NCBI GenBank assembly: GCA_964582845.1
Contig: CAZOTW010000003.1
Location: 4,790-40,820 of the forward strand
Direction: 5' to 3'
Length of the DNA: 36,031 bases
Source: an uncultured Gammaproteobacteria bacterium
Lineage (GTDB): Bacteria; Patescibacteriota; Microgenomatia; UBA10105; UBA927
Shown here: positions 1-36,031 of the stretch, one piece after another
How positions within the stretch are numbered: the stretch's first letter is position 1
How the letters are laid out: the number at the start of each line of letters is the position of its first letter
The notes under the pieces: model-generated
Told to the model about the DNA's origin: nothing
Seen by the model: the letters and a program-made list of their open reading frames with translations, nothing else
The model's database searches: none
Position numbers and translations under genes: made by a program

Positions 1-2593
1 TGAGATCTTCCGCGCTGAAGGAATCGCGTCCAGGCAGGAAGCGGTTGACAGCTTGATCGATGTGACACAGCGTCCAAGTTCTCGCGCAGTAATTGCTCCG
101 CTTCGCTCACTTTCTGACATGCTTCGCGGAAAGCAAGGGCGATTCCGACAGAATTTATTGGGGAAGCGGGTCGATTATTCCGGTCGATCGGTTATTGTCG
201 TGGGTCCGGAATTGAATCTCACCCAGTGCGGACTTCCTAAAGAAATGGCACTTGAAATGTTCAAGCCGTTTGTGCTTCGTGAACTTATTGTTCGCGGGAT
301 AGCGCCAAACGTCAAGAATGCGAAAAACGTGCTCGAACGACGTACGCCTGAAGTGTTTGACATCTTGGAGGAAATTACGAAAAATCATCCGGTTCTTCTG
401 AACCGCGCACCGACACTCCATAAACTGGGTATTCAGGCATTTTATCCGATCCTTATTGAAGGATCGGCAATTCGTATCCACCCGTGCGTCTGTGCGGGGT
501 ATAATGCGGATTTCGACGGAGACCAAATGGCGGTTCATATCCCTCTTTCCAAAGAGAGCCAGCATGAAGCCATCCATTTGATGCTTCCGACGCATAATTT
601 GCTAAAACCCGCTGACGGATCTCCCATTACGGTTCCCAATAAAGAAATGGTTTTGGGTTGTTATTATCTAACGACAGTGGAAGCGGATAAAGAATCGATT
701 GACGAGAAAGAGCTTCCGATGTTCGGCGATACTTCCGATCTGATTTTTGTCTATCAAAGCGGGAGAGTCGGTTTGCGCGTCCCCGTTCGCCTCCGTTTGA
801 ATGGCGAATGGATCGTGACGACTGTCGGTAAGGTACTTTTCAATGAAATCCTTCCCTCGGAACTTCGATTTATCAATACTCCGGTGAAGGCGGCAACCAT
901 AAAATCGCTTATCACCCAAGCCTTGGGCGTGTATAGCAAAGAAGAAGTTGTGGCCCTCATCGATGCGGTCAAAAACGTTGGCTTTTTGGGGGCAACCCTG
1001 TGCGGCGGACTTTCTGTTTCTGTCTTTGACTGTGTCATGGTGGATGAAAAAGATAAAATCGTCAACGAAGCGGAAGATAAAGTCAAAGAAGTTGACCAAA
1101 ACTATCAACAGGGACTTATTACTCTCGAAGAAAAGAAACGATTGTCCAATGAAATTTGGATCGAAGTCACCGAGCGAATCGCTGACATCACGTGGCAGCG
1201 CATGGCAAAAGATAATCCCGTGAAGATGATTATCGATTCCGGCGGCGCCCGCGCGTCCAAAGATCAATTGAAGCAGCTTTCCGCTATCAAAGGATTGGTT
1301 GTGGATCCGTTGGGCAAGATTGTGGAGCTTCCGACAAAGAGTAATTACCGGGAGGGATTATCCATTTTTGAATACGTGACGAGTACCCGAGGATCCCGAA
1401 AAGGGCTCACGGATTCAGCCCTGAAAACCGCCGATGCAGGATACCTGACGCGGCGACTGGTAGACGTATCCCATGACATGATTATCCGTATGGAAGATTG
1501 CGGGACGAGTGAAGGATGGGAAGTATTCAGAAAAGAAGATCGTCAGGCAGCATTCGCCATGCGGGTTATCGGTCGTTTCACGGCAGCTGACGTCATAGCG
1601 CCCAATAGTAAAAAAGTGCTTATCGCCAAAGATGAAGAGCTTACCGAGGAAAACATCAAACTCCTAGATGAACATGGTGTGGAATTTGTCCTGGTCCGAT
1701 CGCCGATTAGCTGTCAGGCGCCGGTTGGGATGTGTGCCAAATGTTACGGACGTGATTTTTCTACAAATGCCGATGTGCAAATGGGTACTCCTGTTGGCGT
1801 CATAGCTGCCCAATCTATCGGAGAGCCCGGTACACAGCTGACGATGCGTGTCAGGCACGCTGGAGGCATTGTGGGGCTTGACGTGACACAAGGCCTGCCT
1901 CGTGTAGAGGAACTGTTTGAATCCCGTACGCCGCGAGTCCTTTCGCCGCTTGTGGAAATTGCCGGAAAAGTTGAAGTAACTGAAACGGAATCCGGATACA
2001 ATGTCCGTGTTCGTAATACCGCGATGAAGCCACCGGAAGAGCGGGAATACGTTATTCCTCTGACGAGTGAGCTCAAAGTCGCCGATGGTGACCTGGTGGC
2101 TGCGGGCGATCAATTATCGAGCGGTTATTTGGATTTGAAAGAAGTGCTTCAGGTTCGGGGGCTTCGTGGGGCGCAGAAGTACTTAATTACCGAAATTCAG
2201 CGCGTCTATGAATCGCAGGGAATTATCATTCACGATAAGCATTTTGAAGTCATTGTGCGCAAAATGAGCGACAAAGTGCGTGCCGATACATCAGGCGACA
2301 CGATGCTTTTGCCGGGCGAACTAGTAGACCGGATGCGTTTCCAAGATGAAAACGCGCGGGTCCTTGCTGAAGGCGGCGAACCGGCGACAGCTCAAATTAT
2401 CGTGCTTGGTATTACGCGGGCATCGCTCTTTACCGAGTCATGGCTTTCTGCTGCTTCCTTCCAGGAAACCACGAATGTGCTTACTGATGCAGCGCTTGCG
2501 GCAAAAGAAGATAAATTGCTGGGACTCAAAGAAAACGTTATAATTGGCAGACTGATTCCGGTTTCTCCGGAGCGAGCAAGGATAAAAACATAA
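1..2593 (+). CDS. rpoC: DNA-directed RNA polymerase subunit beta-prime (5' end lies outside the window)
   Basis: The frame is open from position 2 (..[11 protein letters not shown]..). Contains [27 protein letters not shown], the catalytic [12 protein letters not shown] motif and a conserved C-terminal region. Stop at 2591-2593. Confidence 0.97.
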
Positions 2594-2666
2594 ATACGTT
2601 GATCGTCAATCGTTAATCGTTGTTCGAAAGACGATGAACGAAGAACGATGAACGAACTAACGAATT

Positions 2667-3104
2667 ATGCCGACCGTCAATCAATTAGTCCGTCATGGAC
2701 GACATAGCAAATCAAAAAAGATTAAAGCAACGGCTCTACGGAAGTTTTTTAACGCCAAAGACCGTTTGACCAAACAGCTTCCGTCTCCGTTTAAGCGGGG
2801 AGTGGTGACGCTGGTTAAAACGATGACGCCGAAAAAACCGAACTCGGCACTCCGAAAGGTTGCGCGTGTCCGTTTGTCCAACAAGCAGGAAGTCACCGCG
2901 TATATTCCTGGAATTGGACATGAGCTTACGGAGCATGCTATTGTGCTTGTTCGCGGAGGGCGAGTACCGGATTTACCCGGTGTCAAATATCACATTGTCC
3001 GCGGAAAATTTGACTCTTCGGGAGTTGCGAATCGGAAACAAGGGCGGAGCCGCTATGGCGCAAAAGCCGGTAGTACCGGTCCGGCGACGGCTGCCGCCAG
3101 TTAA
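2667..3104 (+). CDS. rpsL: 30S ribosomal protein S12
   Basis: MPTVNQLVR.., [35 protein letters not shown]. Has an internal N-proximal insertion and an Ala-rich C-terminal tail. Confidence 0.97.
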
Positions 3105-3118
3105 TCAATTATTAATGT

Positions 3119-3595
3119 ATGTCACGTTCAGGACGCGTTATCAAATCTTTACATGCATCTGATCCCGTTTATGGGAACAGGTTGCTTGGCCGATTTATCA
3201 ATCGGGTGATGCATAGCGGGAAAAAGCGTACGGCAGAGCGGCAAGTGTATGGTGCACTGGATGTCATAAAAGAAAAAGGAGAGGATCCTATCAAAGTTTT
3301 TGAAACCGCAATAGCCAATGCCGGACCTAAAATGGAAGTAAAGGCGCGTCGGGTAGGTGGCGCTTCGTATCAGGTCCCGACGGAAGTACGCGGTGACCGG
3401 CGAGTCGCTCTTGCCATGCGGTGGATTGTCGGGTTTGCGAACAAACGGTCCAATAAAGAATACAAATCATTTGCAGAAAAATTAGCGGTGGAACTTATGG
3501 AAGCCGCCAAAGGCCAAGGGGACGCCATCAAAAAACGTGATACGGTGCACCGCATGGCAGAGGCCAACAGGGCGTTTGCACACTTCAAATGGTAA
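3119..3595 (+). CDS. rpsG: 30S ribosomal protein S7
   Basis: Follows rpsL. Contains [15 protein letters not shown] and a C-terminal ..RAFAHFKW. Confidence 0.97.
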
Positions 3596-3606
3596 ACCCT
3601 CTCGTT

Positions 3607-4068
3607 TTATCCTTTTAGCGCCACGACGACGCTATCGGCCCAGGAGTTAATTTTGTCCATATTGCCCGTCTGGTCGGAGTAGAATTTATCAATCCGAAGC
3701 GACGGGACAATTAACTTTCCCTTCATGGTCTTGACCAATTCTTCCAGGTGATCGACAGCGCCGCAAAAGTGCTTGTAGGATGAGTCGCCCAACCCGAAAA
3801 TGACAAACGGTTTTCCTTCGACCGTAACCGTTTTAAGTTTTTCCATGAGCGGTAGGAAATCTTCGTGCGGCATACCCTCGTGACCTTCAAAATCCCAACT
3901 CGGTGAACCCATAAGTATCGCGTGTGGAGCCGAAAAATTTTCAATGGTGGTATCGCGTGCTTCTTTCATGGTGACCGAGTGACCCGCTTTGGTCAGCTTG
4001 TCGGCAACCGTTTGAGCAGTCGTCATCGTGGTTCCTGAATTTGTCGCATAAACGATAAGAATATTCAT
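3607..4068 (-). CDS. flavodoxin (short-chain type)
   Basis: MNILIVYATNSGTT phosphate-binding loop, GSPSWDFEG and FGLGDSSY motifs. AAGGAGGGG Shine-Dalgarno sequence upstream on the minus strand. Convergent with rpsG, with only 11 nt between the stops. Confidence 0.85.
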   Translation of the reverse strand: MNILIVYATNSGTTMTTAQTVADKLTKAGHSVTMKEARDTTIENFSAPHAILMGSPSWDFEGHEGMPHEDFLPLMEKLKTVTVEGKPFVIFGLGDSSYKHFCGAVDHLEELVKTMKGKLIVPSLRIDKFYSDQTGNMDKINSWADSVVVALKG

Positions 4069-4171
4069 GGTTTCCCCTCCTTACTCGTATATAGAAATTG
4101 TACACTGGGTTGTTTTACAATAGCAAGCGTAAGTCCCGAGTGTAATCGAGGGACGCGAGAGTTATTTTATT

Positions 4172-4777
4172 ATGAATCAAAGAGTGAAGTCTCATTTCCA
4201 AAAGGCTGACCCGATACTCTTTGGCGTACTCCAGAAAATAGAGAAAAAGGACGAGCTAGTGCCGCGAAAAAGTGATGATTATTTTTCAGATATCTGTCAG
4301 GCAATTATTAATCAACAGCTGTCGGATAAAGCGGGCGCCACAATTTTTAAACGGTTCGTACACTTGTTTCCACATGGGAAAGTGACGCCGCAGAGCCTCA
4401 TGCGATTATCCGATACGCAGATTCGCGCGGTTGGTCCATCGGGAAGCAAGGTACAGTTCCTTAAATCTCTGGCGCGAAGCGTCATAGCAAAAGAAATTGT
4501 TTTTACTGCTCTTGAAACGCTATCCGATGAAGATGTTAGGAAAGAATTAGTGAAGCTTAAAGGAATCGGCCCGTGGACTGCGGAAATGTTTCTTATGTTC
4601 TCGCTCGGGCGGGAAGATGTATTTTCCTATGGCGATTTGGGCTTGAGAAGGGCTATCCAAAAACTTTACAACTTCAAAAAAGAACCAACAAAGCGACAGA
4701 TGGAAAAAGTTACGAATAGGTGGATGCCATATAGGACGTATGCATGTCGCATTCTATGGAGAAGTTTGGAAATATAA
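4172..4777 (+). CDS. HhH-GPD superfamily DNA glycosylase (AlkA / 3-methyladenine glycosylase II-like)
   Basis: LKGIGPWTAEMFLMFSLGREDVFSYGDLGLRRAI, i.e. a helix-hairpin-helix plus Gly/Pro loop and a conserved Asp. Confidence 0.8.
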   Translation: MNQRVKSHFQKADPILFGVLQKIEKKDELVPRKSDDYFSDICQAIINQQLSDKAGATIFKRFVHLFPHGKVTPQSLMRLSDTQIRAVGPSGSKVQFLKSLARSVIAKEIVFTALETLSDEDVRKELVKLKGIGPWTAEMFLMFSLGREDVFSYGDLGLRRAIQKLYNFKKEPTKRQMEKVTNRWMPYRTYACRILWRSLEI

Positions 4778-4800
4778 AAAATGCGGTACAATAGTATTAT

Positions 4801-5160
4801 ATGAAAATTGCTATCTTTCTTCTGTTTCTTGGGCTCGTTACTGTCGTGTTACTTTTTCCTTTCGTCATGAAGGAAAAGGCGTGTTACGAACAATCACAGG
4901 TGGGATTAGATTTTATCGGGTATAGTGTGCCAGCGCGCGGGTGGGACATAACGGAAGTATGTAAACGGCGTGTGGTGGTGCTTGGTACTCTTGAAGAGTG
5001 TATCCACCAGGCAACGAGGTCAGGCGGCCTTTTGACGAAATACACAAATGGCGTGGTACAAGGAGCCGTTTATATCGTCCGGCCCCTCACCAAAGGATTT
5101 GATACCCTGAAAACCGAGCACAATCAAGAGTGCGCGGATTACGAACAGTATCAGATGTAA
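4801..5160 (+). CDS. hypothetical small secreted or membrane-anchored Cys-containing protein
   Basis: N-terminal hydrophobic segment MKIAIFLLFLGLVTVVLLFPF, 4 Cys. A TACAAT box ends 8 nt before the ATG. Confidence 0.45.
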   Translation: MKIAIFLLFLGLVTVVLLFPFVMKEKACYEQSQVGLDFIGYSVPARGWDITEVCKRRVVVLGTLEECIHQATRSGGLLTKYTNGVVQGAVYIVRPLTKGFDTLKTEHNQECADYEQYQM

Positions 5161-5212
5161 ATATCGCGAGTCTACTATGACCGACTGGTTCTATACGATA
5201 CAATAGATCTGT

Positions 5213-6181
5213 ATGCAGCTTAACTGGGTTGATGTAGTGATTATTGCGATTGTTGCATATTCTGCGTTTCGGGGATGGAAGACGGGGCTTGTCCTTCTGT
5301 TTTCGAACCTCATTTCTTTTATTATTGCGTTGTGGCTGGCGATCAAATTCAACGGAGTGGTGAGTGGGTTTCTTGCAGATAAATTTGGCGTTCCCGCTCT
5401 TTGGGCAACGGTTGCCGGGTATATCGTGGTTGGGTTTACTGCCGAGGTAGTGCTTACTGAATTATTTACGTTGATGATCAGAAAAATACCGGATAAATTG
5501 GCGCTATCCTGGGTAAATAATTGGCTCGGCGCATTGGTGTCGGCCGTCAACGGATTTCTCATCGTCGCATTTTTTATTTTAATTATCTCCGTACTGCCTC
5601 TTCGAGGGACCGTGAAAAATGACATTCGCAAGTCTCAGGTTGGGAAATACATTGTGACGCTCGTCGCTACCCATGGCGGACCGTTGCAATCGACCGTGAA
5701 TGAAGTAGGGAAGAAGGCGACAAAATTTTTTACCATAGAACCGGGGTCGAAAGGCAGTCTTACTATAGATGTTGCTCCGAAGGCATCAGACCTCCATGTG
5801 GATTCGAATTCGGAAGCCCAGATGGTGCAACTCGTGAATGCCGAAAGAAAACTAGCTGGCGTGCCTTCGCTCACTGTCGATTCCAAGATCACAGAAGTAG
5901 CCCGAGAGCATAGCCGCGACATGTTTTTGCGGCGCTATTTTTCTCATCTCACGCCGGAAGGGAAGGATGCCGGTACCCGGATGGAAAATGGGGGCGTCGT
6001 GTTCACCCAGGCGGGAGAAAATATTGCTTATACACCGGATTTACTTACCGCGCATCAGGGGCTCATGGATAGCGAAGAGCATCGGAAAAATATTTTAGAC
6101 CCCGAGTTTCATCGAATCGGCATAGGTATTATTTCTACAGACAGCTTCGGCATGATGGTGACCCAGGAATTTGCAAATTGA
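5213..6181 (+). CDS. CvpA-family membrane domain fused to a CAP/SCP (YkwD-like) extracytoplasmic domain
   Basis: N-terminal half has 4 TM helices beginning MQLNWVDVVIIAI..FRGWKTG (CvpA-like). C-terminal part has LVNAERKLAGVP..AREHSRDM..FSHL..GENIAY..HRKNILDPEFHRIGIG (CAP domain). Confidence 0.75.
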   Translation: MQLNWVDVVIIAIVAYSAFRGWKTGLVLLFSNLISFIIALWLAIKFNGVVSGFLADKFGVPALWATVAGYIVVGFTAEVVLTELFTLMIRKIPDKLALSWVNNWLGALVSAVNGFLIVAFFILIISVLPLRGTVKNDIRKSQVGKYIVTLVATHGGPLQSTVNEVGKKATKFFTIEPGSKGSLTIDVAPKASDLHVDSNSEAQMVQLVNAERKLAGVPSLTVDSKITEVAREHSRDMFLRRYFSHLTPEGKDAGTRMENGGVVFTQAGENIAYTPDLLTAHQGLMDSEEHRKNILDPEFHRIGIGIISTDSFGMMVTQEFAN

Positions 6182-6194
6182 TTACTTCACTTGA

Positions 6195-6890
6195 TTAGTT
6201 TCCGCTATTGAGGATGACGGTGGACCCTTTGAAATTGGTTATGGTAAATGGCGTTTCGCCGTGAAACAGCTTAGATCCCTGTGCGTTGACGGTTACATAC
6301 GTGGTAAGGTTTGGCGATGTTGTGATGGGTTGAAAATTCATATCGATGAGCTGAAACGTCTGTGATGGTGCCGTGATACCCGATGATGGTGTAATCGCAA
6401 GTCCCACGTTTATCGTGCCCGTGAGATTCGCCTGACTCGTTGAGCTAAAGGTAAGTGCCGGTGCAAGCGCAGGATTTTTGCTGGTGCTGATGGAAACTAA
6501 TTTCATTTTTGTTTTATCGAAATCAATTCGTATTTGTCCTTGGTCGACAGACGATTCTGCGTTTACCCATAATTGAAGAAGCACCATGGGTTTTGTGCGG
6601 GATTCCGATGGTACGATCATGATATTGGCGCGAGAGTTGCCTGCTTTTGTCACAATATTCTGTGGTTTTTGGATTTGTTGGGCGATGACAAAACCGACAA
6701 CGAGCATCATGACAAACGAGAGTTTCCAGACAAATTGCGTGCGTACGCCACTATCTATTAATCGTTTATACCATGGGGTCGGGACGATGACCGTTTCCGG
6801 TATTTGTTCAAGTATGACTGTGGGAGGTTGAGAGCCTGGTTCTGTATGTTGTGAATCCGTTGACGATGGTGGTTGGTTATGATCGTCCAT
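6195..6890 (-). CDS. hypothetical membrane-anchored protein with a beta-rich extracytoplasmic domain
   Basis: Pro/Ser/Thr-rich N-terminus, a single TM helix (FVWKLSFVMMLVVGFVIAQQI), then a Ser/Thr/Asn-rich domain. No family recognised. Confidence 0.55.
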   Translation of the reverse strand: MDDHNQPPSSTDSQHTEPGSQPPTVILEQIPETVIVPTPWYKRLIDSGVRTQFVWKLSFVMMLVVGFVIAQQIQKPQNIVTKAGNSRANIMIVPSESRTKPMVLLQLWVNAESSVDQGQIRIDFDKTKMKLVSISTSKNPALAPALTFSSTSQANLTGTINVGLAITPSSGITAPSQTFQLIDMNFQPITTSPNLTTYVTVNAQGSKLFHGETPFTITNFKGSTVILNSGN

Positions 6891-7036
6891 AGGTGGCTAC
6901 CTCTATAATATTACTTGTAAATTACTATAGCAACATGTGTCTCCTTTGTCTCAAGAGTGGAAACGGACTATTGAAGCGGATGATATAGTAGTCCACTCAT
7001 TGACTTTTATATCGTAAATATGTTGAACTAGAGAAC

Positions 7037-7119
7037 TGTTAGGGGTGTCCCGAGCTTGTCGAGGGACTGAGATTATACCCTTTAAACCTGATCTGGATTA
7101 TACCAGCGGAGGGAAACAA
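7037..7119 (+). promoter_or_regulatory. TPP (THI-box) riboswitch aptamer
   Basis: UGUUAGGGGUGUCCCGAGCUUGUCGAGGGACUGAGAUUAUACCCUUUAAACCUGAUCUGGAUUAUACCAGCGGAGGGAAACAA. Matches block for block the E. coli thiM aptamer as I recall it (GGGGUGC..CUGAGA..ACCC..ACCUGAUCUGGAUAAUGCCAGCGUAGGGAA). The GGAGGG Shine-Dalgarno sequence lies inside the aptamer and the 3' strand of P1 abuts the ATG. Confidence 0.9.
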
Positions 7120-7635
7120 ATGAGCCAAGAACGCTCCCACATTTTAGAGCCTCGGATTACCAGCCCGTTTCGTAATGAATACAATTTGTATGAGCAAGGT
7201 GTTGCTCTTCTTATTTTTAATAGAGCAGGCAAAATACTATTAGTCAAAGAGACACACGACGACCCTAGGTACGGAAGGACAGTTGGTCAATGGAATATCG
7301 TTACGGAAACAAGGCAATTTGGCGAACGCGTAAAGCCGAACATACAACGAGCAATTGATGAAGAACTCGGAATGGATTACTCACTGTTTATGATTATTCC
7401 CCGAAGCTATCGGGAAACGAACGGGATATACAATAGAGAGATGGGGTACCGGTATAAATATCGATGTGTATGTTTTGTATACGAAGGGGATCCCGATAGA
7501 CCCGCACATGAGGTATTTCACTGTAATTCCGGCGAAATTGCCGGGTATCAGTGGGTTGCGCCGGATGCGTTAGATCTTTATAATATCGAACCTGGCGCGC
7601 GAAAGGTCATTGAATATTATAAAAGTTTTGGTTGA
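7120..7635 (+). CDS. Nudix-family hydrolase-like protein (degenerate Nudix box)
   Basis: Start ATG at 7120 sits 6 nt after GGAGGG. GVALLIFNRAGKILLVKE...WNIVTETRQFGE-RVKPNIQ-RAIDEELGM fits E-x7-R(E/A)UxEExGU. The track start at 7045 reads through the riboswitch. Confidence 0.65.
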   Translation: MSQERSHILEPRITSPFRNEYNLYEQGVALLIFNRAGKILLVKETHDDPRYGRTVGQWNIVTETRQFGERVKPNIQRAIDEELGMDYSLFMIIPRSYRETNGIYNREMGYRYKYRCVCFVYEGDPDRPAHEVFHCNSGEIAGYQWVAPDALDLYNIEPGARKVIEYYKSFG

Positions 7636-7699
7636 CTCTTTTGCCTCGTGGAAGAAGTTTCATTAGTACGCCTTCAGATTCAGGACAACGATAGTATCT

Positions 7700-8344
7700 T
7701 TACTCAGAAATAGGAGCGGGTTCCTTGGCGATTATGGTAAAACTTCCCTCAAGGGAGTCTACGTCACCTATACTACTTTCCATAGAATGAATCGTAGCGG
7801 ATGTTGGATTCTCGATAGACATCATACCGGTGGCTATTCTATAGGCGCTGGGATTTACCAATAAATTATTCAGTCTACGTAAATCTTCGTCGCGTACTTC
7901 TGCTCTCATAAACGGATATGTATACGTGTCGCCAATCTGTTCCCGATGACCGTTTATGGGGCCTTGTCCCTCGACCAATCTTAATAAGTCTACCGTTCTC
8001 TCCCCATGTCGAAGCAGTCCCGCTTCTCTTCGGGCGACGTCCCATCCTTCGCCGTCATGAGGGTCTAATATCTTGGTGGCATAGGTGCTAGAGATCGGGA
8101 GGTTGGTCTGTGTTTTGACTCGTGTTACTTCAATACCATTCTGCTTCGCAATATCGAGGATTTGATTACATAACCTCGTTATATCAGCGCGTAATTCATC
8201 TCGCCCCTCTGGTGTTCTTATGTCCCGGGCTGCACCACAGTTTGTCGCTACGATCCAAAACCGGCCGTATTTTGCTTCTAATGTGGCTGGATCAAGACCT
8301 TTGTCTTTTGGTTCAAAAAATTTTGGCGCTTCTAGTTGTGACAT
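7700..8344 (-). CDS. hypothetical protein
   Basis: 214-aa ORF with ordinary composition, convergent with the Nudix gene. No motif recognised. Confidence 0.55.
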   Translation of the reverse strand: MSQLEAPKFFEPKDKGLDPATLEAKYGRFWIVATNCGAARDIRTPEGRDELRADITRLCNQILDIAKQNGIEVTRVKTQTNLPISSTYATKILDPHDGEGWDVARREAGLLRHGERTVDLLRLVEGQGPINGHREQIGDTYTYPFMRAEVRDEDLRRLNNLLVNPSAYRIATGMMSIENPTSATIHSMESSIGDVDSLEGSFTIIAKEPAPISE

Positions 8345-8429
8345 ATCGATATTGGAAAATCTGCGATTATATTGTTCTAATGGTCCATAGTATACTCATT
8401 CGCCTTTTCATTTGCAATAGATTTCATTT

Positions 8430-8458
8430 TTGCCCCAACTCCCTAAACGTATTATACT
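8430..8458 (+). promoter_or_regulatory. candidate sigma70-type promoter (TTGCCC-N17-TATACT)
   Basis: Hexamers at 8430-8435 and 8453-8458 with 17-nt spacing, 20 nt upstream of the flavodoxin ATG. Confidence 0.4.
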
Positions 8459-8477
8459 TTGGATGAATCCGTTTCCT

Positions 8478-8960
8478 ATGAACATATTAGTCGTTTATGA
8501 TTCCATGTATGGCAATACCAAAGAAATTGCCAAAGCGATTGCGGGTGGGTTTGGAAAATCGGACACCGTGAAGTTGGTGCAGGCCCGTGAAGCGAAACTT
8601 TCGGATCTTCAGTCCCTCGATCTTCTCGTTGTCGGCTCGCCGACACAGGGAGGGAGAGCCACGTCCTCGGTATATGATTTCTTTACCGATATTCCCCAAA
8701 ACGGGCTAAGCGGTGTGGGTGTGGCCGCATTCGATACGCGTTTTGAACCGGAACTCCAAGGGAAAGCACTGCGTCTGGTCATGGGAATTCTGGGATATGC
8801 TGCGACAAAAATCGGAAACTCACTGACCCAAAAAGGCGGCCGCCTCGTCGTCCCCCCGGAGGGCTTTATCGTTCGCGGTAAAGAGGGACCACTTAAAGAA
8901 GGGGAACTCAAACGCGCGGCCACGTGGGCTGCCGCTCTTCGCACGAACAAAAGGGTATGA
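8478..8960 (+). CDS. flavodoxin-fold protein
   Basis: MNILVVYDSMYGNTKEIAKAIAGG.. and VVGSPTQGG are typical flavodoxin motifs. I chose the ATG at 8478 rather than the track start at 8430. Confidence 0.8.
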   Translation: MNILVVYDSMYGNTKEIAKAIAGGFGKSDTVKLVQAREAKLSDLQSLDLLVVGSPTQGGRATSSVYDFFTDIPQNGLSGVGVAAFDTRFEPELQGKALRLVMGILGYAATKIGNSLTQKGGRLVVPPEGFIVRGKEGPLKEGELKRAATWAAALRTNKRV

Positions 8961-9121
8961 TGCTGTAGAGAATGGCTTATAGTTGATTAATATGAGATAA
9001 TACACTGCTCTTTCCAAGAGTATTCATCACCTTCGTAATCGCACGATCGCACATTGATATACGATGAATTTTTGACCTATCGCTACGGAAAAGCGGTTTT
9101 TTCGTTTGGAGGGTTCCATCC

Positions 9122-9352
9122 ATGAAACAGGAAAAACCTGTCCGCAAGGGGCGACGAGGGAGTATTAAAGTGAAATGGGAGGAGTTCTTTATTGGCGCGG
9201 TGCTAATTGGGATTTCAATAATCCTAATTGGCGTAATTTGCAATGCTCTGAATCCCCCGGTCATCGCCACCATGATGGTGATGGTTATCCCTTTTAGCTT
9301 CGCACTGTGGCTTCTTTACCTCGCATATCTATGCGATTTTCATCCGTCGTAA
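9122..9352 (+). CDS. hypothetical small membrane protein (2 TM)
   Basis: GGAGGG lies 8 nt upstream of the ATG. Basic N-terminus followed by two hydrophobic helices. Confidence 0.45.
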   Translation: MKQEKPVRKGRRGSIKVKWEEFFIGAVLIGISIILIGVICNALNPPVIATMMVMVIPFSFALWLLYLAYLCDFHPS

Positions 9353-9573
9353 GGGCCCCACAAAAGCGCGAAATGTCGGCATAACCTTCCTTTTATTGAG
9401 AGAGGCCAGGAGTGTACACGCGCATCACGCGCACTTTGCATTTGCAATCGTACACACACCGGCCCCTCAGTTTTCTTTGATGTGTAGCGCTTACCACACT
9501 CACACGAAGTGCTGAATGGAACTTTCCCGCGCCGCCCTCTGGCCAACCTCATTCCATGTGAGATAATCAGTCC

Positions 9574-10434
9574 ATGAACCTTATTATTCCTCTTCTCCTC
9601 TCCTTTGTTCCCATGATTATGTGGGGGACGATGGATGTTTTGGGCGGACTCCTTGCGCGAAAAGCACCTGCAACAATTGGTTTTTTTACCACACAATTGA
9701 TGGGTCTCCTTATAACACTTACTTTTTTGCCCTTCATTCCGAAACCAACAGTCATAACCATAATTCCTTTATTTCTCCTCGGCATACTTCCCGTATTTTC
9801 ATGGCTTCTGTATTTTAAAGCCGCTCAAGTCACGGATATTTCCATCGTCGGCCCCATATCCCGGGTTGATTTTGTTCTGACAAGTATATTGGGTATGGTA
9901 TTTCTGCAGGAAGCAGCGACCCCGGCGAAATTTATCAGCATCGGTTTGGTATTTGTGGGAAGTGGTCTATTGTCTCTGGACTGGTCAAAGCTTACTCATA
10001 AAAAAATTCCGAACTTAACGGTCGGTGCTGTCCTTGCCTTTTTCTGCGCGGTTGCTGTCGGCTTGCAGCTTTTCTTGATGGCGCCGGAATCCCGTATAAA
10101 CGGATGGTATTACACGTCATTATTTTTACGTATCGCCGCCACCGCGTATGCAGGACTATGCGTCGTTCTGTTTAAGCAAACGAAAACGTTATTTCAATCG
10201 TATTTACCTTGGAAATTGATAGCTGGCGTGGCATTGGTGGACGTTATCGGATTGAGTGTTTATAACTTCACTGTCATGCGGTATCCGGTATCGTATGTGT
10301 CCGTTATCGTGTCCTGCGCGTCCTTCGTTACCATCCTTATCGCCCGCTTATGGTTAAAGGAAAAACTCCGTTCGCTCCAATACGTCGGAATTTTTCTGAT
10401 GATATTAGGCATTATCAGTTTACAAATCTCCTGA
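9574..10434 (+). CDS. EamA/DMT-family transporter
   Basis: About 10 predicted TM helices in two similar halves, with an N-terminal ..MIMWGTMDV.. typical of EamA. TGaGATAAT ends 6 nt before the ATG. Confidence 0.8.
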   Translation: MNLIIPLLLSFVPMIMWGTMDVLGGLLARKAPATIGFFTTQLMGLLITLTFLPFIPKPTVITIIPLFLLGILPVFSWLLYFKAAQVTDISIVGPISRVDFVLTSILGMVFLQEAATPAKFISIGLVFVGSGLLSLDWSKLTHKKIPNLTVGAVLAFFCAVAVGLQLFLMAPESRINGWYYTSLFLRIAATAYAGLCVVLFKQTKTLFQSYLPWKLIAGVALVDVIGLSVYNFTVMRYPVSYVSVIVSCASFVTILIARLWLKEKLRSLQYVGIFLMILGIISLQIS

Positions 10435-10447
10435 ATCGATTCAGGAG
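10428..10447. repeat. perfect 20-bp palindrome spanning the EamA stop codon
   Basis: CTCCTGAATC|GATTCAGGAG. It directly abuts repeat R1. Confidence 0.9.
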
Positions 10448-10515
10448 AGTAAATAGTTCAATTATTCGAATAATTGAACTGTCTGTTTTCCGTGCACCTC
10501 GGAGGTGAGTAAAAC
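10448..10515 (+). repeat. island repeat R1 (26-bp perfect palindrome + GC hairpin)
   Basis: AGTAAAT-AGTTCAATTATTC|GAATAATTGAACT (10455-10480), then a T-rich spacer, then CCGTGCACCTCgGAGGTGaGTAAAAC. Confidence 0.9.
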
Positions 10516-10552
10516 GTGGACCGCCTCGCTTCGCGAACAAAAAGACACATAA
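10514..10552 (+). pseudogene. relic 3' end of a flavodoxin-like gene (copy 1)
   Basis: ACGTGGaCcGCCtCgCTTCGC--GAACAAAAaG aligns with flavodoxin 8922-8955. In frame it reads ..KTWTASLREQKDT*. No upstream ORF. Confidence 0.5.
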
Positions 10553-10690
10553 GAACAGGTGCGAACCTAATCCACCCGGAGGGTGGCAGACATTGGTCTT
10601 GCGCTGGCTCTGGACTACGGGTTCTTATCCCTTTACCTCGTAAGCAGAAAAAAATAGATCGGTCGTGCAAAACGAAAAGTTGATTTATGA

Positions 10691-10699
10691 TGATATAAT
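10691..10699 (+). promoter_or_regulatory. extended -10 promoter element TGATATAAT (cassette 1)
   Basis: Perfect TGnTATAAT. The same 9-mer recurs at 12605-12613 in front of cassette 2. Confidence 0.5.
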
Positions 10700-10713
10700 A
10701 TTCGCGATTAGTT

Positions 10714-11229
10714 GTGCTATCTGAATTTTATTCTTCTATGACTTCGCTACCTGATTATAAGGATAGTTTTGCAGAGGCGTACTTATTTGCTATTTCTGCT
10801 GCAGCAGGGCTACCGATTGAGAGATCGACTCGTAGAACAGATAACCTTGGAATTGATCTAACTTTGAGTAAAAAGAACGATTCGGTATCCCCAGGGTCTC
10901 AAATTAACATACAATTAAAAGGAGTTGCAGAAAATAGCGCCTCAATGTTTAAAGAGGATGAAAGATCGATAAGTTATAATTTCCATAATCCTTGTAATCC
11001 AATAGGGGCACATTATCTAGTTGTAGTGCGATTGCCGAACGATGGAACACCTGAAGATTGGTTAACCTTGACTGAAAAAGAGTTGATAATAAGAAAGTGT
11101 GCATTCTATACAAAAATTGTGCCAAAGATGAAATCAGGTTTTGTTAAAATACCAAAAACTCAGCTATTGACTCATAATAATCTCCCGACACTGTTTCCTA
11201 GTGCTATAGACTTGGTAAATAATTTGTAA
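10714..11229 (+). CDS. DUF4365-like PD-(D/E)xK (restriction-endonuclease fold) protein
   Basis: E21 (SFAEAYLF), D43/D48 (RTDNLGIDLTL) and Q67-L-K69 (INIQLKG) occur in the order and spacing of the PD-(D/E)xK core. GTG start at 10714, alternative ATG at 10738. AT-rich. Confidence 0.6.
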   Translation: MLSEFYSSMTSLPDYKDSFAEAYLFAISAAAGLPIERSTRRTDNLGIDLTLSKKNDSVSPGSQINIQLKGVAENSASMFKEDERSISYNFHNPCNPIGAHYLVVVRLPNDGTPEDWLTLTEKELIIRKCAFYTKIVPKMKSGFVKIPKTQLLTHNNLPTLFPSAIDLVNNL

Positions 11230-11232
11230 AAT

Positions 11233-12390
11233 ATGAATATAATTTCAATAAGTAGTTTTCAAGATGTATTCCAGAGAATAGGTTTGATTAAAAGCAAATC
11301 TAAATCAGGTAACTATGAAATTTGGAAATCAAGGGAACGCGACGATCTTTTTACAGTACTACCTTTAGCAAAAAGTAGTCATGACTATGAGTACTATCAG
11401 GAAAAAAACGTTGAGTTTATTAATTATTTACTGGGGTTAGTGTACAACGAAGAAAACAAAGAGGAGATATTGAGTCAATTGAATGGATACAATTATAAAC
11501 TAATAAATAGAATACAAACAAAAGAACCATATTCACAAGAAACAGTCCCTTATAGGTTAGCAGATGTACTAATTAACAAAAATGTTAACGCGTTTCTATA
11601 TTTCTTTAATCAGAAAACAAAAGGAAAGATTCCTCTGGGTATCAAAAATATAAGATTGAACCACACGCAGCATGGTAGCTTTGTTATACCAGTGTCGATA
11701 GAATTAGTTGGTCAAGAAACTTTTCCGACAATCCCTTCGCAAATAAATAAAACCCTAAGAGACTATTTGGATGTTGTAGATCTTATTTCTGGTTTAGATA
11801 TGTCCAACGAAGAAAAATTTGCGTCTTCAGTTTTGGAGAACGACTTGGATTCGACATTAGTAAGGAATTTTATTGATAGTACTTCGAGTGTAGCTTTTTA
11901 TAAAAAAGAATATAGCGATTTTATTCAAAACGTTTCAATATCAGGAAGAAGTAACCCAATACTTGATTATCAACTTGAGAGAAAATATAAGAATTTTCCA
12001 GAAGTGAGTTTGGCCCAATTACAACCAGCTTCGGTGGAGTTTTTTGAATATCTTGAACGAAAAGAAACAGAGCGGGATGAGCAAGCAATATATGCAGTTA
12101 ATACAACAATCGAAGTTATTGTTGACGCTTTAGATAGGGGTGGCAAAGTAAAATTTAGTGTAGTGGCGGTAGGCGCACAAAGGATTGATAAGCCTTTTAA
12201 GGCGTCTATAGATGAACAGCCGCAAGTAAGGCTAAATGAGTTTGCAAGTGCTTTTATTACTGGTGAAGTGCTTGAGCTTAATGGAGATATTCGAAAGCCA
12301 AAACATAAGTTGGGGAAAATATTGGTTCATGAACTTAAACGCAAGAATCCTAAATTGACGCTTCTTGATGATATTACAGAAAAAAAGTAG
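11233..12390 (+). CDS. hypothetical protein, orphan partner of the nuclease-like gene
   Basis: 385-aa ORF starting 3 nt after the upstream stop. No P-loop, methyltransferase, helicase or HTH motif recognised. Confidence 0.6.
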   Translation: MNIISISSFQDVFQRIGLIKSKSKSGNYEIWKSRERDDLFTVLPLAKSSHDYEYYQEKNVEFINYLLGLVYNEENKEEILSQLNGYNYKLINRIQTKEPYSQETVPYRLADVLINKNVNAFLYFFNQKTKGKIPLGIKNIRLNHTQHGSFVIPVSIELVGQETFPTIPSQINKTLRDYLDVVDLISGLDMSNEEKFASSVLENDLDSTLVRNFIDSTSSVAFYKKEYSDFIQNVSISGRSNPILDYQLERKYKNFPEVSLAQLQPASVEFFEYLERKETERDEQAIYAVNTTIEVIVDALDRGGKVKFSVVAVGAQRIDKPFKASIDEQPQVRLNEFASAFITGEVLELNGDIRKPKHKLGKILVHELKRKNPKLTLLDDITEKK

Positions 12391-12481
12391 TGTTTGTTAG
12401 ATTGCTAAACAATCTCGTTATTTTCTCCACATTTCTCTTCAACGCCTCTTTCGTTTTGAGAAACCCGAGGGAGTGAAAAGC

Positions 12482-12553
12482 AGTAAATAGTTCGATTATT
12501 CGAATAATCGAACTATTTGGAATTTTTTCCGTGCACCTCGGAGGTGCGTAAAC
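12482..12553 (+). repeat. island repeat R2 (34-bp perfect palindrome + GC hairpin)
   Basis: AAATAGTTCGATTATTC|GAATAATCGAACTATTT (12485-12518), then GGAATTTTTTCC, then GTGCACCTCgGAGGTGCGTAAAC. Flanked by identical 13-mers AAACCCGAGGGAG at 12461-12473 and 12554-12566. Confidence 0.9.
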
Positions 12554-12604
12554 AAACCCGAGGGAGCGCGGGATTTCTTTTTGGAGCGTGCTACAGCCTT
12601 CCTG

Positions 12605-12613
12605 TGATATAAT
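12605..12613 (+). promoter_or_regulatory. extended -10 promoter element TGATATAAT (cassette 2, leaderless geometry)
   Basis: Perfect TGnTATAAT ending 7 nt before the ATG at 12621. Confidence 0.5.
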
Positions 12614-12620
12614 TAAGTTA

Positions 12621-13124
12621 ATGCCAGAAATAAACCAAGTTAACGACGAAAATACTCAACCATCTTCCTTACCTGAGGCTTTTATTCCCGAGGTTGATTT
12701 AGTAGGAGTATCAGTTGACCCCAAGAAAGCCGCAGAATTTGTAGAAACACCTGGTATCAAACAAGCGCTCGCACAAGCTGGAACATTTCTTGGAGGTGCA
12801 GGAGTGACAATGGCTGGATTATCTGACTTTATCAACGTTACTATGAACCAACCCACAGGTCCTGAACGAACTACTGCAATGATAACAACTTTTTTAATAA
12901 TGAATATAGGTATAGTTATGCTTTGTTCATCGAAAAATGTAACTGAAATGTTTCAACATGGTTTACTGCGAATCCAATCTATTGCTTCAAGAGATAAAGA
13001 TATTGTTACAGGAGAAGGCGAACTTACTGCAAAGGGGCGACTGGCTCTTTCCCCTGATAAAGAGCCGGAATTATCTTTAGAGCAGTTATTAGCACGATCA
13101 AACGGGAATCAACAACAAAAATGA
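12621..13124 (+). CDS. hypothetical 2-TM membrane protein
   Basis: I chose the ATG at 12621 because it has -10 geometry; the track start at 12588 is a GTG. Hydrophobic segments AGTFLGGAGVTMAGLSDFI and AMITTFLIMNIGIVMLCSS, with a polar Gln-rich C-terminus. Confidence 0.55.
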   Translation: MPEINQVNDENTQPSSLPEAFIPEVDLVGVSVDPKKAAEFVETPGIKQALAQAGTFLGGAGVTMAGLSDFINVTMNQPTGPERTTAMITTFLIMNIGIVMLCSSKNVTEMFQHGLLRIQSIASRDKDIVTGEGELTAKGRLALSPDKEPELSLEQLLARSNGNQQQK

Positions 13125-13483
13125 CCGTAGAAGAACAATATATTATTTTAGAGAATATTCTTTATGAGTTAGGGTATGATGATGAAAAAATACTTGCGTT
13201 TCGACGGACTTTTTTTGAACGTCTCATTTTAAGATTAGGAAAAACCACGTTAATGATATTTCCTGTTACTCAGCAAGCTGCTTTTTTTGATTTATTAAAA
13301 AAAAGCGAAACAATTCCAGAAGATATTAATGCTTTCTTTAAAAGAAATAATATTTCTCAAACAACAGTTTCTTTATTAGACAAAGAATTTACCATGCTAC
13401 TTGAAGAAACAAAACAAAATATCTTAAAAGTTGTTACAGAATCTCAAAAGAAAATCATTGAAGAGAAATTTAATTCAGCTTAA
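13121..13483 (+). CDS. hypothetical small helical protein
   Basis: 120 aa. Start overlaps the upstream stop (ATGA), implying translational coupling. No family recognised. Confidence 0.55.
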   Translation: MTVEEQYIILENILYELGYDDEKILAFRRTFFERLILRLGKTTLMIFPVTQQAAFFDLLKKSETIPEDINAFFKRNNISQTTVSLLDKEFTMLLEETKQNILKVVTESQKKIIEEKFNSA

Positions 13484-13567
13484 GATTTTTTTATTACATC
13501 ACTACTGACTAAGGCAAACTCAAAGTTTGAGTCCTATCGGGGTTAAAGTAGTTATAAGAATATATAC

Positions 13568-13631
13568 AGTTTAATTATTCGAATAATTGAACTATTAGGA
13601 ATTTTCCGTGCACCTCGGAGGTGCGTAAAAC
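13568..13631 (+). repeat. island repeat R3 (palindrome with one mismatch + GC hairpin)
   Basis: AGTTtAATTATTC|GAATAATTGAACT (13568-13593), then ATTAGGAATTTTCC, then GTGCACCTCgGAGGTGCGTAAAAC. Confidence 0.9.
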
Positions 13632-13671
13632 TTGGGCTACCGCTCTTCGTACGAAGAAAAGGGAAGAATGA
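13632..13671 (+). pseudogene. relic 3' end of a flavodoxin-like gene (copy 2)
   Basis: TGGGCTaCCGCTCTTCGtACGAAgAAAAGGG matches flavodoxin 8925-8955 at 28 of 31 positions. In frame it reads ..KTWATALRTKKREE*, versus TWAAALRTNKRV* in the intact gene. Confidence 0.6.
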
Positions 13672-13675
13672 GGAT

Positions 13676-13710
13676 AGTATATACGTAGTATATATCAAGT
13701 ATATACTACG
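13676..13710. repeat. three phased AGTATATA 8-mers (11-bp period) overlapping an 11-bp inverted repeat
   Basis: 8-mers at 13676, 13687 and 13698. Inverted repeat CGTAGTATATA-tcaag-TATATACTACG at 13684-13710 covers a TATACT box (13702-13707) 14 nt before the ATG at 13722. Confidence 0.85.
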
Positions 13711-13721
13711 CAGTTTTCGAC

Positions 13722-14024
13722 ATGATGCAGAAAAAGGTTACATGGTACACTATAAATGTGAAATTCTTGCGCCCTCGATTGGTTAACATCTTGCCTACTC
13801 TCATTCTTTTGTTTCTCCTCATCCTCTGGGAACACGCGGCGTTGCCGACCGGCGGGTATGTATTGGTGCGCTATGTGCCGGTTTTTGTATTCGTCGACTA
13901 CGTAAAGCTTCAGTATTACGGTGGCGCGTTACTTTTTATCGGGTTTTTCCTGATTGTATATGTGGTGGTTTCGTTGGGCGTTGCCATACTTTCGAGCATT
14001 CTTCGGCACATAAAAACTCCATAA
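13722..14024 (+). CDS. hypothetical membrane protein
   Basis: 100 aa with 2-3 strongly hydrophobic helices (ILPTLILLFLLILW, GGALLFIGFFLIVYVVVSLGVAIL). Confidence 0.5.
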   Translation: MMQKKVTWYTINVKFLRPRLVNILPTLILLFLLILWEHAALPTGGYVLVRYVPVFVFVDYVKLQYYGGALLFIGFFLIVYVVVSLGVAILSSILRHIKTP

Positions 14025-14086
14025 TCGATGTAGAACTTTTTTCGCACGGGGATAACATGGTGCACCTTTGCTATACTTGAGGCAGG

Positions 14087-15070
14087 ATGAGTAACGATCT
14101 TGCTATACTTCTTGCCCGAACATATCTTCAAATCCCCTTTGATCAGTTTCTCAAAGAAGTGAAAACTCAATATCCGCGACTTGGGGAGATAACGCAGTTT
14201 CAACCGATCACGGAAGGATACGAAGATGCCAATATATTGCTCGTCACAGAGACAGGAACGTACGTCATTAAAATATTCTCGAAAGACAGGAGTGTAGAAA
14301 ATGTTAGAAGTTACATCCACATCCTTGAGGAAGCGCAAAAAATTGGCGTACCGGTAACCCGGCTTGTTCCCGGGACAAAAGGTAGCATAAGTTTCGCGGC
14401 GGAAAATACCAAGACCCCGTATTGCATTGCGGAGTTTTTTGACGGGAATGATTTTCAGGAAAAATCTCCGACGATGGATGATATGGTTCGCGTCGCTTCC
14501 TATCTTGCGAAACTGAATACGCTTCGTTTTCCGATGACGGAATATTATGACTCATGGGGAAATAAAAATCTTGCAGTTGAGTACGAAAAAAATAAGGAGA
14601 GTCTCACACGCGAGCAGGCAGAATTGATTGCGCCGGTTGTTGAGAGCTTCAAGAAGCTGGATTTTTCCAAATTCAGCACATCAATTATTCATGGTGACAT
14701 GCAGCGAAAACACGTGCTGAAAAACGCTAAAGGCGAATACTGCATTTTGGATTTCGGGTGTGCCGCGAACGGTCCGAAGGTCATCGAATTATCGACGCAT
14801 CTTGCGTGGTTTTGTTTAGGGGAAGATACGTGGAGTGCGCGGAAAGATATTATGAATAAGGTAGTTGAGGAGTATACATCGGTGCATCACCTGACGAAAT
14901 ACGAACTTGATGCGCTACCCATACTCATGCGTGCTTGCTATGCAGCATATTATCTGAAAACCTGTGTATTGATTGGTGACGGAAACACGAGTCAGGAAAC
15001 GGCCCAATGGAATAAAACGTCTCTTCAAATGCTTCGTTTAGCCGCGCTTGCGGGAAGAGGGGAATTCTAG
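14087..15070 (+). CDS. APH/choline-kinase/homoserine-kinase-II family phosphotransferase
   Basis: IIHGDMQRKHVL catalytic loop followed by ILDFGCA (DFG-type metal-binding motif). The usual Asn at D+5 is His here. Confidence 0.8.
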   Translation: MSNDLAILLARTYLQIPFDQFLKEVKTQYPRLGEITQFQPITEGYEDANILLVTETGTYVIKIFSKDRSVENVRSYIHILEEAQKIGVPVTRLVPGTKGSISFAAENTKTPYCIAEFFDGNDFQEKSPTMDDMVRVASYLAKLNTLRFPMTEYYDSWGNKNLAVEYEKNKESLTREQAELIAPVVESFKKLDFSKFSTSIIHGDMQRKHVLKNAKGEYCILDFGCAANGPKVIELSTHLAWFCLGEDTWSARKDIMNKVVEEYTSVHHLTKYELDALPILMRACYAAYYLKTCVLIGDGNTSQETAQWNKTSLQMLRLAALAGRGEF

Positions 15071-15076
15071 TACAAT
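15048..15076 (+). promoter_or_regulatory. candidate promoter (TTGCGG-N17-TACAAT)
   Basis: Hexamers at 15048-15053 and 15071-15076, spanning the kinase stop codon. Confidence 0.35.
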
Positions 15077-15099
15077 ATGAGCGTTGAAACACGGCTAAT

Positions 15100-15125
15100 G
15101 CGCCCGGAGTGGCGCTTTTTATTTT
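15100..15125 (+). terminator. intrinsic-terminator-like hairpin abutting the fusA ATG
   Basis: GCGCC-cggagt-GGCGC followed by TTTTTATTTT. The fusA ATG begins at the very next base. Confidence 0.55.
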
Positions 15126-17228
15126 ATGGCAGCACCAAGCACAATTACGACAGAACAACGCGACGTACCTTTGGATAAAGTACGCAATATCGGCGTTATC
15201 GCCCACATCGACGCGGGTAAAACCACGACAACCGAGCGGATCCTCTATTACACCGGCAGGACGTACAAAATCGGCGATATTGACGAGGGCACCACACAAA
15301 TGGACTGGATGGAACAGGAGAGAGAACGGGGAATTACGATCGTTTCTGCTGCTACCACGACATTCTGGAAAGGATACAGATTTAATATCATTGACACTCC
15401 GGGGCACGTAGACTTTACCGCAGAAGTAGAACGCTCTCTTCGGGTTCTCGACGGAGGCATTACGGTACTGGACGCGGAAGAAGGCGTGCAGTCACAGTCA
15501 GAAACAGTCTGGCACCAGGCAGACAAATACAAAGTTCCGCGTCTTTGCTTTATCAACAAAATGGACAAAATCGGAGCGGATTACCGTGCGACGATTAAAT
15601 CAATTGTAGACCGGCTTGGGGCAAATCCAGCGATTATGGTCGTGCCAATCGGGAGAGAAAGTACATTTAAAGGAGTTATTGATCTATTGACGCGAAAAGC
15701 TTATGTATGGAATACCGATGATCTCGGGGCTAAAGCCGATGAAGTAGAAATTCCTGCTGACCTTAAGGATGAAGTAGAGAAAAGCAGACACGAACTGGTT
15801 GAGAAAATTTCCGAGACCGATGACGTCCTCCTCGAAAAATATCTGGACGGCAAAGAGCCGACTCTGGAAGAATTAAAATCTGCACTCCGAAAGGCGGTTA
15901 TTGCCTACAAACTCGTTCCGATTTACGCAGGATCCAGTCTCCGCAATAAAGGCGTACAGCCGCTTCTTGACGCGGTGGTCGACTATTTACCCTCGCCGCT
16001 TGACCTTCCGCCGGTTGGTGGAACCCATCCTAAAACTGGAGAAAAGGTAGCCTACAAACGCGAAAAAGATGCACCGCTTGCCGGGTTGGCATTTAAAATT
16101 CAAATTGACCCCCATGTCGGAAAACTCACCTACGTCCGTATCTATTCCGGAAAGCTTGAATCTGGTTCCTATGCCTACAATTCGACGAAAGACCTAAAAG
16201 AGCGTGTGGGACGATTGCTTCTGATGCACGCGAACCAACGGGAAGAAATTAAAGAAGCTTATGCGGGAGAAATCGTTGCGGTCGTGGGGTTTAAAGACAC
16301 CATTACCGGAGACACGATTTGCGATGCCGAAAAGCCGATTGTGTTGGAGAAAATTTCGTTCCCCGAGCCGGTCATCTCCCTGGCTATCGAGCCGAAAACG
16401 AAAAACGACTTGGAACGCATGGGGTATGCACTGCAACGATTATCCGAAGAAGACCCGACATTTAAAATTAAAAGTAACCTCGAGACCAACCAGACGATTA
16501 TTTGGGGGATGGGCGAGTTGCACTTGGAAATTTTGGTTGATCGCATGAAACGGGAATTTAAAGTGGATGCCAATGTTGGTGCGCCGCAGGTCGCCTACAA
16601 AGAAACCATTAAAATAGAGGCGGAAGGCGAAGGGAAATATATCCGTCAATCCGGTGGCCGGGGACAATACGGTCATTGTTTCATCCGCATCGAGCCCAAA
16701 GGCAGAGGAGAGGGATTTGAGTTTGAAGATGCCATAAAAGGCGGTGCTATTCCCCGCGAGTTTATCGCTCCTATCGAAAAAGGCGTCAAAGAAGCTATGG
16801 AAAATGGCGTTGTGGCGGGATACCCAATGGTTGACATGAAAGTGACGCTGTATGACGGAACGTACCATGAGGTCGATAGCTCTGAAGTCGCATTCAAAAT
16901 CGCCGGTAGCATGGCACTTCAACATGCAGCTAAAGCCGCCCAACCCACCATCATAGAGCCGATCATGAAAGTGGAAGTCACGACCCCCGATGAATTTATG
17001 GGAGATATTATCGGAGATTTGGGCGCAAAACGGTCACAGATATTAGGTACCCAGAAAAGGGGTCACGTGACCGTCATCCTTGCGATGGTACCGCTTGCGG
17101 AACTTTCGGGCTATGCCACGGCGCTTCGAAGTATGTCCAAAGGGAGAGCGACGTATTATATGGAGCCCAGTCACTACGAGGAAGTGCCGCGTAATATTCA
17201 GGAGAAGATCATTGCGAAAACTGTATAA
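15126..17228 (+). CDS. fusA: elongation factor G
   Basis: [27 protein letters not shown] and NKMDK GTPase motifs, 700 aa. Confidence 0.98.
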
Positions 17229-17415
17229 AGTGTGGTAAAATGTGCAAGCAGCAGCTAAGAAATTAGTTGAATTTTATTGTTGTATTCAAGGTGAGACGAT
17301 ATTTTGTATAAAATTGCCCTCCTTCATCCCGTCAGGGACGGGATTTCGAAGGGCTTAAGAAACAGTAAATTCTCCGCCCGCTGGCGGATCGTTAACTGTT
17401 TCTAAAGGAGGATGT

Positions 17416-18603
17416 ATGGCCGATCAACAGAAATTTAATCGAAACAAACCTCATTTAAATATAGGTACTATTGGTCATGTTGACCATGGTAAAACCACGC
17501 TCACGTCCGCAATTACCCATGTCCTTGCCAAAAAAGGCTTTGCCAAAGCACTCAAATACGAGGAAATAGACAATGCGCCGGAGGAAAAAGCCCGCGGCGT
17601 CACCATCAACATCCATCATTCCGAATATGAAACCGCCAAGCGCCACTATGCGCATATAGATGCTCCAGGACATGCTGACTACGTCAAAAACATGATTACG
17701 GGAGCAGCGCAAATGGACGGTGCTATTTTGGTCGTTTCCGCCCCGGATGGCCCTATGCCACAGACGCGGGAGCATATATTGCTTGCAAATCAAGTGAACG
17801 TGCCGGCTATCATCGTATTTATGAATAAATGCGATATGGTGCAGGACAAAGAGCTTCTCGATCTTGTAGAAATGGAAGTCCGGGAGCTTTTGACTAAATA
17901 TCACTTCCCAGGTGATAAGGTGCCGGTCATCCGCGGCAGCGCCATCAAAGCATTGCAAGGCGATCCGGAAGCTGAAGCGAAAATCCAGGAGCTCATGGAT
18001 ACGGTGGATAGCTATTTCCCAGAGCCGAAACGTGATTTGGATAAGCCGTTCCTGATGCCGATTGAAGACGTCTTTTCGATCAAAGGCCGAGGAACCGTCG
18101 TCACGGGTCGTATTGAGCGCGGAAAGGTAAAAGTGAACGATACGGTTGAGATTGTGGGTATAAAAGCCACGCAATCAACGGTTGTTACCGGGGTTGAAAT
18201 GTTCCGAAAACTTCTCGATGAAGGGTTGGCAGGCGACAATGTGGGCGTCCTCCTTCGGGGAATTGAAAAGAATCAGGTGGAGCGTGGGCAAGTGCTCGCC
18301 CATCCCGGGTCAGTCAAACCCCATACGGAGTTTGAGGCAGAAGTCTACATCCTTGCCAAAGAAGAGGGTGGACGACATACACCGTTCTTTACGGGATATC
18401 GACCGCAATTTTACATCCGAACGACCGACGTTACCGGAGAAGTCACACTTCCCAAGGGCGTAGAGATGGTTATGCCGGGAGACAATACGAAGATGACGGC
18501 AAAGCTTATCGTACCGGTCGCTTTGGAAGAAGGGGTACGATTTGCATTGCGAGAGGGTGGTCACACAGTTGGCGCCGGAGTTATCACAAAGATTATCGCT
18601 TAA
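17416..18603 (+). CDS. tuf: elongation factor Tu
   Basis: [19 protein letters not shown] and NKCD motifs. AAGGAGG Shine-Dalgarno sequence upstream. Confidence 0.98.
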
Positions 18604-18647
18604 GCCTTCTTTATCTGTCCTAAAGAGCTTGAGTGTACATTTGGATC

Positions 18648-18956
18648 ATGCCGAAAGGAAGAATTCGAGTACGTTTAAAAGCATACGACAGTAGAATCAT
18701 AGACGATTGCTGTCAGAAGATTTTAGATACCGCCGTGCGGACGGGCGCTCGGGTCGTGGGACCCGTGCCGCTCCCTACGGATAAAGAGCATTTTAACGTG
18801 GCACGAAGTCCTTTCATCGATCGAAATAGCCGTGAAGATTTCATGATAAAGACGCATAAACGGCTTGTCGATATCATAGAGCCGACGGATAAAACAATTG
18901 ACCAACTGATGCATTTGGATTTGCCGGCAGGAGTGGATGTAGAGATAAAGATGTGA
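18648..18956 (+). CDS. rpsJ: 30S ribosomal protein S10
   Basis: [14 protein letters not shown]...THKRLVDI. I chose the ATG at 18648 rather than the track GTG at 18633. Confidence 0.95.
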
Positions 18957-18978
18957 CATTCTGATGTCATCCCGAGCG

Positions 18979-19008
18979 GAGTCGAGGGATATCCTTCGAC
19001 TCGCTTTT
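18979..19008 (+). terminator. intrinsic-terminator-like hairpin after rpsJ
   Basis: GAGTCGAGGG-atat-CCTTCGACTC (10 bp including one G-U pair) followed by GCTTTT. Confidence 0.55.
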
Positions 19009-19042
19009 AGTAAAAATCAGGCTCGCTGGGGATGGCAAATAT

Positions 19043-19071
19043 TTGAGTTTGCGCAGATACTCTGGTATACT
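19043..19071 (+). promoter_or_regulatory. candidate promoter TTGAGT-N17-TATACT upstream of rplC
   Basis: Near-consensus hexamers with exact 17-nt spacing inside the unusual 223-nt rpsJ-rplC gap. Confidence 0.5.
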
Positions 19072-19144
19072 TTATAGATTGATATGACGAGTAATTTGCT
19101 CATATCGCACTAAGGTAAGCCAAAAGTCTCGGATGAGCGATAAA

Positions 19145-19168
19145 CGACCTCAACCGAGGTCGCTTTTT
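19145..19168 (+). terminator. attenuator-like hairpin 12 nt upstream of rplC
   Basis: CGACCTC-aacc-GAGGTCG followed by CTTTTT. Confidence 0.55.
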
Positions 19169-19179
19169 GTATATACAGT

Positions 19180-19800
19180 ATGAAAGCACTATTAGGAATA
19201 AAACACGTACAGTCACAAGCATTTACCCAAGATGGGAAGCGAGTTCCCACGACCACGATTGAGGCTGGCCCGTGCTGGGTTACGGGTGTGGTTACCGAGG
19301 GGAATGTCCGACGTCTTCAGCTTGGTTTTGGTATTACCAAACATATGGCAAAGCCACGGGAAGGGCAGATGAAAAAAGCGGGGTTAGACAAAAAGCCCCG
19401 TTTTTTGCGGGAAGTCGACCTTGAAGCCGCAAGCGCCGACGTGAGCGTGGGGACCGAAATACACGTAGCAGACGTATTTCAGGTGGGAGATACCATTCGC
19501 GTGACGGGAACGAGCAAGGGGAAAGGATTTGCCGGTGTGGTGAAGCGCCACGGATTTCATGGCGGGCCCCGTACGCATGGACAATCAGACCGCGAACGGG
19601 CACCGGGATCTATCGGTCAGACGACGACACCGGGGCGTGTCTATCGCGGAAAGCGTATGGCCGGTCGAATGGGTTCCGACAGAGTGACGGTAACAGGATT
19701 AAAAGTGGTGGCGGTGGATCCCGAAAAGAATCTTTTGATGATTAAAGGATTGGTTCCGGGATCTAAAGGCGGACTCCTTATCGTCCAAAAAGAAGGATAA
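19180..19800 (+). CDS. rplC: 50S ribosomal protein L3
   Basis: MKALLGIK...TTIEAGPC..GKGFAGVVKRHGF. Confidence 0.96.
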   Translation: MKALLGIKHVQSQAFTQDGKRVPTTTIEAGPCWVTGVVTEGNVRRLQLGFGITKHMAKPREGQMKKAGLDKKPRFLREVDLEAASADVSVGTEIHVADVFQVGDTIRVTGTSKGKGFAGVVKRHGFHGGPRTHGQSDRERAPGSIGQTTTPGRVYRGKRMAGRMGSDRVTVTGLKVVAVDPEKNLLMIKGLVPGSKGGLLIVQKEG

Positions 19801-19803
19801 TAT

Positions 19804-20571
19804 ATGGCAGTTGTAACGAAGCCAAAAACAAAAAAAATGACAAAAAAATCGGTAACGAAGAAGCCGGTGAAATCTGCGCGCGCTAAAGCGGGTAACATTG
19901 CGGTACCGAAAAAAGCTGCGATGGCTTCTGTGGTGCATGGCCTCCAAGCCACGGTTGTCGACGTGGAAGGAAAAGCAAAAGGGAAAATGACTCTTCCGAA
20001 AGAGCTTTTTGCCGCAAAAGTGAATGCCCAGCTTATGGCGCAGGCGGTCCGCGTTTATCTAGCTAATCAGCGTGAAGGGGGAGCAGCCACAAAAACCCGT
20101 GGTGAAGTGGAAGGATCCACGCGTAAAATCTACCGCCAAAAAGGGACGGGAAAAGCGCGCCACGGAGCGATTCGAGCGCCAATATTTGTGGGTGGTGGTA
20201 TCGTTTTTGGTCCGCAACCTCATGATTTTTCACTTCACATGCCCGTTACCATGAAGCGAAAGGCGCTAGCGAGTGCCCTTACCAGTCAGCTAGCGAGCGG
20301 AAATGTCGTAGTCGTTGACGGAATGGAGACATTGGAGCCAAAAACGAAACTGATCGCAAAAACCCTTAGTACAGTTGCCAAGGTGGGTTCAACACTGCTT
20401 GTTATCTCGCCCAGTGCGCCTTTGGTTGCTCGAGCTGCCAGGAATATTTCCGATGTTGTCGTTATACCTGCGACAAGTGTGAATACGTACGAAGTACTTC
20501 GTCACCGTACTATTGTTTTTATGAAAGATGCAGTAGGAGCACTCAAAAACATCGTGAGTAAAGAAGCATAA
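19804..20571 (+). CDS. rplD: 50S ribosomal protein L4 (Lys-rich N-terminal extension of about 45 aa)
   Basis: ..YRQKGTGKARHGAIRAPIFVGGG.. and its position after rplC. Confidence 0.95.
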   Translation: MAVVTKPKTKKMTKKSVTKKPVKSARAKAGNIAVPKKAAMASVVHGLQATVVDVEGKAKGKMTLPKELFAAKVNAQLMAQAVRVYLANQREGGAATKTRGEVEGSTRKIYRQKGTGKARHGAIRAPIFVGGGIVFGPQPHDFSLHMPVTMKRKALASALTSQLASGNVVVVDGMETLEPKTKLIAKTLSTVAKVGSTLLVISPSAPLVARAARNISDVVVIPATSVNTYEVLRHRTIVFMKDAVGALKNIVSKEA

Positions 20572-20575
20572 TACT

Positions 20576-20890
20576 ATGAAAGTGATTGCAAAAAGACCAC
20601 TTATTTCGGAAAAAACATTGGCACTTGCCGCCAAAGGGTGGTATACGTTTGTGGTCGATGATAAAGCGGATAAACAGCAAATCGCTGGGGCCATTAATGC
20701 TTTTTATTCCGTCAACGTTATTGAGGTGCGTTCGGTCACGATGCACGGAAAGGTGAGACGAGTGGGGAAAGCCATGAAGTCAGTGAAACGTGCTAATTGG
20801 AAAAAGGCTATGGTCCGTTTGGCTTCTGGGCAAAAAATCGATGCATTTGAAGTAACCACGCCTGAGGCAAGCGAAGCGCCAAAGGCATAA
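20576..20890 (+). CDS. rplW: 50S ribosomal protein L23
   Basis: Operon position and ..PLISEKT..YTFVVD..KQQI.. Confidence 0.93.
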
Positions 20891-20900
20891 TAATGAACCT

Positions 20901-21656
20901 ATGAAAAATGAACCAATCAAAAGTCTTACCGTCATTCTTCCGAAAAATTCAGGAAGAGATGATCACGGTCACATCTCCGTGAGGCATCAGGGCGGGCGCG
21001 AAAAACGTTTTTACCGTGTCATCGACTGGAAACGGGATAAAGAAGGAATTCCCGCGCATGTCGTTTCTGTGGAATATGACCCGAACAGGTCTTCTGACAT
21101 TGCACTGTTACAGTATGCCGATGGAGAAAAACGATATATCCTTGCCCCACTGGGAATTACTGTCGGACAAAAGATTATGGCAGGCCCTACGGCCGATATA
21201 AAACCCGGAAATACCCTCTCGTTGGGTGACATGCCGGTCGGAACACCCGTTCACAATGTGGAACTCAAGCCTGGGCGCGGTGGACAGATCGTGAGAAGCG
21301 CCGGTACAGTGGCGGTCGTTTTGGCCCGAGAGGGAAACCTGGTACAATTAAAGCTTCCATCCGGAGAGATCAGGCTATTTGACGCATCATGTAAGGCAAC
21401 GGTTGGACAAATTGGGAACGTCGATTTACGAAATCGAGTGATTGGAAAAGCAGGGAGAAGCCGCCATATGGGAATTCGTCCGACGGTGCGAGGAGTAGCT
21501 CAAAATCCCAGAACTCATCCGCACGGTGGCGGAGAGGGACGAAGCGGTATCGGTATGTCCTCACCAAAGAGCCCATGGGGCAAAAGGACACTTGGGACCA
21601 AAACTCGGAAGAAAAAGAAATATTCTAATCGATTTATTGTGTCTCGGAGGAAATAA
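20901..21656 (+). CDS. rplB: 50S ribosomal protein L2
   Basis: ..[20 protein letters not shown].. and [16 protein letters not shown]-type N-terminus. Confidence 0.96.
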
Positions 21657-21661
21657 ATACT

Positions 21662-21946
21662 ATGGCACGAAGCAGTAAAAAGGGTCCATACATCGACAAA
21701 AATTTATTGATAAAGGTGAACAAACAAAAAGCGGGTGGCGACAAGGTGCCGATTAAAACTTGGGCGCGTGCTTGTCAGATTCCGCCGGAGTTTGTCGGAC
21801 ACCGATTTGCCGTGCATAACGGAAGAATATTTCATGAAGTATTTGTGACCGAATCCATGGTGGGCCATCGTCTGGGTGAATTTTCTCCGACGCGGTTATT
21901 CCGTGGGCACGGTCAAGTGACGAAGAGAACGATGGAGAAGACGTAA
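21662..21946 (+). CDS. rpsS: 30S ribosomal protein S19
   Basis: [12 protein letters not shown]...HNGR.F..V.V...[12 protein letters not shown]. Confidence 0.96.
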
Positions 21947-21997
21947 AAAAAGAGAGCTTAGAGAGCTTAGTAGCTTAGAGAAGCATAGGAAAACCAT

Positions 21998-22351
21998 ATG
22001 GAATATCAGGCAACAGCAAAATATATGCGAATAAGTACCAGAAAGCTTCGGCTTGTTGCCGATAGTATTCGTGCGCTGACGCCTGCTCATGCGTTGATAC
22101 AACTTACGCTTATGCCAAAAGCTGCAGCGCTTCCGCTTCGGCAGGTTGTCGCGTCGGCCGTGGCCAATGCCAAGCAAAAACAGGCACATGAGGAATCTTT
22201 GAAGTTTAAAATTATCGAGGTTATGGGGGGAGCCGGGATGAAGCGGTGGCACGCGGTGTCCAAAGGACAGGCACACCCATACAAAAAACGCATGACACAC
22301 GTGAGAATTGTGTTAACGGATGAAGGAAAGGGGATCAGCGATAAGAAATAA
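21998..22351 (+). CDS. rplV: 50S ribosomal protein L22
   Basis: ..ISTRKLRLVADSIR.. and operon position. Confidence 0.94.
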   Translation: MEYQATAKYMRISTRKLRLVADSIRALTPAHALIQLTLMPKAAALPLRQVVASAVANAKQKQAHEESLKFKIIEVMGGAGMKRWHAVSKGQAHPYKKRMTHVRIVLTDEGKGISDKK

Positions 22352-22412
22352 GTGATAAGAAATACATTTTTTGACTTATCACTTCTCACTTATTACGTAT
22401 CACTAATACCAT

Positions 22413-23096
22413 ATGGGACAAAAAATAAATCCAAGAGGTTTTCGTGTCGGGACGGTTTTTACCTGGGGGTCCCGATGGTTTGCTGATAAAAAACATTATA
22501 AAGGGTTAGTTCTTGAGGATGCTAAGCTTCGAAAAGAACTCTTTGGAAAGCTTAAATCAGCAGGGCTTGCGCAGGTAGTTATCGAGCGCTCTATCAATAA
22601 AATTAAAGTAACGCTTTTTGTGTCGCGTCCGGGTATCGTGATTGGGAGGGGAGGAAGCGGGCTTGAAGAATTAAAGAAATTCATTGAAAAAAAACTAGCG
22701 TTGTATCAAGAATGCACTGATCCGTATGAGGTAAGGAGAGTGGCTCAGAAAGAAACAGGACGACTGAAAGTGGAACTCGCGGTTGAACCGGTGAAAGAGC
22801 CCAATCTGAACGCCTACCTCGTTGCGACGAATATTGCGGATCAATTGATCCGCCGTATGCCGCATAAACGCATATGCAATCAGGCTTTGGAGCGGGTGAT
22901 GACAGCGGGAGCAAAGGGAGTAAAAATTCTTCTTTCCGGTCGTATTGCCGGAGCAGAAATCGCACGACGGGAAAAATACCATGCAGGGACCGTGCCATTA
23001 TCAACGATTCGGGAGGAAGTGGATTTCGCTTCTGTTCCGTCACTGACAAAATCCGGATATATCGGGATAAAAGTGTGGATATGTAGAAAAAGTTAG
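22413..23096 (+). CDS. rpsC: 30S ribosomal protein S3
   Basis: MGQKINPRGFRVG.. KH domain, ..GRIAGAEIARRE.Y..G.VPL.T. Confidence 0.96.
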   Translation: MGQKINPRGFRVGTVFTWGSRWFADKKHYKGLVLEDAKLRKELFGKLKSAGLAQVVIERSINKIKVTLFVSRPGIVIGRGGSGLEELKKFIEKKLALYQECTDPYEVRRVAQKETGRLKVELAVEPVKEPNLNAYLVATNIADQLIRRMPHKRICNQALERVMTAGAKGVKILLSGRIAGAEIARREKYHAGTVPLSTIREEVDFASVPSLTKSGYIGIKVWICRKS

Positions 23097-23125
23097 TTAG
23101 TTATTAGTTACTTCGTTACTTAGAA

Positions 23126-23144
23126 AACCAACTAACCAAGTAAC
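23126..23144 (+). repeat. 19-nt intercistronic motif AACCAACTAACCAAGTAAC (copy before rplP)
   Basis: Identical 19-mer at 34377-34395. Ends 4 nt before the rplP ATG and forms the 3' arm of an imperfect hairpin. Confidence 0.9.
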
Positions 23145-23148
23145 CTAT

Positions 23149-23556
23149 ATGTTAGCACCAAAACGAGCCAAACATCGAAAAGCATTTCGGGGAAAACGAA
23201 CCGGTAAATCGGAGCGTGGTTCTCACATGAACTTCGGTGAATACGGACTCAAAGCTATGACTGACGGGTGGGTGACGAGTAGACAAATAGAGGCGGCGCG
23301 TCGAGCGCTCACCCACTATACCAAGCGAGGGGGAAGAATTTGGATCCGTATTTTTCCGGATAAGCCGGTTACAAAAAAACCTCCGGAAACACGCATGGGA
23401 AGCGGAAAAGGCGATGTGTATGAATACGTTGCCGTGGTCCGGCCGGGCCGTGTGTTATTTGAAATGGGTGGTATCCCACTCGCCGATGCAAAGGAGTCTT
23501 TGCGGCTTGCTAGCGCGAAGCTTCCCATCAAAACAAGATTTATTACAAAAGAATAA
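23149..23556 (+). CDS. rplP: 50S ribosomal protein L16
   Basis: [14 protein letters not shown].. ..RMGSGKG. Confidence 0.96.
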
Positions 23557-23559
23557 CGT

Positions 23560-23766
23560 ATGAAAACAAAAGAAAAAACATCTCTTCATAATATGAACGT
23601 TTCTGAATTGCGAAAGGTTATTGCCGAAACAGAGAAGAAGCTTGGCCAGTTCATGGTAAATCGACAGAATAAGCAGTCTAAAAACGTAAAGGAGGGGTGG
23701 GCGCTGCGTCGAAAAATTGCCGTAGCGGCAACCATACTCCACGAAAAGGAGTTAGTGCATGAGTAA
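23560..23766 (+). CDS. rpmC: 50S ribosomal protein L29
   Basis: Size (68 aa), helical Lys/Glu-rich sequence, position between rplP and rpsQ. Confidence 0.9.
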   Translation: MKTKEKTSLHNMNVSELRKVIAETEKKLGQFMVNRQNKQSKNVKEGWALRRKIAVAATILHEKELVHE

Positions 23767-24040
23767 GAAATCGATAGAAGTAAAAGTTGAGAGTACAGTT
23801 ATTCCGAAGGGGAAAGTATTTGAGGGTTCGGTTGTTTCAACGAAAACACCGAAAACTATTATCGTTGAAGTGACACATTCCCACCGTCATCCGCTGTACA
23901 AAAAGGCAGTGAAACGGTCGAAGCGCTTTAGTGTGCACAATGAATCAATAGACGTGAAAGAAGGCGATAAGGTTCGGATTATAGAGACGAAACCTATAAG
24001 TAAACGAAAGCATTTTCGTTTACTTTCAAAGATCGGATAA
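23759..24040 (+). CDS. rpsQ: 30S ribosomal protein S17
   Basis: ..[16 protein letters not shown]....HPLYKK....KRF.VHNE...V.EGD.V.I.ETKP.SK.K. Confidence 0.95.
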
Positions 24041-24045
24041 CACAT

Positions 24046-24420
24046 ATGGTACAACGAAGAACATCATTAACGGTTGCAGATAACTCAGGGGCTCAAATTA
24101 TGACGATCATCCATATCTACGGAGCGTCAAAGAGAAAATTTGCGTCTCTTGGTGATATCGTGCAGTGTGTCGTTAAAAAAGCAGATCCCCAGGGGATCGT
24201 CAAAGACGATGAGTTGGTAAAAGTGGTTATCGTCCGTACGAAAAAAGAATATCATAGGCTAGACGGGTCGTATATCCGCTTTGATGACAACGCAGGTGTG
24301 GTCATCGACAATCCCGAAGATAAAAACCCTCGGGGCACCAGGGTATTTGGTCCCGTAGCCCGCGAATTGAAAGAAAGAGGGTTTGACAAAATCGTCAGCA
24401 TGGCTGCCGAAGTATATTAA
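24046..24420 (+). CDS. rplN: 50S ribosomal protein L14
   Basis: [16 protein letters not shown].. ..RFDDNA.V.I. Confidence 0.96.
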
Positions 24421-24424
24421 GTAT

Positions 24425-24730
24425 ATGAAAATTAAAAAAGGTGATCAAATCGTCGTTACGATAGGAAAAGACAAAGGAAGAAAAGGAAAAGTAGAAAAAG
24501 TGTTCTCGGAAGAACATGCGGTCATGGTGCCTGGGGTGAATCTTTATAAACGGCATCAAAAGAAACGGGATGAACAACATCAAGGGGGCATCATCGAGTA
24601 TGCAAGACCCCTTTCCGTCGGAAAAGTTGCATTGGTGTGCCCAAAGTGCGGGAAACCGACGAGGGTAGGCTACGTGGTGACGAAAGGTCAAAAAGAGCGC
24701 ATTTGTAAAAAATGTGAACAGAGAATCTAA
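24425..24730 (+). CDS. rplX: 50S ribosomal protein L24 (with CxxC...CxxC zinc-ribbon-type motif)
   Basis: MKIKKGDQIVVTIGKDKGRKGKV.. and CPKCGKPTRVGY..RICKKCEQ. I chose the ATG at 24425 rather than the track start at 24383, which overlaps rplN. Confidence 0.94.
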   Translation: MKIKKGDQIVVTIGKDKGRKGKVEKVFSEEHAVMVPGVNLYKRHQKKRDEQHQGGIIEYARPLSVGKVALVCPKCGKPTRVGYVVTKGQKERICKKCEQRI

Positions 24731-24733
24731 CCT

Positions 24734-25276
24734 ATGACAATGTTACTTGAAAAATATCGAAAAGAAATAGTACCGGAATTTATGAAATCCCATGGGATAA
24801 CCAATCGTATGGCGGTGCCCAAATTGGTAAAAATCGTCGTGAATTGCGGTATGGGGGAAGCATTGGCGGATAAAAAGTCACTGGAGAAAATGGCGGCCCA
24901 ACTAGCGGTCATCACTGGTCAAAAACCGCAAATCACGCGGGCAAAGCGGGCAATTTCCACGTTTAAATTGCGTGCGGGAGACGCGGTGGGATTGCGGGTG
25001 ACGCTTCGTGGGAAGCGCATGTATGAATTTTTGACAAAACTTATTGCGATAGCTCTTCCTCGAGTCCGCGATTTTCGAGGTATTCCGCTGAAAGGTTTTG
25101 ACGGACGGGGGAATTTTACCATGGGCATTAGTGAACAGACGATTTTTCCGGAACTTGACTATAGTTTAGTAGATAAAATACGGGGATTTGAAATTACATT
25201 CGTCACGACGGCGACAAATGACAAGGACGGAAAAACATTATTGCGATTATTTGGCGTTCCGTTTGTAAAGGAGTAA
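24734..25276 (+). CDS. rplE: 50S ribosomal protein L5
   Basis: ..[15 protein letters not shown].. ..RDFRGI....FDGRGN...G..EQ.IFPE. Confidence 0.96.
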
Positions 25277-25280
25277 TGCT

Positions 25281-25466
25281 ATGGCAAAAACATCAGATGT
25301 TGTGAAGTTTCAAAAAAAACAAAAATACAAAGTACGACACCATCATCGGTGTTCCTTGTGTGGGCGGTCACGGGCGTATATGGGGAAATTCGGTATTTGC
25401 CGGTTGTGTTTCCGAAAACTAGCTCATAGCGGCGATTTGCCGGGAGTGATAAAGGCGTCGTGGTAA
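25281..25466 (+). CDS. rpsN: 30S ribosomal protein S14 (short, zinc-binding Z type)
   Basis: 61 aa with CSLCGRS...CRLCFR and a C-terminal ..PGVIKASW. Confidence 0.95.
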
Positions 25467-25487
25467 TAATAAGAGGAGTGTAACATT

Positions 25488-25880
25488 ATGGTAAATGACC
25501 CGATTGGAGATTTATTAATACAAATAAAGAATGCGTCGATGGCCGGTCTAAAGACCGTTGAATTGCCGCATTCGCGGATGAAAATGGCAGTTGCGAAAAT
25601 TTTGACCGATGAAGGATACATCGCGTCGGTCGAAAAAGCCGGTAAAGAGCCAAAGTTTTCCTTGCGCATTGGCATCAAGTATCAGGATGCGACTCCGGTA
25701 ATAACGGATGTGAAAAGAATGAGCAAGCCGGGACTCCGGATATATGTCAATAAAGACATGATTCCTACGGTCGTTGGAGGGATGGGTATTGCGATACTCT
25801 CGACTCCTCAAGGAGTCATGACGGGGAAAGAAGCGAAAAAACGAGGACTTGGCGGAGAATTGCTGTGTACTATTTGGTAA
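25488..25880 (+). CDS. rpsH: 30S ribosomal protein S8
   Basis: MVNDPIGDLLIQIKNA.. and a C-terminal ..GGELLCTIW. Confidence 0.96.
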   Translation: MVNDPIGDLLIQIKNASMAGLKTVELPHSRMKMAVAKILTDEGYIASVEKAGKEPKFSLRIGIKYQDATPVITDVKRMSKPGLRIYVNKDMIPTVVGGMGIAILSTPQGVMTGKEAKKRGLGGELLCTIW

Positions 25881-25885
25881 AAGAT

Positions 25886-26446
25886 ATGTCACGAATTGGT
25901 AATGCACCAGTTGTCGTTCCGAAAGAAGTCACGATCAGCGTAGACGACGGCGGCGTGGGCGTGAAAGGCCCCAAAGGCGAACAGCGGGTCATGATACCTT
26001 CAGGCATTACAGTGAAAGCGGAGGGGACGAACCTGGTCATATCTCGGGCGCATGATGACAAACCCAGCCGCGCACTTCATGGATTTATACGCGCGGAATT
26101 GGCAAATGCAACAGAAGGGGTATTAAAGGGATGGACGAAAACGCTTGAACTGTCTGGTGTGGGGTATCGGGCAGCGATGTCTGGAGCTAATTTAGTTTTG
26201 ACCATTGGTTTTTCCCATCCCGTGACGGTTGTCCCCCCCGAGGGAATTACATTCACCGTAAATGAAGGAAAAATCGTTATTTCTGGGATAAATAAACAAA
26301 TAGTTGGTCAGTCGGCAGCGAAAATTCGAAGTATCAAAAAGCCGGAACCATATAAAGGCAAAGGGATAAAGTATGAAGGAGAGTACATTCGTAAAAAAGC
26401 CGGTAAATCAGCTAAAACTGTAGGCGGTGCACCCGGTGTTAAGTAA
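25886..26446 (+). CDS. rplF: 50S ribosomal protein L6
   Basis: MSRIGNAPVVVPKEV... ..PEPYKGKGI.Y.GE. I chose the ATG at 25886, not the track start at 25865. Confidence 0.95.
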   Translation: MSRIGNAPVVVPKEVTISVDDGGVGVKGPKGEQRVMIPSGITVKAEGTNLVISRAHDDKPSRALHGFIRAELANATEGVLKGWTKTLELSGVGYRAAMSGANLVLTIGFSHPVTVVPPEGITFTVNEGKIVISGINKQIVGQSAAKIRSIKKPEPYKGKGIKYEGEYIRKKAGKSAKTVGGAPGVK

Positions 26447-26454
26447 AAAACTCT

Positions 26455-26784
26455 ATGATAGACAAAAGACTTTTGCGACTAAAAAGAAAATTGCGTATCC
26501 GATCAAAAATTACCGGAACTCAAAAGCGGCCGCGTATGGCGGTGTATCGTTCTAATAAAGCATTTATGATACAGCTTATCGATGACGGGAAACAGGAGAC
26601 GCTATTGTCTCTGTCGATGAGGGGGAAAACCATAGAAAAAGCAAAAGCGTTGGGTATTGAGGTTGCCAAAAAAGCGGTGAAAAAGGGTATTACCAACGTC
26701 GTTTTTGATCGTGGCGGATATCGATATCACGGTTCAATTAAAGCGGTAGCGGATGGTGCGCGTGAAGGAGGATTAGCACTATGA
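26455..26784 (+). CDS. rplR: 50S ribosomal protein L18
   Basis: ..PRMAVYRSNK...QLIDD.. ..VVFDRGGYRYHG..KA.ADGAREGGL. Confidence 0.95.
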   Translation: MIDKRLLRLKRKLRIRSKITGTQKRPRMAVYRSNKAFMIQLIDDGKQETLLSLSMRGKTIEKAKALGIEVAKKAVKKGITNVVFDRGGYRYHGSIKAVADGAREGGLAL

Positions 26785-27263
26785 GGTATCAACAAAAGAC
26801 AGAACGGGTTCCCAGTGAGTTTGAAGAAAAAATTGTTCAGGTAAATCGTGTGTCAAAAAAAACCAAGGGAGGCAATAAAATCGGGTTTTCCGTCCTTGCT
26901 GTGGTTGGCGACCGGAAGGGTCGCGTCGGAGTGGGGCTGGGAGGCGCTCCGGATGTATCCTCATCGGTACGAAAAGCGGTTACGTATGCAAAGAAACATT
27001 TGTTTACGGTTCCCATGAAGGGGAAAACTATTCCGCATGAAGTTCGTGTGAAATTGGGAGCAGCACGCGTCCTGTTAAAACCCGCTCCTCCCGGTACGGG
27101 AGTTATTGCCGGTGGGGCAGTTCGCGCTGTCATGGAAGCGGCGGGAGTACGGGATGTCGTGTCGAAGATTTTGGGAAGTAAAAATCAGGCGTCCAACGTC
27201 TATGCGACCATGGAAGCATTGAAACATTTAAGACTTCGTCCGAAATCAGGAGTAAATGTATGA
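26781..27263 (+). CDS. rpsE: 30S ribosomal protein S5
   Basis: ..VNRVSKKTKGGNKIGFSVLAVVGD..G.VG.G.G.A..V.. Confidence 0.96.
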   Translation: MRYQQKTERVPSEFEEKIVQVNRVSKKTKGGNKIGFSVLAVVGDRKGRVGVGLGGAPDVSSSVRKAVTYAKKHLFTVPMKGKTIPHEVRVKLGAARVLLKPAPPGTGVIAGGAVRAVMEAAGVRDVVSKILGSKNQASNVYATMEALKHLRLRPKSGVNV

Positions 27264-27694
27264 ATCTCTCGACGTTATCACCAATTGTTGCGCGGTCAAA
27301 AAAACGGATAGGCCGAGGGCATGGATCCGGAAAAGTAAAAACCGCAGGACGGGGGACGAAAGGGCAGAATGCGCGTGACAGCATGCCATTGGGTTTTGAA
27401 GGAGGACAGCTTTCTATTCTCAAGCGGTTGCCGCTCCTTCGCGGTAAAGGGAGAAATCACAGTCAAAAGAGAAAAGCGTATCCCATCAGCGTTTCAGTTT
27501 TATCCGCGCTTCCGTCAGGGACCGTAGTGACATTGGCAACACTTCGAAAATATCATATGATTGATGAGGATGTGACGCGGGTAAAAGTATTGGGACACGG
27601 AGCACTGTCAACAAAGCTCACTGTAGCAGTGCCATGTTCAAAAAGCGCCCTTCGGGTTATTGAAAAAGCCGGTGGTATACTACAAAAAACTTAG
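27260..27694 (+). CDS. rplO: 50S ribosomal protein L15
   Basis: ..KKRIGRGHGSGKVKTAGRGTKGQ.AR. Start overlaps the rpsE stop (ATGA), leaving no room for rpmD. Confidence 0.95.
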   Translation: MNLSTLSPIVARSKKRIGRGHGSGKVKTAGRGTKGQNARDSMPLGFEGGQLSILKRLPLLRGKGRNHSQKRKAYPISVSVLSALPSGTVVTLATLRKYHMIDEDVTRVKVLGHGALSTKLTVAVPCSKSALRVIEKAGGILQKT

Positions 27695-27744
27695 GTTTGA
27701 AAGATAATTTTTGAGTATAGACCAAACTGACTGCGTAAGATTTC

Positions 27745-29034
27745 ATGAACAAATTGTTGTCGCCGCTTATCGCCAGTTGGAAGTCTCCTGAACTTCGACG
27801 GAAGATTCTTCTCACCGCCTTTCTTTTTGTCGTTTTTCGGATTTTTGCCCATATTCCGATTCCCGGTGTTGATACGCAAAAACTTGCGGCGCTTTTTTCC
27901 CAAAATCAATTTTTAGGACTTCTGGATATATTTTCCGGCGGGACGCTCGTAAATTTTTCTATTCTTGCGTTAGGACTCAACCCGTATATCAATGCATCCA
28001 TTATCCTTCAGCTTCTTACGATCGTATTTCCGCAACTGGAGGAGCTTTCCAAAGAAGGAGAATACGGTCGGGAAAAGATCAACCAGTATACGCGGTTTAT
28101 CACAGTGCCACTTGCTGCCGTCCAGTCTATCGGTATGTTTGCACTCCTCAAAAATCAGGGAATTATCGGGTCGGTTGATCCTTTTTCGCTTATTACCATT
28201 GTCGTGACGATGACAGCAGGCACACTGTTTGCCATGTGGCTTGGTGAGCTTATCACCGAGTATGGCATAGGCAATGGCATATCTCTTCTCATTTTCGCCG
28301 GTATCGTGGGTAGATTACCCGTTGTTTTTGGTCAGACGGCGACCACGATGACGGCGGAGTATATGACAAATGCTCTTACATTTGGTGTACTTGCTATTGC
28401 CGTTATCGGGGCCACCGTATTTGTCAATGAAGCCGTTCGTCGTATTACGGTGCACTATGCGCGTCGCATCCGTGGTAACAAAATATACGGCGGGCAAACA
28501 TCATACCTGCCGCTTCGAGTGAATCAAGCTGGGGTGATTCCGATAATCTTTGCTGTTTCTCTCGTGCTTCTTCCGTCTTTGGTTGGAGGATTTTTACAGC
28601 AGGTACATAATCCCGTCGTTGGGAATATCGGGAAATTGTTAAGTAATATTTTTAATCCAAACGGCATTTCGTATAATGTCATCTATTTTTTCCTCGTCAT
28701 CGGATTTACGTATTTCTATACCGCTATCACATTTAACCCCTCAAAAATTTCTCAAGAAATTCAAAAGTACGGGGGATTTATACCTGGTATCCGTCCCGGC
28801 ACGCCGACGGCAAATTACCTGAACTATATTTTAACCCGTATCACTCTTGCCGGTGCCCTCTTTTTGGGAGTCATTGCGATATTGCCGTCTCTTGCCAAGC
28901 AGGCCTCGGGGGTTTCGACGCTTCTTGTCGGCGGTACGGGAGTCCTTATCGTCGTATCTGTGGTACTGGAGACAGTGAAAGCGTTAGAAGCACAATTGGT
29001 GATGCGTAACTACGAAGGATTCCTAAAAGAATGA
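27745..29034 (+). CDS. secY: preprotein translocase subunit SecY
   Basis: 10-TM protein with ..[19 protein letters not shown].. and GEYGR.KI.QYTR. Confidence 0.97.
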
Positions 29035-29122
29035 CCAATGCTAAATGTCCAATGGCCAATGGAAAGCGGTGTAGATGTTTATTATTTAGCATTTATCATT
29101 TAGCATTTGGCATTTAATTTCT

Positions 29123-29701
29123 ATGCATATACTCATGTACGGTCCGGAAGGATCAGGAAAAGGTACACAAGCCGCGTTGTTAAGCGAGAAGCTTGGTATT
29201 CCGATTCTCACATCCGGTGATCTCGTTCGCGAAGCCGCGACCAATGACAAAGGCCATATCGGCAATGTCTGCCGATTGGCATTATCTGCTGGCAAATACG
29301 TTGCAGACGCGGATATGTATGTGTTATGGGAGAGAAAAATTGTAGAGTATTGCACGAAAAGCGGATGGATCATGGATGGATTCCCGAGGAATGTTGAGCA
29401 GGCGAAATTTTTAGATGAACAATTACGTTCCCTTGAATCGAAAGTCGATGTGGTCATTTATCTTAACATTAGCGAGGAAGAATCATTGAAACGGCTGGTA
29501 AAACGTGCCCGGCCTTTGCATCCGGGATCAAGCGAACTTCATGACTCACCCGAGCGTATTAAAAAGAGGCTTGCGATCTACAAAGCGGGACAAAAAGATT
29601 TACTCGCGTATTATCGGAGACTGGGGTTGCTTATAGAAATCAGTGCCCAAAAGTCAGTTGAAGATGTGCATAAAGACATTATCGCTCATCTTCCGCAATG
29701 A
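29123..29701 (+). CDS. adk: adenylate kinase
   Basis: MYGPEGSGKGTQA P-loop, ..DGFPRN..QA..LD. Confidence 0.93.
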   Translation: MHILMYGPEGSGKGTQAALLSEKLGIPILTSGDLVREAATNDKGHIGNVCRLALSAGKYVADADMYVLWERKIVEYCTKSGWIMDGFPRNVEQAKFLDEQLRSLESKVDVVIYLNISEEESLKRLVKRARPLHPGSSELHDSPERIKKRLAIYKAGQKDLLAYYRRLGLLIEISAQKSVEDVHKDIIAHLPQ

Positions 29702-30387
29702 ACGCACCACTTCAAATCGCCATTGACGGGCCGGTTGCTTCGGGGAAAGGGGATATTGCCGCACGCCTCGCTATCCAATTGAATCTTCTCTACATTTATA
29801 CAGGGGCCATGTATCGCGCTTTGGCGTTGGCATGTATCCGGCAGGGTATTTCGTGTAAGGATGAAAATCAAGTGATGGAGATACTAAAAAAAATAACTAT
29901 TCAATTTGTACCACCGCCAGAGGGGAGCAGGTATTTTTATACGATTTTATTAAACGGTGAAGATATAACGGAACGAATAACGAAACAGGATACGGCTCAA
30001 GGAGCGTCAGATGTAGGAATACTTCCACTTGTTCGCCAGTGGATGGTTCAAAGACAGAAAGAGATGTCCCAGGGGAAACGGGTGGTTATGGAAGGGCGAG
30101 ATATAGGACTTCGGGTATTACCGAATGCACAATTAAAGATATTTTTAACAGCTTCGGTAGAAGAGCGGGCGCAAAGACGCTTTGGCCAATGGCAAGAAAA
30201 GGGTATCCATAAAACGTTCGAAGAAACACTTGCTGATACGAAATTAAGAGATTTACAAGATACGACGAGAAGTACCGATCCTTTACACAAACTTACCGAT
30301 GCTTGGGAATTGGACACCACGCAAATGGATCAAGAAGAGGTCGTCACCGCAATTATCGAGGAACTGAAACGGAGAAAACTTATATGA
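29698..30387 (+). CDS. cmk: cytidylate kinase
   Basis: IAIDGPVASGKGDIA..L......YTGAMYRA. ATGA overlaps at both ends (with adk and with map). Confidence 0.9.
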   Translation: MNAPLQIAIDGPVASGKGDIAARLAIQLNLLYIYTGAMYRALALACIRQGISCKDENQVMEILKKITIQFVPPPEGSRYFYTILLNGEDITERITKQDTAQGASDVGILPLVRQWMVQRQKEMSQGKRVVMEGRDIGLRVLPNAQLKIFLTASVEERAQRRFGQWQEKGIHKTFEETLADTKLRDLQDTTRSTDPLHKLTDAWELDTTQMDQEEVVTAIIEELKRRKLI

Positions 30388-31154
30388 TTCAAAGGAAAAC
30401 AAAGGAAGAGATTGCCATCATGCGCGAAGGGGGAGCAAAGCTGGGAACCATTCTTCAGAAGCTCCTTGGTTATTCGGATCCCGGAATTTCGCTTCTTGCG
30501 ATTGAAAAATATGCAAACGATCTCATAGATAAATCCGGAGCGAAGGCTTCGTTTAAAACAGTGAAAGGGTACCATTGGGCAACATGTCTTTGCGTCAACG
30601 AGGTAGTCGTTCACGGGATACCGACTTCGTATATTCTCCGCGATGGCGACGTATTGACGATTGATATCGGACTCCTCTTTGGCGGATTTCATACGGACAT
30701 GGCATGGACGAAAATCGTAGGGGAGGCAAAAGGTGATGATAAAAAATTGAAAGAACGTTTTTTACAAGTGGGGCAGGAGGCGTTGTGGGACGCGATAAAG
30801 CAGGCAAACATAGGCAAAAGAGTGGGAAATATTTCGCACGTGGTCCAATCGACTATTGAAGGAGCTGGATTTAGTATTGTTAAAACGCTTGTGGGGCATG
30901 GTGTCGGAAGGTCGCTCCATGAAGATCCTCAGGTGCCCAATTACCGAAGAGGCCCTATTGAAGATACCTATCCCTTTATGGGAGGGGAAACCATCGCTAT
31001 TGAGCCGATTTACGCGCAGGGAGGCGGTAGCATAGTCTATGAAAATAACGATGGGTGGACGCTTGCGACAAAAGATCATTCCCTAGCCGCTAGCTTCGAG
31101 CACTCGATCGCTATTACCGAGGATGGTCCGATGGTATTGACGCTTGAGGAATGA
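30384..31154 (+). CDS. map: type I methionine aminopeptidase
   Basis: MIQRKTKEEIAIMREGG.. ..VVHGIP....L.DGD...IDIG.., GHGVGRSLHE.P, ..FEHSIAITEDG. I chose the ATG at 30384. Confidence 0.95.
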   Translation: MIQRKTKEEIAIMREGGAKLGTILQKLLGYSDPGISLLAIEKYANDLIDKSGAKASFKTVKGYHWATCLCVNEVVVHGIPTSYILRDGDVLTIDIGLLFGGFHTDMAWTKIVGEAKGDDKKLKERFLQVGQEALWDAIKQANIGKRVGNISHVVQSTIEGAGFSIVKTLVGHGVGRSLHEDPQVPNYRRGPIEDTYPFMGGETIAIEPIYAQGGGSIVYENNDGWTLATKDHSLAASFEHSIAITEDGPMVLTLEE

Positions 31155-31213
31155 TTATAAGCGATCAACTTCCTTGTCATGAAATTAGGTTTAGAGCCTC
31201 GTATCAGCAAAGA

Positions 31214-31242
31214 TTGACCAAAGCTAAATTTTCATGTACAAT
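31214..31242 (+). promoter_or_regulatory. candidate promoter TTGACC-N17-TACAAT upstream of infA
   Basis: Near-consensus hexamers at 31214-31219 and 31237-31242 with exact 17-nt spacing. Confidence 0.55.
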
Positions 31243-31375
31243 ACCGTCTATTAGGTCGGGGATCTCGACAAGATCGGGAAGGCCCCGCCATTTTTGACCC
31301 GCCTTCGAAGCAGAAGATCGCCGTGGCGGTGGTTTATTGTTGGTTTCACAAAAGTCGGCGGGGCAAGCGTTATAT

Positions 31376-31594
31376 ATGACCCCTCAGGGAAACATTGAGT
31401 TAGAGGGAGTAGTTGTTGAGTGTTTGCCAAATACATTGTTTCGAGTAAAGTTACCGAATGGTCATGTGGTATTGTGTCACCTGTCTGGCAAGATGAGGCT
31501 TAACTTTATCCGCATTATGCCGGGGGACAAAGTAAAAGTGGAAGTTACCCCGTATGATCCGGGTAAAGGAAGAATAACGTATCGCGTACGGTAA
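31376..31594 (+). CDS. infA: translation initiation factor IF-1
   Basis: ..[33 protein letters not shown]...IRI.PGD.V.VE..PYD..KGRI.YR. I chose the ATG at 31376. Confidence 0.95.
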
Positions 31595-31598
31595 AAAT

Positions 31599-31712
31599 AT
31601 GAAAGTTCGAGCAAGTGTTAAGCCAATGTGTGTGAAATGTAAAATCGTGAGACGTCGGGGAAAGACGTACGTCATTTGCGATAATCCGAAGCATAAACAA
31701 CGGCAGGGATAA
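31599..31712 (+). CDS. rpmJ: 50S ribosomal protein L36
   Basis: Hand translation gives [37 protein letters not shown]. It falls below the length cut-off of the ORF track. Confidence 0.95.
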
Positions 31713-31807
31713 TCATAATATCCTAGTCCGTAGACCCAAGCATGAAATCAATATTACATATGTTAAAACAGTTTATCGATTTTTTAGTTTCTTGGTAACA
31801 AAATAGT

Positions 31808-32233
31808 ATGGCACGTATCGCAGGAGTTGATTTACCAAACGAGAAACGGCTAGATATAGCCTTGACCTATATTTACGGCATCGGAAGGGCAAATGTTGTT
31901 TCTCTTTTGAAGGAGGCGCAGTTGGGGCCGGACCGCCGTGTCAAAACATTAACGGACGAAGAAGTGAATCGTATCGCAAAAGTGATTGAAAAAGGGTTTA
32001 CGGTGGAGGGGGATCTTCGTCAACAGGTGTCAGGCAATATTAAGCGTCTTATAGAGATTCGATCCTATCGCGGCAGCAGGCACAGCAAAAATTTGCCGTC
32101 TCGCGGTCAGCGTACACGTTCAAACGCGCGTACCAAACGCGGGAAACGGGTGACGATCGGCGCTATGAAAAAAGATGATCGAGTGAAATTAGATACAACG
32201 GCGGCACCGGCAGCGACGGAAACAAAAAAATAG
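31808..32233 (+). CDS. rpsM: 30S ribosomal protein S13 (C-terminal extension)
   Basis: MARIAGVDLP..K....ALTYIYGIG.. ..YRG.RH...LP.RGQRT..NART. Confidence 0.96.
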   Translation: MARIAGVDLPNEKRLDIALTYIYGIGRANVVSLLKEAQLGPDRRVKTLTDEEVNRIAKVIEKGFTVEGDLRQQVSGNIKRLIEIRSYRGSRHSKNLPSRGQRTRSNARTKRGKRVTIGAMKKDDRVKLDTTAAPAATETKK

Positions 32234-32315
32234 TTCGTTGGTTAGTTAGTTACTTGGTTACTTCGTAAAAATGCCAAGTAACAAATTAACCAAATAACAA
32301 ACTAACAATTTACGT

Positions 32316-32687
32316 ATGGCAATCAAAAAAATAAAGCGAGTTGTTGAAAAAGGAAAAGTATTTATTACTGCGACGTTTAACAATACGCTTGTCACAATTA
32401 CCGATACGGAAGGGAATGTGCTCTATTGGGGTTCATCCGGCATGGCAGGTTTTAAAGGTGCACGGAAATCCACCCCCTACGCAGCAACGACAGCAGTGGA
32501 AGCAGTGGCACGGAAAGCTATGGACATGGGTATGCGGGAAGTAGAAGTCTATATTAAAGGTCCAGGTGCCGGTCGCGACGCAGCGCTTCGAGGTTTAAAA
32601 ACAGTAGGAATGGGAATTTCTCTTATTGCAGATGTGACGCCGATTCCGCATAACGGTGTGCGTCCGAAGAAAAAGAGGAGAATTTAA
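32316..32687 (+). CDS. rpsK: 30S ribosomal protein S11
   Basis: ..NNTLVTITD..GN.L.W.S.G..GFKG.RKSTPYAA.. ..D.TPIPHNG.RP.K.RR. Confidence 0.96.
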   Translation: MAIKKIKRVVEKGKVFITATFNNTLVTITDTEGNVLYWGSSGMAGFKGARKSTPYAATTAVEAVARKAMDMGMREVEVYIKGPGAGRDAALRGLKTVGMGISLIADVTPIPHNGVRPKKKRRI

Positions 32688-32689
32688 AT

Positions 32690-33310
32690 ATGGCGCGATA
32701 TACCGGACCAAAAAACAGATTAGCCCGCCGTGAAGGCATGGATTTAGGCGGTAAAACGATTGGTTCAAAGGCACATGCCTCACTTCTCAGGCGTATGGGA
32801 GTTATACCGGGACAACACGGAGTGAAAGGCAAAAGGAAGCTTTCTGACTTTGGAGTGCAACTCCGGGAAAAACAGAAAGTGAAACGGCTGTACGGAGTTA
32901 TGGAGCGACAATTCCGAAAAACGTTTGAACAGGCCAAAAAATGGAAGGGAAATACCGGCGAGAAATTATTGGAGTTTATGGAGCGACGACTGGACAATGT
33001 CGTCTATCGGGCGGGATTTTCGCCGACTCGGGGTCTTGCGCGACAATTGGTGTCCCATGGCCATGTACTTCTTGACGGGAAACGGGTAAATATCCCTTCG
33101 TATCGGGTTGAAAAAGATATGGTTATATCTTTGGGAACAAAAGGACTCGAGATTCCAGCAGTAAAAAAGATGTTAGAGGACAAGGCGTTGAAAACGCCAG
33201 AATGGCTAGAGCGCAAAGGACCGGTAGGTAAAATTGTTCGCATGCCGGAGCGAACGGATATAACAGACGACATCAACGAGCAGCTCATCGTAGAGCATTA
33301 TTCTCGTTAA
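32690..33310 (+). CDS. rpsD: 30S ribosomal protein S4
   Basis: MARYTGPK.RL.RREG.DL.. and an S4 RNA-binding domain ..RLDNVVYR.GF..TR..ARQLV.HGH. Confidence 0.96.
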   Translation: MARYTGPKNRLARREGMDLGGKTIGSKAHASLLRRMGVIPGQHGVKGKRKLSDFGVQLREKQKVKRLYGVMERQFRKTFEQAKKWKGNTGEKLLEFMERRLDNVVYRAGFSPTRGLARQLVSHGHVLLDGKRVNIPSYRVEKDMVISLGTKGLEIPAVKKMLEDKALKTPEWLERKGPVGKIVRMPERTDITDDINEQLIVEHYSR

Positions 33311-33390
33311 TTTATAGGAGGTAGGGTTTGCAATTGGCGTTTAGTAAGTACGTCACTAAGCGCGAATTACAAATCTGAATATATAAACGT

Positions 33391-34311
33391 ATGGTAGAAC
33401 CAAATTTTCATTTGAAGGTTGAAACCGAAAAACCAGGTTTCGGGAAATTCATTATTGAGCCGCTTGAGCAGGGGTATGGGCAGACGTTGGGAAACAGTCT
33501 CAGGCGGGTTCTTCTTTCTTCCTTGCCTGGAGCCGCTATTGCATCGGTGAAGATAGCAGGCGTCAAACATCAATTTTCGACGCTTGAAGGCATGAAAGAA
33601 GATGTCGTGGAATTTATCATGAACCTGAAGAAGGTTCGATTGATTATTGAAGGCACCGAATCGGTAAAATTGACGATTTCCAAAAAAGGTCCGGGTGAAG
33701 TGCTTGCCGGAGACATAGACGTACCATCCGGCGTCACGATCGTGAACCCAGATCTTCTGCTTGCGACGCTTGCGGATAAAAAAGCAAGTCTCGAAGTAGA
33801 GCTCACCGCAGATAAAGGGTATGGGTATGTATCAGCAGACGAAAAGCACTTTGATGAAGTCGGCGTTATGCCGATTGACGGTCTGTATTCGCCTATTACC
33901 CGAGTAAATTATCGAGTGGAAGCCACCCGTGTCGGGCGGATGACGAACCTGGATCGTTTGGTCATGGAAATTTGGACCGACGGTACGATTGCCGCGCAGG
34001 ACGCGCTGAAATCAGCGGCAAAAATTCTCGTGTCTTATTTTATACAGGTGTATGAACCAAAGGTGCAGGGGGCTGTGGAAAATGTCGCAGTGACGCCGGC
34101 AATATCAGATGAAATACTCAAGATGCGTATTGAAGAGCTTGATATTCCAACGCGTATTGTCAATGCACTCGCCAATGGAGGTATTGAGACGATTGGTCAA
34201 CTTCTGGGGACACCTCCGGTGGAACTCATGAAAATAAAAAATCTCGGGATTAAATCTCTCTCTATCGTAGAGGAAAAGCTCCGGGAAAAAGGAGTAGCTC
34301 TGGCGGTATAA
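33391..34311 (+). CDS. rpoA: DNA-directed RNA polymerase subunit alpha
   Basis: ..GKFIIEPLEQGYGQTLGNSLRRVLLSSLPG.A.. and a C-terminal domain ..IEELD...R..N.L....I.TIG.L. Confidence 0.96.
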   Translation: MVEPNFHLKVETEKPGFGKFIIEPLEQGYGQTLGNSLRRVLLSSLPGAAIASVKIAGVKHQFSTLEGMKEDVVEFIMNLKKVRLIIEGTESVKLTISKKGPGEVLAGDIDVPSGVTIVNPDLLLATLADKKASLEVELTADKGYGYVSADEKHFDEVGVMPIDGLYSPITRVNYRVEATRVGRMTNLDRLVMEIWTDGTIAAQDALKSAAKILVSYFIQVYEPKVQGAVENVAVTPAISDEILKMRIEELDIPTRIVNALANGGIETIGQLLGTPPVELMKIKNLGIKSLSIVEEKLREKGVALAV

Positions 34312-34376
34312 ACCGTTAGTTAGCAACCCGCGTTACTTGGTTATTTAGCAACGCAAAAAGAACGTTTTTACTAAGT

Positions 34377-34395
34377 AACCAACTAACCAAGTAAC
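34377..34395 (+). repeat. 19-nt intercistronic motif AACCAACTAACCAAGTAAC (copy before rplQ)
   Basis: Identical to 23126-23144. Ends 5 nt before the rplQ ATG. Confidence 0.9.
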
Positions 34396-34400
34396 TATTT

Positions 34401-34895
34401 ATGAGGCATTCGGTATACGGCAGAAAATTATCGCGAACGAAAGACGAACGAAAGCGCCTTTTTCAAGGTTTAGCGCGTGATCTTCTGATACATGGTTTTG
34501 TGCGAACGACTCTTGCCAAAGCCAAAGCAGTGCAACCGTTAGTAGAAAAGCTCGTTACCAAGGCAAAAAAGGGGAAAGAAGTACACAGGCGTCAGGTTTT
34601 GGCAGTATTAGCCAACCGCCCGCTCACAAACCAACTTTTTGAGGATGCCAAGACCCGTTTTGCCAACCGCACCAGCGGATTTACCCGAGTTATTAAAGTA
34701 GGGAAACGGTTAGGTGACGCTGCCGATGAAGCGTTACTCAGTTTTGTTGATGAAAAAATAAAGACAGATATTATTGCTCCTCCCAAAAAAGAAAAGTCAG
34801 AAAAACCTCAAAAGGCTATAAAAGCTCCGAAAACAAAAGCAAAGAAATCAGAAACGAAAAAAACACGCAAGAATACGTCGACGAAGAAAAAATAA
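34401..34895 (+). CDS. rplQ: 50S ribosomal protein L17 (Lys-rich C-terminal extension)
   Basis: MRHSVYGRKLSRTKDERKRLF..L...L......T...AK...P..EKL.T.AK. Confidence 0.94.
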   Translation: MRHSVYGRKLSRTKDERKRLFQGLARDLLIHGFVRTTLAKAKAVQPLVEKLVTKAKKGKEVHRRQVLAVLANRPLTNQLFEDAKTRFANRTSGFTRVIKVGKRLGDAADEALLSFVDEKIKTDIIAPPKKEKSEKPQKAIKAPKTKAKKSETKKTRKNTSTKKK

Positions 34896-34902
34896 TTGAT
34901 CT

Positions 34903-35322
34903 ATGAATAAAATTACCAAACCTACCAAAGCATCAGAAATTACCAGAAGTTGGCACCTTGTCGACGTGAAAGATCAGGTGCTCGGGCGAGTTGCGACGGG
35001 TATTGCCCAAAAACTCATGGGGAAGTATAAGCCAAATTTTGTTCGTCATCTCGATTGTGGGGATTACGTTGTCGTTATTAACGCAAAATATGTTACGGTG
35101 ACAGGGAAGAAAGAAAAAGAAAAGCTATACGGCAATTATTCCGGTCATCCGGGCGGGCTCAAACAAAAAGCGTTCTGGCAGGTGCTTCGCGAGAAACCGA
35201 CGGAACCGATTCATCATGCGGTTTTTGGGATGTTGCCGAAAAATAAACTGCGTGATAGACTGATCACTCGCTTATATATATATCCGGAATCGGAGCATCC
35301 ATATAAAGATAAATTTAAATAA
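34903..35322 (+). CDS. rplM: 50S ribosomal protein L13
   Basis: ..W.LVD...Q.LGR.A..IA..L.GK.KP.F..H.D.GD.VVVINA. Confidence 0.95.
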   Translation: MNKITKPTKASEITRSWHLVDVKDQVLGRVATGIAQKLMGKYKPNFVRHLDCGDYVVVINAKYVTVTGKKEKEKLYGNYSGHPGGLKQKAFWQVLREKPTEPIHHAVFGMLPKNKLRDRLITRLYIYPESEHPYKDKFK

Positions 35323-35325
35323 CCT

Positions 35326-35814
35326 ATGCCAAAGACGACGACTCCACCCATAAAACCAGTTGAAGAAAAAAAGAGCGATAATGTGACCTATTATGAAGCG
35401 CTTGGCAGGCGAAAAGTTGCAAGCGCCCGCGTGCGATTATATGTAGTTAACGAAGGCTCCATGACCCTCGGCGGCGTAGTAATGGAAAAGGGAAGTATGT
35501 ATGTAAACGGACTTCCCGTTGAAAAATATTTTCCGGGAGAAGTATACAAAAAAATGTATCAGGAGCCGTTTCGTACGACAAATACACTCAATCGATTCGT
35601 CGTAAGCGTGAAAGCAAGCGGTGGGGGATTAGTGGGGCAGCTGGCGGCAACGATTCATGGTATTTCGCGCGCTTTGGAAAAAGTCGATAAAGAGAAATTC
35701 CGCCCGATTCTAAAAAAACGAGGATTTCTTACTCGCGACCCACGGGCCAAGCAGCGCCGCAAAGCCGGATTTGCTGGGAAAGCAAGAGCGCGCAAACAAA
35801 GTCCAAAACGATAA
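35326..35814 (+). CDS. rpsI: 30S ribosomal protein S9 (N-terminal extension)
   Basis: ..GRRK...ARV.L..G.G...VNG.. and a C-terminal ..RD.R...RKK.G...ARK..Q.SKR. Confidence 0.95.
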   Translation: MPKTTTPPIKPVEEKKSDNVTYYEALGRRKVASARVRLYVVNEGSMTLGGVVMEKGSMYVNGLPVEKYFPGEVYKKMYQEPFRTTNTLNRFVVSVKASGGGLVGQLAATIHGISRALEKVDKEKFRPILKKRGFLTRDPRAKQRRKAGFAGKARARKQSPKR

Positions 35815-36031
35815 TATCAGCGCGCTTGAAGCCCCGTCGATCGCTCCACGAGCCGTCGGAGTTTATCCTGAACAATGTTGAAGGAAATAGTAGGGAACAG
35901 GCGAGTGGTAAGATCGTTTGGGGGCAAGAGCGAGGAAACAATCACCGAAGCGGTAAAACTATATTTTTTGTATCCTCTTTATTTAGCAGATAAACTGCCT
36001 GCAGTCCTGAGCGAAGTCGAAGGGCAGTCTC

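Follow-up and report, generated by a model that had tools for sequence, protein, structure and literature searches.

The TPP-riboswitch targets known to us all serve thiamin supply, uptake or salvage. In the thiM leader the switch uses a distinct anti-Shine-Dalgarno helix. The Nudix proteins of the Goyer family are comparatively long and carry an extra N-terminal domain (DUF4743) before the Nudix domain, and NudJ acts on HMP-PP and ThDP. As quoted in PMC5627462 and PMC9544542, the Goyer enzymes (Goyer et al., Biochem J 2013, 454:533, a reference that an earlier note on the DNA described here had given correctly) hydrolyse oxy- and oxo-ThDP. The family comprises the Nudix domain of S. pombe Tnr3, yeast YJR142W and Arabidopsis NUDT20/24. 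A Nudix/HAD gene, YzgD, is found in the Paenibacillus thiaminase I operon, for which control by a TPP riboswitch is assumed (PMC5627462), and ykkC subtype 2c (nucleoside diphosphate) riboswitches control NUDIX/HAD hydrolases (PMC7266159). Riboswitches with the Shine-Dalgarno sequence inside the aptamer, where the ligand sequesters it directly and no extra platform is needed, comprise the preQ1-I type III, SAM-II and SAM/SAH types (PMC10622847, PMC10516623). A full-text search, with the subscription journals mostly outside its reach, brought up no description of a TPP riboswitch in control of a stand-alone Nudix gene, of a platform-free TPP riboswitch design or of TPP riboswitches in Patescibacteria.

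Here we present a Nudix gene that lies directly behind a predicted TPP riboswitch, together with the family of related loci. The locus belongs to a stretch of 36,031 nucleotides from an uncultured Gammaproteobacteria bacterium (GCA_964582845.1, CAZOTW010000003.1:4790-40820), which is referred to as a whole as the window. The features of the locus are as follows.

7037..7118, plus strand, TPP riboswitch aptamer from the P1 5' strand to the P1 3' strand (RF00059; Rfam match 7031-7131)
7037..7040, plus strand, P1 5' strand UGUU (Rfam alignment; partner 7115-7118)
7067..7072, plus strand, CUGAGA, the J3/2 pyrimidine-sensor motif (Rfam consensus; invariant in 15/15 aptamers)
7087..7112, plus strand, P4-P5 pyrophosphate-sensor arm ACCUGAUCUGGAUUAUACCAGCGGAGG (Rfam alignment)
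7108..7113, plus strand, Shine-Dalgarno sequence GGAGGG, overlapping the P4 3' strand via GAGG (sequence; 6 nt before the ATG)
7115..7118, plus strand, P1 3' strand AACA (sequence and Rfam alignment; one base 5' of the ATG)
7120..7635, plus strand, monocistronic Nudix-fold gene, 171 aa and stop codon (Pfam PF00293; AlphaFold2; Foldseek)

The covariance model RF00059 matches the plus strand at 7031-7131 from model position 1 to 105, its full length, and scores 73.6 bits (E 7.3e-13; gathering score 54.3; cmscan, Rfam), which bears out both the TPP aptamer reported in the earlier note and its coordinates. No other Rfam family passes its threshold anywhere in the 36 kb window. P2 and P3 are present, the optional P3a hairpin is absent, and the ACCUG...GCG.AGGGA core of the P4/P5 arm is located at 7086-7114. 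P1 consists of 4 bp only, with a C-A mismatch at the fifth pair of the model when the sequence is set against the Rfam alignment. Across the 15 related aptamers the TPP-contact cores, CUGAGA included, are invariant (15/15), as are the ACCUG, GCG and AGG columns of the P4-P5 arm. In the same alignment 88.2% of the cells are paired, compared with 41-61% in slid controls; P1 is the weakest helix (72% paired). Compensatory changes on both sides occur in 10 of the 22 pairs, a degree of covariation equalled in 0/500 shuffles. Judged by its sequence, 7037-7118 is a canonical TPP aptamer and an ordinary member of the known class, for which binding of TPP is predicted.

Thermodynamically, the leader folds no better than shuffled sequence (z = 0.66); an unremarkable fold of this kind is common in aptamers relying on tertiary contacts. 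Base pairing between aptamer and coding sequence (CUGAGAU/AUUUUAG, CGAGG/CCUCG) as an alternative structure was taken as chance because of this z value and because the paired region encodes a conserved ILEPR motif. A promoter scan revealed no convincing sigma-70 site upstream of the riboswitch, the site counts being those expected from shuffled sequence. No RNA sequencing run containing the locus was found; the DNA runs in which it occurs are sediment and soil metagenomes.

The reading frame starting with the ATG at 7120 encodes 171 aa followed by the stop codon; the length of 172 aa given previously was in error. A longer ORF with a GTG start (7045-7635) was rejected as a gene-calling artefact that reads through the aptamer, conservation among the homologues beginning at the ATG at 7120. 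Gene callers that translate the aptamer create false N-terminal extensions. The 171-aa ORF matches the Pfam family NUDIX (PF00293) with 42.8 bits against a cut-off of 21.1; at E<=1 PF00293 stands alone, without a second Pfam domain, and no extra domain was detected among 30 family members, whose precomputed Pfam annotation is PF00293 or nothing. The AlphaFold2 model, based on the family alignment, has a mean pLDDT of 90.7 and a pTM of 0.87. Foldseek delivered 431 matches in the PDB at E<=0.001, and the matches listed are Nudix proteins in 50/50 cases (TMq 0.49-0.62); they include RppH, NudI/YfaO, GDP-mannose mannosyl hydrolase, Ap4A hydrolases and YmfB. The Nudix fold of the modelled protein, proposed earlier from the sequence, can be regarded as certain, and no particular subfamily stands out in Foldseek.

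Among solved structures, NudI (YfaO; PDB 3n77, 3oga and 6dt3) is the best and only match at the sequence level, with 22-24% identity to the window protein and 30-36 bits (31 for the single sequence, 36 for the family profile). The score with the NudI equivalog NCBIfam NF012016 is 32.1 bits against a cut-off of 95, so that NudI is only weakly indicated as the nearest characterised relative. Sequence searches of NCBIfam and the PDB detected no specific similarity to NudJ/YmfB, to which the likeness is a generic one at the level of the fold (3dku, rank 30, 19% identity, TM 0.57 in Foldseek). The extra N-terminal domain of the Goyer family is absent from the 171-aa protein; membership in that family, judged indirectly from the domain content and from profile matches that fall on NudI only in the PDB and NCBIfam, appears not to be supported.

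The Nudix box of the window protein reads E63-T-R-Q-F-G-E69-x7-R77-A78-I-D-E81-E82-L-G84-M and deviates from the canonical GX5EX7REUXEEXGU in the replacement of Gly1 by Glu (E63) and of RE by RA. E63 aligns with the Gly at box position 1 of NudI and is placed within an invariant T-E-T, while R77-A78 aligns with RE. Throughout the family RA or RG occurs at the RE position, E63 is conserved, and E69, E81, E82 and G84 are kept almost without exception; the motifs GQWN, SYRETN, MGYxYKYRC and IExGA as well as Arg/Lys residues are further conserved. The atypical box with RA for RE had been recognized correctly, and the deviation, as RA or RG, extends to the whole family. At the first box position Gly is missing, as had been remarked, but the description fell short in that a Glu is conserved there across the family. 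Since the deviations are conserved family-wide, they represent a family signature and not decay. The variant box suggests that a catalytic or metal-binding Glu has been relocated in a re-arranged active site; without the glutamate of RE, the chemistry might be changed or catalysis lost.

Among 5.8 billion clusters, 12 homologous proteins were detected with the single sequence as query and 30 family proteins with a profile. Among 1.84 billion representatives, searched exhaustively with an HMM, 15 proteins reach E<1e-30 and 34 reach E<1e-10; weaker matches fade into generic Nudix proteins. The family is annotated as 'hypothetical' or 'NUDIX hydrolase'. Outer relatives, some of them 460-510 aa long, share the E...R[AG]..EELG box, and no informative Pfam or NCBIfam annotation was found for them.

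The pairing of riboswitch and Nudix gene was counted over the distinct loci with readable upstream DNA, which are the window and L001, L002, L003, L004, L006, L007, L008, L009, L010, L012, L013 and L015-L017. An RF00059 match above the gathering score (56-80 bits) is located on the same strand directly 5' of the Nudix gene in 15/15 loci, whose proteins are 30-72% identical to the window protein. L005 was left out of the count and was dismissed as a riboswitch-less exception, a scaffold gap (run of N) starting right at the gene. The spurious N-terminal extension of protein P0005 is a translated aptamer and adds a sixteenth case. Because the neighbouring genes differ from locus to locus, the riboswitch and the Nudix gene are the conserved unit, a transcription unit of one gene across the family loci examined.

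In the window the gene 3' of the Nudix gene is convergent (7700-8344, minus strand) and no thiamin synthesis or transport gene adjoins the Nudix gene, in agreement with the earlier note. No thiamin gene is a neighbour of the Nudix gene in the 15 loci, and no ThiE, ThiD or THI4 partner was found in about 170 kb of flanking DNA. The flanks vary and contain genes for thymidine kinase, tRNAs, glycosyltransferases, T4SS pilins, a response regulator, RibD and 5'-nucleotidase; in L012 and L015 nadE/nadD-like genes are close to the Nudix gene, and in L007 a cyclic phosphodiesterase-like gene is located 3' of it. An EamA gene is located not far from the Nudix gene of the window (9574-10434), adjoins it in the P0004 contig and is also present in L002. 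It was rejected as a conserved partner, since the L002 protein is unrelated to that of the window and no further locus has one. The APH gene of the window (14087-15070) is orthologous to the gene directly 5' of the L015 riboswitch (36% identity, 6e-62). A link to this APH-family kinase is mentioned in passing only, as the kinase is absent from the other loci and gave weak homoserine-kinase-like NCBIfam matches and no thiamin kinase match.

One homologue originates from a MAG annotated as 'Patescibacteria group bacterium'; other family members occur in MAGs labelled Gamma- or Deltaproteobacteria, one of them adjoining ribD. T4SS pilins and sortase genes, present in several loci, are typical of Patescibacteria-like genomes, and in the window S5 overlaps L15 without an L30 gene between them. 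A reduced genome is plausible for the window, given the Patescibacteria homologue and the missing L30 gene. The members in Gamma- and Deltaproteobacteria MAGs, with the one beside ribD, indicate that the family may extend beyond reduced genomes. The Saccharibacteria sampled lack thiamin synthesis yet possess TPP-dependent enzymes (PMC10409787). The genomes that carry the family appear to be those of thiamin scavengers.

The span from P1 to the AUG of the window leader is about 85 nt, with a single base between the P1 3' strand and the start codon at 7120. In 13/15 loci the ATG follows 2-7 nt past the conserved GCG(G/A)AGG(G/A)A block; as read from the nucleotide sequence, these loci have the Shine-Dalgarno sequence inside the aptamer, a start codon abutting or entering P1 and no separate expression platform. 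The compact design described earlier, with GGAGGG in the 3' block and AACA against the ATG, is therefore found in the window and conserved in these 13 loci. In L002 and L007 (2/15) the aptamer is followed by a stem-loop and a U-run, a terminator/antiterminator design. The terminator is ACUGUUCC-UUUAU-GGAACAGU-U9 in L002 and AACUGUUUCU-UUGCU-GGAAGCAGUU-U7 in L007, and in both its 5' arm can pair instead with the 3' half of the aptamer (AAGGGAACA in L002). The two states of L002 are near-isoenergetic (-15.6 versus -15.1 kcal/mol; z = -3.95 versus shuffles).

Since the Shine-Dalgarno sequence (GGAGG) is the P4 3' strand and a single base separates the 4-bp P1 from the AUG, we infer from its anatomy that the window riboswitch is a translational OFF switch. 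Binding of TPP would lock P1, P4 and the three-way junction and deny access to the 30S subunit; at falling TPP levels the junction and the weak P1 would open and the Nudix mRNA would be translated. In L002 and L007 the TPP-locked 3' half of the aptamer would free the intrinsic terminator, again switching OFF, and these terminators provide independent support for the direction of the switch. With both platform designs predicted to be OFF, the Nudix enzyme would be produced at low TPP. The P4-P5 hairpin may, however, be present in the ligand-free RNA as well, which might limit the release of the Shine-Dalgarno sequence in the apo state. The proposed regulation of the Nudix gene by a TPP OFF switch is nevertheless considered highly probable.

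The OFF logic of the riboswitch points to an enzyme that would be needed at TPP scarcity, and by the logic of the regulon it most likely hydrolyses a thiamin-derived pyrophosphate compound. For activity speak the retained E69, E81 and E82, the conserved Arg/Lys and the family-specific Glu at box position 1. The Goyer enzymes offer a precedent for Nudix proteins that act on thiamin diphosphates. The statement as a whole, a TPP OFF switch on a Nudix enzyme needed at low TPP and with a thiamin-derived substrate, is in our view correct with slightly better than even probability. Against it stands that the riboswitch is the sole tie of the family to thiamin and that NudI, the nearest characterised relative, acts on nucleotides and not on thiamin compounds. 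The leading candidate for the reaction, advanced tentatively, is the clean-up of thiamin diphosphates that do not serve as cofactors (oxy-/oxo-ThDP and analogues of this kind), which would compete hardest for TPP enzymes at low TPP, especially in vitamer scavengers; damage control is a reasonable candidate function. A side activity on ThDP would, however, cost most when TPP is scarce.

A salvage enzyme that cleaves AThTP (to ThDP and AMP), AThDP or ThTP, be they derived from a host or the environment or self-made, and so replenishes ThDP would follow the OFF logic of the TPP-riboswitch supply genes known to us. AThTP conforms to the textbook description of a 'nucleoside diphosphate linked to X' substrate, and the conserved W58, Y97, Y104 and Y110 together with Arg/Lys would fit a stacked base plus polyphosphate. 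We know of no Nudix enzyme cleaving AThTP, AThDP or ThTP, AThTP is usually a minor vitamer and the gene context gives no support, so that such a role is possible but doubtful. In favour of the salvage role, the AThTP hydrolase was still 'putative' in a 2021 review, with no gene assigned; against it, the activities reported are membrane-bound (PMC8615392), whereas the window protein looks soluble. The more specific proposal that this is the missing AThTP/AThDP/ThTP hydrolase, by which ultra-small thiamin auxotrophs would turn host thiamin nucleotides into ThDP under an aptamer-only switch, is unlikely. There is also a modest chance that the substrate has nothing to do with thiamin and that TPP serves as a nutritional read-out for a house-cleaning (nucleotide or NDP-sugar) or regulatory Nudix enzyme, perhaps NudI-like. 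The NudI nucleoside triphosphatases are the only characterised sequence relatives detected (36 bits, family profile), thiamin genes are absent nearby in the 15 loci, and the nadE/nadD-like genes of L012 and L015 and the cyclic phosphodiesterase-like gene of L007 would be in keeping with it. However, the NudI match remains far under the NCBIfam cut-off (32 versus 95 bits), we know of no TPP riboswitch that acts as a general state sensor, and the presence of the TPP riboswitch in 15/15 loci, over 30-72% identity and changing neighbourhoods, argues for a direct functional tie.

The OFF logic would equally suit a biosynthetic enzyme that processes precursors in synthesis or moiety salvage, either adenylated thiazole (ADT) to HET-P or HMP-PP to HMP-P like NudJ. 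The Nudix step from adenylated thiazole to HET-P that follows a THI4-type thiazole synthase is uncharacterised (PMC9544542), and the structures matched by fold include YmfB/NudJ (rank 30, TM 0.57). This role is nonetheless improbable: it needs ThiE, ThiD or THI4, none of which occurs in the flanking sequences (about 170 kb), specific similarity to NudJ is lacking, and several loci are Patescibacteria-like, the sampled Saccharibacteria being without thiamin synthesis (PMC10409787). A Nudix-fold protein without catalytic activity, with a role in binding or buffering of a thiamin compound or a nucleotide, would account for a canonical box broken twice (Gly1 to Glu, RE to RA/RG), but the retention of E69, E81, E82 and G84 and the conservation of the replacement E63 speak for a re-arranged and not a dead site and make a pure binder very improbable. 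Least credence of all is given to hydrolysis of surplus TPP. Some Nudix enzymes do hydrolyse ThDP, among them the Goyer enzymes and NudJ, and the earlier note had considered TPP homeostasis; understood as removal of excess TPP, this conflicts with the OFF logic of both platform types, as it needs an ON switch, whereas 13 loci are predicted to occlude the Shine-Dalgarno sequence and AUG and 2 to favour the terminator.

By comparative-genomics logic, which has uncovered ThiT, PnuT, CytX and recently OarX, a family whose genes invariably follow a TPP riboswitch qualifies as a strong candidate for a step still missing from thiamin metabolism. Identification of its substrate would deliver either a second, independently evolved thiamin-damage Nudix enzyme or the first gene for the hydrolysis of adenylated or triphosphorylated thiamin. 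Should the enzyme be an AThTP/AThDP/ThTP hydrolase, it would be the first gene for a long-orphan reaction and reveal a cofactor-harvesting route specific to epibiotic bacteria. Acquisition and protection of TPP are almost unstudied in apparent thiamin scavengers such as the hosts of this family, and the pairing of riboswitch and Nudix gene offers a lead to the thiamin metabolism of uncultivated bacteria that can be tested directly. The window RNA, as a clean natural example of a platform-free TPP riboswitch, could become a useful compact regulator, also in Patescibacteria, for which inducible systems are lacking (PMC11665869).

Among the known systems the E. coli thiM and thiC leaders (RF00059) have the same aptamer as the window and an OFF switch before the regulated gene, and the RF00059 cores CUGAGA and ACCUGAUCUGG...CCAGCG.AGGGA are intact in the window as in known TPP riboswitches. 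In contrast to thiM and thiC, 13/15 family loci are without a separate platform, the Shine-Dalgarno sequence being the P4 3' strand and the AUG abutting a 4-bp P1, and the gene under control encodes a Nudix hydrolase instead of a function in synthesis, transport or recognised salvage. The preQ1-I type III, SAM-II and SAM/SAH riboswitches are small pseudoknot or hairpin aptamers, whereas the window attains the same economy with a three-way-junction TPP aptamer. YzgD is a distal passenger, fused to HAD, of an operon whose riboswitch is located before thiM-thiD-thiE (PMC5627462), whereas the window Nudix gene is the sole and immediate target. The ykkC subtype 2c riboswitches are a precedent for a riboswitch with a Nudix hydrolase as its main target (PMC7266159); they differ from that of the window in aptamer and ligand and are predicted to be ON switches that induce removal of the ligand, whereas the window switch would be OFF and senses an end-product cofactor.

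NudI shares the GQW...G-E-R...EELG region with the window protein and, unlike the window family, has a canonical GX5E...RE box; we know of no link of NudI to thiamin or to a riboswitch. The Goyer family, as quoted in PMC5627462 and PMC9544542, resembles the window family in being a Nudix group tied to thiamin by comparative genomics and in having a plausible role in organisms that do not make thiamin. The window protein differs from it as a single domain of 171 aa with a different variant of the box, and its link to thiamin is a riboswitch instead of gene fusion or clustering. New with respect to these systems are the rare Nudix family as an obligate, often sole, riboswitch target and the platform-free design.

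Gene callers extend the Nudix ORF too far at its 5' end, through the aptamer (window 7045-7119, from a GTG at 7045 to the true start, the ATG at 7120), and the homologues P0002 and P0005 are over-extended likewise. The peptide '...GTEI.PFKPD..T.GGKQ' ahead of the true methionine is translated riboswitch sequence. Within the ORF, 72 nt 3' of the ATG, a hairpin that resembles a terminator and runs into a T-rich tail is present at window 7192-7207. One hairpin of this kind was observed against 0.6 expected, this one codes for the conserved motif QGVALLIFN, and its occurrence is probably due to chance.

Outside the window, the proteins P0055, P0062, P0064 and P0074 are more distant relatives of the family, sharing its non-canonical Nudix box E...E...R[AG]..EELG. 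Some of the distant relatives with this box are 460-510 aa long and carry a 310-aa N-terminal part, for which no match was found in Pfam or NCBIfam.

Among the homologous Nudix loci, L007 is the most divergent. Here the stop codon of the Nudix gene is followed, at a distance of 38 nt, by the start of a gene for a cyclic phosphodiesterase-like protein (2H phosphoesterase; 6485-7003), and the two genes may share a transcript under the riboswitch. In two other loci, genes for NAD synthase and a nicotinate-nucleotide adenylyltransferase-like protein are located 1-5 kb from the Nudix gene:

L012, 9188-10577
L015, 5263-7200

At locus L010, on a contig of 1.09 Mb, a cobalamin riboswitch was detected at 13356-13471 on the minus strand (36 bits, gathering score 31.5). 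The gene 3' of it is a 661-aa ORF (11288-13273, minus strand) with no Pfam match.

The str operon is split in the window, with rpsL and rpsG (2667-3595) placed apart from fusA (15126-17228). The 11.5 kb block between them contains:

two flavodoxins
an HhH-GPD glycosylase
a CvpA+CAP protein
the riboswitch-Nudix unit (aptamer 7037-7118, gene 7120-7635, plus strand)
an EamA transporter
a DUF4365 protein
an APH-family kinase (14087-15070)

The related contig carrying the gene of the Nudix homologue P0004 has its str operon split in the same way, the contents of the block being partly different. The DUF4365 gene is followed after 4 nt by a 385-aa ORF without a match in Pfam (together 10714-12390); the pair may form a two-gene module. 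Further downstream, the S5 and L15 genes overlap by 4 nt with no L30 gene between them (window 26781-27694), which is consistent with, but no proof of, a Patescibacteria/CPR origin of the window.

The APH-family small-molecule kinase of the block is weakly homoserine-kinase-like. Its orthologue in L015 (36% identity, E 6e-62) is encoded at 1048-1863, immediately 5' of that locus' riboswitch-Nudix unit. Such a kinase near the unit is confined to these two of the 15 loci. Thiamin kinase is a member of the same superfamily.

Follow-up and report, generated by a model that had tools for sequence, protein, structure and literature searches.

In Escherichia coli, prophage e14 and phage 21 occupy the icd gene, for which the element brings a substitute 3' end, and the displaced gene end persists, untranslated, as a relic at the distal att site. 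These elements encode an integrase, duplicate a much longer gene end than the locus described below and leave no serial relics. Cis-mobilizable elements (CIMEs) and tandem accretion at the 3' end of a protein-coding gene have been described for the ICESt1/ICESt3 family, at the fda gene of Streptococcus thermophilus (PMC5704250). In the tycheposons of Prochlorococcus islands, serial integration leaves partial tRNA copies (10.1101/2020.12.28.424599).

In the stretch of 36,031 nucleotides analysed here (the window), the last 12-13 flavodoxin codons recur twice, untranslated, 3' of the intact flavodoxin gene, each time directly behind a structured repeat named R. It is considered, with slightly better than even confidence, that two cargo-only segments (A and B) were inserted successively into the last 12 flavodoxin codons in the Campbell manner, most likely by site-specific recombination. 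Like CIMEs, this locus has segments bounded by direct repeats of the target gene 3' end, a putative internal att site between tandem segments and an intact target gene, and its segments are devoid of integrase or transfer genes. It differs from CIMEs in that no related autonomous element or integrase is known for it, its cores are diverged (69-88% identity) instead of near-identical, its distal boundaries carry a conserved 59-64-nt two-hairpin repeat of no known counterpart, and its segments are very small (1.6 and 3.1 kb) and belong to a candidate-phyla-radiation (CPR)/Patescibacteria-type host genome. With tycheposons it would share repeated integration at one site, which drives older elements deeper into the island and leaves partial target 3' ends behind, and a cargo that includes defence and transport genes. 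However, tycheposons target tRNA or tmRNA genes instead of a protein-coding gene, many of them encode a tyrosine recombinase of their own, and experiments have demonstrated their excision.

The flavodoxin gene and the copies of its 3' end

The intact flavodoxin gene (8478..8960; this and all other features of the window described here are on the + strand) encodes 160 amino acids from the ATG at 8478, with an alternative start at 8463, and its product matches Pfam Flavodoxin_1, Flavodoxin_5 and Flavodoxin_3. Among 1008 homologues, the closest non-self sequence is 64% identical. The present 3' end of the gene, Ya (8922..8960, TWAAALRTNKRV and stop), is the proposed attL core and the reference copy for both relics, and its tail of 11 amino acids after the conserved W is typical for the flavodoxin family.

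The well-preserved relic, Yc (13630..13671, TWATALRTKKREE and stop), is the proposed attR core and would be the displaced original gene end. Identity between 13630-13663 and flavodoxin 8922-8955 reaches 30 of 34 positions (blastn E=1.4e-7, 6-kb search), and the local-alignment score of 48 was attained by none of 2000 shuffles, with a maximum of 27. Three of the four differences between Ya and Yc, read off the alignment, fall on third codon positions. The diverged relic, Yb (10514..10552, TWTASLREQKDT and stop), is the proposed internal att core; its positions 10514-10542 match flavodoxin 8922-8952 at 25 of 31 sites with a 2-nt gap (blastn E=0.039), and its score of 31, compared with a null of 16.5 +/- 2.2, was reached by 1 of 2000 shuffles. 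Taken ungapped, Yb equals the real gene end in length, with 12 codons and a stop. A whole-window scan with the flavodoxin end gave no non-self matches other than Yb and Yc, which share the register, both starting at flavodoxin base 8922 right after the ...GTAAA of R1 and R3.

Both copies had been claimed in the original prediction. The figure of 28 out of 31 from TGGGCT for the copy after R3 proved exact (0 expected in shuffles), the gapped copy after R1 also withstood the shuffled controls, and the relic translations were as claimed, with an in-frame TGA inside the palindrome for each relic. Concerning the extent of the copies, the recurrence is real, but the homologous block is 34 nt long (8922-8955) and the last bases up to the stops add little.

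The relic peptides look like genuine flavodoxin C-termini: they carry W-[AT]-x-[AS]-L-R, the closest homologues having WAASLR and WTAALC, and their tails of 11-12 amino acids are inside the usual range of the family. Similarity decreases from Ya-Yc (30/34) to Ya-Yb (25/31) and is lowest for Yb-Yc. The Y copies show 4 to 9 differences from one another, which leaves no visible sign of recent exchange and makes it impossible to locate the crossover. Directly 3' of Yc, an AT-rich inverted repeat forming a hairpin (CGTAGTATATA...TATATACTACG then CAGTTTTCG, 13681..13717) may be the original flavodoxin terminator.

Repeat R and the junctions

Three copies of R are present in the window. R1 (10455..10513) includes a 26-bp perfect palindrome (10455-10480), a 5-nt linker and the block TTTTCC-GTGCACCTCGGAGGTGA-GTAAA (10486-10513). 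In R2 (12461..12566 including flanking direct repeats) the palindrome is at 12489-12514, with a compensatory A-T to G-C change when compared to R1, and the block at 12525-12552; in R3 (13568..13629) the palindrome (13568-13593) has one T.G wobble and the block is at 13602-13629. R folds into two separate hairpins, and its copies, far more alike than the adjoining Y copies, are mosaic, with the left flank common to R1 and R2, the linker to R2 and R3, and the right end to R1 and R3. The linker GTCTG and GTGAGTAAA are private variants of R1. R2 is bracketed by a perfect 13-nt direct repeat, AAACCCGAGGGAG (12461-12473 and 12554-12566), and has no flavodoxin relic (score 18, reached by 432 of 2000 shuffles); the sequence 3' of it has a match of only 13 nt, to a site lying 80 nt upstream. 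The search for other elements carrying R, which the original prediction had recommended, yielded none in the public sequences searched. Its 18- and 20-mers were found in no array of GTDB genomes or JGI metagenomes, and Rfam gave no match to a CRISPR-DR or any other RNA family.

The locus is ordered as gene, Ya, cargo A, R1, Yb, cargo B, R3, Yc and downstream sequence. Up to the junction, R1 and R3 are identical at 25/26 and 27/28 positions, and right after it Yb and Yc agree at 18/34 ungapped. The flavodoxin coding sequence to the left of 8922 is identical to the R block at 3/28 positions, and homology to the right of Y fades at the stop codon. Judged from these alignments, the sharp junctions display the B-O-P' / P-O-B' pattern. 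R1 and R3 each stand directly before a relic, which bears out the earlier suggestion that R marks the distal boundary of each of two segments, and the flavodoxin ends outnumber the R-bounded segments by one, n+1 to n (three Y, two segments). An attL / internal att / attR layout of this kind is classical for tandem site-specific integration.

Cargo of the two segments and related genomes

Segment A would extend over 8961-10513, its cargo (8961..10454) consisting of a membrane ORF of 76 amino acids (9122-9352) and an EamA-family transporter (9574-10434, Pfam EamA E=1.9e-23), with a host-like G+C content of 0.44-0.47. Segment B would extend over 10553-13629. Its cargo (10553..13567) includes a DUF4365 / PDC-M02A gene (10714-11229; Pfam DUF4365, PADLOC PDC-M02A E=1.8e-20), a PDC-M02B-like gene encoding 385 amino acids (11233-12390; PADLOC PDC-M02B E=1.8e-5), R2, and two ORFs of no assigned function with 178 (12588-13124) and 120 amino acids (13121-13483). 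This cargo is compositionally foreign, with a G+C content of 0.31-0.41 compared to about 0.46 for the window. The PDC-M02A/B-like genes are a candidate phage-defence pair, the closest homologue of which sits in a phage-like element. Within 8.4-15 kb, Pfam, PADLOC and PHROGs revealed no integrase, no tyrosine or serine recombinase and no transposase or excisionase, and the predicted structure of the 385-aa protein (pLDDT 82), the largest ORF without assigned function, has no recombinase fold.

The same CvpA-CAP ... APH-fusA island is found in the closest syntenic relatives without segments A and B, and in two of them (L002 and L062) a convergent LysE gene is located at the segment A position instead. 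Amino-acid identity to the closest relatives is only about 63%, and the 'empty' flavodoxin configuration that the original prediction had pointed to was found in none of the related genomes. Neither an empty site nor an excision junction nor a second genome with R appeared in the public sequences searched.

The window is 99.9% identical to the NCBI scaffold MFIZ01000012.1, a separate sibling record, and Ya, R2, R3 and Yc are present in both assemblies. This scaffold has 471 N in place of window 9875-10538 (664 nt), a gap that takes in the EamA 3' portion, R1 and 25 nt at the start of Yb, so that R1 and most of Yb (the middle junction) are supported by a single assembly. A Logan contig of the same strain as MFIZ01000012.1 stops at 9738, inside EamA.

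Proposed serial insertion into the flavodoxin 3' end

In the preferred reading, the circular form of each element would have carried R, as a P-arm-like site, next to a core of 34-39 nt, the element's own variant of the flavodoxin end. Recombination at the gene end would have shoved the earlier end behind R, at the far boundary of the element, where it would no longer be translated, and the gene would have stayed intact because it now ends in the copy of the element. The resulting layout would be attL (flavodoxin and Ya), A, R1 and Yb, B, R3 and Yc (attR), in which Ya would have come with the most recently inserted element and Yc is probably the original host end. The Campbell model of tandem integration into a gene 3' end predicts n+1 ends, the same register, sharp left breaks and a distal R. 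Tandem duplication would give n ends, and three Y copies for two segments argue against it. The similarity order of the Y copies contradicts either order of target-site duplication and fits cores of independent origin. Since no recombinase is encoded in the segments, they would be CIME-like and reliant on an enzyme acting in trans or since lost.

Against serial insertion stand R2, which lacks a flavodoxin core and lies within a 13-nt direct repeat that the model does not predict, the host-like composition of segment A, although this segment would be the later arrival, the divergence among the Y copies and the single-assembly support of the middle junction. The proposal of site-specific serial integration in the original prediction is thus upheld in part: register, n+1 ends, sharp junctions, foreign composition of B and relatives without the segment favour it, and the missing recombinase and empty site count against it.

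Alternative explanations

An integron-like or dif-module-like cassette array is regarded as unlikely. R would be the recombination site, either through the 10-6-10 palindrome AGTTCAATTA-TTCGAA-TAATTGAACT or through the folded hairpins, and cassettes would be exchanged by R x R; the flavodoxin end would be a fixed, attI-like primary site and Y the part 3' of the crossover, travelling with the neighbouring cassette. As in integrons, the cassettes are short, co-oriented and mostly without promoters, each closes with a conserved structured repeat, a single fixed site stands at the start of the array and defence genes are among the cargo, here the candidate pair in one cassette. Such an array agrees with the three nearly identical copies of R, each located immediately 3' of one gene or a pair of genes, with the shared direction of all genes, with the mosaic R copies and with R2, which bounds a cassette without flavodoxin core. 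The palindrome has lox/dif-like geometry, its symmetry being kept via the compensatory change in R2 and the wobble in R3, but covariation from three sequences is without statistical weight (it was equalled in 174/500 shuffles). Pfam detected no gene of the intI or Xer type in the sequence analysed, and the integron R''/R' core motifs GTTRRRY / RYYYAAC are absent in or beside any R, on both strands because the two motifs are mutual reverse complements. R forms two separate hairpins instead of one bulged attC-type stem, and what lies 3' of the junction is a gene end of 34 nt instead of a 6-nt core. Segment A has no R on its left side, and therefore it would not be a cassette in an array of this type.

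Local duplication without mobile elements, by staggered-cut target-site duplication, palindrome slippage or segmental duplication followed by decay, is quite improbable. Long perfect palindromes provoke replication slippage, and the direct repeat around R2 could be a target-site duplication or a slippage product. However, the order of similarity fits neither sequence of successive duplications, the duplicated lengths are not uniform (34-39 nt versus 13 nt), the greater likeness of the R copies than of the neighbouring Y copies and the n+1 Y copies for n segments also speak against it, and the cargo between the copies is unrelated and partly of foreign composition.

Very improbable is a guide-like homing module, in which the R 3' half (hairpin GCACCTCGGAGGTGC and GTAAA(AC)) would be a CRISPR-type repeat or a transposon right-end RNA scaffold, and the adjoining 32-34 nt a spacer or guide matching the flavodoxin 3' end and directing insertion or retention. 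Comparable guide logic is known from CRISPR-associated transposons (CASTs), with their atypical att-targeting spacers, and from TnpB, with its right-end omega RNAs. The block that matches flavodoxin has the size of a spacer (34 nt, or 32 nt without the shared AC) and stands right after a hairpin and a 5-7-nt handle-like tail, CC precedes the match in the flavodoxin gene, R and Y lie at the distal end of the cargo, as CAST homing spacers do, and a hairpin similar to that of R (CCACCCGGAGGGTGG, 10573-10587) is found 3' of Yb. On the other hand, Yc is not followed by a second repeat, Pfam, PADLOC and PHROGs revealed no cas, tns, tnpB or iscB genes, and the segment ends share no terminal inverted repeats of at least 9 nt. 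The Rfam and array searches for R gave nothing, the sequence after R2 has only its 13-nt match, and the third-position differences between Ya and Yc are those predicted by coding divergence.

A partial assembly artefact, with a chimeric EamA-R1-Yb join (across R or between strains) and only Yc and one insertion real, would agree with the unequal gap of the sibling scaffold and the Logan contig end, but it is the least probable explanation, since the private variants of R1 and a Yb unlike Ya or Yc show that this is not a collapsed copy, the Yb 3' end (10539-10552) runs on into segment B in the NCBI scaffold too, and the assembly breaks are located within EamA, 580-700 nt ahead of R1 and away from the repeat.

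Concluding remarks

Serial insertion is the best of the explanations weighed and is partly supported, the case being unproven. With the same partial support, the flavodoxin locus would be a CIME-like tandem accretion at the 3' end of a gene, a familiar type of event that would here be found in a poorly known CPR-type bacterium.

Copies of the flavodoxin gene end behind R1 and R3

The 3' end of the intact flavodoxin gene (8478-8960) recurs behind two of the three copies of the structured repeat R located downstream, and this finding is real. The gene's own end (Ya, 8922-8960) has two untranslated relic copies, Yb (10514-10552), directly after R1, and Yc (13630-13671), directly after R3. The order along the locus is flavodoxin coding sequence, Ya, segment A, R1, Yb, segment B (with R2 inside it), R3, Yc and downstream DNA, segments A (8961-10513) and B (10553-13629) being the proposed successive insertions.

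Alignment of 13630-13663, directly past the ...GTAAA end of R3, with 8922-8955 revealed 30 identical positions out of 34 (blastn E=1.4e-7), and none of 2000 shuffles reached this alignment score. The 28 of 31 matching positions from TGGGCT originally described for this copy were exact. The more diverged copy described behind R1 was recovered as well, with 25 of 31 positions identical between 10514-10542 and 8922-8952 and a 2-nt gap (E=0.039, 1/2000 shuffles), and the relics translate as described, with an in-frame stop within the palindrome. Both relic matches are statistically real. A scan of the flavodoxin end against the whole window matched only the places of Yb and Yc, and alignment with shuffles revealed that the sequence downstream of R2 is unrelated to it.

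The three copies share one common register. To the left of 8922, the flavodoxin sequence and the R block agree at 3 of 28 positions. R1 and R3 are identical at 25 of 26 and 27 of 28 positions up to the junction, and beyond it Yb and Yc are identical at 18 of 34 (ungapped). On the right side of Y similarity fades at the stop codons, and an alignment of the three copies with L002, the locus of the closest flavodoxin relative, gave no convincing homology past them. The Y repeats are 34-39 nt long and 69-88% identical, Ya-Yc being the most similar pair, followed by Ya-Yb and Yb-Yc. All three contain a short palindrome, TTCG(CA/TA/--)CGAA, whose middle is where the 2-nt gap of Yb falls.

Comparison with the protein family indicates that the relics derive from flavodoxin, rather than the gene end from the relics. 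Among 120 flavodoxin homologues the tryptophan is conserved, as is the A-x-x-[LI] that follows it, the C-termini of the closest homologues (QWAASLRPEEK and RWTAALCKLKK) resemble the relic peptides WTASLREQKDT and WATALRTKKREE, and the relic tails of 11-12 aa after the tryptophan are normal for the family. Third codon positions hold three of the four differences between Ya and Yc, which weakly suggests, with n=4, that both were once coding ends. The flavodoxin family HMM missed the relics among six-frame peptides, given their insufficient length and non-conserved tail. Database flavodoxins ending in a Yb- or Yc-type tail were not found.

A short ORF just upstream of the EamA gene, MELSRAALWPTSFHVR* (9516-9563), carries the flavodoxin family motif EL.RAA.W, which was picked after the fact and appeared once in 300 shuffled windows. 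Neither DNA alignment nor the family HMM, whose score is equalled in 85% of shuffles, gave this ORF significant similarity to flavodoxin; it may be a relic of the flavodoxin end that is older and has decayed.

Structure of the repeat R

Three copies of R are present in the window, R1 (10455-10513), R2 (12489-12552) and R3 (13568-13629), and none elsewhere in it. Each consists of a 26-bp palindrome, AGTTCAATTATTCGAATAATTGAACT, a linker of 5-10 nt and an invariant block, TTTTCC-GTGCACCTCGGAGGTG-(A/C)GTAAA. The palindrome has a 10-6-10 geometry, to be compared with the two arms of about 11 bp around a 6-8-bp centre of Xer/dif sites, which the host Xer recombinase binds and which IMEX and dif modules exploit. 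The copies are mosaic, and the palindrome remains symmetric, with one compensatory change and a T.G wobble among them, a covariation that has no statistical power at three copies.

R2, plus 10 nt, lies between two identical 13-nt direct repeats, AAACCCGAGGGAG (12461-12473 and 12554-12566, 80 nt apart), of which the window has no further mismatch-free copy. R2 with these repeats is a miniature 'core - R - core' arrangement, too small for a circle, and the 13-nt repeat may have arisen as a target-site duplication, or may represent a secondary att core or a substrate for slippage. A derivation of the right half of R, or of the sequence after R2 (KPEGARDFFLERATAFL*), from a decayed, internally deleted flavodoxin 3' region was considered and was unsupported by DNA alignment and the family HMM.

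One arm of the R hairpin CACCTC-G-GAGGTG (10495-10507, 12534-12546 and 13611-13623) is anti-Shine-Dalgarno-like, and the arm with which it pairs is a perfect Shine-Dalgarno-like sequence. Downstream of the R1 hairpin a GTG lies at 10 nt and opens a 55-aa ORF (10516-10683), and a TTG at the corresponding spacing after the R3 hairpin opens an 18-codon ORF. No start codon is found at that spacing after R2, and translation starting here is therefore not conserved among the copies.

Assembly support

The window is 99.9% identical to the NCBI scaffold MFIZ01000012.1 (GCA_001779035.1), a separate record. In this sibling scaffold, 471 N (11398-11868) stand in place of the 664 nt at 9875-10538 of the window, which span the last two-thirds of EamA, R1 and the initial 25 nt of Yb. 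A Logan contig of the scaffold's strain breaks off at position 9738 of the window. SRR1605725 and SRR4030042 are among the sequencing runs that contain this population. R1 and most of Yb have therefore single-assembly support, and the breaking of several assemblies inside EamA may reflect heterogeneous strains or a problem of coverage in segment A. An assembly chimera at the EamA-R1-Yb join is argued against by the private variants of R1, by the dissimilarity of Yb to both other copies, by the 3' end of Yb, which is joined to the following DNA in the NCBI scaffold as well, and by the position of the break inside EamA and not at R. The differences between window and scaffold are tightly clustered, with 4, 5 and 3 substitutions at 1438-1471, 5314-5341 and 18764-18776 (13-34 nt each); these clusters look like strain-level recombination or gene-conversion tracts.

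Genomic setting and relatives

The locus belongs to an accessory stretch of about 11.5 kb (3600-15100) between rpsL-rpsG (2667-3595) and fusA (15126), with tuf and the S10 operon further downstream. This island contains a second flavodoxin gene (minus strand, 3607-4068), HhH-GPD, CvpA-CAP, NUDIX, flavodoxin, the cassettes and APH. Homologues were labelled by source as CPR/Patescibacteria (Curtissbacteria, Roizmanbacteria and 'Patescibacteria group'). Cumulative GC skew rises steadily across the window, and the flavodoxin/R locus is therefore not the replication terminus.

Parts of the island were found in L002 (flavodoxin 64% identical) and in L062, a 1.2-Mb genome whose APH is 63% identical. 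Both carry CvpA-CAP, Peptidase_S51 and a convergent LysE gene; L062 also has HhH-GPD and the APH-fusA arrangement, in a similar island upstream of fusA that is differently filled. The empty flavodoxin site expected among relatives was not found: segments A and B are missing from both L002 and L062, but amino-acid identity is only about 63-64% and the neighbour genes differ, so that at such a distance the comparison shows a variable locus and not an empty site. When the flavodoxin, EamA, APH and 385-aa proteins were looked up by exact match, only the sibling scaffold and a 5.7-kb Logan contig of the same layout were retrieved, and no strain-level variant. No duplicated gene end was present at the flavodoxin loci of L002, L066 and L069.

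Within 190 nt past its flavodoxin stop, L002 has two motifs (5732-5768 and 5856-5893) resembling the R hairpin block (TTTTCC, at most 18 nt, CCACCTCCCAGGTGG). Five other loci and the remainder of the window lack this motif, which may represent either a terminator specific to the clade or a related site.

Searches for a related autonomous element with R and a flavodoxin-end core, another check that was originally proposed, were negative. IMG/VR contained neither the 20-mer and 18-mer of the R hairpin block nor the palindrome and flavodoxin-end patterns, and R3 plus Yc matched nothing in phage or plasmid records. GTDB genomes and JGI metagenomes were searched for R only. Two GTDB genomes matched the hairpin k-mers, on k-mer alone, and are taken as chance hits since the hosts are Archangium and an actinomycete and about one match is expected by chance. 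The 55 k-mer matches in JGI metagenomes were all on contigs of 56-78% G+C, none with the R flanking sequence.

Cargo and search for a recombinase

Segment A, of host-like G+C, encodes a 76-aa membrane ORF and the EamA transporter. Segment B has a G+C of 0.31-0.41, and its genes at 10714-12390, one encoding a DUF4365 protein and one a protein of 385 aa, match the PADLOC candidate defence pair PDC-M02A (E=1.8e-20) and PDC-M02B (E=1.8e-5); the two ORFs that follow had no matches in Pfam, PADLOC or PHROGs. Among homologues, the closest pair (54% identity) is found on the edge of a phage-like element (L065) that encodes a large serine recombinase, and no palindrome like that of R was present there. 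The PDC-M02-like genes are bracketed by a perfect 10-nt inverted repeat, CAAAACGAAA / TTTCGTTTTG (10668-10677 and 12449-12458), with a chance expectation of about 0.04 for these two flanks.

No recombinase was found at the locus with Pfam, PADLOC and PHROGs. The Pfam scan covered ten ORFs (7.7-15.1 kb), and the precomputed Pfam lists of the sibling scaffold gave none over about 26 kb, which takes the coverage to about 11 kb from the 3' end of the window. The 385-aa ORF was considered as a hidden recombinase and rejected, its confident AlphaFold2 model (pLDDT 82) giving weak, partial, OB-fold-like PDB matches (E of at least 0.019), none of them significant.

Proposed serial integration at the flavodoxin gene and alternative explanations

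The best-supported reading is the classical att model, in which the segments were integrated in series at the flavodoxin 3' end; unproven as it is, it is somewhat more probable than not. The confinement of homology to Y and the sharp left break correspond to the B-O-P' / P-O-B' arrangement that the Campbell model predicts, R taking the P-arm position, and three Y for two segments bounded by R and Y, with a Y behind the last R, fit serial integration. The nested or tandem site-specific insertion originally proposed is supported in part, by register, junctions and copy number, neither a recombinase nor an empty site having been found. The model does not account for R2, which has the 13-nt repeat in place of a flavodoxin core.

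In the icd gene of E. coli, phage 21 and e14 bring a substitute gene end, and the locus is reminiscent of them. Among the nearest concepts are the CIMEs, which undergo tandem accretion at gene 3' ends (PMC5704250), and the tycheposons of Prochlorococcus, whose serial integration leaves partial tRNA copies (10.1101/2020.12.28.424599). As in a CIME with tandem accretion, direct repeats of the target-gene 3' end bound each segment, homology is limited to the core, and the proposed att sites are kept with no recombinase found at the locus; the locus does not have the form of an autonomous element.

A less probable alternative is that R itself recombines, in an integron-like or dif-module-like manner, as suggested by R2, by the mosaic copies and by the preserved symmetry of the palindrome. 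An integron has an intI with an adjacent attI and an attC that folds as a single bulged hairpin. Here, R is predicted to fold as two independent hairpins, the attC core motifs RYYYAAC ... GTTRRRY are absent in and around R1-R3, the array starts at the flavodoxin gene, and no intI was found among the scanned ORFs. Taken together, the att model and a variant with cassettes centred on R are fairly probable.

The geometry is also striking for a guide, that is, a repeat followed by a spacer-sized match to its target, the matching block of 32-34 nt being of spacer length and directed to the 3' end of a conserved gene. However, each Y is accompanied by a single R with no second repeat, Pfam and PADLOC revealed no cas, tns or other effector gene, no Rfam family matched (CRISPR-DR/CRISPR repeat families included), and the transposon ends (terminal inverted repeats) of a CAST were not found. 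It is rather improbable that R+Y constitutes a self-contained homing module of cargo-only cassettes in a CPR bacterium, joining the two-hairpin repeat to a 32-34-nt target copy by an unfamiliar attachment or guide mechanism. Such a module would be read as folded single-stranded DNA by a putative recombinase (integron-like, with a gene 3' end as primary site) or as an RNA guide, and target choice and target-gene repair would be encoded in the same 100 nt.

Duplication of the flavodoxin end does not fit, since tandem duplication would give n and not n+1 copies of Y, and the similarity ranking matches neither order of successive target-site duplications, which points to separate origins of the Y cores. 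A transposon or MITE was rejected, as the segment ends have no inverted repeat of 9 nt or more in common and the flanking repeats are non-uniform (34-39 nt and 69-88% identity twice, 13 nt and 100% in the third).

Biological meaning

The proposed insertions at the flavodoxin end would add a case to a known kind of event, and the literature searched contained no report of a flavodoxin gene as attachment site. Since the junctions are nucleotide-exact, metagenome reads already available could be searched directly for products of excision and for empty sites. In CPR/Patescibacteria genomes, little has been described of mobile elements and of the way islands form. If serial integration is true, the flavodoxin 3' end would be a concrete hot spot in an island just upstream of fusA, R would be a candidate recombination site, and, were the enzyme not a classical integrase, R+Y would represent a new kind of attachment site. 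The locus would also show a route by which a PDC-M02-like candidate defence system and a transporter entered a very small genome.

Follow-up and report, generated by a model that had tools for sequence, protein, structure and literature searches.

A structured repeat bordering two foreign gene modules in an uncultured groundwater bacterium resembles leftover integration junctions at the 3′ end of a flavodoxin gene

Introduction

In bacteria of the Candidate Phyla Radiation, genomes measure about 1 Mb and recognisable mobile elements are few. To our knowledge, little is known of how they gain accessory genes such as those for phage defence. Here we consider a locus from an uncultured groundwater bacterium, contained in a window of 36,031 nt, in which three copies of a structured repeat (R1, R2 and R3, collectively R) stand at the borders of two foreign gene modules. 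The locus raises two questions: (i) what kind of site the repeat represents; and (ii) how the modules came to be assembled around it. All coordinates are those of the window, and all features lie on its + strand.

Results

The island and its genes

The foreign island is about 3 kb long and is placed between rpsG and fusA, within a split str operon. Along the locus, the flavodoxin gene with its 3′ end (T0) is followed by an EamA module, R1 with T1, ORFs A to D, R3 with T3 and then host genes, T1 and T3 being the copies of the flavodoxin 3′ end described below. The flavodoxin gene is an intact gene call of 160 aa (8478-8960; Pfam Flavodoxin_1, E 3e-12). Between T0 and R1, the gene for an EamA-family transporter (9574-10434; Pfam EamA, E 1.9e-23) forms a complete ORF with both Pfam repeats. 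The GC content of the EamA module, from T0 to R1, is host-like, and that from T1 to R3 is 31-40%, compared with a host value of about 46%. In the nearest relatives the APH-fusA backbone is retained, and EamA, the second flavodoxin, ORFs A to D and R are all absent; the APH of the closest of them is only 63% identical. From three copies, and with no second genome near enough to be useful, neither an empty or hybrid site nor a circular junction could be observed.

Module 1 (10714-12390; GC 31-32%) consists of ORF A (10714-11229), which encodes a Pfam DUF4365 nuclease, followed by ORF B (11233-12390). As a pair they match PDC-M02, a candidate defence system in PADLOC (PDC-M02A, 1.8e-20; PDC-M02B, the match of ORF B, 1.8e-5), and on these matches module 1 is a candidate anti-phage system. 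Homologous gene pairs lie in a prophage-like contig that also encodes a large serine recombinase, and in a defence island. Module 2 (12621-13483) consists of two orphans, ORF C (12621-13124) and ORF D (13121-13483), whose stop and start codons overlap. Neither gave a match in Pfam, PHROG or PADLOC; ORF C matched only itself among 5.8 billion proteins, and ORF D, beyond itself, had four weak matches among 1.84 billion representatives. Both modules have predicted promoters of their own, with extended -10 boxes that can be read before ORF A (TGATATAAT, 10691-10699) and before ORF C (TGTGATATAAT, 12603-12613).

Structure and variation of the repeat

The R cores lie at 10448-10515 (R1), 12482-12553 (R2) and 13568-13631 (R3), where a preliminary description of the sequence had placed them, and are 86-93% identical. 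Each unit of about 70 nt comprises a palindrome of 26-34 nt, a T-rich spacer and an invariant GC hairpin. In R1 the palindrome spans 10455-10480 and is separated by the spacer GTCTGTTTT from the GC hairpin at 10495-10507; the corresponding elements are at 12485-12518 and 12533-12547 in R2, and at 13568-13593 (with one G.T pair) and 13610-13624 in R3. The reported extension of the R2 palindrome to 34 bp corresponds to a perfect 34-mer, and the distances from the preceding stop codons, given earlier as 14, 90 and 85 nt, were measured as 13, 91 and 84 nt, that is, within one base. All copies are at module boundaries and in a single orientation. There are exactly three occurrences of the 18-mer CCGTGCACCTCGGAGGTG, for 0.01 predicted by shuffling; for the 26-nt palindrome there are likewise three, at 0, 2 and 1 mismatches, where none was expected. 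When folded as RNA or DNA, both hairpins form as had been predicted, and the folds are significantly more stable than those of shuffled sequences (z -2 to -5 as RNA).

Every difference among R1, R2 and R3 is confined to one copy, and the three are therefore distinct loci rather than assembly duplicates. The A>G change in the left arm of R2 and the matching T>C change in its right arm are present as first described, both arms of R2 being of the G/C type and both arms of R1 and of R3 of the A/T type, with no hybrid sites; in R3 a C>T change produces a G.U/G.T pair on the + strand. The paired change had been taken as a sign of selection on base pairing. With just three sequences it carries no statistical weight, because 292 of 500 column shuffles also reach the one double-change pair.

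The same genome contains a second family of intergenic hairpins, built on GTTAGTTAGTTACTTGG and located at 23.1, 32.2 and 34.3 kb, two of which have the stem base AAATAGTT/AACTATTT in common with R. Long AT-rich hairpins between genes are common in this genome.

Copies of the flavodoxin 3′ end

The R1 and R3 repeats extend about 33 nt further, as a copy of the final 13 codons of the flavodoxin gene, which lies 1.5 kb upstream, and in both the junction falls at the same point, between GTAAAAC and NTGG. The prototype of these tails is T0, the last ~11 codons of the gene (TWAAALRTNKR, 8922-8954), with the full tail match reaching 8962. T1 (10514-10544), directly 3′ of R1, is a decayed copy with a 2-nt gap relative to T0. 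T3 (13630-13670) still reads TWATALRTKKREE followed by a stop, compared with TWAAALRTNKRV and a stop in the flavodoxin gene, and holds a 14-nt palindrome, TCTTCGTACGAAGA. Identities are 29/33 between T0 and T3, 26/33 between T0 and T1 and 23/33 between T1 and T3; by BLAST, 13633-13663 is 90% identical to 8925-8955 (E 1e-6), and a repeat scan grouped the T0 and T3 tails in one repeat family (D11). T1 and T3 are each nearer to T0 than to each other, which fits T0 as the conserved functional copy and T1 and T3 as independently decaying relics. No R core precedes T0, as would be expected for the attL side, and the sequences 3′ of T0 and of T1, the would-be P′ arms, are unrelated.

R2 has no flavodoxin tail. 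It forms part of an 80-nt insertion (12474-12553; 8 nt, TGAAAAGC, and then the R2 core) within a terminator-like hairpin, flanked by an exact 13-nt direct repeat, AAACCCGAGGGAG, whose left copy is at 12461-12473 and whose right copy, at 12554-12566, abuts the end of R2. The CGCGGGATTTCTTTTT that follows the right copy is the right arm and T-run of the split hairpin. When placements were drawn at random in the window, 6 of 20000 had such a flanking repeat. No flanking duplication was found at R1 or R3, where the best flanking repeats measure 5 and 7 nt and do not adjoin the element.

Searches for further copies and for known families

No fourth copy of R was found in the 43-kb contig (about 40 kb of which is outside the 3.2-kb cluster), in the loci of relatives, or in GTDB representatives, JGI metagenome contigs and IMG/VR, collections from which the host genome may be missing. 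A lack of further copies had been named beforehand as evidence against a recombination site; such a lack is what these searches returned, and it is a weak test for the reason just given. Nor was a recombinase or integrase found in the unassigned ORFs tested or in the precomputed Pfam matches of the contig's genes.

The preliminary description had compared the arrangement with chromosomal integron (VCR) arrays, and this analogy was not supported. There is no RYYYAAC...GTTRRRY pair at 10380-13760 by a regular-expression search of both strands, and not even a single core within any copy of R; the stems are perfect over 26-34 nt, with no extrahelical or bulged bases and one G.T pair (in R3) as the sole deviation; the modules have predicted -10 boxes of their own; and no integrase, IntI/attI platform or CALIN is found in the window ORFs or the contig gene calls. 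The dif site has an 11-6-11 organization with XerC/XerD arms of the form ...ATAA N6 TTAT... R does not fit a dif or pdif site: on direct reading, the inner ends of its arms are TTAT...ATAA, opposite to those of dif, and no arm agrees with the consensus at more than 4 of 11 positions. A crossover at the palindrome centre was likewise not supported, there being no hybrid arms (G/C in R2, A/T in R1 and R3). Of the marks of a MITE or REP-type repeat, terminal inverted repeats are absent from the sequence as read, and a flanking duplication is present at R2 only. Rfam returned no covariance-model match at R, either at the gathering threshold or at E≤5. In a terminator scan, R2 passed on both strands, and R1 and R3 were below the G-C criterion, with the T-run of R3 offset.

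As for the hallmarks of att-type junctions, R1 with T1 and R3 with T3 constitute direct repeats around 3.1 kb of foreign GC, and in the repeat the 3′ end of the putative target gene recurs, the flavodoxin ORF itself being intact. An integrase gene adjoining a junction was not detected, so that an att interpretation is compatible only with a decayed state, or with a trans-mobilised state like that of cis-mobilisable elements.

Assembly support

R2 and R3 are identical in a near-identical sister assembly (MFIZ01000012.1). The sister NCBI record has a 471-N scaffold gap over 9875-10538 of the window, which takes in the 3′ part of EamA, whose gene it breaks, and all of R1; the join of EamA to the R1 palindrome is therefore found in the window's assembly alone. 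An independent ENA reassembly breaks within R1 at 10482 and reproduces its right half, with the private A at 10508, and its downstream flank.

Discussion

R1, R2 and R3 look most like leftover integration junctions, and they are unlike integron sites. Of the preliminary proposal of a recombination origin, it is the general idea that gains support, from the flavodoxin tails and the 13-nt repeat, and the integron form that is not supported. The reading that we tentatively prefer, while rating it at somewhat less than an even chance, is one of successive site-specific integrations at the 3′ end of the flavodoxin gene; these would have left att-type junctions whose element-side arm is R, and which are now without an integrase. 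Each incoming element would have arrived with the final ~13 flavodoxin codons as part of its own sequence, which would keep the gene intact (now T0) and push the older copy downstream (to become T1, and then T3), and every displaced tail would adjoin the element's conserved arm, now seen as the R core. On this view R2 would represent a further such junction, the third, formed by the same arm at a secondary target, namely the 13-nt AAACCCGAGGGAG within the loop of the putative ORF B terminator; its element would since have been deleted almost entirely or, alternatively, the arm alone would have been copied in. The perfect palindrome of 26-34 bp is likely to be a binding site for a recombinase dimer, a role that we infer, and the crossover would have taken place near the GTAAA(A)C boundary of R and T rather than at the palindrome centre. 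With no recombinase left in cis, the modules would be either fixed or mobilisable only in trans, as has been proposed for cis-mobilisable elements. Today, the palindrome and T-tract may double as a terminator, and probably stop or insulate transcription between the modules, each of which has a predicted extended -10 promoter.

Several observations lead us to infer integration as the cause. R is present only at module boundaries, in a single orientation, and nowhere else in the contig; R1 and R3 have an identical junction to flavodoxin 3′-end copies, of which T3 still translates; an exact 13-nt repeat surrounds R2; the segment from T1 to R3 is of low GC and includes the PDC-M02 pair of ORFs A and B, with homologues in a prophage-like contig and a defence island; and relatives have neither the added genes nor R. 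There is also a published precedent in the ssrA islands of Dehalococcoides (PMC3146451). On the other side, no recombinase was detected, the EamA module has host-like GC, the sequences downstream of T0 and T1 are unrelated, the join of EamA to R1 is without support from the sister assembly, and R2, tail-less and with its 13-nt repeat enclosing only 80 nt, has the look of a small insertion complete in itself more than of a junction of an island.

The Dehalococcoides islands are arranged in tandem and bounded by copies of the ssrA 3′ end; a conserved motif derived from the element stands immediately before each of these copies and is absent upstream of ssrA's own, and some of the islands have no integration genes (PMC3146451). 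The likeness to them, and to cis-mobilisable accretion, lies in tandem target-gene 3′-end copies with an element arm and in integration genes being absent in some cases. The differences are that their target is a tmRNA gene, with a 20-bp repeat, that many have a serine-recombinase module, and that dozens of examples across strains are available there, compared with one locus here. In PAISt of Streptomyces turgidiscabies, palindromic direct repeats (attL, attI and attR) occur at the 3′ end of bacA (PMC4057263). As in our locus, one internal and two flanking palindrome-bearing repeats divide the island into modules, and a protein-coding gene is targeted at its 3′ end. PAISt, however, is 674 kb long, with an 8-bp palindrome and a tyrosine recombinase that is present and experimentally active, whereas here the palindrome is of 26-34 bp and belongs to a structured unit of ~70 nt, the island extends over 3 kb, and no recombinase is found. 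Related islands in a fixed state have eroded int and att sites (PMC4057263).

Among the alternatives, it is somewhat unlikely that the R core is a non-autonomous mobile or REP-like repeat of ~80 nt which inserted copies of itself at three places between genes, the tails of R1 and R3 reflecting one later segmental duplication or a preferred target sequence. Short hairpin-forming intergenic repeats of the REP/BIME and MITE kinds are comparable (reviewed in PMC3184786), and the discrete R2 insertion inside a hairpin with its target-site-like duplication, the copies at 86-93% identity with only private differences, and the GTTAGTTAGTTACTTGG hairpins, two with R's stem base, are all in keeping with such an origin. 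Against it are the lack of terminal inverted repeats, of a duplication at R1 or R3 and of any detected transposase, the clustering of all three copies in 3.2 kb when the remaining ~40 kb of the contig has none, and the identical junction of R1 and R3 to a 33-nt gene fragment; a 13-nt duplication is, moreover, unusually long for a MITE. We consider it unlikely that R is a reused terminator or insulator, in which a stabilising GC hairpin follows an AT-rich hairpin between A- and T-tracts, and which owes its local spread to duplication or gene conversion, with no role as a recombination site. The terminator alternative raised in the preliminary description was nevertheless reasonable: the copies follow the last stop of a co-oriented module by 13-91 nt and precede the next extended -10 box, R2 is flagged as terminator-like on both strands, the RNA folds are stable relative to shuffles, the base change in R3 preserves pairing, as G.U, on the + strand alone, and long AT-rich intergenic hairpins are common in this genome. 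Yet the stem is of unusual length and AT content and has a minimal loop, the R1 and R3 stems hold only two or three G-C pairs, the T-run of R3 begins 9 nt past the stem, and the GC hairpin has no T-tract on either strand. A terminator would also leave unexplained why the same unit of 70-110 nt follows three unrelated modules, why a second invariant hairpin and a gene fragment travel with it, and why R2 is inside another terminator-like hairpin with a 13-nt duplication.

The palindrome does have the shape of a simple recombinase site, with inverted arms of 10-15 bp around a TCGA/TTCGAA centre, and the layout is cassette-like: integron attC sites, VCR arrays and CALINs likewise place structured repeats of ~60-130 nt after each short cassette, and integron cassettes can encode anti-phage systems, including a DUF4365 protein (bioRxiv 10.1101/2024.07.02.601686). 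It is nonetheless quite improbable that R is a lox-, dif- or attC-like site at which a recombinase encoded elsewhere crosses within the palindrome and shuffles the modules. R lacks the R″/R′ cores, extrahelical bases, imperfect whole-site palindrome and IntI of attC systems, the modules have predicted promoters, the arms do not fit the dif consensus, the G...C arms of R2 and A...T arms of R1 and R3 without hybrids argue against exchange at the centre, and R was found in no other genome or collection scanned. A bolder proposal, which we hold to be improbable, is that R is the recombination site of a new cassette system in Candidate Phyla Radiation bacteria with its integrase in trans; a host or phage recombinase would bind the palindrome, and promoter-bearing modules, including defence, would move through a hotspot in the split str operon, making the system a functional analogue of integrons or pdif modules with unrelated sequence. 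That the arrangement, or at least R1, is an assembly artefact of a repeat near read length is very improbable: the gap in the sister record and the break in the ENA reassembly both fall at R1, but R1 has private substitutions and a 5-nt deletion that reads from R2 or R3 could not supply, its right half and flank were independently reproduced, the EamA ORF is complete, and R2 and R3 are identical in two assemblies.

Finally, we note that general importance is limited for now, as this is a single locus in one population, and that the finding would be an ordinary one if R were merely a terminator or local repeat. The island combines a candidate defence pair with an orphan pair, and its junction repeats may preserve a record of how it was assembled. 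If the att-junction reading is true, the 3′ end of a protein-coding gene would be an integration hotspot in this lineage, and the recognisable arm sequence could be used to find the missing recombinase.

Host and gene order

The window comes from a member of Candidatus Gottesmanbacteria (Candidate Phyla Radiation, CPR; Microgenomates) from Rifle aquifer sediment, and matches MFIZ01000012.1 (assembly GCA_001779035.1, Ca. Gottesmanbacteria bacterium RBG_13_45_10) at 99.9% identity. Its gene order runs from rpoC, rpsL and rpsG through ~11.5 kb of accessory genes to fusA, tuf and the S10/spc/alpha ribosomal clusters. At 3596-15125 these accessory genes separate rpsG from fusA and so divide the str operon. 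A relative with a closed 1.22-Mb genome (63% APH identity) has its str operon split likewise. Flavodoxin (on the minus strand in the relative), HhH-GPD, CvpA/CAP and APH-fusA form a backbone common to both, whereas the accessory content differs, and EamA, a second flavodoxin, ORFs A-D and the R repeats are absent from the relative's locus. The same split, a partly common backbone and differing content together mark out a variable region, specific to the lineage, within an operon that is normally contiguous. At 63% APH identity the nearest relatives are too far off for a comparison of empty sites; they have the backbone in common but not the genes flanking the island. Within the accessory region, a TPP riboswitch (Rfam RF00059, 73.6 bits) lies at 7031-7131, at the start of a 196-aa ORF listed at 7045-7635, for which a Logan contig carries a shorter call (171 aa, Pfam NUDIX).

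The R repeats

The three repeats of the preliminary description, R1 (10448-10515), R2 (12482-12553) and R3 (13568-13631), are real. An invariant 18-mer, CCGTGCACCTCGGAGGTG, occurs three times against 0.01 expected, and the 26-nt palindrome three times against none expected; in R2 the palindrome is indeed a perfect 34-mer. Pairwise identity is 86-93%, and every difference is private to one copy; the copies thus diverged separately from a single ancestor, and no mosaicism is seen. Folding, proposed earlier as a check, predicts both hairpins as RNA and as DNA, with z-scores of -2 to -9. The paired A>G and T>C changes of R2 are likewise present, but they are too little to bear the argument for selection on pairing that was built on them: the three sequences contain one double-change pair and one wobble change (in R3, C>T leaves a G.U on the + strand), a score equalled in 292 of 500 shuffles, so that covariation statistics are uninformative at n=3. 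We infer that hairpin-templated correction can be another route to symmetric changes in a long DNA palindrome.

In the GC hairpin of each copy (10494-10508, 12533-12547 and 13610-13624), CACCTC, which resembles the 16S anti-Shine-Dalgarno, pairs with GGAGGTG, a strong Shine-Dalgarno-like sequence, and 10 nt downstream of GGAGG there is a GTG in R1 and a TTG in R3. The idea that this hairpin sequesters the Shine-Dalgarno of a small ORF was dropped, because the ORFs (57 and 18 codons) are unrelated and R2 has no start codon. A separate 22-nt perfect palindrome, TCTCCTGAATCGATTCAGGAGA at 10427-10448, spans the stop codon of the transporter gene EamA (9574-10434) and abuts R1.

The sister assembly MFIZ01000012.1 has a 471-N scaffold gap at window 9875-10538, which takes in the whole of R1 together with the 3′ part of EamA. 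Window 10482-11411, R1's private substitution included, is recovered in an independent ENA reassembly, whose contig breaks at 10482, directly past the R1 palindrome. That the arrangement is an artefact of assembly is unlikely, given this independent support of R1 and the private differences of each copy.

Flavodoxin tails and the R2 insertion

The cores of R1 and R3 end in GTAAAAC, and the next ~33 nt of each are a match to the final 13 codons of an intact flavodoxin gene (8478-8960). The gene's own copy, T0, lies at 8922-8954 and is not preceded by an R core. T0 is identical to the tail after R3 (T3) at 29/33 positions and to that after R1 (T1) at 26/33, while T1 and T3 agree at 23/33; each tail is thus nearer to T0 than to the other, the pattern to be expected of a constrained T0 and of T1 and T3 as decaying relics. 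T3 can still be translated as TWATALRTKKREE*, where the gene has TWAAALRTNKRV*. A homology reaching further upstream through the GC hairpin (SEVRK against GELKRAA) was suggestive only and was dropped. Every tail copy also contains a small TTCG(N0-2)CGAA palindrome (13644-13657, 8936-8949 and 10529-10536), which in T3 is a perfect 14-mer (TCTTCGTACGAAGA). The centre of this palindrome is where T1 differs from T0 and T3 by a 2-nt indel.

R2 has no flavodoxin tail. Instead, an exact 13-nt direct repeat, AAACCCGAGGGAG (12461-12473 and 12554-12566), lies on either side of the 80-nt segment 12474-12553 that R2 forms; of 20,000 placements made at random in the window only 6 had such a flanking repeat, and R1 and R3 have none comparable. 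When the insertion and one repeat copy are deleted in silico, GAGAAACCCG is joined to CGGGATTTCTTTTT in a terminator-like hairpin after ORF B. Because this reconstructed hairpin (-15.5 kcal/mol, z = -0.7) is no better than shuffled sequences, "terminator" at the R2 site is a reading and not a result.

The gene modules

Module 1 (ORF A, 10714-11229; ORF B, 11233-12390) has a GC content of 31-32%, and in module 2 ORF C (12621-13124) has ~40% and ORF D (13121-13483) ~30%, against ~46% elsewhere. ORF A is a DUF4365 protein (PD-(D/E)XK-type), and ORFs A and B together match PDC-M02 A/B, a candidate defence system in PADLOC. Of the ORF B homologues, the nearest (54%) has a DUF4365 partner beside it, at the end of a prophage-like contig with a large serine recombinase; a second (42%) belongs to a defence island where type III R-M-like genes and a reverse transcriptase also occur. 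R-like repeats are absent from both loci. The prophage-like contig has the ORF A/B-like pair at one end and the recombinase at the other (399-2051 and 9261-10856), together with a terminase small subunit and DnaB. Module 2 has no useful homologues, ORF C being an orphan and ORF D nearly so. Putative extended -10 boxes precede ORF A (10691-10699) and ORF C (12603-12613). At 13684-13710, just upstream of a 100-aa ORF at 13722, a perfect 11-nt inverted repeat (CGTAGTATATA / TATATACTACG, 5-nt loop) looks operator-like.

Further copies and other hairpins

A covariance model built from the three R copies and run with filters off found nothing else in the window or the rest of the 43-kb contig, and had no match in the loci of relatives or of the module 1 homologues. 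The exact 18-mer gave 38 matches in GTDB species representatives and 55 in JGI metagenome contigs, all in sequence of 56-78% GC and none with the flanking context of R. IMG/VR gave no match to either half of R, BLASTN of the island against phage and plasmid collections gave none, and Rfam models had no match at R. The wider search suggested in the preliminary description thus yielded no fourth copy; a count of three holds for the 43-kb contig only, as the host genome may lie outside the scanned collections.

Between ribosomal protein genes, GTTAGTTAGTTACTTGG and its complement make up a second family of repeated AT-rich hairpins, at 23092-23144, 32241-32306 and 34371-34395 (nine motif matches against 0.08 expected), and hairpins at 32228 and 34400 have the same AAATAGTT/AACTATTT stem base as R. 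Other long AT-rich hairpins in the ribosomal clusters are at 22331-22410 (L22/S3; RNA fold -18.7 kcal/mol) and 29030-29114 (secY/adk; -26.3 kcal/mol).

Origin of the repeats

What directly follows each of the three R cores has a direct-repeat copy upstream, and for R1 and R3 the repeated sequence is the 3′ terminus of an intact gene close by. Integrative elements that insert at gene 3′ ends and accumulate in tandem leave this signature, and we therefore favour, tentatively, the reading of R as the element-side arm of att-type junctions. R would be the element's side of integrations at the flavodoxin 3′ end, its palindrome probably bound by a recombinase and the crossover close to the boundary between R and tail. 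The same logic is seen in Dehalococcoides tandem ssrA islands, which are bounded by ssrA 3′-end copies with a conserved, element-derived motif before each of them but not before the gene's own copy, and some of which lack integration genes (PMC3146451), and in PAISt of Streptomyces turgidiscabies, an island at the bacA 3′ end that is split into modules by palindromic direct repeats (attL, attI and attR) and whose homologues have become fixed through erosion of int and att sites (PMC4057263). The window was described as lacking a recombinase, and none was detected on the contig, among the unassigned ORFs tested and the precomputed Pfam hits of its genes. Against the att-type reading are this negative result, the host-like GC of the EamA segment, the odd, MITE-like form of R2 and the restriction to a single locus.

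The flanking duplication at R2 would suit a REP/MITE-like element, as would the presence in the same genome of another repeated intergenic hairpin family (GTTAGTTAGTTACTTGG, at 23.1, 32.2 and 34.3 kb), two members of which have a stem base in common with R. We find this origin doubtful, since it leaves unexplained the clustering, the missing terminal inverted repeats and the common gene-fragment junction. That R is purely a terminator or insulator agrees with its position and form and is compatible with any origin, but the spread of the repeat would then have no explanation, and we regard this as unlikely. The likeness to integron (VCR-like) arrays raised earlier does not hold: attC core motifs are missing, the stems are perfect and hybrid palindrome arms are not seen, so a cassette site of the integron, lox or dif-like kind is very improbable, with a slim possibility of a functional analogy. 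R is not an integron; its likeliest identity is that of an att-type scar, which probably serves as a terminator as well.

R is a genuine, locally repeated, structured junction element that bounds horizontally acquired modules of a CPR genome; though on present evidence a further example of an already known kind of feature, it is worth targeted follow-up.

Follow-up and report, generated by a model that had tools for sequence, protein, structure and literature searches.

Two co-directional ORFs, here designated ORF A and ORF B, lie 3 nt apart in the gap between rpsG and fusA in the 36,031-nt stretch of DNA that was analysed (the window). Both are intact and they share a common reading frame. 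The features of this segment are as follows.

10450–10533, no strand assigned: repeat R1, 3' of the EamA gene, a 26-nt perfect palindrome plus a second motif, TTCCGTGCACCTCGGAGGTG, with a hairpin fold
10691–10699, forward strand: extended -10-like motif TGATATAAT upstream of ORF A, a candidate promoter
10714 (GTG) or 10738 (ATG) to 11229, forward strand: ORF A, 171 or 163 aa, predicted standalone DUF4365/DREN-like PD-(D/E)xK nuclease, PDC-M02A
11233 (ATG) to 12390, forward strand: ORF B, 385-aa partner, divergent PDC-M02B
12484–12572, no strand assigned: repeat R2, 3' of ORF B, hairpin plus T-run, terminator-like on both strands
13563–13649, no strand assigned: repeat R3, 3' of a second low-GC cassette, at the right edge of the low-GC segment

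The arrangement of the two ORFs (10714–11229 and 11233–12390) is as an earlier, sequence-only reading of this DNA had it, the TAA stop of ORF A occupying 11227–11229 and being separated from the ATG of ORF B by AAT. The start of ORF A is ambiguous. The ATG at 10738, giving 163 aa, agrees with the family alignment and with the call of one gene caller, and a protein of 171 aa, starting from the GTG at 10714, is annotated in the sibling NCBI assembly GCA_001779035.1, the relevant contig of which (MFIZ01000012.1) is 99.96 % identical. The same reading had placed a perfect extended -10 upstream of the pair, and TGATATAAT is indeed present at 10691–10699, with a second identical copy at 12605–12613, 7 nt 5' of the ATG at 12621 in the next cassette. 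However, the count does not rise above chance, as TGNTATAAT occurs 3 times in the window against 1.17 expected and at least 3 times in 13 of 100 shuffles, and no -35 hexamer was found at the proper spacing from the copy at 10691–10699. As a motif TGATATAAT is within chance level, and its promoter role is that of an unproven candidate.

The AT-richness claimed for the pair relative to its flanks is strong. The GC content is 36.6 % for ORF A and 33.5 % for ORF B, and the GC3 values of 28.7 and 27.2 %, respectively, fall below the 39–56 % of the flanking genes, supporting the view that the pair is compositionally foreign. In related loci elsewhere, the GC content of the pair was likewise below that of the flanks in 9 of 11 cases. 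The cassette is best read as a module of two translationally coupled genes that was acquired horizontally.

The repeats said to bound the cassette, R1 and R2, are both real, and R3 is a third copy. They are approximately 70–100 nt long, no further copies are present in the window, where none would be expected by chance, and the RNA fold of R2 has a z value of -5.1. No copy was found in any of the related loci, and a scan of GTDB representative genomes with 20-mers from the repeat gave two single matches, which is chance level, in unrelated genomes. Hence, the repeats are genome-specific and not part of PDC-M02 (see below). An Rfam search at a permissive threshold over 10400–13800 gave no match. 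The window includes no tRNA and, thus, gives no indication of integration at a tRNA-type site, and no integrase domain was detected in the window ORFs scanned with Pfam, which extend up to 21.7 kb. An integron-type array, in which attC sites bound promoterless cassettes and an intI integrase is present, was considered and rejected; there is no integrase in the scanned ORFs, each cassette has its own promoter-like motif, and the repeats are perfect palindromes in which no R''/R' core consensus was seen on comparison by eye.

ORF A had been proposed to be a DUF4365-type PD-(D/E)xK nuclease and both profile and structure searches agree. It matches Pfam PF14280 (DUF4365) over residues 19–160 (E value 8.9e-9, 36 bits against a gathering cutoff of 24.3) and 19 PADLOC models for PDC-M02A (E value 1.8e-20), and no model for any other system was matched at E<1. 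Among the residues that had been picked out as the catalytic core, D43, D48, Q67 and K69 are invariant in an alignment of 16 family members but E21 is not conserved, and the active-site spacing in the family, D-x-x-G-x-D ... QxK, is complete. In the numbering of the 163-aa form, the catalytic residues are D40, Q59 and K61, and these correspond to D41, Q60 and K62 in the DREN domain of NbaSPARDA (PMC12205087), to Q62 and K64 in TmuRE (PMC10810196) and to D42, D46, Q66 and K68 in the eCIS toxin EAT16 (PMC11297309). Mutation of these residues abolishes or impairs the nuclease activity of DREN and TmuRE (PMC12205087, PMC10810196) and the cytotoxicity of EAT16 (PMC11297309).

For an AF2 model of ORF A, built with database homologues (pLDDT 80.8), the best Foldseek matches in the PDB were the DREN-APAZ chains of SPARDA (E value 3e-5, TMq 0.52–0.55), followed by EcoRV, I-Ssp6803I and the archaeal Holliday-junction resolvase Hjc. 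SPARDA was recovered by structure comparison only, as PDB sequence searches with ORF A alone or with a 16-sequence profile gave nothing meaningful. A word-indexed homologue search with ORF A alone returned only ORF A itself, and a profile was needed to find its homologues. From the profile matches and the modelled fold, ORF A is a standalone DREN/DUF4365-type PD-(D/E)xK nuclease with a predicted intact active site.

ORF B falls in no Pfam, NCBIfam or PHROG family and had been described as an orphan. This description does not hold, as its family has approximately 34 cluster representatives (50 % identity) in a set of 1.84 billion proteins and matches PDC-M02B. The match of ORF B alone is weak (E value 1.8e-5, 7 models), and when 28 members of its family were compared with 5027 PADLOC models, 13 PDC-M02B models and none other were matched, the best at 1e-10. 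Full-length alignment of the ORF B family with the canonical PDC-M02B protein of Entomospira culicis p28 (pair WP_167696542/WP_167696541), which itself matches the PDC-M02B model at 5.9e-80, using hhalign gave a probability of 95.1 % and an E value of 3.2e-8 over 317 columns, with 17 % identity and an HTxxGSF motif common to both.

PADLOC thus assigns ORF A to PDC-M02A and ORF B to PDC-M02B. Judged by these matches (1.8e-20 for ORF A, and PDC-M02B alone for the ORF B family), the cassette belongs, as a divergent member, to PDC-M02, a candidate system in PADLOC. The pair is not the undescribed system it had been taken for, because it is a divergent copy of one already catalogued. PDC-M02 is one of 145 phage defence candidates that were identified bioinformatically and are listed as untested (Payne et al. 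2024, bioRxiv 10.1101/2024.01.29.577857). It corresponds to cassette CAS_00021 (FAM_01850>>FAM_00842), was defined from genes lying within BREX, DISARM and type I R-M loci, and has 894 occurrences in RefSeq (bioRxiv 10.1101/2024.01.29.577857). In the paper texts searched, no mention of PDC-M02 was found. A PADLOC run alone would have labelled the locus.

The predicted structure of ORF B (AF2 model, pLDDT 82.9, pTM 0.80) comprises an N-terminal alpha/beta domain, a helical middle and a C-terminal domain of OB topology at approximately 286–370, in which strands at 286–300, 306–313 and 316–326 are followed by a helix at 331–343 and further strands at 346–355 and 361–370 (beta1-3/helix/beta4-5). 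A Foldseek search of the PDB, as had been suggested for this protein, gave weak matches (E value at least 0.016), every one of them to an OB fold (cold-shock domains, SSB and the LysRS N-domain), and one family member has a marginal match (0.048) to the Pfam tRNA_anti-codon family. K307, F308 and K323, which lie on strands of the OB region, are invariant, and in mini-B proteins that occur naturally only the N-terminal and OB domains are retained. The C-terminus is, in the model, probably a nucleic-acid-binding OB domain. No fold relative is recognisable for the N-terminal and middle parts, nor does ORF B contain a recognisable modified-base reader (SRA, YTH or winged helix). The most conserved motif, HTxxGSF, lies in a part of the model of low confidence (pLDDT about 60). 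Full-length structural matches to phage proteins were found in BFVD (best E value 2.7e-12), and a tblastn search of phage and plasmid collections with ORF B gave no match. Two candidate assignments were rejected. A HicA/dsRBD origin for the N-terminus gave a probability of 0.3 % in hhalign against one HicA sequence, a comparison of low power, and no Pfam HicA match in the 28 members. DUF6575, the Pfam name attached to one structural BFVD match, had no sequence match in the same 28 members.

The sequence-only reading also raised the question of whether the homologues of the two proteins travel together. In all 23 loci with upstream sequence, an ORF A homologue lies directly upstream of the ORF B homologue on the same strand, and the junctions are mostly overlaps of 4 nt, with others ranging from overlaps of up to about 32 nt to gaps of no more than 7 nt. 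ORF B is an obligate genomic partner of ORF A. The spread of the pair is sporadic, island-like and of low GC, and its neighbours in related loci include ResIII with an N6/N4 methyltransferase, reverse transcriptase, PycTM, MkoA/MkoC (Mokosh), SoFic, HicAB, recombinases and R-M genes. In one related locus (L026), NUDIX and APH genes appeared to be shared neighbours, but they are not homologous to those in the window and the resemblance is therefore a coincidence. These neighbourhoods fit a conflict or defence module. The relatives are found among R-M, Mokosh, PycTM, DUF262, toxin-antitoxin and recombinase genes, on plasmids and in prophages. In the window the pair stands alone, as PADLOC recognised no further defence gene there, and in this genome it lies outside any defence island.

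No methyltransferase domain was found in a Pfam scan of the ORFs from rpoC to uL2 (53–21656), some of which have no Pfam match at all; the pair is, as had been stated, not a classical R-M pair with a cognate methylase nearby. The same observation suits a two-subunit, methylase-independent enzyme of type IV-like character, in which ORF A would be an Mrr-type catalytic subunit and ORF B would read modified or foreign DNA, leading to direct cutting with no host suicide. The DUF4365 domain of ORF A carries the D...QxK variant of the active site, the arrangement that Mrr-type type IV enzymes are described as having. Type IV enzymes are also typical residents of R-M, BREX and DISARM loci, and it is in such loci that PDC-M02 is found embedded. 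The canonical pair on Entomospira p28 adjoins three DUF262 genes, which we take to be GmrSD-like, and in a further related locus (L001) the pair directly follows ResIII and a methyltransferase. Nevertheless, the characterised DUF4365 nucleases, those of SPARDA and EAT16, are non-specific collateral or toxic enzymes, and ORF B lacks a modified-base reader, the OB fold that is its sole recognisable module being more typical of proteins that bind single-stranded nucleic acid. We consider a restriction enzyme of this kind unlikely, though not negligible.

Homologues of ORF A were found on 21 plasmids, with the pair directly beside ParA partition genes and integrases on cyanobacterial plasmids, and phage proteomes and the end of a prophage also carry pairs. 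Together with the tightly coupled two-gene operon and the cytotoxicity of the DUF4365 domain in EAT16, this context would suit a module of the toxin-antitoxin or addiction type with a role in stabilising mobile elements, with ORF A as the nuclease toxin, ORF B as a protein antitoxin and any effect on phage secondary. In type II toxin-antitoxin pairs, however, both a toxin-first order and an antitoxin of 385 aa are atypical. ORF B has strongly conserved motifs of its own and a probable nucleic-acid-binding domain, which suggest an active role, and DREN in isolation is not constitutively toxic but inactive. An addiction module is, in our judgement, a poor candidate. The presence of the pair in phage genomes could also point to an accessory of mobile elements that acts in recombination or repair, in which ORF A would be an Hjc-like, structure-specific nuclease and ORF B an SSB-like OB protein, together processing replication or recombination intermediates. 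The ORF A model does resemble Hjc and the homing endonuclease I-Ssp6803I, and the C-terminus of ORF B resembles SSB-type OB folds, but DREN outranks the resolvases by about three orders of magnitude in E value, the neighbours are variable and are not replication modules, and the sporadic, island-like, low-GC spread likewise does not fit. This explanation appears very improbable.

The reading that we prefer is that the cassette is a PDC-M02 member in which ORF B, on sensing nucleic acid of an invader, builds the ORF A nuclease into an active oligomer, and we would give it about an even chance of being right. ORF B would act as the sensor or regulator, its OB domain binding nucleic acid that stems from the invader, with replication intermediates or single-stranded DNA as the most plausible ligands. 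Sensing would lead ORF B to gather copies of ORF A into an active oligomer, and the active nuclease may then degrade DNA non-specifically, so that the invader and possibly also the host chromosome are lost (abortive infection). The effector logic would follow SPARDA, in which this nuclease domain has no activity as a monomer and becomes active once tetramerisation is induced; neither an Argonaute nor a guide RNA is involved here. [quoted passage not shown] A bolder version, which we regard as speculative and unlikely, is that PDC-M02 is a mechanistically new abortive-infection system that uses the SPARDA effector principle independently of Argonaute, with a free-standing DREN nuclease switched on by assembly on an OB-fold sensor, represented in this candidate-phyla-type genome by one of two self-promoted, terminator-repeat-bounded cassettes put into the rpsG-fusA gap by capture without a nearby integrase.

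Though frequent, with the 894 RefSeq occurrences given by its authors, PDC-M02 is wholly uncharacterised. What is added here is that its A subunit appears, from sequence and modelling, to be in both structure and catalysis the collateral nuclease DREN of SPARDA in standalone form, and that its B subunit is predicted to combine an N-terminal alpha/beta module with a C-terminal OB-topology domain, exactly the two parts that mini-B proteins keep. The family also extends into uncultivated groundwater-type bacteria with reduced genomes, the defence repertoires of which are poorly charted. If the model of a sensor-assembled nuclease is true, the pair would be a compact, guide-free module consisting of a trigger and a collateral nuclease.

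Among known systems, canonical PDC-M02 matches the cassette in its two proteins, in their order and in their sizes (a DUF4365 protein of about 165 aa, then one of about 380 aa), but the cassette differs in that ORF B lies on a small divergent branch, with 17 % identity to the canonical Entomospira protein, and in that the host is an uncultivated groundwater-type MAG. With the Mrr-type type IV enzymes and Divona it has in common a PD-(D/E)xK nuclease of the D...QxK type, a kind used in defence without a cognate methylase, and Divona, an integron cassette made up of DUF4365, a RecB/Mrr-like nuclease and crr6, is also cassette-borne (bioRxiv 10.1101/2024.07.02.601686). However, each of these is a single polypeptide that brings DNA-binding or accessory domains of its own, and none has a PDC-M02B-like partner. 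EAT16 carries the DUF4365 domain with a DxGxD...QxK motif, which is needed for its cytotoxicity (PMC11297309), but it is a secreted two-domain toxin with the DUF4365 domain at the N-terminus that is loaded on a contractile injection system, whereas ORF A is a predicted intracellular, standalone domain with a dedicated partner and the spacing D-x-x-G-x-D. The pair is not a member of SPARDA, as there is no short pAgo partner and no APAZ on the 163–171-aa ORF A; no Ago or APAZ match in the PDB was found for the ORF B model, the fold of which matches no SPARDA chain, and no pAgo models were among the PADLOC matches. The nuclease is here a separate protein of 163–171 aa rather than part of a fusion, and the pair comprises no Argonaute, APAZ domain or guide RNA. 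SPARDA nevertheless provides the closest counterpart of ORF A, which has the same nuclease domain (DUF4365 = DREN) with the catalytic D, Q and K at near-identical positions and the best structural match, and the two systems may share an effector that is inactive until assembled.

The window carries rpoC-rpsL-rpsG, some 11.5 kb of accessory genes, fusA-tuf and then the S10/spc ribosomal operons. rpsG and fusA are normally neighbours in the str operon. The interval between them appears to be a hotspot of gene gain in the host lineage. It is occupied by two flavodoxins, HhH-GPD and CvpA-CAP genes, a NUDIX gene behind a TPP riboswitch, EamA, the pair studied here (ORF A, a DUF4365-type nuclease, and its partner ORF B), two orphan ORFs and an APH/homoserine-kinase-like gene.

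Features of the rpsG-fusA interval (window positions)
3596-15125: accessory interval, rpsG (S7) to fusA (EF-G), ~11.5 kb
7031-7131: TPP riboswitch, 73.6 bits, above the gathering score
7045-7635: NUDIX-domain ORF, its listed start overlapped by the riboswitch directly upstream
10450-10533: repeat copy R1, 3′ of EamA
10691-10699, + strand: promoter-like TGATATAAT, consensus match only
10714-11229, + strand: ORF A, GTG start, TAA stop at 11227-11229, 171 aa
10738, + strand: alternative ATG start of ORF A, 163 aa
11233-12390, + strand: ORF B, ATG start, 385 aa
12484-12572: repeat copy R2, 3′ of A-B
12588 or 12621 to 13124: ORF C, 167-178 aa, between R2 and R3
13121-13483: ORF D, 120 aa, overlaps ORF C
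13563-13649: repeat copy R3, 3′ of C-D

A NUDIX gene is an unusual occupant behind a thiamine riboswitch, and its true start codon probably lies further downstream than listed. In the ribosomal operons, the end of the S5 gene overlaps the beginning of L15, and L30 is missing from between the two (window 26781-27694), an arrangement typical of candidate-phyla-radiation (CPR) bacteria, and a CPR-type host is thus plausible. A sibling contig (GCA_001779035.1, MFIZ01000012.1) is 99.96 % identical.

The composition of the cassette is clearly foreign, GC3 being 28.7 % in A and 27.2 % in B against 39-56 % in all flanking genes, which bears out the AT-richness pointed to in the sequence-only reading. 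The two ORFs are co-directional, as also claimed there, and lie in one reading frame with only AAT between them (TAA AAT, window 11227-11235); readthrough of the A stop codon would give an A-B fusion. In relatives, the two coding sequences overlap, mostly by 4 nt and by up to ~32 nt, or almost abut (1-7 nt gap), and because the common frame is not kept in these homologous loci it is probably incidental here. Whether A starts at GTG 10714 or ATG 10738 is uncertain: the ATG was chosen by one gene caller (P0043) and gives an N-terminus equal in length to that of most homologues in the alignment, and the annotation of the sibling NCBI assembly has the 171-aa form. The extended -10 element proposed ahead of A is present, but the window has TGNTATAAT three times where chance predicts 1.17, 13 of 100 shuffles also reach three, and no -35 hexamer was found at the proper spacing. 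TGATATAAT stands again at 12605-12613, 7 nt 5′ of ATG 12621; hence, each cassette has its own promoter-like element, and the transcript of C-D, judged from this spacing, may be leaderless. ORFs C and D have the lowest GC3 in the window (24.4 % and 17.4 %) and no match in Pfam, PADLOC, NCBIfam or PHROG; they might form a further small pair of conflict or toxin-antitoxin-like type.

The repeats said to bound the cassette are real, and the window holds three copies. Each (~70-100 nt) lies 3′ of a transcription unit and is made up of a perfect, AT-rich palindrome of 26-34 nt, a T-run and then the invariant TTCCGTGCACCTCGGAGGTG. The hairpins are stable, and R2 was scored as an intrinsic terminator in either orientation. 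No copy of the repeat 20-mer was found in related loci, and in GTDB representative genomes it occurs at chance level only. We read these elements as genome-specific, terminator-containing intergenic repeats delimiting two low-GC cassettes. The R2 core has AAACCCGAGGGAG on either side of it (12459-12478 and 12548-12572), which may be a target-site duplication or no more than a portion of the repeat. In the sibling assembly, an N run begins within EamA and ends shortly after R1 (L027 2653-3123), consistent with an assembly break caused by the repeat, which would imply more copies elsewhere in the genome.

ORF A is a free-standing DREN, the nuclease domain of SPARDA systems. It scores above the gathering threshold for Pfam DUF4365 (E 8.9e-9), and among 16 aligned A proteins, all from loci that also encode B relatives, K16, D43, D48, Q67, K69, S75, Y88, W116 and F161 are invariant (171-aa numbering), whereas E21, earlier placed in the core, is not conserved. 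The D...QxK set matches residues on which activity depends in three DUF4365 proteins from the literature, namely D41/Q60/K62 of the NbaSPARDA DREN (PMC12205087), Q62/K64 of TmuRE (PMC10810196) and D42/D46/Q66/K68 of the eCIS toxin EAT16 (PMC11297309). The AlphaFold2 model (pLDDT 80.8) has as its top structural matches the SPARDA DREN-APAZ chains 9qcc, 9vx6 and 9jt2 (E 3e-5 to 5e-4, TMq 0.51-0.55), followed by EcoRV, I-Ssp6803I and Hjc. Together, the DUF4365 score, the motif and the structural matches confirm the proposed PD-(D/E)xK assignment, and A is shown to have the full DREN-type active site as well as the DREN-type fold.

No family in Pfam, NCBIfam or PHROG could be assigned to ORF B. 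The label "orphan" nevertheless does not hold, as 11 relatives were found in a word-indexed database and 34 by profile search of 1.84 billion cluster representatives (26 at E<1e-30). The strongest motifs of this family are YNYKLINR, NHTQxGSFVIPISI, NPILD, KF(S/T)V, FKA and GDIxK. The AF2 model (pLDDT 82.9, pTM 0.80) comprises an N-terminal alpha-beta-beta-beta-alpha module, a helical middle region and a C-terminal beta1-3/helix/beta4-5 unit (residues 286-370). Foldseek against the PDB returned only OB-fold proteins (SSB, the LysRS anticodon-binding domain, cold-shock proteins and exosome S1-type subunits), and since all of these matches are weak (E >= 0.016) an OB-fold domain, in which basic and aromatic residues are conserved, is probable, not proven. 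In BFVD, B is matched full-length by uncharacterised phage proteins, including Q6NE06 of Leptospira phage LE1 (E 2.7e-12) and a "DUF6575" Siphoviridae protein (E 2.6e-6).

A and B are shown to be obligately linked, a positive answer to the co-occurrence check proposed in the sequence-only reading. A DUF4365 gene lies directly upstream of the B relative in six of six genomic-context look-ups, and an A homologue does so in all 23 B loci with upstream sequence (24 loci; tblastn E 7e-50 to 2e-15). In their active state, DUF4365 domains are toxic to cells (PMC11297309). In the mechanism inferred as the most likely, B would sense invader nucleic acid and nucleate the assembly of A into an active oligomer, which would then degrade DNA non-specifically, as in abortive infection.

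Surroundings of relatives in comparison loci
L001: ResIII and N6/N4 methyltransferase, reverse transcriptase, GIY-YIG, UvrD
L003: phage-like genes
L004: PycTM, SNase, serine recombinase
Seven metagenomic loci: HTH regulators, tyrosine integrase, TrwB, PIN, NYN, HD and Fic domains; PADLOC matches to MkoA/MkoC, SoFic, PDC-S37 and PDC-S04
L029 5004-6031 (Tolypothrix) and L030 4983-6016 (Nostoc): cyanobacterial plasmids, DUF4365 and mini-B
L031 7322-9023 (IMGVR_UViG_2765235893_000001): A-like/B-like pair on a high-GC prophage-like contig from IMG/VR

These surroundings are the signature of a mobile conflict module and fit defence and addiction alike; in nine of 11 loci the GC of the pair is below that of its flanks. 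One rival reading, a two-subunit type IV restriction enzyme, would account for the Mrr-type active site of A, the embedding in R-M loci and the lack of a methylase; by Pfam, no methyltransferase or integrase domain was found in the ORFs from rpoC to uL2 (53-21656), and no other PADLOC-recognised defence gene among 23 further ORFs scanned in the window. Another, an addiction module, is suggested by pairs that sit on plasmids and prophages next to partition genes. Homologues of A were found on 21 plasmids, and the cyanobacterial pairs lie between ParA-type partition genes, which immediately precede them, and an integrase. Their DUF4365 partner is a 175-180-aa "mini-B" that matches PDC-M02B profiles only over the first ~90 and last ~80 positions, and so marks the minimal conserved modules of B. 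In L031, a DUF4365-like ORF (187 aa, D...QLK motif) extends into the beginning of a B-like ORF (389 aa, GHTQHGSYIIP motif). The pair lies near a large serine recombinase of 477 aa with which the contig ends, a position typical of a prophage accessory (moron) gene. That the pair is a recombination accessory is less likely.

Though the pair had been put forward as an undescribed system, it is a divergent member of PDC-M02, a phage-defence candidate catalogued in PADLOC. ORF A matched 19 PDC-M02A models (best 1.8e-20) and ORF B, weakly, seven PDC-M02B models (best 1.8e-5); 28 full-length B-family members matched 13 PDC-M02B models and no other family (best 1e-10). On plasmid p28 of Entomospira culicis, a canonical pair reaches 1.4e-52 (PDC-M02A) and 5.9e-80 (PDC-M02B), and profile comparison aligned B with the p28 protein over 317 columns (probability 95.1 %, E 3.2e-8), including the GHTxxGSF motif. 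By these matches, the system already has a name, an outcome that the sequence-only reading had listed as refuting its proposal. PDC-M02 is itself still a hypothesis: it is cassette CAS_00021 (FAM_01850>>FAM_00842, count 894), entered in the supplement as "Assign as candidate PDC-M02", one of 145 untested candidates drawn from "guilt-by-embedding" inside BREX, DISARM and type I R-M loci (Payne et al. 2024), and no mention in paper text was found in the searchable literature. Hence, the guess of a nuclease-based conflict module was reasonable and is now better supported, but its novelty falls to the existing catalogue entry, and the value of the locus lies in the recognition of A as a standalone DREN, in the division of B into domains and in the lineage of its host rather than in a new kind of system.
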